Assembly: GCA_023261845.1 (NCBI GenBank)
Contig: JALNJZ010000006.1
Coordinates: 37,661-101,660 of the forward strand
DNA length: 64,000 nt
Direction: 5' to 3'
Origin: Candidatus Terraquivivens tengchongensis
GTDB lineage: Archaea > Thermoproteota > Nitrososphaeria_A > Caldarchaeales > Wolframiiraptoraceae
The notes under the pieces: model-generated
What the model was told of the DNA's origin: nothing
The model's database searches: none
What the model saw: only the letters and a program-made list of their open reading frames with translations
Position numbers and translations under genes: made by a program
Part shown: positions 1 through 64,000 of the stretch, piece after piece
Layout: the number at the start of each line of letters is the position of its first letter
Position numbering within the stretch: the first letter of the stretch is position 1

Positions 1-756
1 ATTGAAACCGGAGGCTTTAACTCAATAACTCCGCTCCATGCTGCTGCGGCAAGCGGTGTTCCGGCAATCGACGGAGATGGGGTAGGAAGGGCCATACCAC
101 AGCTGGAGATGACGATGTTCTACGTGCAAAACGTGCCTTTAGCCCCAGTTACGCTGGCAGATGCTCACGGGAATTCGGCTATCCTTTACCCCGTAGACGC
201 TCCGATGGCCGAAAAGATGGCTAGGGGCATAACCGTGGCTTTTGGCATGCAAGCCGGCATTGCATGTCACCCCATGGCAGGCTGGCAGATGAAGAAGGCA
301 GTAATAAGCGGAACCTACACGATGGCCGAAAAGGTGGGCAGGGCCATTAGGGAGGCGAGGGATAAGGGTAAAGACCCCGTCAAGGCTGTAGTGGAAGTCA
401 CGAACGGTTTTGAGATCGCCAGGGGGAAGGTTACTAAGAAGGAAGTCGAAACCAAGGGAGGCTTTGACTATGGAAGGGTCTACGTCGCAGACATACGTGT
501 AGACTATAAGAACGAGAACATGATAGCCTGGAGGGCAGGAAAACCCATAGCAATATCGCCCGACTTAATATGCTGGATGACGACGGACGGACGGCCCTTA
601 ACCAACGCTGATATAAAAGAAGGTTTAGAGGTTGCCGTGATAGGAATAAAGGCTTACGAAAAGTGGAGGACGCCCGAGGGGCTTGCCGTGTTCCGTCCAG
701 TCCTCGCCGAGCTGGGCTATACTGGCGAATACATACCCATAGAAAAGCTCCTCTAA
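1..756 (+). CDS. DUF917 family protein, 5'-truncated by the window edge
   Basis: The frame is open from base 1 (IETGGFNSITPL...DGDGVGRAIPQLEM). It has the xGxN, DGDxxGRAxP, NEN and PDLI motifs typical of DUF917 and lies next to a hydantoin racemase. Confidence 0.75.
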   Translation: METGGFNSITPLHAAAASGVPAIDGDGVGRAIPQLEMTMFYVQNVPLAPVTLADAHGNSAILYPVDAPMAEKMARGITVAFGMQAGIACHPMAGWQMKKAVISGTYTMAEKVGRAIREARDKGKDPVKAVVEVTNGFEIARGKVTKKEVETKGGFDYGRVYVADIRVDYKNENMIAWRAGKPIAISPDLICWMTTDGRPLTNADIKEGLEVAVIGIKAYEKWRTPEGLAVFRPVLAELGYTGEYIPIEKLL

Positions 757-821
757 AATCGGAACCACAATACTGTAAAGACCCAAAACACCTTTTATCC
801 TACTTTTTTGTTTACAAGTAT

Positions 822-1574
822 ATGCGAAAAGTAAGGGTCCTAGTAGTTCTTCCCATATTGAAGAATCCTGCTTTGGAGGAAGTTACGCGAAGAGAAATCG
901 AGCAAATCCGAGATGAAAACCTTGAGGTGAGCTTGGTCAGCTTAGAACAAGGGCCGGCCTCTATTGAGTCAGAATTTGATGACAGGATAGCATCGCCTTG
1001 GGTTCTGGAGAAGGTTAAGGAAGCTGAGGTTAATGGTTTTGATGCCGTGTTCCTGGATTGTATGGGAGATATAGCCCTGAATGCTGCAAAGGAAATCGTG
1101 AGAATACCCGTGATCGGTCCGTGTCAAGCTACGATGGCGATGGCGTCGATGCTCGGTGATAGGTTCTCGGTGATCACTATCTTAGAGAACGTAGTCCCAC
1201 TTTTTTGGAGAAAGGCCAGAGAATATGGTTTCATACAAAACCTTGCATCGGTAAGGTCCGTGGAGGTGCCTGTGCTCGAGTTGGATACGAAGAGAGAGTT
1301 AGTTAAGGAGAAGTTGGTCGAGGAATCAAAGATTGCGATAAAGGAAGATGGTGCTGATGTGATAATCTTAGGATGTACAGGGATGGTAGGTATGGCAAAA
1401 GACGTTCAGGAAGTTGTAGGCGTACCGGTCATAGACCCGGTACCGGTATCGATAAAGCTCGCCAAACTCATGGCGGAACTTAGGCTCATCCATAGTCGCA
1501 AAGCCTATCCAAAACCACCATCTAAGCTGAGAAAGTTCCCGGGGATGTCGGAGCTGCTACTCGAGAAAATTTAA
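822..1574 (+). CDS. Asp/Glu/hydantoin racemase family protein
   Basis: GPASIE, DCMGD and ILGCTGM (two catalytic Cys) and VPVIDP motifs. Start ATG 822 chosen over the longer ORF that overlaps DUF917. Confidence 0.85.
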   Translation: MRKVRVLVVLPILKNPALEEVTRREIEQIRDENLEVSLVSLEQGPASIESEFDDRIASPWVLEKVKEAEVNGFDAVFLDCMGDIALNAAKEIVRIPVIGPCQATMAMASMLGDRFSVITILENVVPLFWRKAREYGFIQNLASVRSVEVPVLELDTKRELVKEKLVEESKIAIKEDGADVIILGCTGMVGMAKDVQEVVGVPVIDPVPVSIKLAKLMAELRLIHSRKAYPKPPSKLRKFPGMSELLLEKI

Positions 1575-1597
1575 CACCAATCCAATTTTTTGAGGCA

Positions 1598-3232
1598 TTA
1601 CTTTGATGCTTTGCTGAGCTCCTCTTCCCTCAAAAGCCTTCTATGAACCTTACCCGCAGACGTCAGAGGCAGCTCCTTTCTGAACTCCACCTCCCTCACA
1701 AGCTTGTACGGCTCCAGTCTTTCCTTCAGGAAGTTGATCAGCTCGTCCGCCGTCAGCTGGGCTCCGTCCTTCAACACAACAAATGCTTTTGGCACCTCAC
1801 CCGCAACCGGGTCGGGCTTGCCAACGACCGCGCAAAGCTTCACGGCTGGATGTTCGTATATGACATCTTCGACCTCCCTCGGGTATACTGAATAGCCTTT
1901 ATGTTTGATGAGGTCCTTCTTCCTGTCGACGATGTAGAAGTATCCGTCTTCGTCCATCTTTGCCACGTCGCCCGTGTATAGCCAGCCGTCCCTCAGCACC
2001 TCCCTAGTCTCTTCGGGCCTCTTCCAGTAGCCTAGCATGACCTGCGGCCCCTTTATGACAAGCTCGCCTATCTCTCCGGGAGGTAACGTCTTGCTTCCAG
2101 TCTCAAGGTCAACTATCCTTGCATCTACATCAGGCCAGGGTAAGCCGATGGAGCCTATCTTGACGGATTTCATGCTGGGGTCAACCGGGTTTGTATGCGT
2201 TCCAGGTGAGCACTCTGTTAGACCATAGCCTTCCACGAGTACGCCACCTGTAAGCTGGATGAATTTTCTCTGAACTTCCGGTGGGAGTGGAGAGCCGCCA
2301 GATATACAACATCTTATTGACCTGAGGTTATAAGATTGCACCTCAGGTGATGCAACTATAAGCGCATACATCGTCGGCACGCCACAAAAAACTGTTACAC
2401 CATAACTCTGAATTGTCTCCAAAACTTTCTTTACGTCAAACTTTTGAAGTAGAACGATCGTTCCGACAGTATAGATTGGCGCATTCATCGATGTCGTCAT
2501 CCCGAATATATGGGAGAGTGGTAGCACCGTTAGAAAGACTTCTTTTGCAGGTCTACATCTTGTCCAGACCGAGAACGCTATAGCATTCGATACCATGTTG
2601 AAGTGCGTTAGCATTGCCCCTTTGGGTGTACCCGTCGTTCCTCCAGTATACTGGAGACAGGCAAGATCCCTCTTCGGATTTATCTCGACTTTTGGTGGTT
2701 CCGGAGAGTATTTCGATAACACCACGTCAAACCAATGGTAATTTCCTTCTGGGAGCTGGGGCGGTTTGTTTGTGTCACCACCTGTTACGAATATTCTCTT
2801 AACTTTGGTTGAAGATGCAACCTTAAGAAATGTAGGAAGTAAAGGCTCGTAAACGACCAAGCTCTCAGCCTCAGAGTCGTTAAGCTGGAAGAGCAACGTG
2901 TTCTCACGTGCCAGCGGGCTTATGGTTGTCACCACACAACCAGCCTTAAGCGCACCATAGTATGCTATCAAGAACTGCGGCATGTTAGGTAAGAAAAGCG
3001 CAACCCTATCACCCCTGGCCGCATCCATGCTGATCAGCACATTTGCGAAGCGGGATGCTAATTCGTTCAGCTCACGATACGTCAACCTATACCCATTCTC
3101 GCCAGAAACGACCGCGATCTTTTCCGGATAGGCCGAGGCGGAGCGCTCCAACAGACCATGAAGCGGCATCTCTGGATAATCTATAGACCTAGGTACGCCT
3201 TCGGGGTAGAACCTGTACCAGGGCCGATCCAT
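1598..3232 (-). CDS. Long-chain fatty acid--CoA ligase (ANL/AMP-binding)
   Basis: YTGGTTGTPKG, EGYGLTE, GWLYTGD and DRKKDLI motifs. Confidence 0.9.
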   Translation of the reverse strand: MDRPWYRFYPEGVPRSIDYPEMPLHGLLERSASAYPEKIAVVSGENGYRLTYRELNELASRFANVLISMDAARGDRVALFLPNMPQFLIAYYGALKAGCVVTTISPLARENTLLFQLNDSEAESLVVYEPLLPTFLKVASSTKVKRIFVTGGDTNKPPQLPEGNYHWFDVVLSKYSPEPPKVEINPKRDLACLQYTGGTTGTPKGAMLTHFNMVSNAIAFSVWTRCRPAKEVFLTVLPLSHIFGMTTSMNAPIYTVGTIVLLQKFDVKKVLETIQSYGVTVFCGVPTMYALIVASPEVQSYNLRSIRCCISGGSPLPPEVQRKFIQLTGGVLVEGYGLTECSPGTHTNPVDPSMKSVKIGSIGLPWPDVDARIVDLETGSKTLPPGEIGELVIKGPQVMLGYWKRPEETREVLRDGWLYTGDVAKMDEDGYFYIVDRKKDLIKHKGYSVYPREVEDVIYEHPAVKLCAVVGKPDPVAGEVPKAFVVLKDGAQLTADELINFLKERLEPYKLVREVEFRKELPLTSAGKVHRRLLREEELSKASK

Positions 3233-3296
3233 TTTATTCTAAAAGAAAGAATTAGCGCACTATATAAGCTTAAGACGGGGTCGCTTTTTTATCCCG

Positions 3297-3344
3297 AATT
3301 AGTTCAGCACCGCAGAAATTTTTTTCCAGCATGCTGAACTAATT
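3297..3344. repeat. Perfect 13-bp inverted repeat (AATTAGTTCAGCA-N22-TGCTGAACTAATT)
   Basis: Read directly: arms at 3297-3309 and 3332-3344, intergenic upstream of the acyl-CoA ligase. Confidence 0.85.
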
Positions 3345-3459
3345 ACTCTATATACTCTAAGAACGAGTACCAATCAATACTTAATTATCAATTAGGGCGA
3401 GCATGGGTATAATGCAAATGCTTGGTTTAACTAAATCATAATCCTAAATGGGCATTTTG

Positions 3460-3942
3460 TTAATATTTGATGCTGATGTACAAAAGAACGACGAGTGCCG
3501 CAAATGTGAATAGGTCGGGCAATAATGCAAACGGTCCCAGACCGAACGGCCTAAACCCGCAAGCCCACATTATCAAAGGGTTAGAGGTAAGGGCGTATAG
3601 GAACAAGATTACCGAAAATATTATCAGCCCGACAGTAAACTCAGACCTAGTTTTTCTGTATATGTCAACGTACACTATCAGCAAGAAGATTAAAAGAGCT
3701 ATGTTGACAGTTGAGACAACAGTCTTCGCTATGTAGAAAAACTCTATGTCTCCTGGGATGACGTACAGATGAAATCTAGGACGCCATGCAAGCTGGAAAT
3801 ACCAAAGCGTAGATGCCATCCACATAATAATCAACATTACAGCTATCACAAGAATTGGCAGAAGTATGAATAATAACCAAGCCGTAGATCTTTGGCTCAT
3901 TTTATCATTCATTTGCATCACCCCCTTTTCTACTTTTTCCAA
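3460..3942 (-). CDS. Small multi-pass membrane protein coupled to an ArsR regulator
   Basis: About four hydrophobic segments and a YRKTRSEFT.GL motif. Overlaps or adjoins the upstream HTH gene; the true start may be 3915 or 3912. Confidence 0.7.
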   Translation of the reverse strand: MEKVEKGVMQMNDKMSQRSTAWLLFILLPILVIAVMLIIMWMASTLWYFQLAWRPRFHLYVIPGDIEFFYIAKTVVSTVNIALLIFLLIVYVDIYRKTRSEFTVGLIIFSVILFLYALTSNPLIMWACGFRPFGLGPFALLPDLFTFAALVVLLYISIKY

Positions 3943-4232
3943 ATTTTCCTCACAATCTCTTCAAACAAGGCATAATTCTCCTCCATAATAGGGGATAAAA
4001 AATACGTAGTACCATAACCTTCTCCCGTAGACACTACCAAGTTGTTCCTTTCGAGGACCTCAAGGTGGTGCCTTATCGTTCTGTAGTCCATTTTGAGCCT
4101 ATTCGCCAGCTGGTTCGCATTCTGCGGAGCTTCTTTTAATGTCATGAGTATCTTCGCTCTCGTCAATCCGCCTCTCGTGCCTGCAATCAACCAGCCGAGC
4201 AAATACTTCAGAGGGTGTGCTTCACCTGACAT
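3930..4232 (-). CDS. ArsR-type winged-HTH transcriptional regulator
   Basis: GTRGGxTR...PQNANQLA...YRTIRHHL..L...YGxxYF pattern of the archaeal ArsR/HTH_20 subfamily. Confidence 0.85.
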   Translation of the reverse strand: MSGEAHPLKYLLGWLIAGTRGGLTRAKILMTLKEAPQNANQLANRLKMDYRTIRHHLEVLERNNLVVSTGEGYGTTYFLSPIMEENYALFEEIVRKIWKK

Positions 4233-4294
4233 TTATGCAATCCAGCTTTGGTTGAAGCTTACATCATCCTGATTATAAACATGCTCCCCATTTC

Positions 4295-4327
4295 TGAATT
4301 TGGAAATGAATTGGAGTTAATTTTGGA
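4295..4327. promoter_or_regulatory. Three degenerate direct repeats (AATT(T)TGGA-like) between divergent genes, probable operator
   Basis: TGAATTTGGA 4295-4304, TGAATTGGA 4307-4315 and TAATTTTGGA 4318-4327, spaced 11-12 bp apart. Confidence 0.45.
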
Positions 4328-4356
4328 AAACGCTTTAATTCGAACGGGCCGTTAGC

Positions 4357-4863
4357 TTGGCGAAAGTGGAGGTGAAAAGTGTGGATAGGAAGAAGATGCT
4401 GATCGCCTCGCTGAGTATAGCTACCATAGCCGTAGCGGTTGCGATAATAGTGACATACCCAACCGTCAGCGCCGCATCTCTTTTCATCGAACAGAACAAT
4501 CCTCCAGCATGGAACAACGGAAACCTAGGAATTGTACCGAACGGATGGCCGCATAAGATGATGCGCGGACAAGGATGCTTTGGATTCTTCGAGGTTAGCG
4601 AGGGGTTTAAAGACAAAGTACTCAGCATAGCCAAAAGCGACAAGGATGTGCAAAACCTGCTAAACGATGGGTACAGCGTTATTGGTGTAAGACCCATAGT
4701 GAAAGCCATAGTCGGGGATGATGGCAGTGTCACGATGAAGGCAACCGGAGCTATCGTAGTGTTAAGCAAAGATTCAGCGAGAACGTTTGTGAAGGTTGAT
4801 GTGGAAAATTCTAAAGTAACGGAGATTATAACCTTGACAAAGACGGTGATAACGAAGCCTTAG
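4357..4863 (+). CDS. Secreted or membrane-anchored hypothetical protein
   Basis: Basic N-terminus plus hydrophobic helix. Divergent from the ArsR gene and followed by a T-rich terminator-like tract. Confidence 0.7.
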   Translation: MAKVEVKSVDRKKMLIASLSIATIAVAVAIIVTYPTVSAASLFIEQNNPPAWNNGNLGIVPNGWPHKMMRGQGCFGFFEVSEGFKDKVLSIAKSDKDVQNLLNDGYSVIGVRPIVKAIVGDDGSVTMKATGAIVVLSKDSARTFVKVDVENSKVTEIITLTKTVITKP

Positions 4864-4930
4864 AGATGCGTTTTTAACAAGTTCCTAAATTTTTTATGCT
4901 TATATAAACCTGGCCCTCAATAATGATGTG

Positions 4931-4983
4931 GGATGATGAGCAACGTCCGAGTTGATTTATGATACTCGACGGGCAGACTGACC
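4931..4983 (+). ncRNA. C/D box guide sRNA
   Basis: C box ATGATGA 4933-4939, ~12-nt guide, D' TTGA 4952-4955, C' ATGATA 4959-4964, ~13-nt guide, D box CTGA 4978-4981. GG/CC ends. TATA-like TTATATAA at 4900-4907. Confidence 0.7.
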
Positions 4984-5106
4984 TTATGTAATGAGTGACT
5001 TGTGCAGAATAATCGGTCTCAGAGCAAAAATCGCGGCATAGTTTATGTCAAAACTTAAAAAATATTGGTGAATTTTACTTGACTCTGTATAAACTCATCT
5101 CAGGGT

Positions 5107-6720
5107 TCAATCATCTAGCAGTATTGCCTCAATCTCATCTACTCCGGATTCTTCTGCAAGCGGCATCCCAGTAGCTTTTGCCGCCCTCTCGCTCAACGCA
5201 AAGATATCATTTCTTGATATCAGGTATAGCTTGAATTTTCTCAAACCAGCGAGAAGTTGCTGCATCCCGATCTTAATCCTCTCCAAATAACTATAGACAC
5301 CTAAGGCTCCACATGGAATCTTAGATACGTCTTGGACAACATTTTTCAATTCTGGTAATGCTGCGAAGAATTTTTCAGGAGTTTTGCCATAGTATTTCGT
5401 GAAGCTTTCTGGGATTTTCTCCTCCTTAGCTAATCTTGCAAAGTATTCTGCCTTCATCGCAGCGGTTAGCATTGCTCTACCTATTACCACGGCCTTAACG
5501 TATGGTTGGTCACCGAAGTTGCTCAAGGCTATTGCCTTCAATATCTGCGTTTCATTGATGAAACCTCCGGCCATAACTATGTCTGGGACGTACCTACCCT
5601 TCTTGCTCAAGATTTGTGCGCATTTTAGGACCAACGCTTCCAAGTAGACAGTTGGGATTCCCATCTCATCCATCATTGGGACTGGGCTCATCCCGGTTCC
5701 GCCCTCGCATCCGTCGAAGGTTATATAATCTATTTTTGCCTCAGATGCAAGCTTAAGTGTGTAAGCTGTCGCCGCAGGCCTATAGGCTCCGGTCTTCAGG
5801 CTTATGTACTTCGCTCCGGCTTCTCTTAGTTTATCTATGCCTTCTAAGAACTCTTCTTTTGTTGCCATCCCAACCCTACTGTGCCTCTCAAAACCGTGTA
5901 TTTGGCCGTTCTTGAATGCCTCTTGGACTGCTGGATCCTCCGGATCCGGTATGACAAGGTAGCCTCTTTTCTTCAACATTAAGGCCTTTTCCAGGTTGAA
6001 GACTCTGACCTCTCCGCCGATTGCCTTGGCTCCTTGTCCCCACTTTCTCTCGATTATGTTAACCTCGAGTTTGCTTATACCATAAATGTCCACTCCGAGT
6101 CTCTCATCCTCGACATTTGTTTGGAGAGCTATGCCGCCGTACTTCCCATCCCAGAACTCCCTATATGCCTTAACTCTCTCTTCGAGAGCTGGTGATTTTG
6201 TAATCTTCCCACCGCTAATCACGGCATTTGGATCCATGCCTCCAACGTTCTCACCTATTGTAACAACTATGCCGGACAAGGCAGCACCGGCTGCAATGCT
6301 CCTCCAATATGTAGCGGCAACATCTGTCGAGCCTAAGGCTCCGGTGATTACTGGCATCTTTAGCTTTATTCCGCCGACCTTCGCCTCCACGTCAACGTTT
6401 GGGAATAACGCACTATCAGGGTCGGGCACAATCCCTTCAGCTCCTCGAACTTCGCAGTGGAAGTTAAAGTGACTCCAATCAAGGCCGTAATCCTTGACTG
6501 CACCGGCCGTAGCATGTCCGAAGAGGAAAGGAGCCGGATATAGCGCTTCTCTTCCCCTAAAAGCCGAGAGGGATATTTCGCAGATAACCGGGCATTCATC
6601 GATGCAGAGAGGACACATTCCGGAAGTGGCTGCTGGATCTCTAACTCGAAGGGACGTCCAAGTCGTGGACTTTGAATTCAGATACCTTGAATCCATCATC
6701 TCGCCTCCAATTTTTTCCAA
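5107..6720 (-). CDS. FMN-binding glutamate synthase family protein (stand-alone archaeal type)
   Basis: CxxCxxxCxxxC N-terminus, KWGQGAKAIGGE, LKTGAYRP and DGxEGGTGMSP motifs. Confidence 0.85.
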   Translation of the reverse strand: MEKIGGEMMDSRYLNSKSTTWTSLRVRDPAATSGMCPLCIDECPVICEISLSAFRGREALYPAPFLFGHATAGAVKDYGLDWSHFNFHCEVRGAEGIVPDPDSALFPNVDVEAKVGGIKLKMPVITGALGSTDVAATYWRSIAAGAALSGIVVTIGENVGGMDPNAVISGGKITKSPALEERVKAYREFWDGKYGGIALQTNVEDERLGVDIYGISKLEVNIIERKWGQGAKAIGGEVRVFNLEKALMLKKRGYLVIPDPEDPAVQEAFKNGQIHGFERHSRVGMATKEEFLEGIDKLREAGAKYISLKTGAYRPAATAYTLKLASEAKIDYITFDGCEGGTGMSPVPMMDEMGIPTVYLEALVLKCAQILSKKGRYVPDIVMAGGFINETQILKAIALSNFGDQPYVKAVVIGRAMLTAAMKAEYFARLAKEEKIPESFTKYYGKTPEKFFAALPELKNVVQDVSKIPCGALGVYSYLERIKIGMQQLLAGLRKFKLYLISRNDIFALSERAAKATGMPLAEESGVDEIEAILLDD

Positions 6721-6753
6721 AAACTTAAAAGCACTGTGTTATAAACTTCATTA

Positions 6754-7251
6754 TTAAGGCAATATCGTACGATTTTCGTAATTGCTGGCATTATTCTGAT
6801 CCGTTATAGAGAATTTTTTAGTTCTTTCCCATGGTTCAATTCCACCGTCTACCACTCTAAATACAGGATTAGCCTCCAATTCGTCGGTCGATAAATTTTT
6901 CAACTCACCAAATTTTTTCCTATCTCTCTTCTTAAGCTTAATCAGCAAGTGCATAAACTCGAACTCAAGTTGCCCTCTAGTGACAGTTATCTCTCCTAAC
7001 AAGATTATGGGCCTTATCTTTGACAGGTCGAACTTGTAGTTTCTGCGACTTGCTTCAAGATAAACCTGATATAGATATGCGTTTATTAGCTCCACCGGGT
7101 TCTTATACATCTTAAATCTCTCAAGCTGAGGGTGATTTGCATAACCCCGAGTGCACCCCTCTAAAACCTTCTTCGCTAAGAGCCCCTCCCTCCAAAGTGC
7201 GACCAAACCTTTCACGTCCAAGTATTTTGGATGAATGGACCACAACCTCAT
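6754..7251 (-). CDS. Pyrimidine-dimer DNA glycosylase / T4 endonuclease V-like protein
   Basis: MRLWSIHPKYLD.KGLVALWRE.LLA...GY.NHPQL signature. Confidence 0.85.
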   Translation of the reverse strand: MRLWSIHPKYLDVKGLVALWREGLLAKKVLEGCTRGYANHPQLERFKMYKNPVELINAYLYQVYLEASRRNYKFDLSKIRPIILLGEITVTRGQLEFEFMHLLIKLKKRDRKKFGELKNLSTDELEANPVFRVVDGGIEPWERTKKFSITDQNNASNYENRTILP

Positions 7252-7337
7252 TCAAATCCACCGGCACAATCGCCCATGTTGACCTCCTTGATTCTGGTGC
7301 AACATAGCTCGCAAACGTTTTGCTTAGCCGTAATTTT

Positions 7338-8009
7338 CTATATAATTTTCATAGGACCTGTGAGGAGTAGCAAGGATACGAAACCGACAAGCGGGACCGT
7401 TATGTTGTCATCTATTAAACCAAACTCAAACCTCTCTACGATGCTTGCGAGGGTTGCAGATATGAGGCCTGCGAAGTTAAAAATAGCAAATGCCATTGGC
7501 GCACATACTGCGAACATAGCTAAATTTCCCCACCATGACTTGGTCCTCTTTCGGTAGAGCAAATTCCTTACGATTCCTGTCACACCATCTCCAAAACTCA
7601 TGAAGAGTATTGGGACTATGGCAATCCATATGTTATTGATTAAGAACCCGATCATAATTACTAACCCCCACATCAATATGAAGTGAACCTCGTACATATT
7701 CTCTTTAACTTGGTACCAGTAAAACAACCTATTTTGCTTATGTGGTAAATAGTTGCCGATTGCTAGAAAAATTACCATAACACCTATGGGTATGAAGCTT
7801 TTGTATAGAAAGGGAACGAGGATTGCAATCAGCCCGCCGGTCAACATATGTATGATCTTTCTGTTATAGTAGACGGCGACGTTATGTGTATATCCCCATG
7901 CGATGAATGCCTCGTAAGTTTTCTTGGTTAAGAAGAGGCTGACGAATAACACCCAGCCCACAAGCACAAAACTGATTGCGATCTCTTCGAGTGTTGGTAT
8001 GGGAAACAT
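7338..8009 (-). CDS. Dolichol/phytol kinase-like membrane protein
   Basis: RKIIH, GDG..G, KSWWG and DDN.TVP motifs with multiple TM segments. Confidence 0.8.
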   Translation of the reverse strand: MFPIPTLEEIAISFVLVGWVLFVSLFLTKKTYEAFIAWGYTHNVAVYYNRKIIHMLTGGLIAILVPFLYKSFIPIGVMVIFLAIGNYLPHKQNRLFYWYQVKENMYEVHFILMWGLVIMIGFLINNIWIAIVPILFMSFGDGVTGIVRNLLYRKRTKSWWGNLAMFAVCAPMAFAIFNFAGLISATLASIVERFEFGLIDDNITVPLVGFVSLLLLTGPMKII

Positions 8010-8139
8010 GAAGCTTAATGCTAATTTTAAAGATATATAATTTTCAAGGTCGCTCTAATCTATTCAGAAGCAGAATGCATCCTGAAGGAAACGCGAACTT
8101 CCGTCTAAAAGTGGGAGATTGTTAAACCTTTTTTAAGAT

Positions 8140-8445
8140 TTACCTATGTGTTGTCGCTTTTTTAATTGCCTCTATAGCCTGATCAACCGTTAACATAGGA
8201 ACTACTTCAAAGTGAGCGTAGGGCATCCACGTAAGCAAGCGGGTGAAGAGTTCCGCTTCGTTTGCTGCTTCGCTAATTGTGTATCCGAAATCTCCACCTG
8301 CAGCCATTCCCCAGTCCTTCGTTACTCCAGCGTTCAAACTTGCTTTAACCATATCAAGCATTGAAAGCCAGACTTTAGCCCTTTGTTCAGCGTCAACTGG
8401 CACCTTAGTCGGCTCCAGCCACCATTTCACATAAAATTTGGTCAC
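8140..8445 (-). CDS. DUF3303-like small protein
   Basis: KF.V.W ... DWG....G..GY.I.E ... W.PY..FEV.P pattern. GGAGGTG SD upstream. Confidence 0.6.
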   Translation of the reverse strand: MTKFYVKWWLEPTKVPVDAEQRAKVWLSMLDMVKASLNAGVTKDWGMAAGGDFGYTISEAANEAELFTRLLTWMPYAHFEVVPMLTVDQAIEAIKKATTHR

Positions 8446-8597
8446 TTTATTTCACCTCCTTTTTTGTGGACTCCACTAACGAGTAAAGAAAACTTTCTTA
8501 GCGTTCGCTTTACAAGCCAGCAGAGCTTGTTTATTTGTAGAGGGCATCTTAGATAAACCTTGCTGTTGGTCCTGAAATTCAGTAATACAGCCCAAGA

Positions 8598-8613
8598 TGC
8601 GGGGGTGGGATTT
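8598..8613 (-). repeat. Distal att site: duplicate of the tRNA-Leu 3' end
   Basis: TGCGGGGGTGGGATTT here versus TGCGGGGGGTGGGATTT at 19997-20013 (one G fewer). The match stops in the T-loop. Confidence 0.8.
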
Positions 8614-8619
8614 CAGCAT

Positions 8620-8637
8620 TAATTTACCGGTAAATTA
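8620..8637. promoter_or_regulatory. 18-bp perfect palindrome TAATTTACCGGTAAATTA just inside the att site
   Basis: Read directly. 16/18 identical to 19978-19995 at the other end of the island. Confidence 0.7.
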
Positions 8638-8810
8638 TCTCTTATCTTCTTTGTCACCGTTTTTGGCGCTATCTCGATAAAATAACTTTTTCGGTAAAAC
8701 ATGCTCATAAAAGGTTACTATCCAAACGCTGAACTTATAGTTTTATGTTAACCTTCTAGGTTTTGTCGGCTGTGGCCTGCATGCAAATTGATTATCTGGC
8801 GATCTAGATT

Positions 8811-9221
8811 TTGAAAAAATTTTTTAAAGATTTTGATGGTTTGTTTTTTAGGGTTGCTCGCAGGTATTTGGGTGGTGTTAGGGACGTGGATGTGGTTGTT
8901 ATGGTTGATGATTTGACGCTTGTTGATGGAGATTCGCCTCTAGCCTATAAAGCGCCTGAGGGTAGCGAGTGGGGTAAACAGAAATTTTCCAGTGAGGTTT
9001 TGGAGAGGGCTAGGGCTGTTAATGAGAGGTTTTTGGAGAAGAAGCTTAGGAATGGGCGGTATGGTGAGGTTTATTTGGCTATGGGGAAACAGTATGCCGC
9101 GGCCCTGCCAGACTTGGCAAAATACGGTGTGAAAGTGGTTTTTCCAACTAGCGGCGGACCCGGACCAAAAGCACAAGCACTAAAACAATGGATTTTGAGG
9201 GAAGAATCTAATGAGTTTTGA
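8811..9221 (+). CDS. DUF6884/YaaA-like small protein, first gene of the defence operon
   Basis: F.G.FFR..RRY...DV.V......LV..D..L.Y ... Y.EVYLAMGK.Y pattern recalled from DUF6884-like proteins. Overlaps the methyltransferase start by 11 nt. Confidence 0.5.
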   Translation: MKKFFKDFDGLFFRVARRYLGGVRDVDVVVMVDDLTLVDGDSPLAYKAPEGSEWGKQKFSSEVLERARAVNERFLEKKLRNGRYGEVYLAMGKQYAAALPDLAKYGVKVVFPTSGGPGPKAQALKQWILREESNEF

Positions 9222-12180
9222 GAGGTTTGTAGAAGAGAAGTTGCCATTAACTCTTTTGAATAAGCTTAGTGCTAAAGAGTCGGGTTTTATTCGGATTCCA
9301 AAAATTCATAATATCCATACGTGGTTTGCTAGGAGGCCAGCTGGCGCTGCTCGTGCATTGACTTTAGCGGCTGTATTGCCGAAACATGTTGAGGAGAATA
9401 TTTACAATAAGATTTCGTCTCTGGTAGATGCTGAAAGATTAGATAAAGTAATTTATATTGTTAACCCAGACAGGGATACTATTAATAGTAAATTGAAAAG
9501 TTTCATCGGTAAAAGCGCAAAGGATGTTGTTGTTTGTGATCCTATGGCTGGTGGTGGCAGTATTCCTCTTGAGGCTTTGAGGCTTGGTTTTAGGACTATT
9601 GCGGTTGAGTATAATCCTGTTGCCTATCTGGTTTTGAGGGCTTCTGTGGAGTTTCCAGCCAAATATGCTGATTCGGGGCTTTTTGAAGAAACATTGAAGG
9701 CTTCTAAAGAGTTTGTTAGTAGGGCTAGAGAAGAGCTTGGCAAGTATTATGGTGAGGATGCTGAGAACTACATTTTTGCTCGTGGTGTGAGGTGTCCATT
9801 CTGTGGCGGGCTTATTCCAATTCAGGGGATTGAACCGGCGATAACTAAGGCGCCGAGGTTCAAGAAAAGGTTCTTGAAAATAACTTATGACAAGGAGAAG
9901 AAGACTTTCTCTGCTGAAACAACAGATAAAGCCATAGCATCTGGAACCATTGCTAAACGTGGAAACAATATTAAATGTCCTTACGATGGCTGTGGAAAAT
10001 GGTTCCAACTACGTGGGCAAGCGAAAGGAGAAACAACAGCCTTTGACCAATGGTTTTACGAACATGCAAAAATGATGGAAAGCATCGTTGAGGGTTTCGC
10101 TCCAATTACTGGCGAGCTTGAAGAGAAAATGCTTAACCTACACATTTCACTGGTAAAGCAGGTTGGCAACAGTTTTCAAGCAATATGGGACGAAAGAATA
10201 GAAAAAGGAAAGTTTGTGGATGCTTTGCATGCTCTTAGCAATGAGCTTTTAGAACTTCAAAACTACATCCCTCTGGACGAGATTTCGGCGGATAACGTTT
10301 GGGCTAGCACTGCGGTAAGCAAGGGATTGACGAAGTGGTATATGCTCTACAACCCAAGACAACTACTGGCCATAGCGAAACTATCAAAAATTGTGGCTGA
10401 AACCGCCGAGAAACTAACTTCAAAAGATGGAGAGTTTGGAGCAGCAGTAGCCACATACATTGCATTGGCGTTAGACAAGATAATAGACTACAACACTATA
10501 GCCACCCATTGGCAAGGAACAGGCTTTAAAACTGGTATTGCACACACTTTGCGGGGTGAGAGCACCCTTGACTTCAGAAAAGAATACTGCGAAATAAAAC
10601 GTGTAGACGAAGCATTGATGTGGACTTTGGAACCTGATGTCGCTGAATCAGACGTTCTAACAAAAACAACTGGTGGGGTTCTCCCAGTATTAAAATTCCT
10701 CTGCGATGAGTTTAGAAGCGCAGATGCTAAAGAAAAGGTAAACGTCTATTTGGGTGATGCCACTCAGCTTTCTTCCATTTTAGGCATAAAATCTATTGAC
10801 CTTATTAATGTTGATCCACCCTACTTCGAGCAGGTAATATATAGCGACAGAAGCGAGTTCTTCTGGGTTATACTCCGCAGATCCCTAGCTCCAGCCCTAG
10901 AACTCTTATTCAAACCAAACCTCAAACTCTCCAATTGGACATGGACAAGCCCCACAGTGCCAAGAGAAAGAGAAGTTGTAACCTACGACAAAGAAGACAC
11001 GCAGGGAAGATTCCGCAAATTCTTCACCGACTTCATAACAGAAACCTCAAAAGTCCTAAAAGACGACGGAGTCCTAACCCTCTGGTTCACGCATCCCACA
11101 GCACTAGCATGGCGGGTTGTCAGCGAATCCCTATACCAAAACGGCTACGTAGTCCCAAAAGTCTGGCCCCTACAAACAGAAATGAAAACCCGCTACAAAA
11201 AACACGTAAACATAGTAGCTCAAGAAATGAGCCTAGTAATAGTAGGCCGCAAATACCCACGCCAAAAACTACTGGAAGTGTCGCCCCAAGACGTTAAGGG
11301 AAGCCTTATGGAAAACCCCCTATTCACAAAGACAGTTGAAGAAACAGTAGAAGACACAAGAAAAATAATCATGGAAGCAAACGCCTCCCCAGCCGACACA
11401 GCCGCCCTAATGTTCGGAACAGCCCTCAGCGTAGCCTCCCGCTTCGAACTACCAATAGGCGCAACCTTCACAGACCTATACGACACAGCCATAACCGCCG
11501 TAATATCAAGATACACAGAACCCCTAATCTACAAGGTGCTAACCCAAATAGGACCCCAAAAACTAGACGAAAATACAGCCCAAAAAATAGCCAAAAATAT
11601 AGCCCAAGCCATGCTATGGGACCCAGCAACCCGCTCATACCTGACGTTATGGCTAATATCCCGCGTAGACCTCGCCACAGCAAAAATACGCCAAGAACCC
11701 TTAGGCTTGCATTTTGACCTCGTCCAAACAGTAGGCAAACTATGCGGCTTCGGCATAGAAAACCTAAAACACTACAGCCTCATAACAGAAAAAACCATAA
11801 ACAAAACAGGAAAAGCCTACTACCCCCAATTCCTAGAAATGCTAACCCTACCAGGCGGACAAACCTACCCAGACAGACTAATGCAGGTAGCCCCAGGATT
11901 GGCGACAATCCTAGCCCGCATGGCCATGACAGAAAGCGGAGACCCAGCAGCCAGAGCAAAAACCATAAAGGCGAAAATGAGCATGCACAGCGACAGAGAA
12001 CTCTCAAGCTGCGCCGCCCTAGCCACAATCCTACTAGAAACCGCACGCGACCAAGACTTAGGCTATAGAATAACAGACAAAACAAAAATAACAGGATACT
12101 TCCCAGGCATGGACGAAAGCGAAATAGCAAAACTCGTAAGAGAATTAGCTATAAAAACCCTAACACACTTAGTCTTTTAA
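9211..12180 (+). CDS. DUF1156 adenine-specific DNA methyltransferase with Zn-ribbon insertion
   Basis: IHTWFARRP (DUF1156 signature), DPMAGGGSIPLEA (motif I), CPFC...CPYDGC and DPPY (motif IV). Confidence 0.9.
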   Translation: MSFERFVEEKLPLTLLNKLSAKESGFIRIPKIHNIHTWFARRPAGAARALTLAAVLPKHVEENIYNKISSLVDAERLDKVIYIVNPDRDTINSKLKSFIGKSAKDVVVCDPMAGGGSIPLEALRLGFRTIAVEYNPVAYLVLRASVEFPAKYADSGLFEETLKASKEFVSRAREELGKYYGEDAENYIFARGVRCPFCGGLIPIQGIEPAITKAPRFKKRFLKITYDKEKKTFSAETTDKAIASGTIAKRGNNIKCPYDGCGKWFQLRGQAKGETTAFDQWFYEHAKMMESIVEGFAPITGELEEKMLNLHISLVKQVGNSFQAIWDERIEKGKFVDALHALSNELLELQNYIPLDEISADNVWASTAVSKGLTKWYMLYNPRQLLAIAKLSKIVAETAEKLTSKDGEFGAAVATYIALALDKIIDYNTIATHWQGTGFKTGIAHTLRGESTLDFRKEYCEIKRVDEALMWTLEPDVAESDVLTKTTGGVLPVLKFLCDEFRSADAKEKVNVYLGDATQLSSILGIKSIDLINVDPPYFEQVIYSDRSEFFWVILRRSLAPALELLFKPNLKLSNWTWTSPTVPREREVVTYDKEDTQGRFRKFFTDFITETSKVLKDDGVLTLWFTHPTALAWRVVSESLYQNGYVVPKVWPLQTEMKTRYKKHVNIVAQEMSLVIVGRKYPRQKLLEVSPQDVKGSLMENPLFTKTVEETVEDTRKIIMEANASPADTAALMFGTALSVASRFELPIGATFTDLYDTAITAVISRYTEPLIYKVLTQIGPQKLDENTAQKIAKNIAQAMLWDPATRSYLTLWLISRVDLATAKIRQEPLGLHFDLVQTVGKLCGFGIENLKHYSLITEKTINKTGKAYYPQFLEMLTLPGGQTYPDRLMQVAPGLATILARMAMTESGDPAARAKTIKAKMSMHSDRELSSCAALATILLETARDQDLGYRITDKTKITGYFPGMDESEIAKLVRELAIKTLTHLVF

Positions 12181-12199
12181 ATAGAAAGAGGCAGTAGCC

Positions 12200-15100
12200 T
12201 TGAAAACCATAGGCCAAATTTTCCAACTGAAAGAATCCCTTCTAGAAATAAAGTCAGAACTAACACCAAGCTTCGACGAAGTAATAAGAAGCTACCTAGG
12301 CCAACATGTAAAAACAAAATTCAAAGACCCCGCCTACACAACAGAAATCACATACCCTACACCTCCACTCCAAACCTTCATCAAAAGAATCCTTGAAGGC
12401 CTAACAATACCAACAGTTCAAGGCACATACCTAATAAGAGGATTCGGCTTCGGAAAAACCCACGCCATAATACTCCTCTGGCACATGCTAAACTCAAAAG
12501 AAGGAGCAAACTCCCAACTAGCCAAACAATTCGGCCTAAAAGAAAACATAGCCCAAGAAACCCTAGCCCTAGGAATAGACTTCAGCAAAGAACAACCCTT
12601 CCCCCACCTATTCAACCAGCTAGAAGCCATAGCAAAAAGACAACCAGAACAATGGCAAATAAAAGACCCAAGGCTTTCCCAAGCCATAATAGAAGTAACC
12701 AGAGAAATAAGCAGAACCAAAGCCCTAGCCCTACCCTCAGAAGAACTCGCAAACCTAATAATCAAAATACTAGAAAAATATAGGGAAGCGAAAGCTAATC
12801 CGAGGCTTCTACTCCTAATAGATGAACTTGGAATAGGAATAATCAGCAGACTTACAAGCTACATAGAAACCCAAAACGAGGAAAAATACGGCGAAATCGA
12901 ATACATAACCAACTTCATAGAACAACTCTACACAAAACTAAGCGGAAAAGGCATACCAGCCTACATCATAGTCGCCCTCGCAGAACAAGACATCAGAGAA
13001 ATAGACCACATATACCTCCAACAAGCAGACAAACCCATAATCCAAACAAAAATAGACGGCCTAAGAAAACGCCTCAACATCCTAAAAGAACGACTAAGCA
13101 GAGCAGTCGGGGGCCTAGGCGAAGAAGCTGCACTATCCTATGACCCAGAACACGCCATAAACATAGCAAAACACAGAGTCTTCAAAAAAATCGAAGAGGA
13201 AAAAGACATAGAAAAAACCCTAATAGCATACCTAACTCTACAAGCCCAACAATACAACCTCCAAGAAACCTTCGAAACCTACAAAGAACAAATCAAAAAC
13301 TACTATCCGCTTTCCCCAAGCATGATTTGGCTGTTCCGGAAAATCCTAAACCCCTACGACGCTCCTGGAACAGAATACGTAAGAACAACCCTAAACATAC
13401 TCGCAGAAGCCGCCGAAAACGCCCTAACATACGAGCCCCACAAGTCGCTAACCGTAAGCGCAAAACACCTCTCCATAGGACGGGCAGGCGTAATCGACCT
13501 CATGGGAGACTTCGAAGCAGAATGGGCCAGCACAGCCTCAGACATAGAACACGCCATAAAATCAGCAAATCCAGAAATACAAAAAGCCGTAGACATAGTC
13601 GCCAAACAAATACTTGCAAAAGGCACAACAGCCAACGTTACAGCCCTCATAGAAGTAAGAGACATAAAAGAAATCAAAAGATACGCCGTTTCACCAGAAG
13701 AAATGCAAATAGACATACTAACCACGCTACCCTCAGAAGAAGCAACCAAAACCATAACACAACTCCAAGAGGCCATAGAATACCTAAAAACACAAAGCGC
13801 AAGAATCGAAGAAAAAGAACATGAAAAACAAAAATTCTATCTGCCATCCCCAATGAGAACAATCTACGACAAACTTGCAGCCTTTGTAGCAGAACACAAA
13901 AGGATACTTGAAGAACCAACCCAATTACCAGGATACCTACAACAAGCAAACCTGCCTAGCCTCCTATACAGCCCAAAAGCAGCAATACCATCAAGAGAAA
14001 AAGAAGTCACAATACTTCTAAAGGAATACAACACTGTCACAAATGCTGAAGAACTCATAAACAGTGTGGACGTAAGAGATGCTCAAAACGAAGGAAACCT
14101 CTCCATAATAGTTGTCCCACCATGGGACGCCTTTCTCTTCAACGAACTCTACCAAAGAAAAACAGACTACCATACCCTCACAAACACAATAGCCCAAAAA
14201 CTCCAAAGCATAAATCTGGCAGGAAAAATCAGCCACCCCTTACACCTATTAGTCCTCATACCAAACATAAACCAAGACAAACTGACACGACTAATAGACG
14301 ACGTAATATCATACGCAGCCGTAAAAGACTTCATCAAACACCTCGAAAACAAAGAAAAAATCCTAGAAGAAAAAATGTATGACTACGAAAGAACCGTCAA
14401 AAAGAGACTCACACTAAGGCTAACAGAGTTCTTAGAAGAACAACGCAAAAAACTCGAGATAAGCCTTAAAAGCTCCATAGAACGACAAGTAAGAGACGCC
14501 AGATCATCCGCCCAAAAAGAACTCATAAAACTAACACGAAAAATAGCCACAAGTGCAATAGAACTCTACGAAGACGTAATCTATTACAGCCTACAATCCC
14601 AAAACTTCACAGCTCAAAGCCTAATCAAACTCTTCGGTGAACTATCCGGAGAAGCCTCAAAACTAGAACAAAGCGGAAAATCCTCCCTGTCAGAATACTC
14701 TCTAATCGTAAACATGTTCTTCAGAAGAGTAACAGAATCCACAGGATTCTCATGGGAGCCAGACACCATAGCAGAAGCCATATACAAACACTACAAGGCA
14801 GAAATTGAAAGTGGAGTAATCCGAAAACAAGACAGGATAAACGAAATAGTTGAAAACTCACTTCTCGGCACATACGAAGTAAAACCACTAAGCTCTAAAG
14901 TAGTTCAAGAAGCCATCCAAAAACTAAACGGCAAAACAATAGAAGCTGAAAACAAAAAAGTAACATTAAAAGTCGACGAAAAAACCAACCGGATAATCTT
15001 TAAAATAGAGGAAATAAAGCCGCCAGAAATAATAACAGAAGAAAAACCCACCGAAATACCACCAGAAGAAATACCCGTTCCAACAGAAGACCGCCCCGCA

Positions 15101-15463
15101 ATTGCTGAAAAAACCCTTGGAGAAGTCATAATCGAAGTAGACCAAAACTTCAATTATGAAGATTTCAAACAAAAATTAGACTCACTTTATCAAACCTATG
15201 GAACACTAATAAGCTCCATAAAAATCGGGACAAGCGGAAACTTCATCAGAGTAACTTTTGACTTCCTAGGTTCAAAACACTCAACCACCACAATTATTAG
15301 CGCAGCAAGATTCCTCAGACAAATCTCAAACATGTATAAGGCCACCCCGCAACTTGAAATCAAGTTCACAAGCCCACTTCCAGAAGAGAAGCTCCAAGAA
15401 ATACTCGGCTCATTCTTCACTAAAAAAGTGAGAAGAAGCTGGGATCGACTTCTACCGAGTTAA
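12200..15463 (+). CDS. DUF499/BrxC(PglY)-like AAA+ ATPase
   Basis: Walker A GFGFGKTH, Walker B LLLIDEL, YYPLSP (cf. YPFHP) and R(TT)L arginine segment. Long C-terminal region with a Pro/Glu linker. Confidence 0.75.
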   Translation: MKTIGQIFQLKESLLEIKSELTPSFDEVIRSYLGQHVKTKFKDPAYTTEITYPTPPLQTFIKRILEGLTIPTVQGTYLIRGFGFGKTHAIILLWHMLNSKEGANSQLAKQFGLKENIAQETLALGIDFSKEQPFPHLFNQLEAIAKRQPEQWQIKDPRLSQAIIEVTREISRTKALALPSEELANLIIKILEKYREAKANPRLLLLIDELGIGIISRLTSYIETQNEEKYGEIEYITNFIEQLYTKLSGKGIPAYIIVALAEQDIREIDHIYLQQADKPIIQTKIDGLRKRLNILKERLSRAVGGLGEEAALSYDPEHAINIAKHRVFKKIEEEKDIEKTLIAYLTLQAQQYNLQETFETYKEQIKNYYPLSPSMIWLFRKILNPYDAPGTEYVRTTLNILAEAAENALTYEPHKSLTVSAKHLSIGRAGVIDLMGDFEAEWASTASDIEHAIKSANPEIQKAVDIVAKQILAKGTTANVTALIEVRDIKEIKRYAVSPEEMQIDILTTLPSEEATKTITQLQEAIEYLKTQSARIEEKEHEKQKFYLPSPMRTIYDKLAAFVAEHKRILEEPTQLPGYLQQANLPSLLYSPKAAIPSREKEVTILLKEYNTVTNAEELINSVDVRDAQNEGNLSIIVVPPWDAFLFNELYQRKTDYHTLTNTIAQKLQSINLAGKISHPLHLLVLIPNINQDKLTRLIDDVISYAAVKDFIKHLENKEKILEEKMYDYERTVKKRLTLRLTEFLEEQRKKLEISLKSSIERQVRDARSSAQKELIKLTRKIATSAIELYEDVIYYSLQSQNFTAQSLIKLFGELSGEASKLEQSGKSSLSEYSLIVNMFFRRVTESTGFSWEPDTIAEAIYKHYKAEIESGVIRKQDRINEIVENSLLGTYEVKPLSSKVVQEAIQKLNGKTIEAENKKVTLKVDEKTNRIIFKIEEIKPPEIITEEKPTEIPPEEIPVPTEDRPAIAEKTLGEVIIEVDQNFNYEDFKQKLDSLYQTYGTLISSIKIGTSGNFIRVTFDFLGSKHSTTTIISAARFLRQISNMYKATPQLEIKFTSPLPEEKLQEILGSFFTKKVRRSWDRLLPS

Positions 15464-15475
15464 AAGGGAAGATCC

Positions 15476-16891
15476 TTGACAGAATTAGAAGAAAAAATCC
15501 AAAAAACATTCGGAGAAGTAGCCGTCAACAAAGGATTAGCCCTACGCCACGAAGTTGCAAGACTACCACGCTTCATATCCGAATACCTAATATCCAAATA
15601 CTGCGCCGCATACCCAGACTGCGAAACAGCCTTCAGCAAACTCGCCGAAGTAGTAGCAGAAAACTTCCCAGAACCCAAAGACAAAGACCGAGTATTCTAC
15701 AAGCTAAAACGTCTAGGCATAGTCCAATTAATGGACGAGTTCAAAGTAAGCATTGACCTAAAAAGAAACCTATACCTCTTACACATACCATGCCTACAAA
15801 TTTACGACGCACTGGCTGACGAAGGAATAGTCAGAAAATTTGAAAGAACACTATCCGGAATGTGGGGCCTAGGAACACTAGAATATCGTCCAGACTTACC
15901 CGAAAACATGGACGAAACCCTCTCACCAATCCTGCTAATAGACATAGAACCCTTCCAAGTCTATAACATTGATGTTAAGGGCTTTATCGAGAACCGCCAA
16001 AAATTCACATTGGACGAGTGGATAGATCTAATAATAACAACAATTGGGCTAAACCCCAACGCCTATTCTCCCAGACAGAAACTTTTGCAGCTAGCAAGAC
16101 TAATCCCCCTCATAGAAGCAAACGTCAATCTTATGGAGTTAGGACCAAGAGCCACAGGAAAAACATATCTTTACAGGAATCTATCCCACTACACTCGCAT
16201 ATACTCTGGAGGTGCAATAAGTCCAGCTCGACTCTTCTTTGACGCCAGATTACGATTGGTTGGAGATATAGCAACACATGACCTTGTTGCATTTGATGAA
16301 GTAAGCAGAATCAGATTCACAAACCCAGATGAAATGGCTGGAAAACTAAAAGATTTTATGGTTGATGGTTTCTTTGAACGTGGCACCCTAAAAAGAGCCC
16401 ATAGCGGTTGTTCTATAGTATTTCTCGGAAACATCGAAAAAGAAGAAGGCATACCAATTAAAGAAATAAGATACGCTCTGCCCGATATTATGCAAGATTC
16501 AGCGTTTCTGGACAGAATACACGGTCTCCTACCAGGCTGGGAAATGCCTAAAATAATGAAAAGTGAAGAACACTTGGCCCAAGGAATAGGGTTAGCGGCA
16601 GACTATTTCGCGGAGATAATTCATGAACTGAGAAAAGAAAGCTTTAGAGATGTAATAAACGCCCATGTAGAGTTTGGAAGCAGCTTCACAATAAGGGATG
16701 AAAATGCTGTCCGAAAATTAGCTTCAGGACTAGTTAAACTACTATTCCCAAATCGAGAATTCAATAACAATGAACTAAGACAAGTGCTCAATTTAGCAGT
16801 AGAAATGAGACAGTACATTGTAGACGAATTAAGTGAGATGTCACCCGTTGAATTTCCGCGCAAACGTCTAGAGGTAAAAGTGAAAGGATAA
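15476..16891 (+). CDS. brxL: BrxL-family AAA+ protein lacking the Lon protease domain
   Basis: PRFISEYL, ELGPRATGKT, FDEV and DSAFLDRIH..LPGWE.PKI motifs. Ends at 471 aa, before where a Lon domain would begin. Confidence 0.85.
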   Translation: MTELEEKIQKTFGEVAVNKGLALRHEVARLPRFISEYLISKYCAAYPDCETAFSKLAEVVAENFPEPKDKDRVFYKLKRLGIVQLMDEFKVSIDLKRNLYLLHIPCLQIYDALADEGIVRKFERTLSGMWGLGTLEYRPDLPENMDETLSPILLIDIEPFQVYNIDVKGFIENRQKFTLDEWIDLIITTIGLNPNAYSPRQKLLQLARLIPLIEANVNLMELGPRATGKTYLYRNLSHYTRIYSGGAISPARLFFDARLRLVGDIATHDLVAFDEVSRIRFTNPDEMAGKLKDFMVDGFFERGTLKRAHSGCSIVFLGNIEKEEGIPIKEIRYALPDIMQDSAFLDRIHGLLPGWEMPKIMKSEEHLAQGIGLAADYFAEIIHELRKESFRDVINAHVEFGSSFTIRDENAVRKLASGLVKLLFPNREFNNNELRQVLNLAVEMRQYIVDELSEMSPVEFPRKRLEVKVKG

Positions 16892-16893
16892 GA

Positions 16894-17712
16894 ATGATGG
16901 TTAATTTTACAAGCGAACTTGAAGCTATAGTTAAAACGGCATCAACCCTCAGCAACATGCCCGTAGAAGTATTCCACAGAATAATATTTTGCTCTTTCAT
17001 AAAAGCTGGTCTATCAATTTACGGAGCCCAAAAAGAACAAGAAATAGAATTAGAAAACCTAATTAAAACCGTTGCTGCGCCATACCGTGGACTAGTGAAT
17101 GGAAAATTATATTTGAGCGCCCTCCGCTTTGTAAAAACTTTTAACACTCTTTTAAAAAACAGCAAACGTGCAACTATACTTAAAGAGGCAGATCTTCAAT
17201 ATATCCTAAAATTTCTTGAAAATAAGATTGGTAAAGTTGACACCGTGTTTGTTCTCGACTGCGCATCAATCCCAGAAATCATAGCAATAGCAAGTAAATT
17301 TTCTGCTTCAAGGCGTAATACAACATTCTATGAAGAAGTTTTCATAAATCCCGTTGGCATTACGCGTTTTCTAACCGGGCAGCTTGAATCATTCAATCGC
17401 GAAAGCTACCTAGTGCAGTATGCAAAACTGTTAAAGGAAAGACTAAACGCCAACTTCTTTACAAAAATCTCAAAGGTAGATCTTATAACACATCAGCACG
17501 GTTACACGTTAGATGGCTTTCTAAAATCCATCGAAATGCAGAAATTATTTGACCACATAAGCCATTTCGCAAAACAAAGCTCCGTGCTTATCACGTCAGA
17601 CCACGGATATGACGTAGTCGCAGATGAGCATGGACTTTATATAACACATGGTTATAAAAAGGAATGCCCACTAAATTTCAGCAGAATAGCCCTATTCCTC
17701 GTAATCGACTGA
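16894..17712 (+). CDS. Minimal PglZ-like alkaline-phosphatase-superfamily protein
   Basis: FVLDC (cf. lviD.l), D...H and LITSDHGY PglZ metal-binding motifs. Only 272 aa. Confidence 0.7.
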   Translation: MMVNFTSELEAIVKTASTLSNMPVEVFHRIIFCSFIKAGLSIYGAQKEQEIELENLIKTVAAPYRGLVNGKLYLSALRFVKTFNTLLKNSKRATILKEADLQYILKFLENKIGKVDTVFVLDCASIPEIIAIASKFSASRRNTTFYEEVFINPVGITRFLTGQLESFNRESYLVQYAKLLKERLNANFFTKISKVDLITHQHGYTLDGFLKSIEMQKLFDHISHFAKQSSVLITSDHGYDVVADEHGLYITHGYKKECPLNFSRIALFLVID

Positions 17713-17723
17713 GGGGACCAAAA

Positions 17724-18236
17724 ATGGAACACAGCTACTACCTAATCTTCAAGACCAAAAAGAAAGGAAGCGAAATATCCTTCAACGTCGGGACCAAAGA
17801 AAAAACCACAACATTACTCAAATTCAGGGGACGCCGTACCGAAGAAATATTTAACAAAATTCTCAAGGCTCTAAGCAAAGTAGGATGCATAACACCCCTT
17901 CAAACGGGCAATCCTAGCGTATATTACGTAAGAGATGATGTAGGTCCAGTTTTAGGCACTTATCTCATTCTTATTCGGCGTGCACAAAAAATCGATTATT
18001 GGATAACCTTTTTAGATGAATTACTAACAGGTAAATATGCGAGACTCGGGGAAACATTCTCAACATTACTTGAGTCATCTATAGAATTGTCAAAAGCAAC
18101 AATTTCAAAAAGCCAAAGGAAAGAATACACACTTTCACCTGTTATCGTTTCCTCTTTTTCATCGGCACTTAAAGTACTGGTCAAAAGGTTAAAATCATAC
18201 GAAACTGAGCCCCCCGCTAAAACGTTTCATCATTAA
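17724..18236 (+). CDS. Hypothetical protein, last gene of the defence operon
   Basis: ATG 17724 after a GAGGGG SD, 11 nt after the PglZ stop. Basic 170-aa protein with no family recognised. Confidence 0.65.
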   Translation: MEHSYYLIFKTKKKGSEISFNVGTKEKTTTLLKFRGRRTEEIFNKILKALSKVGCITPLQTGNPSVYYVRDDVGPVLGTYLILIRRAQKIDYWITFLDELLTGKYARLGETFSTLLESSIELSKATISKSQRKEYTLSPVIVSSFSSALKVLVKRLKSYETEPPAKTFHH

Positions 18237-18363
18237 ATCTATAGCGTGTAGCGACATTAAAGTAAAACAGAAATGTTCTGTTAGTTGCATCTAAGCGAAA
18301 GATAGATTCCGCGATGGGTTTAGTTGATTTTAAGGTTCTTGAGGAGAGGCTACCACTTTTGAC

Positions 18364-19420
18364 TTAAAAGTTGTAGTTTTTCGAGTGTTTTTGCTGGTTT
18401 AGGTTTGGAGAGAAGCCTAAATCTTGCTTGAAAATAAACTTGGATTTTTGGTTGTTTAAAAGAGGTGTTAAAATCCCCAATTTTGGTATACATGCCAAAT
18501 ATGTTTTTCTTAGTTCTTCTTTGTCTATGTGGTGGTATATGTCTATGGCTTCCCTGCGCCGGTCGCCTCTAAGCTCCTTCACGTATTCGCGGGGCATGTC
18601 GTTCCGTAAAAGCCAGGTTGTGAACCAGTGCCTGAAACAGTGGGGGCCGAAGTGGTCTTCTAGGCGGGGTGAGTTTGGGTTGTGGAAGCCAAGGCGCTTC
18701 GCGTATTTGACTATGGCTGTGTATAGGCCGTTTCTATCCAGCCTCCCAAGGCTTTGGTAACTTATGAAAAGCGCCTTTGTAGGCGGGTTCAGTTTCTCCC
18801 TAACCCTAAGCCACCTTTTAAGCGCGGCTGCGCATTCCTCATCAAAGAAAACCGTGCGGTTGCTTCTTTTAGGCGTGGGCTTAAGCGTAATGGAATACTC
18901 AGCCCAATTTATGTCCTCAACATCAAGCCTCAAAAGTTCGCCCCTTCTTATTCCAGTCTTCGCCAGTAGCACTGCTATGGCTTTGTCCCTTGGATCCAAA
19001 ATGGAGTTTACCAGTCGGCTCATCTCCTCAACGCTTAAAAGCCTCCGCTCAGGATCGTCATAGCCATCCTTATAGCGCTTAAGATACCGTTTTCTGAAGG
19101 GCAGAACAATGTTGCTGGTGATGTAGCCCTCAAAGGCCAAATAATCGTAAAAGGCTGAAAGCGCAGAAAAATAATTCTCAACAGTCTTATGCTTTGCGTT
19201 CATAAACCACGTGCTGGAGAAAGTCCCTAAGCACCTTAACATCCACGTCACTTATGCTGAAACCTCGGCTTTCAAGAAATTCCATAAATATCTTCAGGCT
19301 TGAAACGTATCTTCTTATGCTTTCCTCGGTCATGCCCCTAAGCCTACAGTCTCGGCTGAAACCCTCAACCAGAACCCATGAGTTTTGAAGCGTTTTCAAG
19401 CTTAACCCGTCCACCGCCAA
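18364..19420 (-). pseudogene. Tyrosine recombinase/integrase split by a frameshift near 19190
   Basis: The SAM-like N-terminal ORF (19187-19420) continues in another frame into the catalytic domain (TGIRRGEL, HCFRH, LRGD, IDIYHH). Confidence 0.8.
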
Positions 19421-19950
19421 CCCCTACCCTTATACTCAACCAGCCCATAGGCTTCAAGGGCTTGAAGCTGCCTGTCAACAGCCCTAACCAAATCAACATC
19501 TGACGGATCGATGTTTAGGGCTGCCAAGATTTCCTTCTGCGTGTAAGATCCGCCCTTCCTCAACAAATCGATAAGGTCCTTGTCAAACTTTCTAACGCCC
19601 TCGAAGGTTTCCTGGAGGAAGGGCTGAGCCCTGTAACGCTTAAGCTCATTATCCAAGTTCTCCGCCAACCTCTTCAAAAGCCTATTCTCCTCGCGTAGGC
19701 TCTTCAACTCCTCCTCGGCGCTGCGTAAACGCTTAACAAGCTCAGCACGGCTCAAGTAGCCTTCTTCACCCTCCTCACGCCGGATAGAATCCTCAACACG
19801 CTCAACAACAAACCTAGAAATCGACACGCCCGCCTTTTCCGCCCGACGCCGCCAATCCTCAACCATCTCAACAGACGGTAGATAAACATAAACCGCCCGA
19901 TCCTTAATTGTACACGTCTTACCCCTATTAGGCCTCGTCACACCCACCAA
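19402..19950 (-). CDS. RHH / coiled-coil / wHTH DNA-binding protein upstream of the integrase
   Basis: R.VYVYLPS.EM...W...A...GVSISRFV RHH-like pattern, heptad region and C-terminal wHTH. Start uncertain (19941-19974). Confidence 0.65.
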   Translation of the reverse strand: MVGVTRPNRGKTCTIKDRAVYVYLPSVEMVEDWRRRAEKAGVSISRFVVERVEDSIRREEGEEGYLSRAELVKRLRSAEEELKSLREENRLLKRLAENLDNELKRYRAQPFLQETFEGVRKFDKDLIDLLRKGGSYTQKEILAALNIDPSDVDLVRAVDRQLQALEAYGLVEYKGRGWRWTG

Positions 19951-19977
19951 CAAAAATAACACACTTACGAGCATTTA

Positions 19978-19995
19978 TAATTTACCAGCAAATTA
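19978..19995. promoter_or_regulatory. Imperfect palindrome TAATTTACCAGCAAATTA overlapping the TATA box of the RHH-integrase operon
   Basis: 16/18 match to 8620-8637. Minus-strand TTATAAAT at 19973-19980. Confidence 0.6.
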
Positions 19996-19996
19996 G

Positions 19997-20098
19997 TGCG
20001 GGGGGTGGGATTTGAACCCACGAACCCCTACGGGACAGGGTCTCCCATCATAAAGGAATCTGAGCCCTGCGCCGTTGACCAGGCTTGGCAACCCCCGC
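19997..20098 (-). tRNA. tRNA-Leu(CAG) with a 17-nt intron at 37/38 (20042-20058); island integration site
   Basis: GCGGGGG/CCCCCGC acceptor stem, CAGGG/CCCTG anticodon stem, long variable arm and GTTCAAATC T-loop. BHB central helix CTCA/TGGG. Confidence 0.92.
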
Positions 20099-20145
20099 TC
20101 CCGATCTATTCTAGCTCATCAAAATTATGAGATCATCCCGTACTT

Positions 20146-20574
20146 TTACTTTAGCGTTTCTAAGGGAGCGTAGACATCTAGCTCGAATTCCGACAGGTGA
20201 GCTTTTCCGGAATCGGTCATGACCATGTGGTAGGTTGACTTTGGGGGTAGCTTTCTCTTTTTTAGACCGGCTTCCCTCACGATATCCTTAGAAACGGGCA
20301 GTCCGAGCTGGCCTGGTTCTACAACTATTAGCGGTGAGTCGTAGTCGAAGAACGATACGGGAACTCTGCTGTATCCAAGCCCTTTCAGTATGTTGTAGCG
20401 GTGGTGTCCGTCCAAGATTACCATGGTTTTGTAATCTACCGCCAAAGATTTCTTAAGGTACCCATCGCGGAGTATCTCTGCTTTCAGCTCCTCTAAGTGC
20501 ACTGGGTCTATCTCCTCATGCTCGATAAGCTCGTCTATCCTTACAACCTTCACCTGCAAGGGCCGCAGCATCAT
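20146..20574 (-). CDS. ParB/sulfiredoxin-like domain protein
   Basis: HEE, ILDGHHRY and LPPKST.H motifs. Confidence 0.8.
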   Translation of the reverse strand: MMLRPLQVKVVRIDELIEHEEIDPVHLEELKAEILRDGYLKKSLAVDYKTMVILDGHHRYNILKGLGYSRVPVSFFDYDSPLIVVEPGQLGLPVSKDIVREAGLKKRKLPPKSTYHMVMTDSGKAHLSEFELDVYAPLETLK

Positions 20575-20654
20575 TATCTACGGGGCAAAACATCACTTCT
20601 ATTAATCTGTTTTCTCGAAAAATGCATTTAAGACACCTTATGCTTAAAAACCCC

Positions 20655-20705
20655 AACCGACTACCGTTCTCGCAAGCTAATGTAGTCAGTATAGACTGAG
20701 AGGTC
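20655..20705 (+). promoter_or_regulatory. Structured 5' leader (hairpin plus SD-sequestering pseudoknot) upstream of QueT; candidate riboswitch
   Basis: GACTAC/GTAGTC stem. Loop TTCTC is complementary to GAGAG, which overlaps the SD. A small AGT-ATAG-ACT hairpin lies between them. Confidence 0.45.
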
Positions 20706-20713
20706 GTTATGGT

Positions 20714-21256
20714 TTGAAGAGTAGGACAAGGTCTTTAGCCGTTTCGTCCATTCTGGCATCTCTTTACGCAGTCTTAGTAGTAACACTTGCGCCCTTCAGC
20801 TTCTTACCTTTTCAGGTAAGGGTTGCCGACGCTCTTCTTCCACTTTCTATAGTATTCGGAATTCCAGCAGCCTATGGCCTATCCATAGGCTGTGCGGTCG
20901 CCAATTACGCCGGTGGTCTAATGCTTTTTGGTGGCGCATCCATAATAGACGTGACCGGTGGCGCTATAGCCAACTTTCTCGCATGCTATCTCGCATGGCT
21001 CATAGGAAGGCAGGGTGGCGTAAAGAGGAGGTTTGTCGCAAGCCTCGTCCAGACGGCAGTCATTACATTAATTGTTGGAAGCTATCTCTGGGTTTTAGTC
21101 GGCATGCCCGGCACTTATGATATCTTCGGCCTCGAACTGCCTGGTCTATTTGCCGTTATCGTGGGTGTGGCCATAGGTTCTGTGATAGCTATAAACGTCC
21201 TAGGATTCGCGCTGGAGGAGGCTGTTAGAAGGACGCTATACGTAACGGATAAGTAA
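20714..21256 (+). CDS. queT: QueT-family (COG4708) queuosine-precursor transporter
   Basis: A.LY.VL...LAPFSF.P.QVRVA.AL..L and G..IGC.VAN signature. Confidence 0.8.
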   Translation: MKSRTRSLAVSSILASLYAVLVVTLAPFSFLPFQVRVADALLPLSIVFGIPAAYGLSIGCAVANYAGGLMLFGGASIIDVTGGAIANFLACYLAWLIGRQGGVKRRFVASLVQTAVITLIVGSYLWVLVGMPGTYDIFGLELPGLFAVIVGVAIGSVIAINVLGFALEEAVRRTLYVTDK

Positions 21257-21280
21257 GGACGATGCTTTGAGGGTTTTGGT

Positions 21281-22108
21281 ATGAGCGGTAGCGTGACCGT
21301 CGCTTTTCAGGGTGAACTTGGTGCTTACAGCCATATAGCCGCCTTGAAGTTCTTCGGGTCGATAGACGCCTTACCCCAGAAGACGATAGCAGACGTTTTC
21401 GAGGTCGTTGAGGCATCCGGTGCTAGATACGGCGTTGTACCATTCGAGAATTCGCTGGAGGGTAGTGTGAACGAGACCTACGATATGCTTCTTGAGACCA
21501 ACCTGCATGTCGTAGGCGAGGTGAAGTTGAGAATAATTCACTGCTTGATAGCCAGCCCGGACACCACAACATCCGAAATAAAACGCGTTTACTCACACCC
21601 TCAGGCGCTCGCCCAGTGTAGGTCTTACATTAGGGCCATGGGCTGGGAAACCGTTCCATACTACGATACTGCCGGAAGCGTAAAGATGCTAAAAGAATTG
21701 AACATTAAAGACGCTGCGGCAATCGCAAGCGAGCTAGCCGCCGAGACATATGGGATGAAAGTTCTTCAAAAGGGCATAGAGGACTTTGCTGCGAATTACA
21801 CGAGGTTCTTAGTGATTGGTAGGGATCGAGTTCCAAGAACTGGCAGGGATAAAACTTCGATAATTTTCACGACGAAACACGTACCTGGCGCACTTTACAT
21901 GGTTCTCGAAGAATTTGCAAAAAGGAACATTAACTTGACCATGCTTGTGTCGAGGCCGACGAAGAGGACGCCTTGGGAGTACAATTTCTACGTAGACTTC
22001 GAGGGGCACGTTTCGGATGAACCCATAAGGCGCTGTCTGGAGGCGCTAAAGGATAGGACGGTATTCCTAAAAGTTTTGGGCTCATATCCAGCGGCGACCG
22101 ATGCATAA
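21281..22108 (+). CDS. pheA: Prephenate dehydratase
   Basis: FQGE.GAYS, P.ENS.EGSV, SHPQALAQC and N.TRF motifs plus an ACT domain. Confidence 0.93.
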   Translation: MSGSVTVAFQGELGAYSHIAALKFFGSIDALPQKTIADVFEVVEASGARYGVVPFENSLEGSVNETYDMLLETNLHVVGEVKLRIIHCLIASPDTTTSEIKRVYSHPQALAQCRSYIRAMGWETVPYYDTAGSVKMLKELNIKDAAAIASELAAETYGMKVLQKGIEDFAANYTRFLVIGRDRVPRTGRDKTSIIFTTKHVPGALYMVLEEFAKRNINLTMLVSRPTKRTPWEYNFYVDFEGHVSDEPIRRCLEALKDRTVFLKVLGSYPAATDA

Positions 22109-22148
22109 TTGCTCCGTTAATCTTTTTAAGTAAACCCGAAGGCTTAGG

Positions 22149-22640
22149 TTGTCGATGGTCAAGGTCGTTGTCCTCTCCGACACGCATACGTCTAGTTTGA
22201 ATTCATTTCCAAGCAAGGTTTTAGATGAGATTGCCGATGCAGATTGGGTAGTTCATGCTGGAGACTTCACGGAGGTCAGCCTCGTTAACGAACTAAAAGC
22301 CTACGGTAACTTTAAGGGCGTTCGTGGGAATATGGATTCACCGTCAGTGAAGGCTTTGCTTCCGGAGATAGAACTACTAGAAGTCGGCGGTTTCATCATA
22401 GGCATATGTCACCCTGCCGAGGGTGGGCCACCATTAAGAATTGAGGATAGAATAAGGAAAAAGTTCGATAAGGTTGACGTCATAGTCTACGGCCATACCC
22501 ATAAACCAAAAAATGAGGTCCGGGACAACATCCTGTACCTCAACCCAGGTAGCGCAACAGGTGCTTGGCCCGCTGCCCGCGCATCCTATGGCGTACTAGA
22601 GATTGAGGACACCGTTAGGGCCAGGATAGTCCAACTATAA
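22149..22640 (+). CDS. YfcE/MJ0936 metallophosphoesterase
   Basis: SDTH, HAGD, GNMD, GHTH and NPGS motifs. Confidence 0.9.
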   Translation: MSMVKVVVLSDTHTSSLNSFPSKVLDEIADADWVVHAGDFTEVSLVNELKAYGNFKGVRGNMDSPSVKALLPEIELLEVGGFIIGICHPAEGGPPLRIEDRIRKKFDKVDVIVYGHTHKPKNEVRDNILYLNPGSATGAWPAARASYGVLEIEDTVRARIVQL

Positions 22641-22675
22641 ACGCTTTTGAACATCTATAACAACTATATTTTGGA

Positions 22676-23134
22676 ATGGCTGTCTGGTACTTCGCTTACG
22701 GTGCCGACCTCAACAAGGATTTGATGAGAAAAAGAGTCGGTGAGTGGAAGGACTGTAAGAGGGCTACGTTGGAAGGCTATAGGCTAAGCTTCGGTGTCTT
22801 CTCAAAAAGCTGGAAAGGTGGTGCAGCTGATATAAGGGAAGAAAGCGGCTCCAGAGTTTATGGTGCGATTTATCTACTCGACGAGGAACAATTAAGAATG
22901 CTGGACAGGTACGAGGGTGTTCCGAACGTTTACCTCAGGAGGAAGGTTATCGTGAAGACGGATGACGGTGAGGTCGAGGCCGTGACCTACGTCGCCGCCA
23001 ACCCGAAAGAGTTCGTTAAACCATCGGCAGAATACCTTGCGGTAATACAAAAGGGTTTAAAACAGCATGGCTACGGCGACGATGTTATAAGAAAGATTAG
23101 AAGGCTGGCTGAGGGGCTCGGGCCGAAGGCTTAA
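22676..23134 (+). CDS. Gamma-glutamylcyclotransferase family protein
   Basis: YFAYG, LD.YEG.P and PS.EY motifs. Confidence 0.85.
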   Translation: MAVWYFAYGADLNKDLMRKRVGEWKDCKRATLEGYRLSFGVFSKSWKGGAADIREESGSRVYGAIYLLDEEQLRMLDRYEGVPNVYLRRKVIVKTDDGEVEAVTYVAANPKEFVKPSAEYLAVIQKGLKQHGYGDDVIRKIRRLAEGLGPKA

Positions 23135-23161
23135 TACAGACTCCGTCGTGTTTCGATAACG

Positions 23162-23713
23162 TTGAAGATAGCGCTCGATCTTGATGGCGTCTTAGCGGAC
23201 AGCATATCCGTGTGGCTGATGATATGGAATGCGTCGAAGGGTAGCTCGTTTGCGCTCGAGGATGTGAAATGTTGGGATTTTTGGAAGGAGCTTGGAATCA
23301 CATCGGGCGAGTTTCATAGAATATTCTACAAAGCGTGGAAAAATTGGAAACTGATACAACCGACGGAACCGAGCCTTGTTTCTAAGGTCATCATGCTGGA
23401 AGAGCTAGGCAGGGTTGATATCGTGACCTCAAGACCGAAGAACACCAGAACGTACGTCTTAAAGTGGTTAGAAAGGTATGGGTTTGGTAACAAGAACATA
23501 GTCTTCGTTAAGAGCAATAAATCAGAACTCGACTACGACGTTTACATAGACGACTCCCCGATAAACGCTGAGGAGATCGCGTCTGCAGGAAAGTACGTAG
23601 CATTATACGACAGACCTTGGAATAGAGACGTGAAGGACACCGATAGGATAAAGCGCGTCATGAACCTGGAAGGGGCGTACTTATTCATAAAGGGACATAT
23701 ATTAGGACGTTGA
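23162..23713 (+). CDS. HAD-family 5'(3')-nucleotidase-like protein
   Basis: DLDGVLAD, VTSR, IDDSP and RPWN motifs. Confidence 0.8.
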   Translation: MKIALDLDGVLADSISVWLMIWNASKGSSFALEDVKCWDFWKELGITSGEFHRIFYKAWKNWKLIQPTEPSLVSKVIMLEELGRVDIVTSRPKNTRTYVLKWLERYGFGNKNIVFVKSNKSELDYDVYIDDSPINAEEIASAGKYVALYDRPWNRDVKDTDRIKRVMNLEGAYLFIKGHILGR

Positions 23714-23732
23714 GACTCCACGCTAAAAGATT

Positions 23733-25148
23733 TTACGAGCCCCAATCGGTGTGGAACGTTCCCGGCTTGTCAATCCTCTCGTAGCCATGCGCACCGAAGC
23801 GATCCCTCAAAGCCTGTATGAGGTTTGCCGGCAGACGCTCACGCCTAAAGCTATCGAAGTAGTCCAAAGCAGAGGCTATTGCAGGACAAGGAATGCCGCT
23901 AAGCTTTGCCGTGCTTATCAACGACCTCCATTCCACCTGTCTCTCACACAGTTCTTTTGCGTAAGCGCTATCGAGTAGGAGATTCGTCAGGTCCGGTCTT
24001 CTGGAGTAAACGTCCATTATCATGTTGAGTAGCCTCGCCCTTATGATGCATCCACCCCTCCATATCCTGGCCACCTCCCTGAGCTTCGTGGCATAGCCGA
24101 ATTCCTTTGATGCCATAGATATGAGGGACATCCCTTGAGCAAATGCTATGAGCATCGTGCAATACAAAGATGACTTCGCCTCACTTATAAGAGATGGCTT
24201 GTCCACATGCCTCACATTCGTTGTACATGTTATGGTCTTCGATGCGGCAACCCTTTCTTCTTTCAACGCGGATACATTTCTCGCAGAGACTGCGGCATCG
24301 ATTGTTGGCACAGGTACACCCAAGTCCATCGCCGTCTGCGACGTCCACTTCCCAGTCCCCTTCTGGCCTGCCTTATCCAGTATTAACTCAACGAGTGGTC
24401 TTTTGGTCTCTTCATCGATCTTTGCCAAAACCTCAGAGGCTATCTCCAAGAGGAAGGAGTTTAGCTCACCCGCGTTCCACTCGGCAAATATCCTCGAAAC
24501 TGCCGGAGCACCTAGTCCGAGTAGCACTGTGAAGATATCGTAGACTTCTGCTATAGCCTGCATTATTGCATACTCAATACCGTTGTGTACCATCTTTACA
24601 AAGTGACCAGCACCACCAGACCCCATGTAGCCGTAGCACACATCGTCCTCAATCTTTGCGGCAATCTTTACAAATACAGGCCTCATGATTTCTTCGGCCT
24701 CCGGCGGCCCACCGGCCATTATGCAGGGTCCCTTCAGCGCACCCTCCTCGCCGCCGCTTATCCCGACACCCATGAAGTGTATGCTATGTTCTTCTAGCAT
24801 CTTCATCCTTCTTTCCGTATCCTTGAAGTGCGAGTTACCGCCATCTACAACTACGTCCCCCGACTCAAGATACACCAGCAACTGGTTGAGAAATTCGTCA
24901 ACAGCCTCACCGGCTTTGACCATTAGCATTATCCTGCGAGGTTTATCGAGGGACTTGACAAAGTCTTCCATGGAAAAGTGCGCAGATATGTTTTTCCCTT
25001 TTGCCCTATGCTCTATGAATGCTTTAGTCCTATCCGCGGTCCTGTTATAAACGGATACAACGAACCCTTTGTCCTCGATGTTAAGGGCAAGGTTAGCACC
25101 CATCGTCGCAAGTCCTATAAGCCCTATGTCCGACTTCCGCATAACCAT
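23733..25148 (-). CDS. gndA: 6-phosphogluconate dehydrogenase, decarboxylating (long form)
   Basis: GLATMG, YNRT, DGGNS, SGGEEGA, KMVHNGIEY, QKGTGKW and RD.FGAH motifs. Confidence 0.95.
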   Translation of the reverse strand: MVMRKSDIGLIGLATMGANLALNIEDKGFVVSVYNRTADRTKAFIEHRAKGKNISAHFSMEDFVKSLDKPRRIMLMVKAGEAVDEFLNQLLVYLESGDVVVDGGNSHFKDTERRMKMLEEHSIHFMGVGISGGEEGALKGPCIMAGGPPEAEEIMRPVFVKIAAKIEDDVCYGYMGSGGAGHFVKMVHNGIEYAIMQAIAEVYDIFTVLLGLGAPAVSRIFAEWNAGELNSFLLEIASEVLAKIDEETKRPLVELILDKAGQKGTGKWTSQTAMDLGVPVPTIDAAVSARNVSALKEERVAASKTITCTTNVRHVDKPSLISEAKSSLYCTMLIAFAQGMSLISMASKEFGYATKLREVARIWRGGCIIRARLLNMIMDVYSRRPDLTNLLLDSAYAKELCERQVEWRSLISTAKLSGIPCPAIASALDYFDSFRRERLPANLIQALRDRFGAHGYERIDKPGTFHTDWGS

Positions 25149-25247
25149 ATTTGTTCGTCAAGGTAACAAAAAAGCTTATCGTATAACAGATCGATGGGTT
25201 AACGTAAAAACTATAATTCTGACCTTTCTTCATAAATTTCGAGAAAC

Positions 25248-26405
25248 ATGTCCCAAACCGTCAGCAGCTTAGGTTACATCAATCGGATATTCCAAAACAT
25301 AGAGCTTGTTGATGCAGCTCAGCAGGAGAATTTCTATTACAGCCTTGTGAAGAGTGGTGTGATAATTCCATCAGCCGAAGGCAGGTCCAAGGGTGCGTTG
25401 AGCATAGTGTGCAGCGAAATGGCCAAGATGAGGAAAGGAAAGATAATCGTGGATAGAAGCGATCTTGGTTTTCCAGGCAGGAGCATTTCTGAAGCGGCAC
25501 CGATCCTGAAACACAGATACGGTTACGTAAGCCTGTTAATAAACAGCGGCAGCGGTAAATCACTCATGCCCCTTATAGATGCCCAGAGCATGGCCCTTTA
25601 TATAGAAAAGACAGGTGACGTCAAAAACTTCAGCATAGACGTCATGACTTCAGATGCCAACTCACCAATTGGGAAGCTCGGTGAAAAGTATGGAAACATA
25701 CTCATAATTAAGGGACGGGAGGAGAACAAGCGGGCGGAAGGTGAGACAAGGGAGTTTCAAACTTACGGTATACTGGAAGACGTGTTCATTTTGAGTAGCA
25801 TGGTAGTGCTTTATGCTATGGCAGAGGCCATGAACGACGATAAGCCAGCTGAGAAGATACAGGACTACATACGTCCACTTTCAGTGGAGATAGGCAACAT
25901 GGTGGATGACATTATTAAATCAAAATTCTTTGAATTTCTGTTAGATAATTTAGAAGAGAGGAAAGCCTGCTTCTTTGCTGGTCTTGGTAGCGGTCAGGAA
26001 GTCGCTAGGATGACTGCCGTGAGGGTTGGACACGTGAAGAGGGCGATAGGTGACCATGTATATGTTGCAGGCGAGTCAAGCACACCCGCTCCGAGAGCTG
26101 GCGATATTTTGGTGGTTATTTCTCAAAGCGGTGAGACTGAGATAGTCTTGAGTTGGTGCAAGAACTTCAAGAGGTTGGGCGGCAAGCTCGCCGCCATAGT
26201 TGGGACACCTGGTTCGACGCTCCAGTCAATTGCTGACGAATCTTACGTAATAAAGAGCGAAAGGGTTCCCGGCAAACCTAGCGACTTTTACGTTAAGGCT
26301 GCGTTCGCGTTAAGCCCCTTACCCATATACTTAGTTAGCCGTATCGAGGGGCGCGGTCTAAGGCTGCCTGAATATATACTAAGATGGTATCATTCGGTAA
26401 TGTGA
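25248..26405 (+). CDS. Tandem SIS-domain protein, 6-phospho-3-hexuloisomerase-like
   Basis: Two SIS-like repeats (EGRS...INSGSG and GLGSG...GESSTPA...VISQSGET). Confidence 0.65.
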   Translation: MSQTVSSLGYINRIFQNIELVDAAQQENFYYSLVKSGVIIPSAEGRSKGALSIVCSEMAKMRKGKIIVDRSDLGFPGRSISEAAPILKHRYGYVSLLINSGSGKSLMPLIDAQSMALYIEKTGDVKNFSIDVMTSDANSPIGKLGEKYGNILIIKGREENKRAEGETREFQTYGILEDVFILSSMVVLYAMAEAMNDDKPAEKIQDYIRPLSVEIGNMVDDIIKSKFFEFLLDNLEERKACFFAGLGSGQEVARMTAVRVGHVKRAIGDHVYVAGESSTPAPRAGDILVVISQSGETEIVLSWCKNFKRLGGKLAAIVGTPGSTLQSIADESYVIKSERVPGKPSDFYVKAAFALSPLPIYLVSRIEGRGLRLPEYILRWYHSVM

Positions 26406-26406
26406 A

Positions 26407-27441
26407 CTACTCTACGACTTTTCTTATAGGTTTATCCAACATTTCGTGAAACTCCCTCATCCAAGGTAGCACGTCCCTTCCAAGAATGCTGATGAACTTT
26501 TCCTCGTCCGGGCTGGCACTGTGTATGTAGACTATGTCAAGCCTCAGCTTAAGGAATTCCGCAAGCTCCTTGAATATGTCGTCTGAGTCCGTCGTTATGA
26601 GCCACGTTCTTTTAATTTTTTCTACCTCCTCCGGACCGACGTTGGCCTCCAACTCTCTCGGGTCATAAATCTTTTCCCGTTTCTCCCTCGGTATGGCTGT
26701 TGATGCCCAGAAGAGCGCAGAGTTTAGTGCCCTATCGTAATCCACGTCGTATGAAACCTTGAACTCCATGGACTTTACGAGTTTTGACGGGTCCCTTCCT
26801 GCTTCTATTGCGGCCTTCTCCATAGCACGAACTATCTCGTAATATTTTTCAAGACCCCTAGGATTTATCAGCATACCATCGCAAAGCCTTCCGGCGATCT
26901 TCGCAACCCTTGGACATGCTGATGCTACATAGATCGGTATCTTCATCTTTGGCTTCGTGTAAAGTTTCGCATTCCTCAGCCTGTAGTACTTTCCCTCAAA
27001 ATTTACAAAATCGCCTTTCCAGAGCTCTAGTATTATCTTGATAGCTTCCTCAAGCCTTCCGACTTTTTCCTCAAAGTTTGGCCATTCAAACCCTAAAGGC
27101 TTCTCGTTCATCGCATGACCCGTACCGACCGTCAGGAACACCCTTCCAGGATACATGCAATCCAACGTTGCAAAAGCCTGGGCCACGATTGCCGGATGAT
27201 ACCTGAACATTGGCGTAGTTACAGCAGTACCTACTTGAACCCTTTTCGTCCTTTCTGCCGCCGCTGCTAGCCAGACCCACGGAAAACCCGATTGTCCGCC
27301 AGTGTCACGCCATGGATGAAAGTGGTCGCTTGTGGCTATTATATCAAAACCCGCGACCTCTGCTCTGACTGCAAAGTCCAGCAAACGGACTGGGTCATAT
27401 TGCTCTTGCGCTGCCCAATAACCTAGCCTAAGAGTCTTCAT
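26407..27441 (-). CDS. F420-dependent LLM oxidoreductase, G6PDH (Fgd-like) family
   Basis: EQY.P, SDHFHPW, T.P.FRYHPAIVAQAFATL and GTG.AMNE motifs. Confidence 0.85.
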   Translation of the reverse strand: MKTLRLGYWAAQEQYDPVRLLDFAVRAEVAGFDIIATSDHFHPWRDTGGQSGFPWVWLAAAAERTKRVQVGTAVTTPMFRYHPAIVAQAFATLDCMYPGRVFLTVGTGHAMNEKPLGFEWPNFEEKVGRLEEAIKIILELWKGDFVNFEGKYYRLRNAKLYTKPKMKIPIYVASACPRVAKIAGRLCDGMLINPRGLEKYYEIVRAMEKAAIEAGRDPSKLVKSMEFKVSYDVDYDRALNSALFWASTAIPREKREKIYDPRELEANVGPEEVEKIKRTWLITTDSDDIFKELAEFLKLRLDIVYIHSASPDEEKFISILGRDVLPWMREFHEMLDKPIRKVVE

Positions 27442-27547
27442 ATCTACCTTACCGTAAGCAAGTCAGAGTTATTTAGCCTTACCTTATAAATTGGGTCAAA
27501 ATTTAATATTTTACCAAAAGACACGCTAACTGGATCAGGTCGGGTCC

Positions 27548-28204
27548 ATGTTCGTACTGCTTTCGCATAAACTCAGCACTTCAACACCTGCATATGCTGG
27601 AGGTCCAAATCTTGTGTTGAAACCTTTGAAGCAGATAACTAAGGGTGACAGTAGCAACAGCTACATAATAGAGATGCCGAACCATTTGGGAACGCATGTG
27701 GATGCACCCCGGCACTTCGACCCTTCTGGACGCTCGATAGCCGATTACGGGATAGAGAGCCTGATCTTTAGAAAACCATTGCTGCTCAACATACCGAAGC
27801 GAGATTCGGAGCTGATCATGGCTGAAGAGTTAGAAGCGCATAAGGATAGGATTGCAGAGGCAGACATACTCCTGATAAAGACCGGATTCCAGAAGTTTAG
27901 GTTGTCCGATCCCGAAAGGTACAGCATGCATAACCCAGGCTTCTCTTCGAATGCCGCCAGCTATATCGTCAAAAACTTTCCAAAGCTCAGAGCCTTGGGT
28001 TTGGACACGGTATCCCTGTCCTCTGTTGACCACAGAGAGGACGGTAGGCTTTCGCATAAGATATTGCTGAGCGGTAGGGATTTCTTTATCATAGAAGACA
28101 TGGACCTTTCTAAGCTCTCCGAAAGCCCAAAAACGATAATGGTCATACCGCTCTTCATAGAGGGTATCGATAGCGCCCCTTGTGTGGTACTCGCCGAGAT
28201 CTAG
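27548..28204 (+). CDS. Cyclase / kynurenine formamidase-like metal hydrolase
   Basis: HLGTHVDAPRHF motif, H..LL, IIED and DSAP. Confidence 0.85.
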   Translation: MFVLLSHKLSTSTPAYAGGPNLVLKPLKQITKGDSSNSYIIEMPNHLGTHVDAPRHFDPSGRSIADYGIESLIFRKPLLLNIPKRDSELIMAEELEAHKDRIAEADILLIKTGFQKFRLSDPERYSMHNPGFSSNAASYIVKNFPKLRALGLDTVSLSSVDHREDGRLSHKILLSGRDFFIIEDMDLSKLSESPKTIMVIPLFIEGIDSAPCVVLAEI

Positions 28205-28340
28205 CTATCGTATTAAACGATCCTGAAATTTTTCGGAACAAAGTTACACGTTAATGAAAAAGAATACATATTCTCTTACGAAAGACGTAAACATTATGCT
28301 TAAATACGTATAATAGTAACGATAAACATACGAATCGGCC

Positions 28341-29738
28341 ATGAGACCTGTCATCCTCGATTCAACCTTACGTGAAGGGCAACTTTACAAGATTTTTAGC
28401 CGTGAGGTCAACATGCAGATAGCCGTTCAGCTGGCAGAGATAAATATTCCAAGGATAGAGCTGACTGTTGATTATCCGCCTAGAACTACGCATGAGGACA
28501 TAGCCTGCATCGTAGACGCGCTGAGTCCTTACGATGTAGAGGTTGTGATGCATGGCAGGGCTTATCAAAGGGATGTAGAGGCTATGAGTAAGTACGACAT
28601 CGAAGGTTGTGCCCTTTACCTCGCACCGACAGACATTCATAGGGAGTACAAGTTAGGTGGCATATCTTATGAGGAAGCTGTTCGGAGGATGGCAGAATCA
28701 ATAGAATTGGCAAAATCCTTTGGCTTCAAGTATATCAGAGCGACGGTCGAGGATGCGAGTAGATTTTACTTAGAGGGTCCAGCAGGTATTGAGAAGCTTG
28801 AGAGGCTTATCGACTTCTTAGGCGATGTAGGCGCCAGTTTAGTCAGCGTACCGGATACAGCTGGTATGCTATCTCCGACCCAAGCTAAAGACTTCGTGTC
28901 GAAGATAAAGCAGAAATGCAAGACACCAATAGCGTGTCACTTTCACAACGACTACGGTTATGCCTCAGCTAATACTGTCGAGGCGGTAGCTGAAGGGGCG
29001 GATGAGGCGCACGTATGTATACTCGGAATCGGTGACAGAAACGGGATAGCAGACCTTTACGAGGTTGTTGCAGGGCTGGAAGATTTATACAACGTAGACA
29101 CTGGCGTGAAACGTGAGGCTATTTCTAAACTCTACGAAAAATTTTCAAAGCTTACAGGCATAAGACCCTACTTCTCCCATCCGCTTTCGAAGGAGGCGAG
29201 GACTGTTAGGGCAGGCGTGCATCAATCCATGGTCGTTAAGATGCCGAAGGGATATGTTCCTGAAAAGAAGCTGATATACGACTTTAACGGAAGCCTCATG
29301 TTTGAGGCTACTCCATACTTGAGCCACAAAATTGTTGAAAAGCTCCTATCAAAGTACGGAGTCAAGGACGATGAGGCGAAGAAGATCACAGAGATTCTCG
29401 CCTCAAGCGCCAGTAGCAAAGGAAGAAGACTCCTGCCCTCAGAGGTTAGGGAGATTCTGGTGAACGCTGGCATACCCGTCAAGATGGAAGAGATCTCGAG
29501 CCTGTTCGGAGCCGAGAGCGCCTACATACTGATAAGGCTGAAACCACAGTTCCCTGCATCGAAGATAATAAGCGAGCTCATTACGTGGGATGATGTGGAA
29601 AGCATAGACGAGGTTTACGGCGACGTGGACATGATAATAAAGGCAAAGGTGTTACCGAGTGACGATAACGTGGTTTCTCGCCTTAAGAAGGCTTTTTCCG
29701 GCGTTGTCGAAGACGTTAAGGTCCTAATCACTGACTAA
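28341..29738 (+). CDS. Homocitrate synthase-like DRE-TIM enzyme with a C-terminal RAM/AsnC domain
   Basis: DSTLREG, HFHND.G, GIGDRNG and AGVH motifs. C-terminal EVYGDVDMII RAM-like domain, as in Sulfolobus homocitrate synthase. Confidence 0.75.
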   Translation: MRPVILDSTLREGQLYKIFSREVNMQIAVQLAEINIPRIELTVDYPPRTTHEDIACIVDALSPYDVEVVMHGRAYQRDVEAMSKYDIEGCALYLAPTDIHREYKLGGISYEEAVRRMAESIELAKSFGFKYIRATVEDASRFYLEGPAGIEKLERLIDFLGDVGASLVSVPDTAGMLSPTQAKDFVSKIKQKCKTPIACHFHNDYGYASANTVEAVAEGADEAHVCILGIGDRNGIADLYEVVAGLEDLYNVDTGVKREAISKLYEKFSKLTGIRPYFSHPLSKEARTVRAGVHQSMVVKMPKGYVPEKKLIYDFNGSLMFEATPYLSHKIVEKLLSKYGVKDDEAKKITEILASSASSKGRRLLPSEVREILVNAGIPVKMEEISSLFGAESAYILIRLKPQFPASKIISELITWDDVESIDEVYGDVDMIIKAKVLPSDDNVVSRLKKAFSGVVEDVKVLITD

Positions 29739-30555
29739 TGAGTTCACTGATATATTCTCCAATCACTTCTGCGCTAGTTAGTCCCCTGAAGATTTTGACT
29801 ATGTTTCCGTCTTTATCCATCAACACCATGTACGGATACCCAGTTACTCCAAAAGCGTTTATGAGCTTACCTTCGGGGTCTATTCCTGTCTGCCAAGAGA
29901 CACCATGTTCCTCGTTGAATAGTACAACATCTTTAACTGTCGCTCCGCTGGCTGTGCATACAGATAACACGTTGATTGTGTCGTTATAATTTTCCACGAT
30001 TTTCTTTAATTCATAGGCCTGCATACTACAGTACTTGCACCAAGGCGACATGAGTTCTAACAATAAAGGCTTACCTCTAAAATTCGATAGGGTTACAACA
30101 TCACCATTCAAAAGCTCAAACTCCACATGGAGGTATGGTTGCTCGTAGGGTCCTAGCTCTCCACCAACGTATGCCATCGCAACCACACCCACGATACCAA
30201 TGAAAGAAACAATCAACGATATGCCCACAGTGTTTTTTAGCTTGGTTTGAAAGGTCTCCTTTTTAGAGGCGTAAAGTAATAGGAGTAGCATGCCCAGAAC
30301 AAGTGTTGGAAGCAAGAAACTTAGGTTGACCTCCAGCATTCCAAACTTAACATAATATCCCAGAAAGCTGACAAGTGCAGGGCTGCAAAGACAATCAAGA
30401 CCAGGCTCTTTCGCTGCGAGGTTCGGAACACCTACGATCGCCGCTAATATGCCGGACACCAACCATATGGCAAACACCACAAACAACCCAAGGACCAATC
30501 TCACCAGAAACGAGTCCTTTGTGCCCTTTGTAGAAACTTTTGTCTTCTTTGACAT
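29728..30555 (-). CDS. Membrane-anchored TlpA/thioredoxin-like protein
   Basis: Three N-terminal TM segments, then LSNFRGKP...WCKYC...GVTGYP thioredoxin fold. Confidence 0.8.
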   Translation of the reverse strand: MSKKTKVSTKGTKDSFLVRLVLGLFVVFAIWLVSGILAAIVGVPNLAAKEPGLDCLCSPALVSFLGYYVKFGMLEVNLSFLLPTLVLGMLLLLLYASKKETFQTKLKNTVGISLIVSFIGIVGVVAMAYVGGELGPYEQPYLHVEFELLNGDVVTLSNFRGKPLLLELMSPWCKYCSMQAYELKKIVENYNDTINVLSVCTASGATVKDVVLFNEEHGVSWQTGIDPEGKLINAFGVTGYPYMVLMDKDGNIVKIFRGLTSAEVIGEYISELISQ

Positions 30556-30603
30556 TAAACCCAGAGTATTATAAGAGTGCCTATTCGTTAATTAAGTTTT
30601 TCC

Positions 30604-32700
30604 TTAATCGGTGAGCTCATAGATGTATACGTAGGCATAACTCCTGTATGGAGGACTTGACGAATAAATGAGCTTGAAGCCACTTACGTTGGGCTCCTCA
30701 TAATAATGTACGACGTTGCCGTCTTCAGTGCTCGGCTTGTAGGGTATAAGCTGACCGAGTAACGTTTCCTTCCAAAACTTATCCGTGGCACCCTCGGTTA
30801 GCGGTTTCGTCGGGTCATAGTAGTCATTCTCGTTGAAAGGTTGTATGCCGAGCTTATCCGCTTCTTGGTTTGCTATCTTCAGCATCCAGACCCATTTTCC
30901 TTCATCACCATAACCAAGCAACCTCGGAAAATACTTACCAGCGTACGGTACAACCTCATGCGTTACGAATATTAGAACATGCGTCGCACCATGCTGCTTT
31001 AGTATCTGAGCAGCTTTTTCAGGTGGTGACATGAATGCAAGGGCCAATACTCCAATCTGTGTGCTATTCGTGGTAGAGTTATCGGCAAGCGTCGTTTTGT
31101 TCCCCATCACCGTAATCCAATAACCATAGTCCCACCATGCAGCAACGACTGCATTGTCCGGGAGGTTGTCCCTCATCCATGACAAAGCATTTACCCAATC
31201 AGGTATGTTTGCCGCAACTGGTAGTGTGCTCTGTATCACCGTAGGAGGAACGTAGGCCTGGTCTATTGGTGATAGGCTCGGTAAACTTCTACCGATGAGA
31301 AAGGAGGGCGCTAACGGAACTGCTAATAGCAATACCACGAGTATAGGGGTCACAATTGCATATTCTATGGGAACTTTTTCGCCTTTCCTCCTTTTAGTCT
31401 TGATTGTGATCATGTTCCCAAGCGAGTTGAATATTCTACTGATCGCGTATCCAGAGGTTATGGCGATGAACGGTGCGGCTAATACAGATAACCTTACCAT
31501 GGATGCTGAGAAGTATATACTGAAGACGGTAAGAGTGGAGATGAATATTGCCTCGTCAGTTCCTTCCTTCAACATGTAATAAATTCCTACTGGAGCGAAC
31601 ACCAAGAAGAATCCTAAGTCCGTGAACATCGTCACCCAAGTACTTACCTGGTTCTCCGCAACCGATATCAGAATTGGCAAATCGCCCCTTATACCTGGCA
31701 GTAACGTCGAAAGGAACTTAATGCCCGGAAGGGTGGCTAGAACACCAACCGATACCAGTAAAGCCACAGTCGTAATCCTAGGCACGAAGCTTCTTAGGAA
31801 TTTATTACTGAAGTTGCTCGACAACTCAAAAACTACAAGCAAGACGAGGACGGACAGTCCAGTCATTATTGTCAGGTCACCTACATAACCCACACCGCCT
31901 AACTTAGGGACGGATGTGGCTATCGTTGACGATAACCCGAAGGTTATCGAATAAGATACTAGAAGTTCCCTCCTGTATCGCCCTATGAATGAGAGTAACA
32001 AAGTTATTACGTGTATGAACATGAATGGAAATTTATGAGCACCCCAACATGTTGCGACGTATCCTAGGAAGAAACCAGATAAGACAGAGTAGACGGTCAC
32101 CTGTTTGAAGCTCCTTCCTTTCTTGATGGCGTATATATACATAAGAAAGCTTACCAACATGAAGGGAATGGAAATACTCTCGTCGTCAAACCAGCCTGCA
32201 TGCGTCCTGCTTATGTTTGCATTACTTACCGCTAATGCAAACGCTGCCAATAGACCAGTCGACTTTCCTCCGACCTCCTTACCTAAGAAATAAACCACCA
32301 GTACCGCTACCATAGACATTATGACGGGAAAGACGACAGCTAGCTCCAAAAGGTTGACATGTATACCTATCGATGATAAAGAGAGATAAACGAACGCCAG
32401 TAAGAAAGGAAGTCCTGGATAGAAAGATCTGCTCACAAACTGCCCATAAGGATACCAGCGCTCCATGTCTATCCAAGAGAAGTATTCGATAAAGCCCGAC
32501 CATCCTCTTTCGACGATAAATTCAGCTTGGCGAAACTGCATCCATGGATCAAACTCTGAGAGAAGAGCGCCCCATCTGATTGGCAGCATCCTGATGATGA
32601 AGGCAATTGTTAAAATGGACATTAATGCTGCAATCTCTAAGACAACGGGTCTAGACTTAAAAAATGTGCGAAAACTGCTTTTAATTTCCATAAATCTCAC
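30604..32700 (-). CDS. aglB: Oligosaccharyltransferase AglB (STT3)
   Basis: EFDPW, G.FD.E, SVAE, WWDYG, DNST.N and DEGK motifs. Confidence 0.95.
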   Translation of the reverse strand: MRFMEIKSSFRTFFKSRPVVLEIAALMSILTIAFIIRMLPIRWGALLSEFDPWMQFRQAEFIVERGWSGFIEYFSWIDMERWYPYGQFVSRSFYPGLPFLLAFVYLSLSSIGIHVNLLELAVVFPVIMSMVAVLVVYFLGKEVGGKSTGLLAAFALAVSNANISRTHAGWFDDESISIPFMLVSFLMYIYAIKKGRSFKQVTVYSVLSGFFLGYVATCWGAHKFPFMFIHVITLLLSFIGRYRRELLVSYSITFGLSSTIATSVPKLGGVGYVGDLTIMTGLSVLVLLVVFELSSNFSNKFLRSFVPRITTVALLVSVGVLATLPGIKFLSTLLPGIRGDLPILISVAENQVSTWVTMFTDLGFFLVFAPVGIYYMLKEGTDEAIFISTLTVFSIYFSASMVRLSVLAAPFIAITSGYAISRIFNSLGNMITIKTKRRKGEKVPIEYAIVTPILVVLLLAVPLAPSFLIGRSLPSLSPIDQAYVPPTVIQSTLPVAANIPDWVNALSWMRDNLPDNAVVAAWWDYGYWITVMGNKTTLADNSTTNSTQIGVLALAFMSPPEKAAQILKQHGATHVLIFVTHEVVPYAGKYFPRLLGYGDEGKWVWMLKIANQEADKLGIQPFNENDYYDPTKPLTEGATDKFWKETLLGQLIPYKPSTEDGNVVHYYEEPNVSGFKLIYSSSPPYRSYAYVYIYELTD

Positions 32701-32862
32701 CTACTTTCCTCGTAAAATCCTGATATTTTGGGCGGATGGTTTCAGGGTCTTGCCACATTTAGGACAAACGTTCGCATACTCCCGAACTACTTCATTAAGC
32801 ATCTTTAATTCATTGCCTTCGTACAACACATAACCGCAGTGTCCACAGACTATTGTCAGCAA
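32701..32862 (-). CDS. 53-aa Zn-ribbon protein, absent from the ORF track
   Basis: Manual translation MLTIVCGHCGYVLYEG...CPKCGKTLKP...RGK*. The stop abuts the aglB start. Confidence 0.75.
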   Translation of the reverse strand: MLTIVCGHCGYVLYEGNELKMLNEVVREYANVCPKCGKTLKPSAQNIRILRGK

Positions 32863-32995
32863 GCCGCCCACCGAGCTATCCTCAAAAGTGTTTGTTAACG
32901 AGTTTTATATAGCTTTAGGAATCTTTAAAACTGACCACGATTGTTTAATATATACAACATTCGGTAATGTGACGTTAAAGAACGGTGCTCGTGAA

Positions 32996-33400
32996 ATGGA
33001 GAGGAAGCTAGAGGAACTTTACAACCGTCTTGCTGAGGCGTTTAGTAAGATTATTTCGGCAAAGCAATTCAAGATAGGCCTTCCATTAGCTATTGCACTG
33101 TTTGTCGTAATCCTTATGAGTGGTCTTCTGTACTGTATCTCGAATCCAACAGCAGCAGTTATATTTGTAGGAGGCGTAGTGCGTGTTTTCATTCCTGACT
33201 ATATGATGCAGACATACGGTGAATTATTCGTCATGTTTACATACTACCTCATGGCCCTAATCGGCGCCGTACTTTACATAATGGCAGGAAGGGAGAGCTT
33301 TTTGGGCAGAAGGGTAAAGTACATGTACATCTTTAGTTTCATACTTTTGCTGATAGCATTTGTCGGCATACTACTGGCTCTACAGGCAAAAATTGGGTGA
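32996..33400 (+). CDS. Three-TM protein resembling the Ost3/Ost6 membrane domain
   Basis: ILMSGLLY...P ... V.FIP....QTYGE.F resembles the xxSGxMWNxIRxPP...YI.G.S..QF.AE segment of Ost3/6. Divergent from aglB. Confidence 0.55.
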   Translation: MERKLEELYNRLAEAFSKIISAKQFKIGLPLAIALFVVILMSGLLYCISNPTAAVIFVGGVVRVFIPDYMMQTYGELFVMFTYYLMALIGAVLYIMAGRESFLGRRVKYMYIFSFILLLIAFVGILLALQAKIG

Positions 33401-34072
33401 TCAGTCTATAGCTTCCACGCCCGCATCCGTTATCCTGAACCTTTGTTCAAAGGGCGGTCCGCCTTTTTCAACCTTAAGCAATCTGATGCCCGTAGGAATG
33501 TTCTCAACTCTGAATATGACGTCAGACCAGTACCCGACTATCCTGGATGCCACAGGTTTTGTGCCCATGCCGGGTACCTCGTGAACTTGCCCCACTATGA
33601 TTACCGGTATATCGTTTGTTAGCGCGACTTCTTTGAGTGATGCCGTCTGAAACGTCAGCCTCTTGAATATGGACGCGTCCTCTTTCACTTCTCCCTTCAT
33701 CTCTATTCTGTGTAGGTACGTGTAATCGTCAAGCACTATTAATCTCGTACCAAGCGAGGTACTCTCTAGCAAGCTTATGACCGCTGTTTCCTGCTCGTCG
33801 AAATCCTTAACTGGCGTAAGTATAAGCTTGGAAGCGTCTGCTCTGTTCGTGGAAAGCACTTGCAAGAGTCTTTTAACATGTATTCTTTGTCCACAATCTA
33901 TCCATACAACCTTACCGCCGAGTTTAATAGCATTCGCGGCGGCTAGGAGTGCGAGGCTCGTTTTGCCGCTTTTCTCCTCACCATAGATGAAGTGGAGCGC
34001 ACCACCTACGTAACCACCTATGCTCATGTCAAGCTTCGGCAGACCCGTAGGAACGCGCACCATTCTCCTCAA
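33401..34072 (-). CDS. radB: RadB-like RecA-family protein
   Basis: PTGL..LD, YGEEKSGKT and GQVH motifs. Short, with no N-terminal HhH domain. Confidence 0.75.
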   Translation of the reverse strand: MRRMVRVPTGLPKLDMSIGGYVGGALHFIYGEEKSGKTSLALLAAANAIKLGGKVVWIDCGQRIHVKRLLQVLSTNRADASKLILTPVKDFDEQETAVISLLESTSLGTRLIVLDDYTYLHRIEMKGEVKEDASIFKRLTFQTASLKEVALTNDIPVIIVGQVHEVPGMGTKPVASRIVGYWSDVIFRVENIPTGIRLLKVEKGGPPFEQRFRITDAGVEAID

Positions 34073-34144
34073 GTAGTCGTCACCAAACTCGCATTAAACG
34101 TTTAATACGGTGAGAGTTTTGAAGACGTCCAGAGGGGTCACGAA

Positions 34145-34909
34145 ATGGTAAGCTTAGCTGAGGTTGTCGTTGGTTTGTCTGAAACTAAAAAGCTTTACCT
34201 TGATGATGCTTACAAAAAAGAGGCAGAATCTCACATACTACGTTGGATAAGGGAGACGGGAAGAAAGGGCTACGTCGTCGTTGATGAAACGATAATGCAT
34301 CCAAAATCCGGAGCTCAACCATCTGACCGTGGTGTTTTAGAGTCCACTGGTATCACTTTCACGGTAAGCAAGGTCATGGAATACGGTGGCGTAATTGTGC
34401 ACTACGGAGAGATAAGCGGCGGCGATTTTAAGGAAGGAATGAATGTAAAAATGCGTCTTGACTGGGAAAGGAGATATAAAATAATGAGAACACATACTGC
34501 TGGCCATATAGTTGATTATGCTGTCGTAACGACCTACGGAAAACTTTTTCAATCTCAGTCGGCGATGCACGATGTAGGACATGGTTTCCAAGAATACCTC
34601 GGCGAATATCTTGGCGATTTAAAGGAAAGAATAGAAGAAGTTGCCAACGAAGTTGTAGCATCAAGCAAACCTGTATTCGCAGAATATGTAAGTGTTCACG
34701 AACTGAGTAAGAAGGTCTTCGGTGCGCCTAACTTAAGTTGGTTGCCCCGTTTAGATGTTTATAGGATAGTAGTAATAGAGGGTATAAACGCGATACCATG
34801 TGGCGGAACACATGTAAAGAGCACATCTGAGGTTGGACGCATAAAGATCGATTTGATTGAGCAAACCAGCAATGGTTTTAAGATAACCTATAGAGTTTTA
34901 GATTACTAA
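34145..34909 (+). CDS. alaX: AlaX alanyl-tRNA editing protein
   Basis: LYLDDAY, GAQPSDRG, HTAGH and CGGTH motifs. Confidence 0.85.
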   Translation: MVSLAEVVVGLSETKKLYLDDAYKKEAESHILRWIRETGRKGYVVVDETIMHPKSGAQPSDRGVLESTGITFTVSKVMEYGGVIVHYGEISGGDFKEGMNVKMRLDWERRYKIMRTHTAGHIVDYAVVTTYGKLFQSQSAMHDVGHGFQEYLGEYLGDLKERIEEVANEVVASSKPVFAEYVSVHELSKKVFGAPNLSWLPRLDVYRIVVIEGINAIPCGGTHVKSTSEVGRIKIDLIEQTSNGFKITYRVLDY

Positions 34910-35703
34910 AATTCTCCGGAGAGGTTGTATTTTCTTACGAACCAATCGCCGATACTTGGTGAGAGCGTGTTTAATGTGAGAAAAATTTTGACGTTTATCG
35001 GATTAGGTATTATGACTTCGGCCTTGTCTTTTTCTACAGCATCGAGTATCGCGGCCGCAACTTGTTCTGATGGTATGGGTTTTGTTATCTTTCTGTCGGG
35101 TAGCCTCAATTTCTTTATCAGAGGCGTATCAACGTATCCAGGATAGACACCTAAAACACGTATGCCTGTCCCATACAGCTCCTGCCTGAGAAGGTCTGTA
35201 AAACCCGTCAGAGCAAACTTGCTGCATACGTAGCCAGGGGGATGCTTCAGAGCTTTTTTGCCCTCAACCGACGAAACGTTTACTATAACACCCCTACCTC
35301 TCTTCAGCATCTCCCTTAAAGCTTTTAGTGTGCAGTAAACGGGTCCGAAGAAATTCACCCTCATGACCTCCTCTATGTCAGATGGATCGGCCTCGGTCAC
35401 CCTTCTTACATCATATATACCGACGCTGTTTACGAGTATGTCCAACGTCCCAAAAGTTTGGACTACCCAGTCGATAAGTCCCTCAGCCTGCTGTCTGACG
35501 CTTACGTCAGACGGGAACGGATAGGCCTCGAACCCTTCGGAGCGGAGAGTTTTCGCTATGGACTCGAGCTTATCAGCAGAACGTGCGGAGAGTATAGTCT
35601 TTGCCCCTTCCCTTGAGAAGGCTTCTGCTGTAGCTCTTCCTATTCCACTAGATGCGCCAACAACAAGGACGACATGATTTTTGAATCGTCCGCCCTTTGT
35701 CAT
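34906..35703 (-). CDS. Short-chain dehydrogenase/reductase
   Basis: GASSGIG, YVCSK and PGYVDT motifs. Confidence 0.9.
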   Translation of the reverse strand: MTKGGRFKNHVVLVVGASSGIGRATAEAFSREGAKTILSARSADKLESIAKTLRSEGFEAYPFPSDVSVRQQAEGLIDWVVQTFGTLDILVNSVGIYDVRRVTEADPSDIEEVMRVNFFGPVYCTLKALREMLKRGRGVIVNVSSVEGKKALKHPPGYVCSKFALTGFTDLLRQELYGTGIRVLGVYPGYVDTPLIKKLRLPDRKITKPIPSEQVAAAILDAVEKDKAEVIIPNPINVKIFLTLNTLSPSIGDWFVRKYNLSGEF

Positions 35704-35758
35704 AATTATGTATTGTGTAGCATTGTGTTTTTGAGTTTTGCCCTTAATGGTTCACGCA

Positions 35759-36385
35759 TTACTTACGAATTCTGCATAGGGTAGCCTTTAATTCTTTGAG
35801 TTTTTCCTCGTTCACGAATACGGGCAACTCTCCAAGGAACGTTAGATCGTCCTCATACCATGGCCCCTCTATCCATATAGAGGCTTTGCAAACGATTCTT
35901 CCGCCGGCCTTATTGGTCACACTTTCCAAGGCTTTTAGTGTGCCTCCCGTTGATACCACGTCATCCAGAAGACAGACCCTTTTCCCCTTCAGGTATTCTG
36001 CATCTCCTCTAGTTAACACAAGAGTTTGTTTTTCGCTTGTCGTGATAGACTTCGCCTCTACGAGTAAATAGTCTGACATGTAAGCTTTGATGCTTTTCCT
36101 TGCAAAGACCATTCTATTATGACCAAGATTCTTTGCGACTTGGAACGCAAGCGGTAACGCCTTTGCCTCAGGCGCAACTACTACTTCTGGGTCCAAATGT
36201 CCAACCTTTCTAGAAATAAGCTCTGCTGCATGTGAAATGAACTCTATATCGCCCAAAACTAAGTCTGCATCAGAGGCTATCCAAAGCCCTTCATCAACCT
36301 GAACTATTGGCAACTCCCTTACGATGTCGCCGACTTTAATCCTGTAAGTAGACTCTCCGTTGTAGAGCACGACTCTTTTCAGCAT
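35759..36385 (-). CDS. Purine-type phosphoribosyltransferase
   Basis: PEAKA, ARKS.K.YM and LLDDVVSTGGT motifs. Last gene of the ECF operon. Confidence 0.8.
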   Translation of the reverse strand: MLKRVVLYNGESTYRIKVGDIVRELPIVQVDEGLWIASDADLVLGDIEFISHAAELISRKVGHLDPEVVVAPEAKALPLAFQVAKNLGHNRMVFARKSIKAYMSDYLLVEAKSITTSEKQTLVLTRGDAEYLKGKRVCLLDDVVSTGGTLKALESVTNKAGGRIVCKASIWIEGPWYEDDLTFLGELPVFVNEEKLKELKATLCRIRK

Positions 36386-36386
36386 A

Positions 36387-37097
36387 TTAAATGACCCCCA
36401 CCCAATAATGTAAAATTGCAATCGATAGCATAACGAGAGAAGTTGTCATCAACAATATGTCCAAAGGACCGAGCCTTTCACCGTTCCTTCGCTTTTTGTC
36501 AAGCGAGAATATCTTTAATTTCATAGCAAGCACGAGCTTTTCAGCATTCTCGATACTCTTTACTAACAACGGTGTTAAAACGAACGTATAGTTTTTAATC
36601 CTTTTGATGAGCGAGCCTTTGTCAAACTCCAGACCTCTTGACGATAGAGCCTCTTTGATAGCATGGTAATCATCCGCTACGGTGTAGATGTGCCTAAAAG
36701 CCAGACCAGTTGTGAACACTACTCCGTATGGTACACCAAATAGTGAAAGCCCCTTCATCAGCTCTCCTGGCTTAACTGTTGCTAAGAACCCATTCGATAT
36801 CATTAAAATTGTGAATAACCTTGTCGCCATGAAGCTTCCTAGCTGCCAATCTAGGCCAGTCCCTCCATATTGGAAGAGGGACCAATTATGTAGCAGGGAC
36901 CATACTACAAACGCGACGATGACCATGGGAAGTATCATCTTCAAGCTCTTACTGACTAAGGAAGCTCCCTTAATGGCCACCGTTGCAAATGCAATAGCTA
37001 AGAGGATGAGTATGCACCAAAAGTCCTTACAAATGAAGGTAAGGGCCATGATCGAGAAGAAAAAGATCAACTTGCTTCTACAATCAAGCCTTGGCAT
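36387..37097 (-). CDS. ECF transporter T component
   Basis: LD.RSKL N-terminus, SRG motif and TM segments. Confidence 0.85.
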   Translation of the reverse strand: MPRLDCRSKLIFFFSIMALTFICKDFWCILILLAIAFATVAIKGASLVSKSLKMILPMVIVAFVVWSLLHNWSLFQYGGTGLDWQLGSFMATRLFTILMISNGFLATVKPGELMKGLSLFGVPYGVVFTTGLAFRHIYTVADDYHAIKEALSSRGLEFDKGSLIKRIKNYTFVLTPLLVKSIENAEKLVLAMKLKIFSLDKKRRNGERLGPLDILLMTTSLVMLSIAILHYWVGVI

Positions 37098-37099
37098 AA

Positions 37100-38569
37100 T
37101 TAAGATGCCTCCTTGGCATATTGGATTAACAGGTGCGATGGGGGCTCCAATCCGAATTCTTCGAGCAAGTTTCTATCAAACAATATTCTCTTTGGTTGAC
37201 CGTCTGCTACGACATTACCATCATATATGACGGTGATTCTGTCGCCTATCTTCAGGGCAAAATCGCTATCATGGGTGATCACTAACACAGCCTTCCCTTC
37301 GGCTTTCATTCTTATTAACATCGAACTTATGATAGATAAGGTCTCTTCATCCTGTCCCGTAGTAGGTTCATCGAGTATCAGTATTTCTGGGTTCATGGCC
37401 AAAATGCCCGCGATCGATAACCGAATCCTTTCACCCATGCTTAGACGGTAGGGCGGCTCGTTTTTTCGATGATTAAGACCCAGCGCTTCTAAGGCCATCT
37501 CGGCATAAGAATAGGATAATCCCAGATTTTTTGCCCCAAAGATAACCTCATCCCATACACTCTCTTGTGTAATATGCCTATCTGGGTCTTGAAAGACGAA
37601 GCCCACATGCCTTGCCATCTGCGCTGGTCCGTGTGTTTTCGTATCTTTTCCGAGAACTAAGACCCTTCCGCTCGAAGGTTTAAGCAAGCCATTGATGTGC
37701 TTAGCGAGGGTAGTCTTTCCTGAGCCGTTCGGTCCCATCAGAACTACACATTGGCCGCGACCTATGCTTAGGTTGATACCTTTTAAAACCATCCTCTTAG
37801 CATACTTGAACCAAACATTCTCAAACTTGATAACAGGGTCATCTTTGATGAACGTCAGATGAGATTCGTCCATAGCTTCATCCGGTATACCTTGCTGAGC
37901 TAACTTCTGCCCCAAGACTATTGTTTTGTCTATCACCGGTTCTAGACCTTTGAGTCTCCTAGACATTATCACTAGACCATGTCCACTCTCTTTCAACATT
38001 TGGAGTGTTCGCCTTAGTTCAACTATACCGCGCCAATCTAAGTTGGCCATAGGGTCATCCATCACAAGGTATTTTGGTTGCATCAGGAGCGTCGAAGCTA
38101 ACGCAAGCTTCTGTCGAAGTCCACCCGAGAGCTCGTTAACCTGATAGTTTCTGTACTCCTTCAGCCCGAAGCATTCGAGAGCCAATTCAAGTCTCTTCTC
38201 TGCTTCTTTTTCGTTCAACTCAAGGTTATCGAGAACGAACAAAAGATCTTCTTCAACCGTAAGGCCGAATATTTGCACCTCGTAATTCTGCAGGACCACG
38301 TTTACAATCTTATACCTTTCTTTGTCGTCCAGCTCCAGTATGTTTTTTCCATCAACGTAAACACCTCCGGTTACCTCACCCTTCAAGTTCTTAGGGATAA
38401 TTCCCGTAAGGCAGTAAGCGAGGGTAGTCTTTCCTGAACCACTCGGTCCAACTATACCAAGGGCTTCTCTAGGTTTAACAAAAAAAGTAAGGTCTTTGAA
38501 TATCCATTCTCTGTCGTACTTACACCCTAGGGCGACCGCTTTAAGACCATGGTTATCTAGAGTCTCCAT
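37100..38569 (-). CDS. ECF transporter duplicated ATPase (AA')
   Basis: Two Walker A motifs (GPSGSGKT, GPNGSGKT), LSGG/LSMG and DDP/DEPT. Confidence 0.9.
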   Translation of the reverse strand: METLDNHGLKAVALGCKYDREWIFKDLTFFVKPREALGIVGPSGSGKTTLAYCLTGIIPKNLKGEVTGGVYVDGKNILELDDKERYKIVNVVLQNYEVQIFGLTVEEDLLFVLDNLELNEKEAEKRLELALECFGLKEYRNYQVNELSGGLRQKLALASTLLMQPKYLVMDDPMANLDWRGIVELRRTLQMLKESGHGLVIMSRRLKGLEPVIDKTIVLGQKLAQQGIPDEAMDESHLTFIKDDPVIKFENVWFKYAKRMVLKGINLSIGRGQCVVLMGPNGSGKTTLAKHINGLLKPSSGRVLVLGKDTKTHGPAQMARHVGFVFQDPDRHITQESVWDEVIFGAKNLGLSYSYAEMALEALGLNHRKNEPPYRLSMGERIRLSIAGILAMNPEILILDEPTTGQDEETLSIISSMLIRMKAEGKAVLVITHDSDFALKIGDRITVIYDGNVVADGQPKRILFDRNLLEEFGLEPPSHLLIQYAKEAS

Positions 38570-39120
38570 TTGAGGAGTCCCCTCCTAACCAGCGGAGGGG
38601 CTATGGCTTTCAGGACTATTGGTGTTCCGATGAGGATTGGTGGCAGGTCGCTGACCGCTAACATGAAGACCGCGGGTCCGAACGGTGCTACTCCGACCCA
38701 ATCGAAACCTACTGCGACTATCGGTACCATGATTATACCCGCTATGAGCGAAATCACCGCCGCTTTCAGAACCCCCCTACCGCTCATCAAGTCCTTGGGC
38801 TTGCAGACTAGCCCGGGTATGAGGCCCGTCAGACCTACGCCTATTAAGTCAAAGATCGGGGTCGCTGGATTAAAGTAGCCCCCTATTATCGCCCATAAAG
38901 TGTTGCCTATGGCACCAGATAAGAACCCTATGATCGGGCCGAACAGTACACCGAATACGCAGGGAAGGAATGCCAAGACCCTCCAGTGGATTGCACCAGG
39001 TATCAGGGGTATGGGAGCGGTGAGCAAAAAGCCTACGCCGGTAATTGCTCCGGTCATAACTATGTAGGCAATCGCTGTTAATGCGTCCGGTTTCGTGTAC
39101 TTTATGGCTACTTGTTCCAT
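38557..39120 (-). CDS. ECF transporter S component
   Basis: Hydrophobic 187 aa with a LFGP..G..G.IGN motif. First gene of the ECF operon. Confidence 0.8.
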   Translation of the reverse strand: MEQVAIKYTKPDALTAIAYIVMTGAITGVGFLLTAPIPLIPGAIHWRVLAFLPCVFGVLFGPIIGFLSGAIGNTLWAIIGGYFNPATPIFDLIGVGLTGLIPGLVCKPKDLMSGRGVLKAAVISLIAGIIMVPIVAVGFDWVGVAPFGPAVFMLAVSDLPPILIGTPIVLKAIAPPLVRRGLLKWRL

Positions 39121-39688
39121 GCCGTTACTGCTTTTTACTCCAATATATAAATAATATTTTTTATACGAAGATAAATTTTACATGTTCATGTAATCGCTTT
39201 GTGTGGTTTATCTAGCGCACTGCTTTTGAGGGGTTTTAGTAAAAAATTATGTTCCTGACGGGCAAGTAATTGGACGAAGGGACTTTATTAAGACGGTGTC
39301 AAGTTTGGTTTCTACTTCTCGCATCGCCGACCGGTTCTTTAAAAGAACAAAGATTCGTCTTTGTGGTGCTTTCATCAATCTTCCCGTTGGAGGTGACGAA
39401 GCTTGGTAAATAGAAGGACTGTAATAAAAGGCATAATAGGAGCTGTTGCACTCGGTACTTTCGCACTTGGGTATTCTGAGGTCTTCGAAAAGATAGTCAG
39501 ACCGTCTACAAGACTATACTGTCCAGATAAGTTGGATGGTGTTAGGTATGTTTACAGCAGTTGTTTGGGGGTGTAACATTAGATGTGGTATCAGGGTTAG
39601 AATCGTACTACATCAATCCAGCTAAGATTGCGAAGACCGGTAAAAGAGGAAAGAATTAAGATATACTCAAAAGATATGGTAAGTATAG

Positions 39689-39806
39689 CGCCGGGGCTGG
39701 GATTTGAACCCAGGCGACCCTCATCGGGTCAGCGGCTTTCTTGACCAGCACCGTTTCATTATAGAGATCTCGAGGCCGCCCCTATACCTGGCTAAGGGAC
39801 CCCGGC
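39689..39806 (-). tRNA. tRNA-Ser(CGA) with a 31-nt intron at 37/38 (39738-39768)
   Basis: GCCGGGG/CCCCGGC acceptor, GCGGC/GCCGC anticodon stem, long variable arm, T-loop TTCAAAT and G discriminator. Relaxed BHB. Confidence 0.88.
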
Positions 39807-39892
39807 TCCGTGAGAACTATATCGCCCTTTAATATTAATTTTGCATAAAGAGCGCTACCTGAAGTGTGACCATGAAATCGTTACGACCCAGG

Positions 39893-40645
39893 TTACATCA
39901 AGTCGCCGCACTCGCATAAGGCCTCACGAATTAGCGTGTAGAGGTCATCCATACCTTCTTCCGTCTTAGCAGAGGTCTTAACTATCCTAATGGTTTTAGA
40001 GAATTCATCAACTAATTCGATAAATCTTGACGCCAAGTCTACTATCAACCCCTTCTCTTCAGATACCATCTTTTCTTTCAAATTACGTAAGTCTCTTGAG
40101 AACTCTTCAACTTTGTAGATCTCAGGTAGATCGGCCTTATTTATCACAGAGACCACTGGAACCCCGAGCCTGAGCCTAGTTATCATCGGTAGTAAGAACG
40201 ATATAGCCAAACCGCTTAGGGTAGAGGCTAAAGCCGGGTCGATTATGTATACAGAGACTGTCGGAACGTGCTTGGATATCTCTTCGACGAACCGCGGACC
40301 CATGGATCTAAATAAAAAGAGCTCCATCTGTCCGGGAGTATCTATCAGCTTAAAATCCGATTTTAGATCGTAGACCCTTCTGGATACCTCAGAGATTTTC
40401 TCTTCTATTATCTCAGCCGCCCTAATCATCGCTCCATTAGGCCCTAGCCCATGCTCCATTAATCTCTCAACAGTTATTAACTCCCTTACGTCGTATGACG
40501 GGACATACGGTGTCCTATGCACTCCAGGGTCTAAATTGACATAAGATATCTCTGCGTCTAACTCATGCTCCAACCATTTACCAAAAACATGTGTTAAGCT
40601 TGTCTTCCCACATCCAGCCGTACCGATAAAAACTATATTTAGCAT
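39893..40645 (-). CDS. GPN-loop GTPase
   Basis: GTAGCGKT, NLDPG, LGPNG, DTPGQME and NKAD motifs. Start ATG 40645. Confidence 0.92.
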   Translation of the reverse strand: MLNIVFIGTAGCGKTSLTHVFGKWLEHELDAEISYVNLDPGVHRTPYVPSYDVRELITVERLMEHGLGPNGAMIRAAEIIEEKISEVSRRVYDLKSDFKLIDTPGQMELFLFRSMGPRFVEEISKHVPTVSVYIIDPALASTLSGLAISFLLPMITRLRLGVPVVSVINKADLPEIYKVEEFSRDLRNLKEKMVSEEKGLIVDLASRFIELVDEFSKTIRIVKTSAKTEEGMDDLYTLIREALCECGDLM

Positions 40646-40734
40646 TCCATAAGTTTTGATTATACAAAGTATAATTTTAAGATCTTGATGGTTGCCCCAT
40701 GAGGGGCTAGAGAGATCATATCTGATAGCGTTTT

Positions 40735-41070
40735 CTATTTCGGTAACCACTCATTTAACAGCTTACGGTACCACCTATCCTCCTCGTATATTTCTTCATA
40801 CTTTCCGCTCTCCGAAGCTATCTTGGCGGCCAATAGATGATAACACATAGGCTTCTCGTGACTTAATACCCTAAAATAGAAATCATCGCATGTGCAATAT
40901 CCTGCTTTGAGCAGAATGAGGTAATCTTGTGTCCTACCCACAACAACCCACCTCGTCCTACCACTCGGCTTAAAGATGTAACGCTTCACGAGGCCCTTCT
41001 CTACGGCATTGAGAGCTTCCTCATACATCGAGCCGTATTTTTCCTTTAACGAATTCAGCTCATCCTTCAC
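40735..41070 (-). CDS. SWIM zinc-finger protein
   Basis: CTC.DF.FR...CYH motif. Confidence 0.85.
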   Translation of the reverse strand: MKDELNSLKEKYGSMYEEALNAVEKGLVKRYIFKPSGRTRWVVVGRTQDYLILLKAGYCTCDDFYFRVLSHEKPMCYHLLAAKIASESGKYEEIYEEDRWYRKLLNEWLPK

Positions 41071-41861
41071 GCAAACTCCCTCAGATCCGAAACTTTGCCC
41101 AGATGCGTACCGTCAAGCATGTAGACCTCAGCCTTAGATAGATCGAATAAGCCCGATCTCATTACCGGTCCTAACAATTCACGCCCTTCCGATACAGTGT
41201 TTACAGCAACACCTGAAAGAAAGTCATTGAAGGAAGGCATCACCAAAAGACTCAGACGCCCCCTCGGAGCCTTCAAGTCCTGCTTACGTCTTAACCTCTT
41301 CACCAACGAAGCCCTATCAGCCTCGAGAATTAACCAAACTCTTTTCCTGATAGTGAAGCCGATTTCTGCCCTTAGTCTAACGACGGGATGCATGTGTCCC
41401 ATTACCAGCATGTCGGCGTTGGAAAGGGTTATCGATGGCCACGTATGTCCGTGAAATAAACCGACCTTATGTTCTTCGTCTTCGATCATGAAACCTCTTG
41501 AGGGTGCATAAGTAACAGAGTCCCCAAGTATCTTGCTTATACCAGCATCATGATTCCCTGGTACTAGTACGATCTCGTCAACCATCCTCCGAATGTCTTC
41601 GACCATACCGGACAAATACCTCCATTCAATCTTAGATGTTCCGGGGACCTTATGCTTGAGGTCGCCTAAGATTATTAGCCTTTTAGCTCCAGTATTCTTT
41701 ATTAATTGCTTAATTTCTTCAACGAGTCTCCAGCTTTGGGAAGGAACTCTGAAACCCACATTATGAAGCTCTTCTTCAAAGCCTATGTGAACATCTGACA
41801 TTATGAGGCTCTTAATGGGTCGTTCAACCAGTAGGGCAGGTGCTTCTGGTATCTTAAACAA
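41067..41861 (-). CDS. ICC-like metallophosphoesterase (COG1407 type)
   Basis: SDVHIG, LGDLKH, GNHD, HGH, GH.HP and MPSFN motifs. Confidence 0.85.
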   Translation of the reverse strand: MFKIPEAPALLVERPIKSLIMSDVHIGFEEELHNVGFRVPSQSWRLVEEIKQLIKNTGAKRLIILGDLKHKVPGTSKIEWRYLSGMVEDIRRMVDEIVLVPGNHDAGISKILGDSVTYAPSRGFMIEDEEHKVGLFHGHTWPSITLSNADMLVMGHMHPVVRLRAEIGFTIRKRVWLILEADRASLVKRLRRKQDLKAPRGRLSLLVMPSFNDFLSGVAVNTVSEGRELLGPVMRSGLFDLSKAEVYMLDGTHLGKVSDLREFA

Positions 41862-41938
41862 GACTAGTCCCGGTCATACTGTTAGGTGATAATCTAAGTA
41901 TTAAACCCATCTATCCAAAGATTTGTAGCTAAGTTCGT

Positions 41939-43078
41939 TTATCGCTTGGTCAGCTCTGCTAACCTTTCGGGCAAGAACTCCTTTACGATAAACTCTAAAC
42001 CATACCTAGAGAAAGCCTCAAGTTCCGCTTTTCTCTCAATTTTTGAGAATACAGCCAACTCCCTCTTCCAAGGGTCTGTCTGGTACCTTGGGTCTCTTTT
42101 TAGTTCCTCTAACCTCTTTGCGTCCTGCTCAGTAAATTTCATGGATGGTAGCTTGTACTTGATAATGTCAGACGCGTACAGACCAGCCCACACAGCATCG
42201 GGAATGTTCAACTCACGTAGATGTGCTGATATTGCTGAACCATGTATTAAGACTGACGCTATATGGACACCGAATGGGTCAGCATCTGCAAAGATGTAAA
42301 CAGGAAGGTTAAGTTCTTCATTCAATCTCCTGATCAACTTTCTTGCGTTTCTTGGAGATTGACCGGCCGTGTGTATTAAGAGGGCCTTATATTTCTTATC
42401 GGCTCTTTCTTCAACGAACCTTGCAAAGACTGCACCCTTCTCTATAACGAAGAGGACTTCGGCACCACATTTAACGAATTCAGCCGTCGTGAGAGCTGGA
42501 CCTATGGCAAAACCATCTGGGTGTGATGAAAGGTCAACCCTTTTACCTCTAAACCCTGGTACCGTATACTCTATCACTAAGTCACCGTATATGGAGGCTC
42601 TTTCTTCTGGGAATATGTTAAAGTCCTCCCTAGGATGTCCCAGCAAACTTTCCAACTCAACTATCGCGTCGTCACTTTCACTCTGATCCTCGAAATCTAT
42701 ACCTTCGCCTATAGCAACATAATACGTATCCCTAAGGGTGGATGTCTTGCCAGCCTTTATCAACTTCTTAGCAAAGCTACTTATCCAAATCAACTGGGCG
42801 AATGGTCTAAGATGTTTAACATTTTTTGTTGTCCTTAAAACATGTTTATCTCCCAAGACATATTGTCTTAAATTAGAATCGTATATTATGTTGCTCGTTG
42901 CCCTTAACGGAAGCTGAATTTCTGGAAAAACACCATTCTCGATGCTGTTCACTATCTTTTCGCCTAGTTGCATTAAAGATTGCAATACGCTCTCCTTAAT
43001 TTTATCGATTTTATACGAGTGCGTCGTATGTTCCTTGTCTCCGCCCTCCATAACCATCACCAGCCCATATCTTTGCAT
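41939..43078 (-). CDS. top6A: DNA topoisomerase VI subunit A
   Basis: TLRD.YY catalytic Tyr, Q.ESD, IEK, D.DP.G and KAELEA motifs. The start may be nearer 43051. Confidence 0.92.
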   Translation of the reverse strand: MQRYGLVMVMEGGDKEHTTHSYKIDKIKESVLQSLMQLGEKIVNSIENGVFPEIQLPLRATSNIIYDSNLRQYVLGDKHVLRTTKNVKHLRPFAQLIWISSFAKKLIKAGKTSTLRDTYYVAIGEGIDFEDQSESDDAIVELESLLGHPREDFNIFPEERASIYGDLVIEYTVPGFRGKRVDLSSHPDGFAIGPALTTAEFVKCGAEVLFVIEKGAVFARFVEERADKKYKALLIHTAGQSPRNARKLIRRLNEELNLPVYIFADADPFGVHIASVLIHGSAISAHLRELNIPDAVWAGLYASDIIKYKLPSMKFTEQDAKRLEELKRDPRYQTDPWKRELAVFSKIERKAELEAFSRYGLEFIVKEFLPERLAELTKR

Positions 43079-43200
43079 CTCCCTTTATTTATAGCTAGAA
43101 TACTTAACGTAATATACAGAGCCGTGCCCGCTCGGATGTTGCGAAGTAGAGTTAAAGTTTATCTTAAAGGAACGTCTTACTGGCTAATAGGCGTGCGAAG

Positions 43201-43575
43201 TTGGACGCTGACCTAGAAGTCAGAGCACCTCTGAATCCGACCGAAGACGAGGAGAAGGTTGTGAAGAGCATACTCAGTATATTTAAAGTCAAGGTAAACG
43301 TGATGCAGAATGAAATAATAGGTTGTTCAGAAGACATAAATTCCCTCGAAAAATTAAAGCGTATGATAAGGCAAAGAAGGATAAGGTCTGCTGCTAGGGC
43401 TGTTATGAGGGGCGGTATAAGAGGCAACATTGTGGAATTCTATCTGCATAAACAAGCAGCATACGCTGGCAAAGTGTCGTTTTCAAACGCTGAGGGTGAA
43501 TCACCACTCGGCCCGATTAGAGTCACAATAAAAACAGACGATCCGAATAAGCTGATAAATTGGCTCACTGAATGA
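43201..43575 (+). CDS. UPF0201/DUF54 RNA-binding protein
   Basis: PTED.EKV, KQAA..G.VSF and ESPLGPI motifs. Confidence 0.88.
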   Translation: MDADLEVRAPLNPTEDEEKVVKSILSIFKVKVNVMQNEIIGCSEDINSLEKLKRMIRQRRIRSAARAVMRGGIRGNIVEFYLHKQAAYAGKVSFSNAEGESPLGPIRVTIKTDDPNKLINWLTE

Positions 43576-44336
43576 TGAAAGGATGCAAAAGCATGATATC
43601 ATGTGTATCGACGCTCTCAGTTCATGAGTCGCCATTCGGCAGGATTTTGGAATGGCTGAAGCATTTAGGGGCCAGGGCGTGGGAGATAATAGACGAAAAG
43701 CCCAATGAGTTAGACATCAAAAAAGTTGAGAGCTACAGGAACATAGCACTTAGTGAGCTGACGTTGATAAACGTTCATGGCCCATATAACCCGCTAGCGT
43801 TTGGACATGTTTGGTTTAAAAGGCTTGAGGCTACGGTAGCTTTGGCTGGGCTGTTACGTTCTAGCTATGTTGTGGTCCACATGCCAAAGTGTGAGGATCT
43901 TGAGGTTACGCTTAAAAACTTGGAAAAGGCATCATCCACTGCTTCAAAGTTTGGAATAAGTTTACTTGTTGAGAACTGCACGTCAAATGAAAGTGCATAC
44001 ATGAATACTCTCGAGGATTTCGTCATACTCTTCGATACAACATGTGCAAAAAACCTAGGTTTATGTCTAGATGTAGGCCACGCATACATTGAGAGAAACT
44101 TAGACGATTTTTTGAGCAAATTTTATGAAAGGCTCATGAACGTTCATTTACACGATAACGATGGATTACGTGATTTACATATGCCATTAGATGCTGGGAA
44201 AGTTCCGTGGCGGAAGGTTTTAGAAAACTTAGCTAGAAAAGGATACGATGGGTTTGTTACGTTAGAGTGTAAGAGCAGAATGGAAGATAGCTTAAACAAA
44301 TTGAACGAGGTTTTACTCAAGCTTAAAATTCCTTAA
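43572..44336 (+). CDS. Xylose-isomerase-like TIM barrel (AP endonuclease 2 family)
   Basis: VH, EN, DVGHA, HLHDN...D.H and LE motifs. Confidence 0.8.
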   Translation: MMKGCKSMISCVSTLSVHESPFGRILEWLKHLGARAWEIIDEKPNELDIKKVESYRNIALSELTLINVHGPYNPLAFGHVWFKRLEATVALAGLLRSSYVVVHMPKCEDLEVTLKNLEKASSTASKFGISLLVENCTSNESAYMNTLEDFVILFDTTCAKNLGLCLDVGHAYIERNLDDFLSKFYERLMNVHLHDNDGLRDLHMPLDAGKVPWRKVLENLARKGYDGFVTLECKSRMEDSLNKLNEVLLKLKIP

Positions 44337-44387
44337 GTACTTTAGCATTATAGAATTTTTGATTTTTATAATAGAGTTCAGCATTTA

Positions 44388-45284
44388 ATGGCAACAATGC
44401 TTGGGTTGATTCTTTCATTAGTATCGGCCGTAATCTTCGGGCTGAATTCGGTCGTAATGAGAAGGGGGCTTATAATCGGCGACGTTTATCCAAGCGTATT
44501 GATCAGCCTACTATTCGCAATACCCTATACGATCGCCGTATCATTCCTTACTGGTGAGGTATGGACTCTAACTAATTTGAGTATTATGGCAACAATATAT
44601 TTTATTATAGCAGGCATCTCAAACTTCCTCGTCGTAAGGTATTTGATATATATGGCCATAAAGCTGGCTGGTGCTACGGTGACTATTCCAATAGTTTCTT
44701 GTGATACGCTGATAACTGTTTTTCTTGGGATAGTACTGCTCGGAGAAGAGTTTTCATACAAGCTGATAGTTGCGGCAATGCTCGTTGTAGTTGGTATCGT
44801 GCTTGTTACAAGCAAAGACGCTCATGCGGAGGGTGAATATGGATCTTTCACAAACTTCAAGCAAGGCATACTTTATGCAACTCTTGCAATGTTAGGCCTC
44901 AGTATATCGTCAATTACTGTTAGGTTGGGTGTACTAGAGACGAACTCACCATCATTAGGTCTACTGATATCGAATTTTTTTGCTCTGATAACATGCTCTG
45001 TCTTCCTAACTTTTCCAAAATATAAAGAAGAAGTTCTTGGCATTAATGTGAAAGCTAAACAGTATTTTCTTTTAGGTGCGTTCTTGGTAACGACTGGTCA
45101 GCTGACACGTTATGTTGCGCTTGCATATGTGCCGGTTAGTCTTGCATCACCAGTCATTAACACATACCCTTTGTTCACTTTGATATTATCTTACATCTTT
45201 AATAGAAAGATCGAGGCTTTCAATTGGAAAGTTCTTGTAGGCACACCTCTAGTCGTGATAGCCATAATCTTAGCCTTCTTCTAG
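44388..45284 (+). CDS. EamA/DMT family transporter
   Basis: Ten TM segments in two repeats, LLGE and P.S..P motifs. Confidence 0.85.
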   Translation: MATMLGLILSLVSAVIFGLNSVVMRRGLIIGDVYPSVLISLLFAIPYTIAVSFLTGEVWTLTNLSIMATIYFIIAGISNFLVVRYLIYMAIKLAGATVTIPIVSCDTLITVFLGIVLLGEEFSYKLIVAAMLVVVGIVLVTSKDAHAEGEYGSFTNFKQGILYATLAMLGLSISSITVRLGVLETNSPSLGLLISNFFALITCSVFLTFPKYKEEVLGINVKAKQYFLLGAFLVTTGQLTRYVALAYVPVSLASPVINTYPLFTLILSYIFNRKIEAFNWKVLVGTPLVVIAIILAFF

Positions 45285-46199
45285 AGAGTACGTTACATCA
45301 AGTTTCATAAGGTCCTCGGACAAATATGTTTGCGGGAATATGCTTTTTGCTTCTGATAAAAGTTGTTCCGGTTCGTCGTCGTAACGGGGACTTATGTGGA
45401 ATAAACACAACCTCTTCACACCAGCCGCGGCTGCAACCTCTGCCGCTTCTCTTGCAGTGGAGTGACCCTCTGCCTTAGCCCTTTCTAAAAGTTCATGAGA
45501 GAATGTTGCATCGTGTATTAGGACGTCGGCATTCTTACTGAACTCCACAATTTTCTTAGTTGGTCTCGTGTCTCCTGTGTAAACGACGACTCTCCCTTTC
45601 CTTGGAGGGCCAACGGCTTCTTCTGGTGTTATCTTCATACCTTTGTAAACTACGACGTAACCTCTTTGCAATCTACCCCATAATGGACCTCTTGGCAGAC
45701 CTATGCTCTCCAGGTATTCTACACGCATCTTACCCGGCCTTTCCTTTTCTTGGAGCTTATATGCTAACGACTCAGTGGTGTGCTCCGTTTTTATGGCATC
45801 CACTTTATATTCTTTCGATACATACACAGTACCTTCGTCCACCTCAATTATCCTGAGGGGAAAGCTGGTCGTACCGCCCGTTGTGATGAGCAGGGCCTTA
45901 ACAACTTCCTTCGTACCAGCGGGACCATAAATCTCAATGGGATCGCCTCTACCTAACATAGACATCGTGTACAACAAGCCTGGTAAGCCTAGGACATGGT
46001 CTCCATGAAGGTGAGTTAAGAAGATCTTAAAGTCTCTCTTGAAGCCTATGCCAGCCAGCATCGCTTGCCTTTGTGTTGACTCGCCGCAATCGAACAGAAG
46101 CGTACTACCAGCGTATTTGATTGCGATAGCTGGAAGTCCACGCCTCCTGCTCGGCATGCCACCCCCAGTGCCCAAGAAGACTATTCTCATGACCGTCAA
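45270..46199 (-). CDS. rnz: Ribonuclease Z
   Basis: FLGTGG..P, DCGE, THLHGDH, exosite GP.WG, HDATF, HST and HIS.RY motifs. Confidence 0.95.
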   Translation of the reverse strand: MTVMRIVFLGTGGGMPSRRRGLPAIAIKYAGSTLLFDCGESTQRQAMLAGIGFKRDFKIFLTHLHGDHVLGLPGLLYTMSMLGRGDPIEIYGPAGTKEVVKALLITTGGTTSFPLRIIEVDEGTVYVSKEYKVDAIKTEHTTESLAYKLQEKERPGKMRVEYLESIGLPRGPLWGRLQRGYVVVYKGMKITPEEAVGPPRKGRVVVYTGDTRPTKKIVEFSKNADVLIHDATFSHELLERAKAEGHSTAREAAEVAAAAGVKRLCLFHISPRYDDEPEQLLSEAKSIFPQTYLSEDLMKLDVTYSLEEG

Positions 46200-46250
46200 C
46201 TAACATTCCTGCCGAAGGCTGTTTTGATATCTTGGTTTTTAATTATTGCT

Positions 46251-47291
46251 TTATTGCATCCTAAAAACCATTATGTTCCTCGTCAAAGTTCCGTGTACCT
46301 TAATCGCGTACGTTTCTAAGATTTCTAAACCGTATGCTTTTCCTAAGGAGATTAAATCAACGTTCGAAGGTGAGGCCATGCATATGCTACCTCCTTTTAT
46401 GAGTAGGTCGGTTAACTTCGATAGAAAATCTTCCAATAGGTTAGTTAACGAGCCGGTCGGTATTGTGGTAGACCTACCATAAGGAGGGTCTGTCACGATC
46501 GAATCGAAACCTCTCCTGAAAGGTGCGGCCCTTGCATCACCGTTTACTATATCAGGATAACCATGTGCGTAATGCTCTAGGTTCAGCCTTGCACCTTCGC
46601 ATATCCAGTACTTTATCTCCAATCCTACTGGCTCGTACCCCAATAACCATGCCTCGCTAAGTATCGAGGCCGAGCCAGCGAACGGATCAAGAATTCTACC
46701 GCCGGGCCTAACCCTGGCCAGATTAACCATGCACCTAGCAATCTTAGGCTGAAGGGCAGAGGGTAACGTGAAAGGTCTCCTACCAGCCTTCCTGTCGTAG
46801 AACTCCTTCTTTCTTTTCTTTGCGACCGATAACCCAAAGAAAGGCCCGCATGGTGTAACCAAAAGCACGAACCTTTTATCGGGATTCTTCAAGTCTACTG
46901 AGATACGTTTCCCACAATTTAGGATAATTCTTCCTAGCTCTGCTTCAGCATTTTTTGTGTCACACTCTGCACCCCAACACCTTATGCACCTTACCTCGAA
47001 AGTTTCCCCATCCTTTAACAATTCGTGTAAAGGTACCATCTTCACTTGCTCGATCAACTCGTGAACGTCTGTAGACTTCACCAAGAGCAGCGCTGCTTCC
47101 TTAACGTAGGCGGAACGTTCAACGGCCAAGACCGCACAATCTTTTGTGGTCTCCGCTAGTCCAACATTTTTACAATCTAAAGCAACTTTTGGAGAGTTGT
47201 CGAACGTAAAAAGTATAGCCCTAAGCTCACCAAAGGACAGGTCAGGGTATTCGCCAGATAATTGAAAGAAGTACCGCATTCGTTCCTTCAT
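46251..47291 (-). CDS. tRNA (guanine-10-N2)-methyltransferase (THUMP plus MTase)
   Basis: LSGE N-terminus, RPF..P..L.P, DPFAGS and DPPYGRS motifs. Start set at 47291. Confidence 0.85.
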   Translation of the reverse strand: MKERMRYFFQLSGEYPDLSFGELRAILFTFDNSPKVALDCKNVGLAETTKDCAVLAVERSAYVKEAALLLVKSTDVHELIEQVKMVPLHELLKDGETFEVRCIRCWGAECDTKNAEAELGRIILNCGKRISVDLKNPDKRFVLLVTPCGPFFGLSVAKKRKKEFYDRKAGRRPFTLPSALQPKIARCMVNLARVRPGGRILDPFAGSASILSEAWLLGYEPVGLEIKYWICEGARLNLEHYAHGYPDIVNGDARAAPFRRGFDSIVTDPPYGRSTTIPTGSLTNLLEDFLSKLTDLLIKGGSICMASPSNVDLISLGKAYGLEILETYAIKVHGTLTRNIMVFRMQ

Positions 47292-48172
47292 AATTTCCGC
47301 AAGCGTTCTGCTAAAAGGCCTGCTATGGATACGAAAGCGTAGTTGTTGGGAACGGTATCCGTAGCTACAATGGCATCCGCCCCCGATGACAGGATCTTCT
47401 TGTCCGCGTTGTTTATCATTACTGCATGAACACAACCAACGAATATTCTTCTAGCTCCAGCCGACTTGAGTGTGTTTACGGACTTAACCATCGTACCACC
47501 TGTGCTTATCATGTCATCAATCACTATGACGTCCCTATCATTGACGTTTATGTCTTCCAAGCTAACCTCAACAGCCCCCGTGTTAACATCTCTCTTTGTT
47601 CTAATTACACCATAATCGGCATTTAAGACCTTTGCGGCAGCGGCACTCATATCCTCCCCCTTCTTCCCGGGTGCTAAGATTATTGGATTCTTCAAGTTTA
47701 TTTGTAAGATGTAAGAGGTGAGTGTACCGACAGCATCCAAGTTCTCGATGGGAATCGGTGATCTATTGATAATCCATGGCGCATGTATATTTACTGTTAA
47801 TATTTTGTCCACACCGGATTGCTTAAGGATATTCAACACAACGTCTATGCTTACCACTTCGCCTTCCTTGAATCGCCTATCCTGCTTAGCATAGGCTAAA
47901 TAAGGTATGACTGCCACGACACTTCTAGCGCCTAGATCTTTTGCCCCGCTTGAGAGAAGGCAAAGTTGAAGTAAGTGCTTATCCTGGGGCGGATGGGTAC
48001 CCTGAAATATTACCACATCTTCATTTTCCACGCTACTAACATATCGAAAGTAAGATTCGCCGTCAGGGAATGTTTTATATTCTAACTCCATCAACCTCAG
48101 ACCTAATATGCTAGACACTTTGTTTGCAAGCTCCATGGATGCAGGGCCCGGGACCAGCTTCATTTTAACCAA
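47288..48172 (-). CDS. prs: Ribose-phosphate pyrophosphokinase
   Basis: FPDGE, PYLAYAKQDR and DDMISTGGT motifs. Confidence 0.95.
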   Translation of the reverse strand: MVKMKLVPGPASMELANKVSSILGLRLMELEYKTFPDGESYFRYVSSVENEDVVIFQGTHPPQDKHLLQLCLLSSGAKDLGARSVVAVIPYLAYAKQDRRFKEGEVVSIDVVLNILKQSGVDKILTVNIHAPWIINRSPIPIENLDAVGTLTSYILQINLKNPIILAPGKKGEDMSAAAAKVLNADYGVIRTKRDVNTGAVEVSLEDINVNDRDVIVIDDMISTGGTMVKSVNTLKSAGARRIFVGCVHAVMINNADKKILSSGADAIVATDTVPNNYAFVSIAGLLAERLRKL

Positions 48173-48257
48173 GATTACCTAATCATGGTAAACTATAAAC
48201 TTCATGAAGGATGGGGTTACAAAAAGTCTAAAAAGACAGACTTCATTCGTAACTACG

Positions 48258-49469
48258 ATGAAGATCAAGTTAGTAAAAGACCCTGTGTGGGGGTATATAG
48301 AGCTCGATGATTATGATAGGCGAATCGTTGATACGACATCTTTCCAAAGATTGAGGAGAATAATGCAACTCCCCCTAGTTTACTTAGTATACCCTTGTGC
48401 AAGGCATACACGGTTTGACCATTCATTAGGTTGCTTTTACCTCGCAGGAGAGTACGCCAAGCATCTAGCGTTAGACGAGTATTGGACAAGGGCACTAAAG
48501 TATGCCGCATTACTTCATGACATAGGTCACACACCCTACTCCCATCTCTTGGAAGCTCTATTGATTGAGAAGGGTATAAATCATGAGGCGATGGGTGTAA
48601 AAATTTTAAATGAGGATTCTGAGCTTGCTTCTGCGATAGAGACCTCAGGTGTTAGAGTTAAAGATATCGTGGACATTCTTGAAAAGCGTAGACCGGAGTC
48701 GGCCATAATATCTGGACCGACGGATGTAGATAAGCTCGATTTCCTCATAAGGGATTCATACTTTACTGGGGCCACGTATGGTATAGTTGATGCGAAGAGA
48801 ATAATCATGATGACGAAAATAATTGACGGTAAGACTATGATAAGCGTCCGTGGATTGGGCGTATTAGAAGAATTAGCGTTAGCGCGTCTTCAGTCCTTCA
48901 TGAACATTTACTTCCATCATGCGGCCAGGGCTGCTCAGTCTTTATTCCTGAGGGGCGTTAGGTTAATCGAGCATTCTTTGGATTTCTCTTCTATGTCCGT
49001 TGAAGAATACATTTCACAAGACGATTATACAGTATGGTGCATGATGAAAGCCAACGAAAAGTCTAAAGAGATAATAAAAAGAATAGAGAGTCGGATATTG
49101 CCAAAACGAGCTTTTGAGGATAGGATATCCCGCGAGAAAATTTCGTTAACAATTCTGAGCAAGCCGCATATAAAAAGGAGCATCGAAGAAGAGATAGCAT
49201 CGATGGCTGGAATAGGCGCTGAGTATGTATGGGTAGACACACCATATGTCCCACCGTTGCCACTTTCAGACTCTCAAGAGGTTACGTTTTATGAGGAAAG
49301 TGCAGAAGGCATAAGAGAAGTAAGCGTAGAATCTTTTCTGCTCAAGTCTGTAAGCGAAGTATACAACATAATCAGGGTTTACACAGAAAGCGAGTATAGG
49401 GAAAGAGTGTATAAAGCCGCTAAGGAATACTTTGAGAGTTTTCCAAAGGCCACGAGAATAAGCTTTTGA
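48258..49469 (+). CDS. HD-domain phosphohydrolase (SAMHD1/YdhJ-like)
   Basis: DPV.G.I, FQRLRRI.QL, H.RF.HSLG, LHDIGH.PYSH and DVDK.D.L.RDS motifs. Confidence 0.9.
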   Translation: MKIKLVKDPVWGYIELDDYDRRIVDTTSFQRLRRIMQLPLVYLVYPCARHTRFDHSLGCFYLAGEYAKHLALDEYWTRALKYAALLHDIGHTPYSHLLEALLIEKGINHEAMGVKILNEDSELASAIETSGVRVKDIVDILEKRRPESAIISGPTDVDKLDFLIRDSYFTGATYGIVDAKRIIMMTKIIDGKTMISVRGLGVLEELALARLQSFMNIYFHHAARAAQSLFLRGVRLIEHSLDFSSMSVEEYISQDDYTVWCMMKANEKSKEIIKRIESRILPKRAFEDRISREKISLTILSKPHIKRSIEEEIASMAGIGAEYVWVDTPYVPPLPLSDSQEVTFYEESAEGIREVSVESFLLKSVSEVYNIIRVYTESEYRERVYKAAKEYFESFPKATRISF

Positions 49470-49610
49470 TACGATAACCTTTGTGATTCCTATGGCTTCA
49501 GTAGACGTGCATCAAAAGTTAAAGCTTATATTAAGTCTCTCGGTTTATATTCATAAGAGTCTGGTGATGGTTGATAATCGACTCTAAAAATAAAAACAGG
49601 GTGATAATTT

Positions 49611-50765
49611 TTGAGTACAGGAATAACATCCGTCAAGTACGTAATAGAGGCTAAAATAGAAGTTGACGGAGTTGTTGATAGAAACGACATAATTGGTGCC
49701 ATATTTGGACAGACGGAAGGGATATTCAGTTCGGAGTTAGATTTCAGAGAACTCCAGAAGACCGGTAGAATAGGAAGAATAGAACTAACTTCAACGTCTC
49801 AAGGCAACAAAACTGTAGGAAAAATCTTCATCCCCACGAATCTTGATAGGTTCACAACAGCCCTCATAGCCGCAATGGTAGAAAGCATCGACAGGGTGGG
49901 TCCTTATCATGCGAAGGTTACCATAGAAAAGATTGAAGATACGAGAACTGAAAAGAAGAGGAAGATAATCGAGAGGGCGAGGGCCATACTTTATGAATGG
50001 GAAAAGCAGAAGATTCCAGAAGACGATGAAATACTTAAAGAGCTTGAGGAGGCAGTTATTAGAAGTAAAGTCATAGAGTACGGACCAGATAGGCTTCCTG
50101 CTGGACCCGAAGTCGAATCGAGTAATGAATTGATAATAGTCGAGGGCAGGGCCGACGTGATTAACCTCCTACGCCATGGTTATAGGAACGTGATAGCTGT
50201 CGAGGGCGTAAAGGTACCGAAGTCCATCTCCGAGTTGACGAAGAAGAAGAGAACCGTGATAGTATTCCTCGACGGTGATAGAGGCGGTGATTTAATACTT
50301 AGAGAGTTGCTACAAAACTCTAAGATAGATTTGGTTGCAAGGGCACCTTATGGCAAGGAGGTTGAAGAGTTAACGGGTAAGGAGATATCGGAGGCGTTAC
50401 AGAGAGCGGTAACGGTAGAGGAAGCCATTAAAAACATTAAACACTTGACTACAGAAAAACCTTCCCAAATGCCGGAAGAACTGGCACAATTCATAAAAGA
50501 AGTTGATGGAAACCTTATGGCGATAATATTAGACGAGTCGTTTCAAGTGTTGGCAAAAATGCCAGTAAGCGAGCTGGCTCAGAAGATGTCCGAACACAAA
50601 AATATGAAGTATGTCATATTCGATGGTGTAGTGACGCAGAGGCTCGTAGATATTGCAGCAACGCTCGATCATGACGTATATCTAATAGGAATGAGAATAG
50701 GCGAAATTTCAAAAAGGTCACAAAATGTCCACATAATATCGGCTGATCAGCTCGTCAGTAATTAA
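49611..50765 (+). CDS. dnaG: Archaeal DnaG (exosome-associated, TOPRIM)
   Basis: GAIFGQTEG, ELQKTGRIGRI, VEGRADV and DGDRGG motifs. Confidence 0.95.
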   Translation: MSTGITSVKYVIEAKIEVDGVVDRNDIIGAIFGQTEGIFSSELDFRELQKTGRIGRIELTSTSQGNKTVGKIFIPTNLDRFTTALIAAMVESIDRVGPYHAKVTIEKIEDTRTEKKRKIIERARAILYEWEKQKIPEDDEILKELEEAVIRSKVIEYGPDRLPAGPEVESSNELIIVEGRADVINLLRHGYRNVIAVEGVKVPKSISELTKKKRTVIVFLDGDRGGDLILRELLQNSKIDLVARAPYGKEVEELTGKEISEALQRAVTVEEAIKNIKHLTTEKPSQMPEELAQFIKEVDGNLMAIILDESFQVLAKMPVSELAQKMSEHKNMKYVIFDGVVTQRLVDIAATLDHDVYLIGMRIGEISKRSQNVHIISADQLVSN

Positions 50766-51837
50766 GCTTCATCGGATACTTCAATATACCCACAATGCTT
50801 CCGAACGCCCTTATTTTATCTCCTGCTTCAGTATTAGGAAGCACTATATGCATCTCGATGCGCCGTTCGTCAACTAAATCCATGATTCGTTGAAACCTTT
50901 CGTCGTGCATGTTAGCCCAGATAAAATCTTCGGCGACTATGATGTCTTTAACGGCACCCAACTCAATCGCCTTGCAAACCTCTTCAAACCCTATGGCAAC
51001 GTTCATCCAATTTTTTGACATAAATTCTATGAAGTTTTCAACGAGCTCTGCATCCCTTACCGGCTTAATGGAGCCGCCAACGTCGTCAAGAAGCTTGTTC
51101 CTTAGCGCTTCCTGTATTCCTGCCAAGGAGCCGTCCGAAACGTGGCCAACATTTCTAATCGATTTGAAGACCTTTTCTCTCTCCTTTTTTAAGAATTTGA
51201 GGAAGTTTTCCGTAGCTATCTCATTTCCCAAAACAACAACCGCTGGATTTTCCATCTCAAGCTTCCTTTCGATCGTTTCGGCGATCTCCGCATAGATATT
51301 TTCTACGCTTTTTAAGTGTTCATCCGGTCTGTCTTTACTCTGTGAAACAAACCTGCCTTTATGTACTACCTCTATACCAGAGTCGCTTAAAGACAATATT
51401 GTGAATTGCTCATCATCCAATAACACACAAAGCAACTTTTTGGCTTTACCCAATTTCCGATAATGTTCTGCAAAACTTTCTAACCTAGAAAAATCCTTTT
51501 CAGTCCTTATGCCCAATTCAGACCCGACATCCACGTTCAGTGAGTGATGCTTTCCGATCAAATCAAGTTCAGCGTCAGTATAGGTTATCCTACCGAGAAA
51601 GCGAAGCCTTCTCATGAGGGGGTCTAAAGACTTCTTTTCAATCTTCACACCTATAGTGACTCTAACCCTTTCGCTGTCAACCTTTCCGTCCGCCCTCTGC
51701 TTCTTGATCTCTCTGCTCGTATCTGAGTAAATAATATCTCCCGTAGATACTATCCTATAGAGGTTGAGTAAGTCAAGCGTCGTCTCGGGTATCAATTTTA
51801 TGAACTTCTTGTTGGGGTTAATTGAGATTATCTCCAA
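50755..51837 (-). CDS. pelA: Pelota / Dom34 ribosome rescue factor
   Basis: PE...DL..LY, R..G.I, G.HHSL and eRF1-like C-terminus ..FG.I.GILKY. Confidence 0.85.
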   Translation of the reverse strand: MEIISINPNKKFIKLIPETTLDLLNLYRIVSTGDIIYSDTSREIKKQRADGKVDSERVRVTIGVKIEKKSLDPLMRRLRFLGRITYTDAELDLIGKHHSLNVDVGSELGIRTEKDFSRLESFAEHYRKLGKAKKLLCVLLDDEQFTILSLSDSGIEVVHKGRFVSQSKDRPDEHLKSVENIYAEIAETIERKLEMENPAVVVLGNEIATENFLKFLKKEREKVFKSIRNVGHVSDGSLAGIQEALRNKLLDDVGGSIKPVRDAELVENFIEFMSKNWMNVAIGFEEVCKAIELGAVKDIIVAEDFIWANMHDERFQRIMDLVDERRIEMHIVLPNTEAGDKIRAFGSIVGILKYPMKLNY

Positions 51838-51885
51838 TCTAACAACACCTCCTTAGCTGTGCAACATACATGGACATGTGACCTA

Positions 51886-52584
51886 TTATCCATACTCTTT
51901 GAGCCTTCTCCTAAGTGATGGGGATGCGTCTATTAACTTTTTTAAAACGCTTTCAAAAGATTCTTCGGGTTGTAGCAAGATCGACCTGTAAACACCAGTC
52001 CTACCTATTTCCTTTCGCCTTCTGAGAACATATACTCTTTTTCTGAGTACGTTAGGGTCTACGGAAAGAATTTTAGCCGCCTCTTCTATGCTACGCTCGA
52101 TTGCGAACTCGTAATGGCCCTCTTCAGTTGGTACAATAAGCATAAGCTCTTTGTTTATACCGGGTTTTCTTACATCACCAATTAACTCGTCAAGAGTTGA
52201 CTTTCCTGCGAGCGAATAGAACATCTCTTCTTCGCTTCTCATCGGGATGAGGGGGAAAGAAACGGACGTTAGCTCATCAACATAAATATATCCCTTCACG
52301 ACATACGAGGGTGTAGCTTGTATGACTTCTCTTGAAATTATGTTATAACCAGCACTCGTTAGTGCCAGTTCAATGTCGTGCGATGGTATAACATCCGGTA
52401 TGAAAACATCAACATCGCTAGTCAGTTTGACATCGCCCCTTACTATACTACCGTAGGTTAAGGAGAATAGATTACGTCTTCTGAGAGCTTCCATAAGGTT
52501 GACGGCTTTTCTCCGGAGGTTTTTTAATAACTTCCAATGTTCATCGTCATATGTAACGTACCTTACAGGAAAGCGATGCGTCAA
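51886..52584 (-). CDS. Archaeal nucleotidyltransferase-domain protein (COG2413 type)
   Basis: GS..RGDV...SDVD, QATP, R.PG.NK.L and GRTGV motifs. Confidence 0.8.
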   Translation of the reverse strand: MTHRFPVRYVTYDDEHWKLLKNLRRKAVNLMEALRRRNLFSLTYGSIVRGDVKLTSDVDVFIPDVIPSHDIELALTSAGYNIISREVIQATPSYVVKGYIYVDELTSVSFPLIPMRSEEEMFYSLAGKSTLDELIGDVRKPGINKELMLIVPTEEGHYEFAIERSIEEAAKILSVDPNVLRKRVYVLRRRKEIGRTGVYRSILLQPEESFESVLKKLIDASPSLRRRLKEYG

Positions 52585-52709
52585 CTTCGTCTGCTATGAA
52601 CAGGTTCATGATTCTAATTAATACTTTCGTGGAGAGTCTTATTAAATCCATGATTCTGCTCGTAAAAGTAACATTTTTTAACTGGCTGTCCTAAACCGAT
52701 AGAAAGAAA

Positions 52710-54614
52710 ATGTTAAAAGATTCTTTGCTTAGTAACGAAAAAGGTAAACGTGTCATACTTTCTGGGAACGAAGCTATTGTTAGGGGTGCTATAGAGTCTG
52801 GTGTCAGGTTTGCGACCGCTTATCCTGGAAACCCATGCACAGAGATACTCGACACTTTACTATTAGTGTCCAAAGAACTTGGCATATATGCCGAGTGGTC
52901 TATTAATGAAATGGTAGCTTTTGAGGCCGCGTCTGCCGCATCAATCGCTGGTCTCAGATCCTTTGTAGCAATGAAGCATGTCGGGTTAAACTGGGCCCTT
53001 GACCCCTTAATGTGTGTGAACCTCAGCGGCATCGAGGCAGGCATGCTCGTTGTGGTTGGTGACGATCCACAAAGCAGAGCTTCACAAAATGAGGAGGACA
53101 TAAGGTTCTTGGCATCCATGAGCGAGCTCCCTATGCTGGACCCGATGGGTCCAGCAGAGGCAAAAGACATGTTTGTATGGGGTATCGAGGTTTCAGAGCG
53201 CATTAAGCTTCCAGTGCTCTTGCGTTCTACACAAAGAATTTCACACGGTCTTGAGGATGTTGTCTTAGGGGAAATATTCCAGCCCAACGTTAAGGCCGAA
53301 TTCAAAAAAGATGAGAGGTATATAGTAGCAGGCGCTGGTGGAAGGTCAGTAAGGCTTCACGAAGGTTTACATAAAAAGCAAGAATTGATCGAATCCATCA
53401 TTGAGCAATCACCGTTTAACAGAGTAGTAAAGCGTAATGGCGAAAAATGGGGAGCCATTTCGGCTGGAATGGGTTACGGCATTCTCATGGAGACTTTAAG
53501 TTACTACAACATGGAAGATAAATTTGCGACGCTTAAGCTGGCGGCATCTCATCCATTACCAAAGAAACTTCTCAGAGATTTCTGCAATGACCTCGATGCC
53601 GTTATTGTGGTAGAGGATGTAGAACCTTATCTACAACATAACATAAGGGCTGTCTTAGCTGAGGAGGGAATAAATTGCAAAGTGTATGGGCGTGCTAGCT
53701 TCAATCCAAAACTCGTAGGCGAGGTTACGTTTAGCGAGGTAGCAAGCTTGATCGAAATGGTAAGTGGAGAGAAATTGCTTTCTCCAGTACATGAGAGGGG
53801 TCACGCTACTAAGTTTAGGCAAATGCTGATTTCCAGACCGCTTACTATGTGTAGCGGCTGTCCACATAGAGCTACTTTCTATGCGATGAAGAAAGTAATT
53901 AACAAAATGCTCAAAGATAAGGCAATCTTCTGTGGTGACATAGGCTGCTATAGCTTCGCATCGCAACCTCCATTCCAGCTGATAGATCTGAAGTTCTCAA
54001 TGGGTGCAAGCATAGGTTTAGCCTGTGGCTTTGCAAAGTCCAACGTCAACGGCAAAGTGTTTGCAATAATCGGCGATTCGACATTCTTCCATGCTGGCAT
54101 ACCAGGTCTGTTGAATGCAACCTATAATGATGCCAGATTCGTATTAGTCGTGCTGGACAACCTTGTGGTAGGTATGACTGGTCAGCAACCATCGCCCAGC
54201 ATGGGAGTGAATGCGAATGGTGTTAACACTCAGCGCATACTGCCGGAAGATATTGCGCGTGCAGTTGGTGTAAAGTTCGTAAAAACTTTCAATCCACTAA
54301 ACCTGAAAGAAGCTGAAAGGGCTTTCGAAGAGGTGATCAATTATCAAGGACCTGGACCTGCTGTGCTCGTCTCGCGTTCTCCATGTGCAGTACACGTAAC
54401 CAGAGAGGCTAGGATGAAAGGTGAGCGATTACCCAAATACATAGTTATAGAGGATAAGTGTACTGGTTGCAGCATATGTACACAACACTTTGGATGTCCT
54501 GCCATCGTGTTAAGTGAAAACAATAAAGCTAGGATAGATAACGATGATTGCACAGGCTGCGGAGTTTGCGCCCAAATCTGCCCATACCGGGCGATAATTA
54601 GGGAGGTGTCGTGA
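52710..54614 (+). CDS. iorA: Indolepyruvate:ferredoxin oxidoreductase alpha subunit
   Basis: GNEA..RG, YPG.P, MKHVG.N, C.GCPH, GDIGC and GDSTF motifs, plus a C-terminal 2x[4Fe-4S] domain. Confidence 0.92.
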   Translation: MLKDSLLSNEKGKRVILSGNEAIVRGAIESGVRFATAYPGNPCTEILDTLLLVSKELGIYAEWSINEMVAFEAASAASIAGLRSFVAMKHVGLNWALDPLMCVNLSGIEAGMLVVVGDDPQSRASQNEEDIRFLASMSELPMLDPMGPAEAKDMFVWGIEVSERIKLPVLLRSTQRISHGLEDVVLGEIFQPNVKAEFKKDERYIVAGAGGRSVRLHEGLHKKQELIESIIEQSPFNRVVKRNGEKWGAISAGMGYGILMETLSYYNMEDKFATLKLAASHPLPKKLLRDFCNDLDAVIVVEDVEPYLQHNIRAVLAEEGINCKVYGRASFNPKLVGEVTFSEVASLIEMVSGEKLLSPVHERGHATKFRQMLISRPLTMCSGCPHRATFYAMKKVINKMLKDKAIFCGDIGCYSFASQPPFQLIDLKFSMGASIGLACGFAKSNVNGKVFAIIGDSTFFHAGIPGLLNATYNDARFVLVVLDNLVVGMTGQQPSPSMGVNANGVNTQRILPEDIARAVGVKFVKTFNPLNLKEAERAFEEVINYQGPGPAVLVSRSPCAVHVTREARMKGERLPKYIVIEDKCTGCSICTQHFGCPAIVLSENNKARIDNDDCTGCGVCAQICPYRAIIREVS

Positions 54615-55231
54615 TGGGTAAGGTTTGGAACATTATAATCGCAGGTGTGGGCGGTCAAGGTATAGTAACCGTTGCCAGAATTTTAGCAGAATCAGCATTG
54701 GCTTCAGGCTATAGAGTCAAGACAACGGATATCGTAGGTGGTGCGCAAAGGGGCGGCGCGATACTTAGCCATGTAAGGTTCGGCGATTATGTATATTCAT
54801 CAATAGTCCCAGATGGGCTTGCGGATATAGTAGTTGGAGTGGAGCCGCTGGAGGCCTTAAGGATTTCTCTTCAATACCTTAAGCAAGATGGCACGGTTAT
54901 ATACAATGAGAGACCCGTCTATCCTTTAACCGTCCAACTTAAACAACAGAAATATCCTTCGTTAGCAGACATAAAGTCAGCTCTTTTGACTATCGCGAAA
55001 AAAGTATTTGTAGTAGACGCGTCCGGACTGGCCAGCTCAGCTGGCTCTAGGTTAGCTGCAGGTACTGTACTTCTTGGGTTTATGAAGGCTGTCTCCGATA
55101 TTCCGATACCCAAACATAATTTCCATGCGGCGATAGAAGGGATGTTTACAGAAAAAGTTGCAAAGATTAACATTCAGGCATTTGAGGCTGGCTTCTCTAA
55201 AGGACTCGAGGTAAGCAACCAACTGGAGTAG
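54611..55231 (+). CDS. iorB: Indolepyruvate:ferredoxin oxidoreductase beta subunit
   Basis: GVGGQG, AQRGG...SHVR and EP.EALR motifs. Confidence 0.9.
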   Translation: MMGKVWNIIIAGVGGQGIVTVARILAESALASGYRVKTTDIVGGAQRGGAILSHVRFGDYVYSSIVPDGLADIVVGVEPLEALRISLQYLKQDGTVIYNERPVYPLTVQLKQQKYPSLADIKSALLTIAKKVFVVDASGLASSAGSRLAAGTVLLGFMKAVSDIPIPKHNFHAAIEGMFTEKVAKINIQAFEAGFSKGLEVSNQLE

Positions 55232-55238
55232 CCAATTT

Positions 55239-56237
55239 TTATTGAACAGGGACTCTTTCTACGCCAAGATGCTTGAGTATCTCGCATGCTCTACAAACTC
55301 TTCTGCTAGTAGGAACACCGCATACCTCACATTTTTGAAGCGAGATAGCTGAAGGTTTTATCAACTTTTCAAACGACGTTAAAGCGGTGTAAAGCATCCC
55401 GGGATAATTTTCTTCATATTCGATTAGAAAGTTCCTAATCATATCGCGCATTGAGGTCCTTGCATATGGGCAAATGTGGGATTGGAATGGTATTTTGTGT
55501 AAATATGCATACATTACAACCTCATTCTCTGGTGTTAGCTTAAATGGCGCGACCCTTGGAACAAAACCCTCGAGTTCTATTCTCGTACCGAACGGCTGCT
55601 TATCTATATCACCCCTGAACACGTTCATGATGTATGTCTGGACGACATCGTCTAAAGTGTGGGCTGTTGCTATCACACTCGCACCGACACGTCTTGCCAT
55701 AATATCCAGAGCCCTCCTCCTGAGTATGCCACAAACCGTGCACGGCTTGATACCCGCCCTATCTACGATGCCATCCTTCACCACATCGTCTAAGGTGAAG
55801 CCAAAAAGTTCTTTGAAGCTTATCTTTACGTGTTCAATGTTATCCATTCTTGAAATAAAATCTTCTGCATTTTTTATCGCCTCATCCCTGTAAACGTTTA
55901 TACCTTCATCAACAGTTATTGCAACCATACTTGACTCAGGAAATTTAGCCTCAATTTTTGCTAGAACTCTTAACAATGTCAGGCTGTCTTTTCCTCCAGA
56001 GACTGCTACCGCTATTTTATCGTTGTACCTTAACATGTCATACCTAGCTATAGTCTTTGCAACCCTTTTTTCGAACGTTTTTGTGAAGCACTTTGAGCAT
56101 AACCTCTCGCCAGAATACGCCCTAAAGTATACGACTTTGCCTTTGTTACATACATTGCATAAACCTTCTCGCGGTACGCTCAGAGCCGTACACCACGTAT
56201 ATTGAGGCCTATTTGTAAGATCCTTACTTATGAGCAT
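55239..56237 (-). CDS. TtuA/Ncs6-family tRNA 2-thiolation protein
   Basis: Zn fingers at both ends, SGGKDS PP-loop, C..CGILRR, H.LDD and CPY motifs. Confidence 0.88.
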   Translation of the reverse strand: MLISKDLTNRPQYTWCTALSVPREGLCNVCNKGKVVYFRAYSGERLCSKCFTKTFEKRVAKTIARYDMLRYNDKIAVAVSGGKDSLTLLRVLAKIEAKFPESSMVAITVDEGINVYRDEAIKNAEDFISRMDNIEHVKISFKELFGFTLDDVVKDGIVDRAGIKPCTVCGILRRRALDIMARRVGASVIATAHTLDDVVQTYIMNVFRGDIDKQPFGTRIELEGFVPRVAPFKLTPENEVVMYAYLHKIPFQSHICPYARTSMRDMIRNFLIEYEENYPGMLYTALTSFEKLIKPSAISLQKCEVCGVPTSRRVCRACEILKHLGVERVPVQ

Positions 56238-56351
56238 TTAACCTTTGCTTTCTTGTTCGTGCTTTTGGTTCAATGAATTCGTCTCAAAAGCCTGAGAAGT
56301 TTCAGCCTAACCTTTATATTATAACCTTATCATGAGGGAACCTAGTGACCT

Positions 56352-57650
56352 ATGTCAAGAGAAATAAGACTTTCAACTGTTAGAGGTATGGATGACTTTC
56401 TGCCAGAAGAGATGGCGGTTAAGAGGGCGATTGAAGATGTTGTGAGGAAAATTTTCAACAAGTATGGTTACCAAGAGATAGAAACACCGACTGTTGAACA
56501 TTATGAAATCTTCGAGGTAAAGTCAGGCGAGGAGATAAGAGAGAGGATGTTTACCTTCGTGGACAAATCTGGTAGGAAACTCGTCCTCAGGCCGGAGATG
56601 ACGGCGCCAGTAGCTAGGCTCGTAGCCACGAAACTCAAGAGCGTACCGTTGCCTATTAGATTAGGATACATAGCAGACTGCTACCGCTACGATGAGCCTC
56701 AATGGGGAAGAAAGAGGAGATTTTACCATGGTGGTTTTGAATTGTTCGGTAGCTCTAGTCCTGCTGCAGACGCTGAGATAATCCAAGTCAGCAGGGATGT
56801 GTTTAATACGATCGGATTAAAAGAGCACTTTTTTAAAGTCGGCCACGTTGGAACGCTTAGGTCTTTGATGGAAACCTCAGATATTGCCGAGGCTGAACAA
56901 GACATCATACTTTCTTTGCTTGACAGAAAAAGGGTTGACGAGGCGCTTTCATTCATAGAAGAATGTGAGGAGAAAAAGGTTATCGAAAAACTTGTAAAAA
57001 TCTCCGGCGATGCGGAGGAAGTTTTGAAAAAAGGTTATGATTTACTGTCATCATGGGATAAAGCTACTAAGGCACTAGATAATTTACATGAGATAATAGA
57101 TATTGCACGTAGCACAGGTGTTGATTCAAAGATTATCGTAGACCTAGGTTTTGCTAGGGGCTTGGCCTACTATACGGGCTTCATCTTTGAACAATACATA
57201 CCGGGCGTAGACATAGCATTTAACGGTGGCGGGAGGTATGATAAGCTTACGGAGATATTTGGTGGGAAACCTTTGCCTGCCGTAGGGTGTGCTATAGGCA
57301 TTACCAGAATCCAACAGTATATTGTAGAGAAAGTCGGAACGCAAGGCTTCAATACGCCAAAGGTCGATGCTCTCCTTGTGAATGTCGGGGAGGGGAGCTT
57401 ACGCTATGCGGCAAAGGCAGCCGCGGCGATACGAGCTGTTGGCATGGCAGTGGAGTTAGACGTTACGGAGAAAAGGATACCAGCAGCCATAGAGTATTGT
57501 GAAAAGAAGGGCATAAGATGGTTAGTCATAGTCGGTGAACGGGAAGCTCAGCAAAATACTGTTACCACTAAAGACTTGCAGACAAGGATGCAAGTAGAGA
57601 TCAAGCTTGATGACCAAAGCGCGCTTTTGAATATTTTCAGGAAACAATAG
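56352..57650 (+). CDS. hisS: Histidine--tRNA ligase
   Basis: RGM.D, LRPEMT, RY..PQ.GR.R.F, RGL.YYTG and GGGRYD motifs plus an anticodon-binding domain. Confidence 0.95.
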   Translation: MSREIRLSTVRGMDDFLPEEMAVKRAIEDVVRKIFNKYGYQEIETPTVEHYEIFEVKSGEEIRERMFTFVDKSGRKLVLRPEMTAPVARLVATKLKSVPLPIRLGYIADCYRYDEPQWGRKRRFYHGGFELFGSSSPAADAEIIQVSRDVFNTIGLKEHFFKVGHVGTLRSLMETSDIAEAEQDIILSLLDRKRVDEALSFIEECEEKKVIEKLVKISGDAEEVLKKGYDLLSSWDKATKALDNLHEIIDIARSTGVDSKIIVDLGFARGLAYYTGFIFEQYIPGVDIAFNGGGRYDKLTEIFGGKPLPAVGCAIGITRIQQYIVEKVGTQGFNTPKVDALLVNVGEGSLRYAAKAAAAIRAVGMAVELDVTEKRIPAAIEYCEKKGIRWLVIVGEREAQQNTVTTKDLQTRMQVEIKLDDQSALLNIFRKQ

Positions 57651-57661
57651 GGGCATTTACT

Positions 57662-58504
57662 TTGCCCTCGCTAGGGTTAATCATAGAGGCAACACTCGTC
57701 ATGGTCACCCTCATGCTAATCTCAATTAAGGCAGGCTTTGTTGACCCAGGCGGTCTGATCTCGTCATTTGCAGTCGGTTATACGATATACGTATTTGGTG
57801 ATAGACTATTCTTCGTTCCATTGCTCATATTCTATATTATAGCTGGTTTGATGACGAAGTTACATTATGAAGAAAAAAGGCTCAAAGGTGCTGCAGAAGA
57901 GAAGCTCGGTGCTAGGGGATGGAGAAACGTGCTTGCGAATGGTGGCGTAGCTACTACAATTGTTTGCATTGCCGCCTACACTAATAACTTGTTAAGACCT
58001 GAATTCTTGGCGGCATATTTAGGCGCTATCTCGACTGCCTATGCCGATACACTTGCTACGGAGATAGGCTTGTTGTATCCGCGAGAACCAAGATTGATAA
58101 CGAACATGAAACCCGTACCTGCTGGAACGCCCGGAGGAGTCTCACCCTACGGAACTGCTGCACAACTTCTCAGCGCCTTTACTATAGTTCCGGCAACCAT
58201 GCTATTTTTACCCACTGGGGACTGGTCAACGGTGTTTTTTAACTTGTTAGTAATCGTGCTTGCATCAAGCTTTTTGGGCTCTGCTTTTGACAGCCTTATG
58301 GGAGCGACGATGCAGGCGGTATATAGATGTAAAATATGTGGTAAGACGACTGAGAAGAGAACCCATTGTAACACCGAGACGCAACTCCTGAGAGGGATTA
58401 AATACATTGACAACAACATGGTAAACTTGATAGCGACGGCTGTAGGTGCCGTGATCGCATATATGCTCGTATATTCTGGAGCAATTTCACTTGAAATTAG
58501 TTAG
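57662..58504 (+). CDS. DUF92/TMEM19 membrane protein
   Basis: R...NVLANG, ADT.ATEIG, GTPGGVS..G, DS.MGAT.Q and N..VN motifs, with a C..C...HC insert. Confidence 0.88.
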   Translation: MPSLGLIIEATLVMVTLMLISIKAGFVDPGGLISSFAVGYTIYVFGDRLFFVPLLIFYIIAGLMTKLHYEEKRLKGAAEEKLGARGWRNVLANGGVATTIVCIAAYTNNLLRPEFLAAYLGAISTAYADTLATEIGLLYPREPRLITNMKPVPAGTPGGVSPYGTAAQLLSAFTIVPATMLFLPTGDWSTVFFNLLVIVLASSFLGSAFDSLMGATMQAVYRCKICGKTTEKRTHCNTETQLLRGIKYIDNNMVNLIATAVGAVIAYMLVYSGAISLEIS

Positions 58505-58517
58505 AATTAAGGAGAGT

Positions 58518-58916
58518 TTACTTCAGCGGTACGTACATGCTGGACCTCGTAGCACCGACGCCAGCCCTTCCATGCACAACGCGTTTGTTCGTTATTGCAA
58601 ACTCGCCCAGCCTATGACCAATCATCTCGGGAACTATTTCAACCGGTACGAACTCTTTTCCGTTGTGTACATATATCGTTAGGCCGACCATTTCGGGCAA
58701 TATTATCATATCCCTTGCATGTGTCTTAATCGGCTTTTGAATATTGAGCTTCTTGTACTTTCTGATCTTAGCAAGGAGCTTCAATTGTGCCTGCGTCAAC
58801 CCCCTCTTTCCTAAACTTCTCCTCTGCCTACTCGGAAGTAATTTGATGAACTGGTCCATGCTCATAGACTTGAGCTGTTCCAGTGTATAACCCCTGTAGA
58901 GGAATTCCCTTACCAT
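58518..58916 (-). CDS. rps19: 30S ribosomal protein S19 (uS19)
   Basis: [15 protein letters not shown] and [12 protein letters not shown]. Confidence 0.97.
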
Positions 58917-58959
58917 TTAAGGTCAAAAGGATTATCTCATAGCAGTCTTTATTAAGGGT

Positions 58960-59697
58960 TTAGGTCTTCTTTTTCCTTCCAGTTCTCCTAGCGGCTATAA
59001 GACCAACCTTTCTTCCGGGAGGTGCATTCCTAGAAACCGTCTCGGGTCTGCCTATACGCTTATGACTACCACCGCCGAACGGATGGAAAGCCGGTGCCAT
59101 CGCGACGCCCCTAACCCTCGGATAGGGCCTTCTCTTAGCCTTCATCCAGTAGAACTTCTTGCCGGCCTTCAAGAACGGTTTGTCCGGCCTTCCACCGCCT
59201 GCCACCACACCTATTACCGCGAGGGCTTTAGAACTTAACTCCACTATCTTCTTTGAGGGCAACCTCACTAATGTTTTGTCGCCTATTTGTGCCATAACAG
59301 TCGCATAAGCACCTGAAGAGCGGGCTAGTTTACCTCCATCTCCAGGCCTAAGCTCAATCGAAGATACTACTGTCCCTTCTGGTAACTTACCAAGCGGAAG
59401 AATGTTTCCAGGCTGGATAGGTGCGTCCGAGCCTATGTAAACCTTTTGCCCTTCACTCATACCTTCTACCGCTGCCATAACGAAACTTTCGCCGTTTTGG
59501 AGCTCCACCTCAGCTACAGGAGTTCCACGGCCCGGGTCGTGATGGAACCTTCTAACTATGCCCACGAGCGTCTTTCCTGCTTCTATGATGTTTGTTGGAA
59601 AGCCCAATCGAAACTTTCTCCTGAGTGAGGCTGCGAAGCTTGGCGAGCCTCTACCGAGCCTTTGAGCCCTTATGTTTCTTCCCATGTTAACGCCCAC
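58960..59697 (-). CDS. rpl2: 50S ribosomal protein L2 (uL2)
   Basis: HDPGR, GDGGKLARSSG, VRGVAM...HPFGGG and GRKVGLIAARRTG. Confidence 0.97.
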   Translation of the reverse strand: MGVNMGRNIRAQRLGRGSPSFAASLRRKFRLGFPTNIIEAGKTLVGIVRRFHHDPGRGTPVAEVELQNGESFVMAAVEGMSEGQKVYIGSDAPIQPGNILPLGKLPEGTVVSSIELRPGDGGKLARSSGAYATVMAQIGDKTLVRLPSKKIVELSSKALAVIGVVAGGGRPDKPFLKAGKKFYWMKAKRRPYPRVRGVAMAPAFHPFGGGSHKRIGRPETVSRNAPPGRKVGLIAARRTGRKKKT

Positions 59698-59757
59698 CTT
59701 CAGCCCTAAGCGACGGTCAAAGATTATTAATAGCTACCTTAAGAGCTTTTGATGATG

Positions 59758-60030
59758 CTAGAATATTCCGAGCTTAACCGCAAGCTCGGATGCGTTATAC
59801 TCCGGTTTCAGCTTCACGAACGCCTTCTTCTCGCCTAGCGGCGTTATCAGCGTGTTGACTTTTTCCACTTTAACTTCATAGAGTTTTTCTACGGCATCCT
59901 TTATTTGCTTCTTCGTAGCCCTGATATCAACTATGAAAGTTATCTTATTCTCTTTCTCGACGAGCGATACAGTATCCTGTGTTATGACGACCCTTTTTAT
60001 CACCTTTTGCGGGTCCATGGCAAAAAGCAT
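59758..60030 (-). CDS. rpl23: 50S ribosomal protein L23 (uL23)
   Basis: [36 protein letters not shown]. Confidence 0.97.
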
Positions 60031-60097
60031 GCTAAGGTCGTCCTATTTTAGCTTTTGAAAATAAAAAGAAGAGGGTATTTGATGAGGGTTCAGCTGA

Positions 60098-60560
60098 CTA
60101 TCCTAAGTTCATTAGCGGATCTATTGAGGGTGGTAGGATGCGCTCGACGGTCAGCATAGCACCAACTGCAGGCTTTATCTCTACAACGAACTCCTCGTTC
60201 GCCCCAATCTTAACATTCGTAAGATCACCATAAAGCGTGTCTAGCTTGATGGTTATTTGTCATGTTTCGCCATACTCCAGTAAGATGTCGTGGTCGCCCC
60301 TTACTTCGCTGACTATCAAGTTAGTACCGTTAGTTAACCGTGCGATATGGATATGTGGATCCATATAGCTTACTGTTAGCGTTGCATCGCTCATGTCTAT
60401 AGGCTCTTTTCCAGGACCGGTTTTAATGTAAATCGTTCGTTATATTGGATACATACCGACTGCCACCTGATTCTTGGGATCTGGCTATAACCCCACCGCT
60501 CAGTTCTATCGCAGAAGTAGCCTCGCCAAGACCTGCTCTTATGACCTCCTTCGCGTTCTT
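60098..60560 (-). pseudogene. Archaellin (ArlB/FlaB) pseudogene
   Basis: KEVIRAGLGEATSAIELSGGVIA, then after a 4-nt duplication (~60433-60440) TIYIKTGPGKEPIDM...GD.D.LLE.GET*...FVVEIKPAVGAMLTVERILPPSIDPLMNLG*. Internal TGA at 60260-60262. The N-terminal class III signal peptide is missing. Confidence 0.75.
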
Positions 60561-60958
60561 ATCTGTTTCAATGCTGTTAACATCAATGATAACGGGGTCG
60601 TAGTGCAAGCATCGAATCTAACGAAGGTTGTTCCAAAAACAGAGCCTTCTTTACAGCCGCAACAAATGCAGCTAACGAAGAGTGAAGGCGACATTAACCC
60701 CCAAGAAGGTACGGATGAAGTTGAAAAATCGTGGAATTAATAGAAAGTTCAGTAAAGGACGTACAGATGAGTAAAGGAGCTGAAGGCGTGTCAGATGAGG
60801 AGGTGGATAATGCAAGTCCAGACCAGACTAAAATCTTGGACAACTACGGTAAATTAGATTATCATGGCGTTTCTGAAGACTTTGTTAAGAGCCTAAAAGA
60901 TCTGAGATATGCGATTGATGAACTCAAGAAGCGTATAAGCAGTGACGCCACATCTTAA
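60560..60958 (+). pseudogene. Frameshifted acidic / coiled-coil gene remnant
   Basis: Two short overlapping ORFs (ending 60740 and 60958) read like one low-complexity protein lacking a 5' end. Confidence 0.35.
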
Positions 60959-60982
60959 ACACATAATTTAAATAGAAGGGGT

Positions 60983-62377
60983 ATGTTTAGTTTTATTGGC
61001 ATGGCAACAATAGCAACATCAGGCACCGCCTTAAGTTACACTCCAAGTTTTGAACTTTTAAATAGGTGGGTAATCGAAAAGCAGCTTTGTTGTTATTGCG
61101 GCACTTGCGCAGGCGTATGTCCTAGAATAACACTGGATGGAAAAGTTCCAAGGCTCATAAACTACTGTTCTGAGTGTGGAGACTGTTACAAGTACTGTCC
61201 CCAGACTTATGTACCTGTGAAAGAATTTGAGGAGAAGCTGTTCCCTGGCACAAACAAGGATGAATCTTTGGGATATTATGAAAAATGTATACTGGCGCAA
61301 AGCACCGACAAAAACATACTTTCCATAGCACAAAACGGAGGCTTAGTGACCACGTTATTGATTCATGCACTAGAGGCCGGGCTGATAGATGGTGCTATTC
61401 TAGCGGTAGCTGAAAAGGATTGGATGCCGAAGCCCATACTTGCCAGGACCCCTGAGGAAATAAAGAAAGCAGCCGGTTCAAAATATGTTATGTGTCCAAA
61501 TATGTTCGCTTACCGTGAAGTAATTAGTGATCCAACGGTCAAAAAGGTCGCTATCGTAGGTCTTCCGTGTCAAGTCAGAGCTGCAAGAAAGTTACAAATG
61601 GAACCTATGATTCCTGTTAAAAATGGAAAGATTGAGTTTATAATCGGGTTGTTCTGTCACAGGAATTTTTCTTACGAGGGGCTCCTCTTAGAGACCATTA
61701 AAAAGACCCTAAACATCGACCTTTCCAATATAAAGAAGTTTGATATATCAAAGGGCAAGTTGATGGTCTTTACCCAAGAGGGCAAGCAAGTAGAGCTACC
61801 AGTGAAGGAGCTTAGCAAATACTCTTGGTCGTCGTGCTCTTCTTGTACAGACTTCACGGGAAGGCTGGCGGACATATCCGTTGGTAATGCCGGCGTCATA
61901 GACCTCAACTGGAACTTGGCAATAGTCAGGTCTAAGAAAGCCATGGAACTTTTAGATAGCGCGGTAAAGGCCGGAAAGCTGAAAATAGCTGAAGGTGGAG
62001 ATGCTATAAATGCTATATTAAAAGAGGCACAGAAGAAGGCTGAGAGACGGGAAAAGGTTAGTGAAGCACTGTACCAGCATTTCTCTGAGCTCGGCGTACC
62101 TTCAGAAGACGTGCGCGTATACTTTACCCTACTAACTTCAGGAGGTGCTAGCGCTGTAGAACTCTCAAAAGCGCTCAACATTGGTGAAACAGAACTGGGT
62201 GCGATTCTTGCAAGGCTTCGTGAAAGAGGGTGGCTGGTTGAATATGGGGACCGCTACATACCTACTAGACCGTCTATCGTTCTACGAATGGAAACAGCAA
62301 AACTCCAAAACTTGATTAAGAAAGTTTTAGAGAAGGAGCCCGAGCTGGAGGGCATATACGTAAGAAAGTTTGGCTAG
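60983..62377 (+). CDS. FrhB/FdhB/FpoF-like F420-interacting Fe-S protein fused to a C-terminal TrmB-type HTH
   Basis: 2x[4Fe-4S] N-terminus, QNGGLVT, GSKY, GLPCQ, IGLFC and C..C.DF....ADISVG. C-terminal LG....RVY..LL..G..SA.ELS.......L..L.ERGW. Confidence 0.8.
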   Translation: MFSFIGMATIATSGTALSYTPSFELLNRWVIEKQLCCYCGTCAGVCPRITLDGKVPRLINYCSECGDCYKYCPQTYVPVKEFEEKLFPGTNKDESLGYYEKCILAQSTDKNILSIAQNGGLVTTLLIHALEAGLIDGAILAVAEKDWMPKPILARTPEEIKKAAGSKYVMCPNMFAYREVISDPTVKKVAIVGLPCQVRAARKLQMEPMIPVKNGKIEFIIGLFCHRNFSYEGLLLETIKKTLNIDLSNIKKFDISKGKLMVFTQEGKQVELPVKELSKYSWSSCSSCTDFTGRLADISVGNAGVIDLNWNLAIVRSKKAMELLDSAVKAGKLKIAEGGDAINAILKEAQKKAERREKVSEALYQHFSELGVPSEDVRVYFTLLTSGGASAVELSKALNIGETELGAILARLRERGWLVEYGDRYIPTRPSIVLRMETAKLQNLIKKVLEKEPELEGIYVRKFG

Positions 62378-62472
62378 CCGCAACTTCGCTTTTCCTTACA
62401 CCTCTATTTATTTAGGTATTATAGAAACGTTTACGTTAATATGTATTTCACCCGGGTTCAAAAAAATCTTAG

Positions 62473-62578
62473 CGCCCTTCGGCGGGCAGGGCTTTTTAAC
62501 CCTCCCCATGGCCGGGATTTGAACCCGGGTCCGGCGGGCGACAGCCGCCGATACTAGACCGGACTATACTACCAGGGC
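62473..62578 (-). tRNA. tRNA-Asp(GTC) with a 31-nt BHB intron in the 3' acceptor strand (68/69; 62478-62508)
   Basis: The 5' GCCCTGG pairs fully only after removing TGGGGAGGGTTAAAAAGCCCTGCCCGCCGAA, giving CCA^GGGC-G. Anticodon arm GGCGG-CTGTCGC-CCGCC. Confidence 0.88.
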
Positions 62579-62678
62579 TTCATCTGAGTGTGGCAAAAAA
62601 GAGTTTCTAAAAGCAATTCTTAAAGTTTTTCTAAGAAACGGACAAACGATTTTATCCGAGCATGAGAGCCGTAGTTGC

Positions 62679-63215
62679 ATGGAGCCGAAGGAACTTTTAA
62701 GTATAATAAAGGGAAGAAGGTCTGTTAGGAGGTTCTTGGAGAAGAAGATTCCCGACGAACATCTGAGGCTCATAATGGAGGCAGGCATATGGGCTCCGAG
62801 CGGGGGCAACATACAACCATGGCAGTTCGTTCTCGTGAGAGAACCAACATTGATAAAGAAGATAAAGCTTGTGTCTCCAGGCCTGTTTGGTAATCCTGAT
62901 GCATTAGTCGTAGCATGTGTGGACAAGAACAGGTACGAAAGAGCTGGGAAGATAGGTTATACGTTGTCGCTCATGGACGTATCCATGGCAGCCCAGAACA
63001 TGATGCTCATGGCGTATGGCCTCGGCATAGGCTCGTGTCCAATAGCATCTTTCAATAAGCTGGCGGTGAGGGAAATTCTCGAGCTTCCAGATAACTTTGA
63101 GCCCATCTTGATGATCAGCCTAGGTTATCCTGAAGAATGGCCACAACCTCCAGAAAGGAGGCCTCTTAGTGAGGTGGTTTATGTAGATGGTTACGGAAAG
63201 TATTATAGAGGATGA
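62679..63215 (+). CDS. Nitroreductase family protein
   Basis: RRSVR.F, APS.GN.QPW, AAQN..L.A...G.GSC and LGYP motifs. Confidence 0.92.
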   Translation: MEPKELLSIIKGRRSVRRFLEKKIPDEHLRLIMEAGIWAPSGGNIQPWQFVLVREPTLIKKIKLVSPGLFGNPDALVVACVDKNRYERAGKIGYTLSLMDVSMAAQNMMLMAYGLGIGSCPIASFNKLAVREILELPDNFEPILMISLGYPEEWPQPPERRPLSEVVYVDGYGKYYRG

Positions 63216-63492
63216 ACACTTCAAGCTCCTAACTTTCCTCATAGTCAGCGCAAGAGGGTGCGTGGACGAGCCGCCGCTTTATGGACCGCTCAGGCTGATA
63301 GATGCCGCAGAGAAATTGATAGAATTGATGGATAAGATGGGAAAGGCCGATGAGAGATTGAAGGAGATAATGAAAACAATACATGAAAGAAAGTTTAGTG
63401 TCGTGAGGGACGAAAAAGAGTTCATCAACCTATTGGACGAGCTCGTCTTAAAGGTTTCGAAGATAATCAAGGAAGCACAATCTACAAAGTGA
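63187..63492 (+). CDS. DUF6092-like small helical protein
   Basis: SARG..DEP..YGPLRL.DA pattern. Confidence 0.6.
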   Translation: MVTESIIEDEHFKLLTFLIVSARGCVDEPPLYGPLRLIDAAEKLIELMDKMGKADERLKEIMKTIHERKFSVVRDEKEFINLLDELVLKVSKIIKEAQSTK

Positions 63493-63516
63493 TGTTAGGG
63501 ACATTATTAGAAAATC

Positions 63517-63858
63517 TTAAGTAGACTTCTTTAGAACGAAAACACTCCCCACCTTCGTACCAAAGACGTTATAATAAGGTATTTCCTTAAGTATATCGTA
63601 ACCATCCAGCGGGCTATTCAGAGAAATTATATAATTGTCGCTTATACTATATCCCCATCCGTACCATCTAACTGGTGTTACATTTATGTTCTGACAAACC
63701 TGGAAGAACCTTGCATTATACTCCAAACCACCATCTATCTCTTGTTCAGGAACTCCCGTATTCAGAAGATAGTTGATGCCCTCCCATCTTGCAGAGTTCC
63801 ATGAGAAGTGATCATATATGCCGTAATATGACCATAGGCCTAAGACGAAGTTTGTCAA
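63517..63858 (-). pseudogene. C-terminal fragment of a membrane glycosyltransferase-like protein
   Basis: WN.ARW...L...G.....IDGG.EYN pattern. No credible upstream part before the tRNA promoter. Confidence 0.35.
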
Positions 63859-63966
63859 GATAAGGCACGGTATCAGAATTCGTTGGTTTTGAATAAAACT
63901 TTGGAAGTATCAAAAGAATAAAAATTAAGGTTTATAAAATATTAGGAGGGTGTTGAATTAACGGTT

Positions 63967-64000
63967 GGGCCCGTAGCTCAGCCAGGAGACTTTCACGAAG
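63967..64000 (+). tRNA. 5' part of a tRNA, truncated by the window, probably with a D-loop intron
   Basis: GGGCCCGTAGCTCAGCCAGG tRNA start with TTTATAAA ~30 nt upstream. The sequence then leaves the consensus into AGA-CTTT-CAC-GAAG. Confidence 0.7.

Follow-up and report, generated by a model that had tools for sequence, protein, structure and literature searches.

Closest described systems

How BREX systems arrest phage, and which role BrxL plays in this process, is unsettled. The described system closest to the locus presented here is the 'Type-3 BREX-related' (BR) system, a computational description based on iterative searches anchored on DUF499 ATPases and covering 569 taxa, 134 of them archaeal (Rakesh & Krishnan, NAR 2026, PMC12839542). 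According to the main text of that paper, Type-3 BR 'retains all three core components', a BrxHII-like helicase included, a small iSTAND (BrxB-like) protein is present in 82% of the taxa, BrxL is confined to BREX types 1 and 4, PglZ is the primary nuclease, and BrxL and the SF2 helicases are proposed to be functionally equivalent. BrxB, BrxC and PglZ have been described as a core complex (PMC13326643).

The locus analysed here had been put forward, in a sequence-only reading, as the best candidate for an undescribed system, a view that does not hold for its core, since the DUF1156 methylase, the DUF499 ATPase, the standalone PglZ and the small partner correspond to those of the published Type-3 BR (PMC12839542, main text). 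The new part is the exchange of the Snf2 helicase for BrxL together with the first gene, O1, both absent from the main text of that paper. A full-text literature search gave no other description of BrxL with a DUF1156 methylase or with a DUF499 ATPase and PglZ.

Organization of the operon and its island

The window, that is, the whole stretch of 64,000 nucleotides that was analysed, belongs to Candidatus Terraquivivens tengchongensis, a hot-spring-type archaeon. Six plus-strand open reading frames (O1 to O6) were located at positions 8811–18236 (Table 1), and the junctions of -11, 19, 12, 2 and 11 nt claimed for these co-oriented genes are exact. The base composition of the operon shows an extreme strand bias. 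Neither a Snf2 helicase nor a classical nuclease, PglX, BrxA or BrxB had been seen in the sequence, and the searches with Pfam, PADLOC and NCBIfam agree with this, as no helicase, PglX, BrxA/B or nuclease family was detected on any island ORF with the exception of a weak, partial PglXI match on O2 (2e-06, PADLOC). Outside the locus, no canonical PglZ, DUF499 or BrxC was found in the genome itself (99.4% complete).

Table 1. Features of the island and its integration site (window positions).
Feature	Position	Strand	Basis and remarks
Distal att-like copy of the tRNA 3' end	8597..8613		16/17 nt; marks the left edge of the ~11.4 kb island
O1, 126-136 aa, no assigned family, leads the BrxL-type operon	8811..9221	+	ORF; start may be TTG at 8841
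O2, DUF1156 N6-adenine-type DNA methyltransferase	9211..12180	+	Pfam DUF1156, PADLOC, motifs
O3, putative divergent DUF499/HmaC-type ATPase	12200..15463	+	hhalign, Foldseek, HmaC matches of homologues
O4, short Lon-less BrxL, 471 aa	15476..16891	+	TIGR02688, PF13337, PF20442, PDB 8emc
O5, putative standalone mini-PglZ, 272 aa	16894..17712	+	Predicted fold and invariant residues
O6, 170-aa conserved partner, no assigned family	17724..18236	+	Position, conservation
Tyrosine recombinase/integrase of the island, XerA-like	18364..19251	-	PF00589 8e-25; NF040815 1.4e-39, below cut-off
190-aa ORF, island gene adjoining the tRNA	19402..19974	-	Weak HTH-like matches
Intron-containing type-II tRNA, integration target	~19996..20098	-	Rfam RF00005, 42.5 bits (match at 19997..20098)

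A fuzzy search of the plus strand for att-like copies returned only the distal one and the tRNA end itself (19995–20013). In one same-genus genome the site is empty, with ~63 nt between the flanking gene and the tRNA. The island is a mobile integrase element of ~11.4 kb at the 3' end of a tRNA gene, and the proposal that the six genes are the cargo of a tRNA-integrated island is borne out by the XerA-like integrase, the att-like copy, the tRNA and this empty site. The tRNA was found by Rfam and overlooked by ARAGORN at default settings; with the -i option the window copy is read as Ser(CGA), and the orthologues in two same-genus genomes are read as Leu(CAG) with a 17-nt intron. The window tRNA is Leu-CAG provided that the 17-nt intron occupies the canonical position. 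The matches of the 190-aa ORF to HTH_5 and HVO_A0114 are both sub-threshold. A fragment 75% identical to this ORF could be seen at metagenome locus L078, in which the order O5-O6-integrase-HTH is the same as in the window.

The methylase and the short BrxL

The assignment of O2 as a DUF1156 methyltransferase is confirmed by a Pfam DUF1156 match above the cut-off (2.3e-07, 31.2 bits against 24) and accompanied by PADLOC matches to MTase_II (1.1e-41) and HmaB (4.1e-40). The NCBIfam model DUF1156_antiphage is reached at 3.9e-29, yet its 101 bits are far below the cut-off of 1000. The translation shows a motif I region at ~98–112, a DPPY motif at ~533 and one four-cysteine zinc-finger insert (CxxC...CxxxxC).

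O4 belongs to TIGR02688 (NCBIfam; 1.1e-142, 475.9 bits, above the cut-off at 329.3) and matches PF13337 (3.4e-114) and PF20442 (2.6e-23). Its residues 3–460 align to residues 8–463 of the 679-aa BrxL in PDB entry 8emc (7.3e-80), and its identity with bacterial BrxL proteins is 31–37% over residues 1–460. The protein is thus built of an N-terminal DNA-binding region and an MCM-type AAA+ ATPase without the Lon-like C-terminal domain, in agreement with the protease-less BrxL that had been suggested, the alignment to 8emc ending at residue 463 of 679.

The divergent ATPase and the mini-PglZ

Two of the original assignments stood in part. O3 had been called a DUF499 ATPase, but a Pfam search at E<=10 gave no match for it, DUF499 included, and no DUF499 or HmaC model of Pfam, PADLOC or NCBIfam matches the protein of the window. 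Its relationship could be seen at the profile level, where hhalign against 11 true PF04465 (DUF499) proteins gives a probability of 98.9 (E 3.2e-17, 407 columns), and through its family, 14 of whose 27 members match HmaC in PADLOC (best 5.6e-12). Invariant residues are present in the family. For the predicted model (pLDDT 85.6) the best Foldseek match is the BrxC of Acinetobacter (E 1e-5, prob 1.0), followed by ORC; this BrxC match may merely reflect the absence of DUF499 proteins among the solved-structure matches listed. The profile-profile and fold evidence indirectly supports O3 as a divergent DUF499/HmaC-type, BrxC-like AAA+ ATPase. NF033441 (BrxC) had no match in the same genome, nor in the 301 genomes searched from the phylum.

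The mini-PglZ assignment of O5 was upheld by its fold and its residues but not by Pfam, as PF08665 (PglZ) gave no match at E<=10 to O5 or to any other protein of the genome. The predicted model (pLDDT 85.5) consists of a helical N-terminal bundle and an alkaline-phosphatase/NPP-type core, and its top Foldseek matches are PorX, through its PglZ domain (E 2e-4, prob 1.0), and the BREX PglZ 9zn5_B (E 7e-3). The best VIA Z of 7.9, slightly below the caution line of 8 of the tool, covers the whole model, and the next fold class reaches 4.2. Among 41 sequences, the residues Asp122, Thr157, Asp196, His200, Asp236, His237 and His252 are invariant, which completes the metal and nucleophile set D..T..DxxxH..DH..H, taken by us to be the NPP/alkaline-phosphatase ligand set. 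A search of 1.84 billion proteins gave 47 representatives of the family (50% identity), of which 11 are fragments (69–234 aa) and the full-length ones have 252–312 aa, mostly 264–290; across these 1.84 billion proteins the family profile reached no large protein of PglZ length. O5 shares 26% identity with the gene in the PglZ position of the helicase-type locus L011. These data indirectly support a resemblance of O5 to PglZ at the level of predicted fold and active site only.

Distribution and phylogeny of the operon

A check of the gene order elsewhere in archaea returned O2-O3-O4-O5-O6 at 7 of 11 genome loci, spanning Bathyarchaeia, Sulfolobales, Thermoprotei, Desulfurococcaceae and Acidilobaceae, and at ~35 of 39 assessable metagenome loci; these numbers derive from searches seeded with patterns, in which close relatives are favoured, and are not prevalence estimates, and the metagenome loci partly duplicate genome loci (e.g. 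L042/L002, L087/L007, L095/L011) and hence are not independent. BrxL was placed directly upstream of O5 by script at 33 of the 39, L050 and L089 being added by eye, and in 4 MAGs the distance from O3 to O5, read from the NCBI locus tags, is two genes. Members of the O5 family were found in 8 of the 401 genomes of the phylum and in none of 6 same-genus genomes.

Sister loci share the methylase, ATPase, PglZ and O6-like genes but differ in what surrounds them. In L011 an SF2 helicase precedes these genes and an EVE gene follows them, and in L010 and L036–L038 the motor is absent. In the ATPase tree the 12 sampled BrxL-type ATPases fall into a single clade (SH-aLRT 99, one change), nested in a PglZ-linked group that is split from 11 Pfam-DUF499 proteins with a support of 100. 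The BrxL branch of these archaeal loci is monophyletic, with a single origin. We lean towards regarding the BrxL-bearing six-gene operon as a BR subtype in its own right, not described before and belonging to thermophilic archaea, which would have arisen once by replacement of the Snf2 helicase with a BREX-type BrxL and the addition of the BrxL-linked O1, and which, with its helicase-type and motor-less sisters, would make up a natural swap series.

Comparison with BREX and BREX-related systems

Set against Type-3 BR as its main text presents it (PMC12839542), the locus shares the DUF1156 N6-methylase with a nested zinc-finger insert (O2), a DUF499-type ATPase with a BrxC-like N-terminal module and a C-terminal RRM-like domain (O3), a standalone PglZ, apparently active as judged from its invariant residues (O5), a small separate gene after PglZ, the lack of a classical nuclease, and archaea as frequent carriers. 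It differs in having a short BrxL between ATPase and PglZ and no Swi2/Snf2 (BrxHII-like) helicase, and in O1 as an additional conserved first gene; O6 stands in the place of the small iSTAND (BrxB-like) gene and reaches a probability of 0.1–0.2 in hhalign against BrxB.

With Type-4 BREX (BrxP-BrxC-PglZ-BrxL) it has in common a short BrxL of the TIGR02688 family without Lon or HKD domain and the pairing of PglZ with a large AAA+ ATPase; however, a DUF1156 methylase stands here in contrast to PAPS-reductase phosphorothioation, a DUF499-type ATPase in contrast to BrxC, and a standalone PglZ of 272 aa in contrast to a large multidomain one. Neither the PAPS-reductase (BrxP) nor BrxC was found on the 8 island ORFs, and NF033441 is absent from the genome. 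Type-1 BREX (BrxA-BrxB-BrxC-PglX-PglZ-BrxL) is likewise a six-gene system built on a comparable logic, its two small proteins accompanying a methylase, a large ORC/Cdc6-like ATPase, PglZ and BrxL, but PglX, BrxA (DUF1819), BrxB (DUF1788) and BrxC are undetected here (PF08747, BrxC, BrxA/BrxB and NF033441 gave no matches on the island ORFs), the BrxL lacks the Lon-like domain and the PglZ lacks the extra N- and C-terminal domains. The Hma (Type-1 BR) system is approached through O2, which matches HmaB (4e-40), and through the O3 family (HmaC in 14/27), whereas no HmaA helicase-nuclease or other helicase was matched on the island ORFs by PADLOC or Pfam, and PglZ, BrxL, O1 and O6 are found instead.

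Proposed function and alternative explanations

We assign a probability of about 0.7 to the reading that the locus is a six-gene BREX-related operon against viruses or plasmids, carried by the ~11.4 kb integrase element, with a Type-3 BR core, BrxL in the place of the helicase and O1 added, which would work by analogy with BREX. The identities of O2 to O5 and the conserved gene order sustain the earlier view of a BREX-related, methylation-type candidate defence operon, and BrxL with a small PglZ is a plausible effector side, as had also been put forward. In this scenario O2 would mark host DNA with m6A (DPPY motif) at a non-palindromic site, and O3, O6 and O5 may form an ATP-regulated sensing or scaffold complex resembling BrxC-BrxB-PglZ. 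On unmethylated incoming DNA, O5, as a presumed metal-dependent phosphodiesterase, would nick the DNA or hydrolyse nucleotides, and the BrxL ring could load on the DNA as a motor and block or unwind the replication of the invader, a role that the Snf2 helicase would have in the sister systems.

It is unlikely that the locus offers nothing new and is a Type-3 BR locus that Rakesh & Krishnan (2026) already list, either within their 569 taxa or in their tables of gene neighbourhoods. Their DUF499-anchored iterative searches reached 134 archaeal taxa, the core genes fit their description, and the neighbourhoods sit in Supplementary Data S1 of PMC12839542, the comparison here being with the main text; that text, however, demands a BrxHII-like helicase and limits BrxL to BREX types 1 and 4, and the literature search gave no other description of BrxL with such a core. 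A true BREX subtype, derived from Type-4 or Type-1 by exchange of the modification gene for a DUF1156 methylase and trimming of PglZ, appears clearly improbable. O4 falls fully within the short-BrxL family (TIGR02688), which is typical of Type-4 BREX (PMC12839542, main text), the genes number six as in BREX, and the solved structures that match O3 best are chains of BrxC, although this fold match may simply arise from the lack of a DUF499 protein among the solved-structure matches listed. Against such a descent, the profile match of O3 is to DUF499 (prob 98.9), its homologues match HmaC and not BrxC in PADLOC, NF033441 is missing from this genome and from the 301 of the phylum, and sister loci with the same core carry a Snf2-type helicase or no motor.

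We give very little credence to the view that the operon is not host immunity and serves the integrative element, as an addiction-type modification module or in replication and maintenance through the MCM-like BrxL. It is the sole cargo of a mobile island, BrxL is MCM-related, and the strand-biased composition hints at an unusual DNA metabolism; yet most long loci hold the same operon without integrase (a match only in L078 of 57), and every identifiable part comes from families known in defence systems (PADLOC, NCBIfam). Restriction-modification-like systems are common on mobile elements; mobility is therefore compatible with defence and no argument against it.

Under the favoured reading of a BREX-related defence operon, the range of BrxL is widened past BREX types 1 and 4. 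Close relatives differ in the motor only (BrxL, Snf2 helicase or none), and therefore whether BrxL and the BREX helicases are equivalent, as has been proposed, is directly testable; if the swap series is true, BrxL and the BrxHII helicase would be interchangeable, dispensable motors around an invariant core of methylase, ATPase, PglZ and partner. This compact core of small thermostable proteins (PglZ of 272 aa, BrxL of 471 aa, partner of 170 aa) offers a minimal PglZ for biochemical and structural work. Current catalogues overlook such loci, as PADLOC 2.0 and Pfam recognise neither the O3 ATPase nor the O5 PglZ here.

The small genes O1 and O6

The two small genes had been described as merely bracketing the operon; they are instead conserved members of it. 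O6 is present at 44 of 47 assessable metagenome loci and lies downstream of O5 in all architectures of the genome and metagenome loci. Its 84 homologues are all unnamed, and hhalign against 9 BrxB proteins showed no sequence similarity (prob 0.1–0.2). O6 occupies the place of the small BrxB-like (iSTAND) gene of Type-3 BR systems, an analogy drawn solely from its position. In Pfam, PADLOC, NCBIfam and PHROG, O1 matches no family, and an Atlas lead points to DUF6884 (0.88 only). It is found upstream of the methylase at 15/15 assessable metagenome loci and at 3/5 genome loci.

The operon as cargo of a tRNA-integrated island

The sequence-only reading had described six co-oriented ORFs (here O1 to O6) as the whole cargo of an island integrated at a tRNA gene. 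The coordinates of the ORFs and their junctions of -11, 19, 12, 2 and 11 nt were reproduced, and the features of the locus are collected in the table below. The tRNA gene, which default ARAGORN missed, is called Ser(CGA) when introns are allowed; its orthologues in two genomes of the same genus (G219 and G034) are called Leu(CAG) with a 17-nt intron, which fits the canonical intron position. The 3' end of the tRNA (19995-20013, + strand) has a copy at 8597-8613 matching at 16 of 17 nt, and fuzzy matching along the window's + strand returned this sequence at these two places only. The repeat contains an indel, so that a general repeat finder overlooked the att pair that the fuzzy search recovered. 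In G219 ~63 nt separate the tRNA from the homologue of the gene on the left flank (window 7338-8009); the corresponding distance in the window is ~11.9 kb, the additional DNA being the att-bounded island of ~11.4 kb plus a stretch of 0.47 kb (8124-8596). The O5 family is patchily distributed: of 401 genomes sampled from the phylum, 8 have it (own genome included), and none of the six same-genus genomes does. The island reading therefore stands on the att copy, the empty site of G219 and this distribution.

Features of the operon and its surroundings (window coordinates)
Feature	Coordinates	Strand	Annotation
DUF3303 ORF	8140-8445	-	Pfam 4.4e-09
O1	8811-9221	+	ORF
O2	9211-12180	+	ORF, DUF1156
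O3	12200-15463	+	ORF, DUF499/HmaC-type ATPase
O4	15476-16891	+	ORF, short BrxL
O5	16894-17712	+	ORF, PglZ-like fold
O6	17724-18236	+	ORF, conserved partner
XerA-like tyrosine recombinase	18364-19251	-	PF00589 8e-25; NF040815 1.4e-39 (under cut-off)
190-aa ORF	19402-19974	-	weak HTH-like matches only
Intron-containing tRNA	19996-20098	-	Rfam, 42.5 bits

The stretch 8124-8596, which contains the DUF3303 ORF, has the distal att copy on one side and, on the other, the DNA that adjoins the tRNA in G219; it may be the remnant of an earlier insertion. A near-palindrome, TAATTTACC(G/A)G(T/C)AAATTA, is found at 8620-8640 and at 19975-19994, just within the island at either end and beside the att copies; it could be a binding site of the recombinase. 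The metagenome contig L078 (1066-1603) keeps the order O5-O6-integrase-HTH at 67-89% identity, and thus the same integrative element circulates elsewhere; L078 is the only one of 57 metagenome loci in which the island integrase was found.

Methylase, BrxL and ATPase

O2 is a DUF1156 protein (Pfam, 31.2 bits with a cut-off of 24) that matches the PADLOC models MTase_II (1.1e-41) and HmaB (4.1e-40) and falls far under the cut-off of the NCBIfam model DUF1156_antiphage (101 vs 1000 bits). Its translation shows a SAM-binding motif around residue 100, one CxxC...CxxxxC insert and a DPPY motif around residue 533. The identification of O4 as a BrxL without the protease domain was borne out: it scores 475.9 bits against TIGR02688 (cut-off 329.3), matches PF13337 and PF20442 as well, and aligns through residues 3-460 with residues 8-463 of the 679-residue BrxL 8emc. 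Since the alignment ends at residue 463, the Lon-like domain is missing from O4. Identity with 13 bacterial BrxL proteins is 31-37%.

O3 had been read as a DUF499 ATPase. The window protein itself matches no model of Pfam, PADLOC or NCBIfam, its family has no NCBIfam match, and sequence and profile searches of the PDB gave no useful match. Its homologues in a large protein collection number 90, one of them called 'DUF499 domain-containing' by UniRef. Aligning 27 members showed the Walker A motif GFGFGKTH and the D-E pair of the Walker B motif LLLIDELG to be invariant; one of the 27 matches Pfam DUF499 (E 0.008) and 14 match PADLOC HmaC (best 5.6e-12). Profile-profile comparison (hhalign) with a reference set of 11 same-phylum proteins far over the PF04465 cut-off gave an alignment of 407 columns in the N-terminal ATPase module (probability 98.9, E 3.2e-17). 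The best solved structures found by Foldseek with the O3 model were Acinetobacter BrxC chains (E 1e-5, probability 1.0), followed by ORC/Cdc6. Neither the own genome nor any of 301 genomes from the phylum gave a match to the BrxC model NF033441. Thus, from the HmaC and PF04465 profile matches together with the BrxC fold, O3 is a divergent DUF499/HmaC-type, BrxC-like ATPase, in agreement with the earlier assignment.

A minimal PglZ and two conserved small genes

O5 gave nothing in Pfam at E<=10, no useful match in sequence and profile searches of the PDB, and no match in plasmid and phage collections. Its close homologues number 57, most of them in MAGs of Bathyarchaeia and Thermoproteota. When 1.84 billion representatives were searched exhaustively with the profile, 47 proteins only were returned, 11 of them fragments (69-234 aa) and the full-length ones of 252-312 aa (mostly 264-290), and no protein of the length of a large PglZ was reached. 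The structural model (pLDDT 85.5) is matched by Foldseek to PorX, which has a PglZ domain as its effector domain (E 2e-4, probability 1.0), and to the BREX PglZ chain 9zn5_B (E 7e-3). Twelve residues are invariant in 41 sequences of the family (at least 19% identity): D122, E128, N152, G155, T157, D196, H200, D236, H237, G238, Y239 and H252. The spacing D...T...DxxxH...DH...H is what we take to be the metal-ligand and nucleophile pattern of the NPP/alkaline-phosphatase enzymes. The term mini-PglZ is therefore right at the level of fold and active site, but membership of the Pfam PglZ family by sequence did not hold. On a contig of a Deltaproteobacteria MAG (L012/L097, ~3480-3990) a weak O5-like match (E 1.5e-4) adjoins a weak O6-like one (7.8e-10); these sequence matches hint at a PglZ-partner pair in bacteria too.

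O1 and O6, the two small uncharacterised genes that had been said to bracket the operon, belong to no family in Pfam, PADLOC, NCBIfam or PHROGs; both are conserved operon members and not mere brackets. The O6-like gene directly follows the PglZ gene in every examined architecture except L039 (profile), and tblastn finds O6 in 44 of the 47 metagenome loci that could be assessed, the misses (L090-L092) being of the divergent L010 type. The homologue search returned 84 proteins, all without a name. Within the O6 family Pfam reports DUF7680 alone (E 0.041, 2 of 11 members), and DUF7680 proteins occur in 2 of 301 genomes, too few for a profile. Comparison by hhalign with nine BrxB proteins gave probabilities of 0.1-0.2 and no match with the O3, DUF499, O5 and O1 profiles; the O6 profile matched no PDB sequence, and no usable match came from the Atlas. 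O1 lies upstream of the methylase in 15/15 assessable BrxL-type metagenome loci and in three of the five genome loci with enough upstream DNA (present in L002, L003 and L007, absent from L005 and L008). Being strictly tied to the BrxL branch, O1 may serve a function connected with BrxL. An assignment of O1 to DUF6884 (Atlas 0.88, line 0.9) was supported neither by Pfam (4 members) nor by PHROGs.

Gene order and sister architectures

A search of other genomes for the same gene order, proposed along with the sequence-only reading, found O2-O3-O4-O5-O6 in 7 of 11 genome loci (L002-L008), from MAGs of Bathyarchaeia, Sulfolobales, Thermoprotei, Desulfurococcaceae and Acidilobaceae. Two peptide patterns taken from close relatives served as seeds for these loci, which biases them towards such relatives. 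Among 57 metagenome loci, some of them duplicates of genome loci, so that the counts express conservation and not prevalence, O5 was matched in 55, the complete O2-O6 set was present in 22, and upstream DNA was sufficient for judgement in 39. BrxL lies immediately 5' of O5 in 33 of these 39 by a script rule and was seen upstream by eye in L050 (partial match, 437-nt gap to O5) and L089 (overlapping match); the other four (L090, L091, L092 and L095) have the ATPase upstream, without BrxL. Two loci are possibly damaged copies, namely L050 at 7231-8642, with its partial BrxL and gap, and L038 at 3697-6723, where the methylase is split in two ORFs of 729 and 276 aa.

Sister loci show other arrangements. 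L011 (Thermoproteaceae) carries an SF2 helicase, methylase, ATPase, a 274-aa PglZ, a 154-aa O6-like gene and an EVE gene. The methylase, ATPase, PglZ and O6-like gene are found with no adjoining helicase or BrxL in L010, L036, L037 and L038, and L039 is a motor-less relative without the O6-like gene. EVE-domain genes flank L011 and L038. A quick tree by maximum likelihood, with 19 PglZ-linked ATPases and 11 Pfam-DUF499 proteins, split the two groups (SH-aLRT 100) and placed all 12 BrxL-type rows, hand-picked for spread among more than 30 available, in one clade (SH-aLRT 99; a single label change). The long branches of L039, L011 and L015 make deep placements unsure.

Relation to Type-3 BR systems and proposed mechanism

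BREX-Related (BR) systems centred on DUF499 were defined by Rakesh & Krishnan (NAR 2026, PMC12839542). In the passages of that paper on Type-3 BR, the system consists of a DUF499 ATPase, a DUF1156 N6-methylase and a nuclease-less BrxHII-like Snf2 helicase; each of the 569 taxa, 134 of them archaea, has a standalone active PglZ, and 82% have an iSTAND (BrxB-like) gene. The window locus agrees with Type-3 BR in four features or positions and differs in one, having no helicase. Among 12 of the 18 mentions of BrxL in the main text of PMC12839542 none places it in any BR system; the supplementary neighbourhood tables might contain BrxL-type loci, and this is the main uncertainty on novelty. Full-text literature searching gave no other description of a BrxL-bearing DUF1156/DUF499/PglZ form. 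The locus is a new BrxL-type variant of a kind described computationally in 2026. The observation behind the sequence-only reading, which had proposed an undescribed hybrid system, holds, and its interpretation holds in part, the core being that of the published Type-3 BR system.

According to PMC13326643, the Type-1 BREX proteins BrxB, BrxC and PglZ associate in a core complex, and ATP tunes its assemblies. By analogy, O3, O6 and O5 would form a sensing and effector core, O2 would act as the self-marking methylase, and O4 could be a DNA-loaded ring motor in the role held by the Snf2 helicase in sister loci. That some relatives are motor-less suggests that the motor is an add-on to the core. 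PglZ is reported, as summarised in PMC12839542, to be a metal-dependent nicking nuclease, with ATP as an inhibitor; as an alternative to DNA nicking, O5 may hydrolyse nucleotides or cyclic nucleotides.

Strand-biased composition

The stretch 10800-16000, covering the 3' part of O2, the whole of O3 and the start of O4, shows an extreme strand-biased composition: the A+C fraction on the + strand is 0.62-0.72, and its mean over the window is 0.516 (sd 0.058). At the third position of O3 codons the fractions are A 0.53, C 0.33, G 0.06 and T 0.07, and the opposite lean is seen in O1, with G 0.33, T 0.39 and C 0.09 at third positions, and in the 5' part of O2. The bias recurs in O3 of the Bathyarchaeales locus L003 and is absent from that of L005-L008, L010, L011, L036 and L038; it resembles a strand-specific signature of the element, from mutation or replication.

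Follow-up and report, generated by a model that had tools for sequence, protein, structure and literature searches.

For archaeal tRNA introns at non-canonical positions, the reviews consulted name chiefly the D, anticodon, variable and T arms, and also the acceptor stem (PMC4090602, PMC3978253). In one of them the intron at position 3/4 of the acceptor stem in the Thermoproteales is called "an extreme case", with reference to Sugahara 2008 (PMC4090602). Here we describe a tRNA-Asp(GUC) gene of Candidatus Terraquivivens tengchongensis, contained in a 64,000-nt stretch of contig JALNJZ010000006.1 (hereafter the window), which is interrupted at position 68/69. Like the non-canonical introns with a motif of the bulge-helix-bulge (BHB) type, including the one at 3/4, the insertion is bounded by such a motif, half of which is supplied by an exon, and its removal would presumably involve EndA and RtcB. 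In contrast to the 3/4 intron it splits the 3' strand of the acceptor stem and leaves a 3' exon of 5 nt, and unlike other non-canonical introns its motif is built from the 3' strand of the T stem, for which the T arm must open.

Split tRNAs offer a second point of comparison, as a 14-bp G/C-rich stem and a 13-nucleotide pairing in trans next to the motif have been described for them (PMC3218864, in part). A flanking helix next to the motif, some 13-14 bp long and keeping the pieces together for ligation, is what the tRNA-Asp locus would share with split and permuted tRNAs; here, however, the two strands of the predicted helix are the 5' half of the mature T arm and the 3' trailer of the same transcript, and the helix would compete with the cloverleaf. 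In archaeal rRNA, flanking inverted repeats form a long processing stem that presents a BHB motif to EndA. The occurrence of BHB motifs in archaeal rRNA precursors is also mentioned in the part of the literature covered (PMC7714728). Unlike such a stem, the one proposed for tRNA-Asp would enclose only the last third of the tRNA, and the cut ends would be religated into the tRNA.

Results

Organization of the tRNA-Asp locus

The gene is located on the minus strand of the window (Table 1), and an insertion of 31 nt splits it between A68 and G69, in the 3' strand of the acceptor stem. It is identified as tRNA-Asp by the anticodon gtc (ARAGORN) and by the G directly after C72, a discriminator that we take to be an Asp identity element. 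Read linearly, the gene is returned by ARAGORN as a 75-nt tRNA-Asp(gtc) at 62504-62578 and reaches 39.6 bits with the Rfam tRNA model, with non-standard pairs at 1:72 and 4:69. With the 31 nt excised in silico, all seven acceptor pairs form and the T, anticodon and D stems are complete. In order, the intron consists of a U, GGG (inner helix), a hairpin of 6 bp with AAAA as its loop, CCC, GCCG (central helix) and AA. C61-C65 have a double duty: in the precursor they belong to the exon strand of the splicing motif, and after maturation they make up the 3' strand of the T stem. Downstream of the gene, the U7 run in the trailer could be a transcription terminator, and the conserved box upstream is a putative archaeal promoter.

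The first-pass annotation, made from the sequence of the window, had expected scanners to call the locus a pseudo-tRNA. Instead, ARAGORN gives an ordinary-looking tRNA-Asp with a wrong 3' end, and the Rfam score exceeds the cut-off. When Rfam is run at the gathering threshold over the whole 64-kb window the gene is omitted, while a 501-base slice (62300-62800) scores 39.6 bits (cut-off 29); this omission is a filter effect, and worth remembering for interrupted tRNAs.

Table 1. Features of the tRNA-Asp(GUC) locus in window coordinates. Numbering in the tRNA runs from G1 (62578) over A68 (62509) to G73 (62473).
Feature	Position	Strand	Basis
5' exon, nt 1-68: acceptor 5' strand, D, anticodon and T arms, C66-A68	62509..62578	-	ARAGORN; Rfam tRNA 39.6 bits
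31-nt intron between A68 and G69	62478..62508	-	Strict hBHBh' motif, conservation, covariation
3' exon: G69-C72 (62477..62474) and discriminator G73 (62473)	62473..62477	-	Completes 7/7 acceptor stem once the intron is excised
Exon strand of the splicing motif, C61-C66 (T-stem 3' strand and C66)	62511..62516	-	Motif pairs kept across sequences
Small hairpin from intron end and 3' exon (GCC/GGC)	62474-62483	-	Conserved along with the splicing motif
Trailer spacer, CUAAGA and start of the U7 run (run 62466..62460)	62463..62472	-	Sequence, genus alignment
Trailer clamp UUUGAACCCGGGU	62450..62462	-	Complementary to nt 47-59 without mismatch
T-arm 5' half, A47-A59 (end of the variable loop, T-stem 5' strand, T loop); predicted clamp partner	62518..62530	-	
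Upstream box AAAACTTTAAGAATTGC, about 35-50 nt 5' of G1 (putative promoter)	62613..62629	-	Conserved in 6/7 genus members

The bulge-helix-bulge motif

A strict 3-4-3 BHB motif brackets the insertion, with helices of 2, 4 and 3 bp in which all nine pairs are Watson-Crick. The outer helix has 2 bp only (C61C62/G70G71), the central helix joins C63-C66 (CGGC) to the intron GCCG, and the inner helix GGG/CCC is followed by the 6-bp hairpin; the splice sites lie inside the bulges, after A68 in C67-A68-U and before G69 in A-A-G69. The motif is far above chance: shuffling of the intron gave an equally good one in 112 of 200,000 cases with G-U pairs allowed, and the background rate on contig C9 for a Watson-Crick-only motif of equal quality was 3.6e-6 per pair of a 5' and a 3' site. 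A custom cloverleaf scorer, in which every motif-bounded deletion around each tRNA is tried and the resulting cloverleaf rated, selected 68/69 for tRNA-Asp with no prior. The same scorer recovers the canonical 37/38 introns of this genome, validating the geometry that was used.

Across 35 sequences, five of the six pairs of the outer and central helices hold throughout (one of them with two G-U pairs) and the sixth holds in 34; these helices are invariant and hence uninformative on compensatory change. The inner helix varies on both sides in all seven pairs of an alignment of 35 distinct sequences fitted with a covariance model, and in five pairs of an unfitted MAFFT alignment. In the window alone, a cut one base earlier at both ends (67/68) gives an identical product, because the intron ends in A. 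The introns of relatives end in GAU or GAG, which together with the motif geometry fixes the site at 68/69.

The small hairpin formed by the intron end and the 3' exon has a four-base loop (GAAG or GAUG) between GCC and GGC. It is conserved in other lineages too, and rivals the splicing motif in most predicted folds. In a DNA metagenome run we also observed a strain that differs at 62495-62496, in the loop of the intron hairpin, by the loss of one base and a T>C change; this fits free variation of this loop.

Gene copy number and splicing enzymes

Of the 44 tRNA genes that ARAGORN calls in the genome (1.22 Mb in 14 contigs, 99.42% complete), only one is a tRNA-Asp. A BLAST search of the genome with the gene returned tRNA-Glu genes only as next-best matches and no second copy; this was the check on copy number proposed with the first description of the locus. 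Two EndA paralogues are encoded, of 189 and 183 aa (PF01974, 105.3 and 61.5 bits), both of which carry N- and C-terminal endonuclease domains. When aligned with the fused type, paralogue 1 corresponds to its C-terminal half and paralogue 2 to its N-terminal half; matches of the latter to beta-subunit models stay below the cut-offs. The two-subunit and three-unit types of EndA are credited with broad specificity in the part of the literature covered (PMC3239211). A gene for RtcB is present as well (578.8 bits).

Many further tRNA introns exist in the genome, including non-canonical ones in the D arm and the anticodon stem. No acceptor-stem intron was found in the other tRNA genes modelled by the cloverleaf scorer, five of these models being poor. 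Five tRNA-like loci on contigs C9, C6, C2 and C12 (C9:77349-77466, C9:7836-7928, C6:63537-63602, C2:43897-44002 and C12:167148-167255) have low Rfam scores or poor scorer models, and may hold several or unusual introns beyond a two-intron, strict-geometry search. BLAST of the tRNA-Asp intron against the genome found only itself (remaining matches at most 16 nt, E >= 0.29), so there is no sign of transposition from another tRNA.

Elsewhere in the window, at 19997-20098 on the minus strand, a tRNA-Leu(CAG) gene carries a canonical 17-nt intron at 37/38 (Rfam 42.5 bits); the ARAGORN label for this gene, Ser(cga), is wrong. The suggestion that the tRNA-Asp intron interrupts a segment of the kind used as attB in tRNA-Leu, and thereby blocks integration, did not hold up: the tRNA-Leu 3' segment has no second copy in the window, within a search that short repeats could escape.

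One metatranscriptome run contains the organism. In a comparison that comprised this run, two sister RNA runs and one DNA run, no RNA contig of this organism spanned the gene, and the RNA contigs matching at tRNA-Asp were the uninterrupted tRNA-Asp of other organisms.

Conservation in the genus and the order

The comparison at the level of the order covered 41 genomes, with seven tRNA-Asp loci in the genus and 23 examined from the other ten genera. All seven genomes of the genus have the insertion at 68/69, with a length of 29-31 nt and a strict, Watson-Crick-only BHB in which all motif positions are kept; changes in the intron are restricted to the hairpin top and one bulge base. In the other genera of the order the gene is uninterrupted at all 23 loci. 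The first-pass annotation had taken the locus for a tRNA-Asp split at 68/69 by a strict BHB intron, with 5 nt left for the 3' exon and G as the discriminator, and the comparison bears this out.

Within the same family, the acceptor strand in four other genera is identical at 11 of 13 loci and matches with one compensated pair at the remaining two; all 13 have CCA (or CCG, with the 5' strand compensated) followed by GGGC and G, with no gap. Intronless orthologues with an identical acceptor score 61-65 bits in Rfam, compared to 39.6 for the unspliced gene. With the insertions removed in silico, the mature tRNA-Asp is identical at 75/75 positions in the genus members tested. The exons are invariant across the seven species, whereas the intron loop and the flanks are variable.

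Two congeners show additional changes at this gene. In L006 (genome G005) a second tRNA-Asp intron of 18 nt is located at 5/6 of the 5' acceptor strand, with a strict motif (4, 2, 4) that draws on the 5' leader for its central and outer helices, and with a 5-nt 5' exon; it is the mirror image of the 68/69 case. In L007 (genome G006) there is a 30-nt insertion in the D-arm region, between 9/10 and 15/16, flanked by a 6-nt direct repeat (GTATAG) and hence ambiguous in register. No strict motif was detected at this insertion in the scan, and its deletion gives a mature sequence identical to that of the window. Both congeners have partial copies (7-13 nt) of the tRNA-Asp 5' end in the leader, 15-35 nt upstream of the gene, the one in L007 resembling a variant of another family; these copies may be recombination scars at the locus.

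Distribution in other archaea

To look beyond the order, one genome per prokaryote species was scanned with a pattern consisting of the T loop, the T-stem 3' strand and CCA, followed by 12-42 bases and GGGCG. This gave 50 loci, among which a motif was found exactly at tRNA-Asp 68/69 in 34 (33 strict, 1 relaxed); the remaining 16 are without the motif, being either tRNA-Asp genes that are not interrupted or different tRNAs in which GGGCG occurs by chance. The intron was initially described with no known example at 68/69. In the literature searched this stands, but the site is occupied in at least 34 public species genomes from four lineages, as given by their titles: Hadarchaeota (Hadesarchaea), Bathyarchaeia, Nitrososphaerales and Ca. 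Terraquivivens. Two carriers are labelled otherwise, as Methanobacteriota and Hodarchaeaceae, the latter also sampled within the phylum Hadarchaeota.

In a sample of Hadarchaeota selected solely by the 5' two-thirds of the tRNA-Asp gene, the intron is present at 13 of 30 loci and missing from 17, and the acceptor stem is the same on both strands in all 30. A like selection in Bathyarchaeia comprised 30 loci, from which three were dropped (trailers too short) and two gave no model; the intron is present in two of the 25 evaluable loci. Between lineages the intron sequence varies freely except at the positions required by the motif. A covariance-model sample of the phylum of the window (151 genomes, stricter filters) matched the intron and trailer module in the window's genus only (6 genomes). 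As judged from the sequences, the patchy spread appears compatible with an ancient origin followed by losses, with transfer and with repeated gain. The body of the window gene (nt 1-65; L001) matches that of a Bathyarchaeia gene (L034) in 65 of 67 columns, compared to 60-61 of 68-69 columns for the sister genera of its own family (L018-L028). This may mean that the gene was replaced and brought the intron module along, but the hint is weak given how short the molecule is.

A trailer sequence complementary to the T arm

The trailer element UUUGAACCCGGGU, to which we refer as the clamp, perfectly complements A47-A59 in the 5' half of the T arm and adjoins the U7 run. In the window the predicted duplex has an energy of -22.6 kcal/mol (z -7.3), which was equalled by none of 200 shuffles. 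The clamp is kept in all seven genus members. Conservation in the genus alignment spans the promoter-like box, the gene, the intron and the trailer and ends right after the clamp, past which the sequence diverges.

The trailers of intron-bearing genes contain a 9-13-nt complement of the T-arm 5' half that is rare in intronless genes. Over all loci, with energies computed against nt 46-58, the median trailer duplex was -17.4 kcal/mol for intron-bearing (n=35) and -7.55 for intronless genes (n=30), and a complementary run of at least 9 was found in 15 of 35 intron-bearing versus 0 of 30 intronless loci. Medians within groups were -21.3 (n=7, intron) vs -6.5 kcal/mol (n=23, intronless) in the order of the window, -17.1 (n=13) vs -7.3 (n=17) in Hadarchaeota and -20.2 (n=2) vs -6.6 (n=23) in Bathyarchaeia; the respective one-sided rank tests (4e-5, 1e-5 and 0.012) are overstated, as kin are not independent. 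Against shuffled trailers the median z was -3.9, and at 17 of the 35 loci none of 200 shuffles equalled the observed duplex. Intronless genes reaching -15 kcal/mol numbered 3 of 17 in Hadarchaeota and 1 of 23 in Bathyarchaeia, and two of these four have another tRNA gene immediately downstream.

A covariance model built from the clamp, the motif and the inner helix gave 47 matches of at least 34 bits, all intron-bearing, with some genomes counted under two locus ids; one further intron locus, truncated by a contig end, also matches. On 47 intronless loci the model returned one weak match, of 25 bits. Covariation was assessed in an alignment of 35 distinct sequences that are related and that were fitted to the proposed structure, which favours this structure: 92.5% of the cells are paired, compared to 84.6% after shuffling (0/500) and 25-56% with the partners slid. 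In this fitted alignment the pair between nt 47 and the trailer is C-G in 14 cases, A-U in 12 and G-C in 2, and the pair of nt 49 is C-G in 26, U-A in 4 and U-G in 4. The covariation of nt 47 is hard to explain otherwise, because this nucleotide is unpaired in the mature tRNA. From the MAFFT alignment RNAalifold recovered the T stem, the inner helix and the small GCC/GGC hairpin; the clamp pairing was absent from this consensus, in which the clamp columns are out of register.

A T5-T7 run abuts the clamp on its 5' side in five of the seven genus members (U7 in the window), and transcripts may therefore stop short of the clamp there. Outside the genus the clamp has no T5 run in front of it at 27 of 28 loci; at 13 of the 28 such a run follows within 60 nt.

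Predicted folding of the precursor

Formation of the motif demands an open T stem. With the clamp included, the conformer with the BHB is predicted at -56.8 kcal/mol and the one with the T arm at -51.6 kcal/mol at 37 C; at 75 C the values are -20.2 and -19.2 kcal/mol. With the clamp, the BHB lies 3.1 instead of 9.0 kcal/mol above the minimum-energy fold at 37 C. These predictions support a competition between the clamp and the cloverleaf. The minimum-energy fold of the whole precursor at 37 C differs from the strict motif. In the 3' domain of 15 representatives, the clamp helix occurs in almost all predicted folds, with the strict motif 0.7-5.3 kcal/mol less stable than the minimum; this motif is never clearly the minimum-energy prediction, and the GCC-GAAG-GGC hairpin competes with it.

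Discussion

Our data make it very probable that the window contains the single functional tRNA-Asp(GUC) gene of this organism, and that this gene is interrupted by a genuine BHB intron at 68/69. A simpler reading would be that the linear 75-nt form (62504-62578) is a working tRNA with mismatches at G1:G72 and C4:U69, the rest being a trailer hairpin. Both ARAGORN and Rfam return this form, and the hairpin could act as a 3' structure. Yet the next five bases downstream exactly rebuild the acceptor strand of the sister genera, a strict motif surrounds the insertion in all seven genus genomes and a motif occupies the same site in the 34 genomes of the pattern scan, and the unspliced gene scores far below its orthologues (39.6 vs 61-65 bits). 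To our knowledge, moreover, a G1:G72 mismatch is not tolerated in elongator tRNAs. We therefore regard a functional linear form as highly improbable. No greater probability attaches to a decaying pseudogene, or to the unremoved scar of the integration of a mobile element, even though the 3' ends of tRNA genes are common integration sites according to the part of the literature covered (PMC3218864), partial copies of the tRNA-Asp 5' end occur upstream in two genus members, and the clamp repeats part of the T arm in inverted orientation. Against such decay stand the sole tRNA-Asp gene in a genome that is 99.4% complete, exons that remain constant in seven species as the intron loop and flanks vary, motif positions that are conserved and an inner helix that covaries across phyla; and BLAST found no copy of the intron elsewhere in the genome.

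The function of the clamp is a separate question. We lean towards a precursor in which the clamp pairs with nt 47-59, the resulting long processing stem freeing C61-C66 and retaining the 3' exon until ligation. Alternatively the intron is real and the clamp has no role in splicing, being a relic of the origin of the intron, a hairpin associated with the terminator, or another signal. A T5-T7 run ahead of the clamp in 5/7 genus members, which may put it past the end of the transcript, would suit such a reading, as would the palindromic nature of CCCGGG, by which some complementarity comes cheap, and the prediction that the central helix forms at 70-75 C without the clamp. Less easily accommodated are the association of the clamp with the intron in four lineages and its large absence from their intronless genes, the joint change of pairing partners at nt 47 and 49, the termination of conservation exactly at the clamp end and, outside the genus, the lack of a T5 run before the clamp at all but one of 28 loci. 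Taken together, a clamp without a splicing role seems unlikely to us, though it deserves to be taken seriously.

From the sequence and its predicted folding we infer cleavage, ligation, the order of the steps and the role of the clamp as follows. In the precursor, the trailer clamp would base-pair with nt 47-59 of the T arm. C61-C66, released from their T-stem partner, would then pair with the intron GCCG and with G70 and G71, and the resulting strict 3-4-3 BHB would put each splice site in a 3-nt bulge. A putative two-subunit EndA would cleave after A68 and before G69, while the trailer helix (about 12-13 bp) would hold the fragment with the 5-nt 3' exon before joining. RtcB would ligate the 3' exon to A68, upon which the 7-bp acceptor stem and the T stem could form and the trailer could be removed behind G73, with CCA addition, where CCA is not encoded, as the last step. 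That splicing would precede 3' processing follows from the anatomy of the gene, and is logically sound.

More tentatively, and with slightly more doubt than confidence, the 68/69 intron and the clamp may be the two parts of one module, in which the clamp forms an rRNA-like processing stem with mature tRNA sequence. This stem would displace the T-stem 3' strand and tether the 3' exon; after splicing the cloverleaf would win and the trailer would be cut. The module, comprising the intron, the 3' exon and the clamp, would have been kept since before the separation of Hadarchaeota, Bathyarchaeia, Nitrososphaerales and Ca. Terraquivivens, or exchanged among them, and would have been lost as a unit.

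With respect to earlier work, the 68/69 intron belongs to a known class at an unusual site, and it is already present in many public genomes, where it has probably gone unremarked. Neither the position 68/69 nor a pairing between trailer and T arm was found in the literature searched; Sugahara 2007/2008, Marck & Grosjean 2003 or GtRNAdb may list the position. As far as seen in that literature, a trailer clamp accompanying the intron is undescribed. So that introns near the ends are not missed, tRNAscan-SE 2.0 lengthens its candidates by 60 nt (PMC8450103, in part); introns close to the 3' end were thus anticipated, and the program may well detect the one described here. The portion of its text covered gives no intron positions and no trailer pairing, and its supplement, as searched, has nothing on positions.

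The locus indicates that the archaeal splicing machinery can serve an intron five bases from the 3' end of a tRNA, in an indispensable gene. It also suggests a testable design rule, in which flanking sequence rivals the cloverleaf, displays the motif and retains a very short exon. For annotation, it means that in dozens of genomes simple scanners misplace the 3' end of tRNA-Asp. The finding bears on the debate over where tRNA introns persist and on the order of the steps in pre-tRNA processing, and the occurrence of intron-bearing and intronless genes with the same acceptor stem in one phylum provides a clean system for the study of intron gain and loss.
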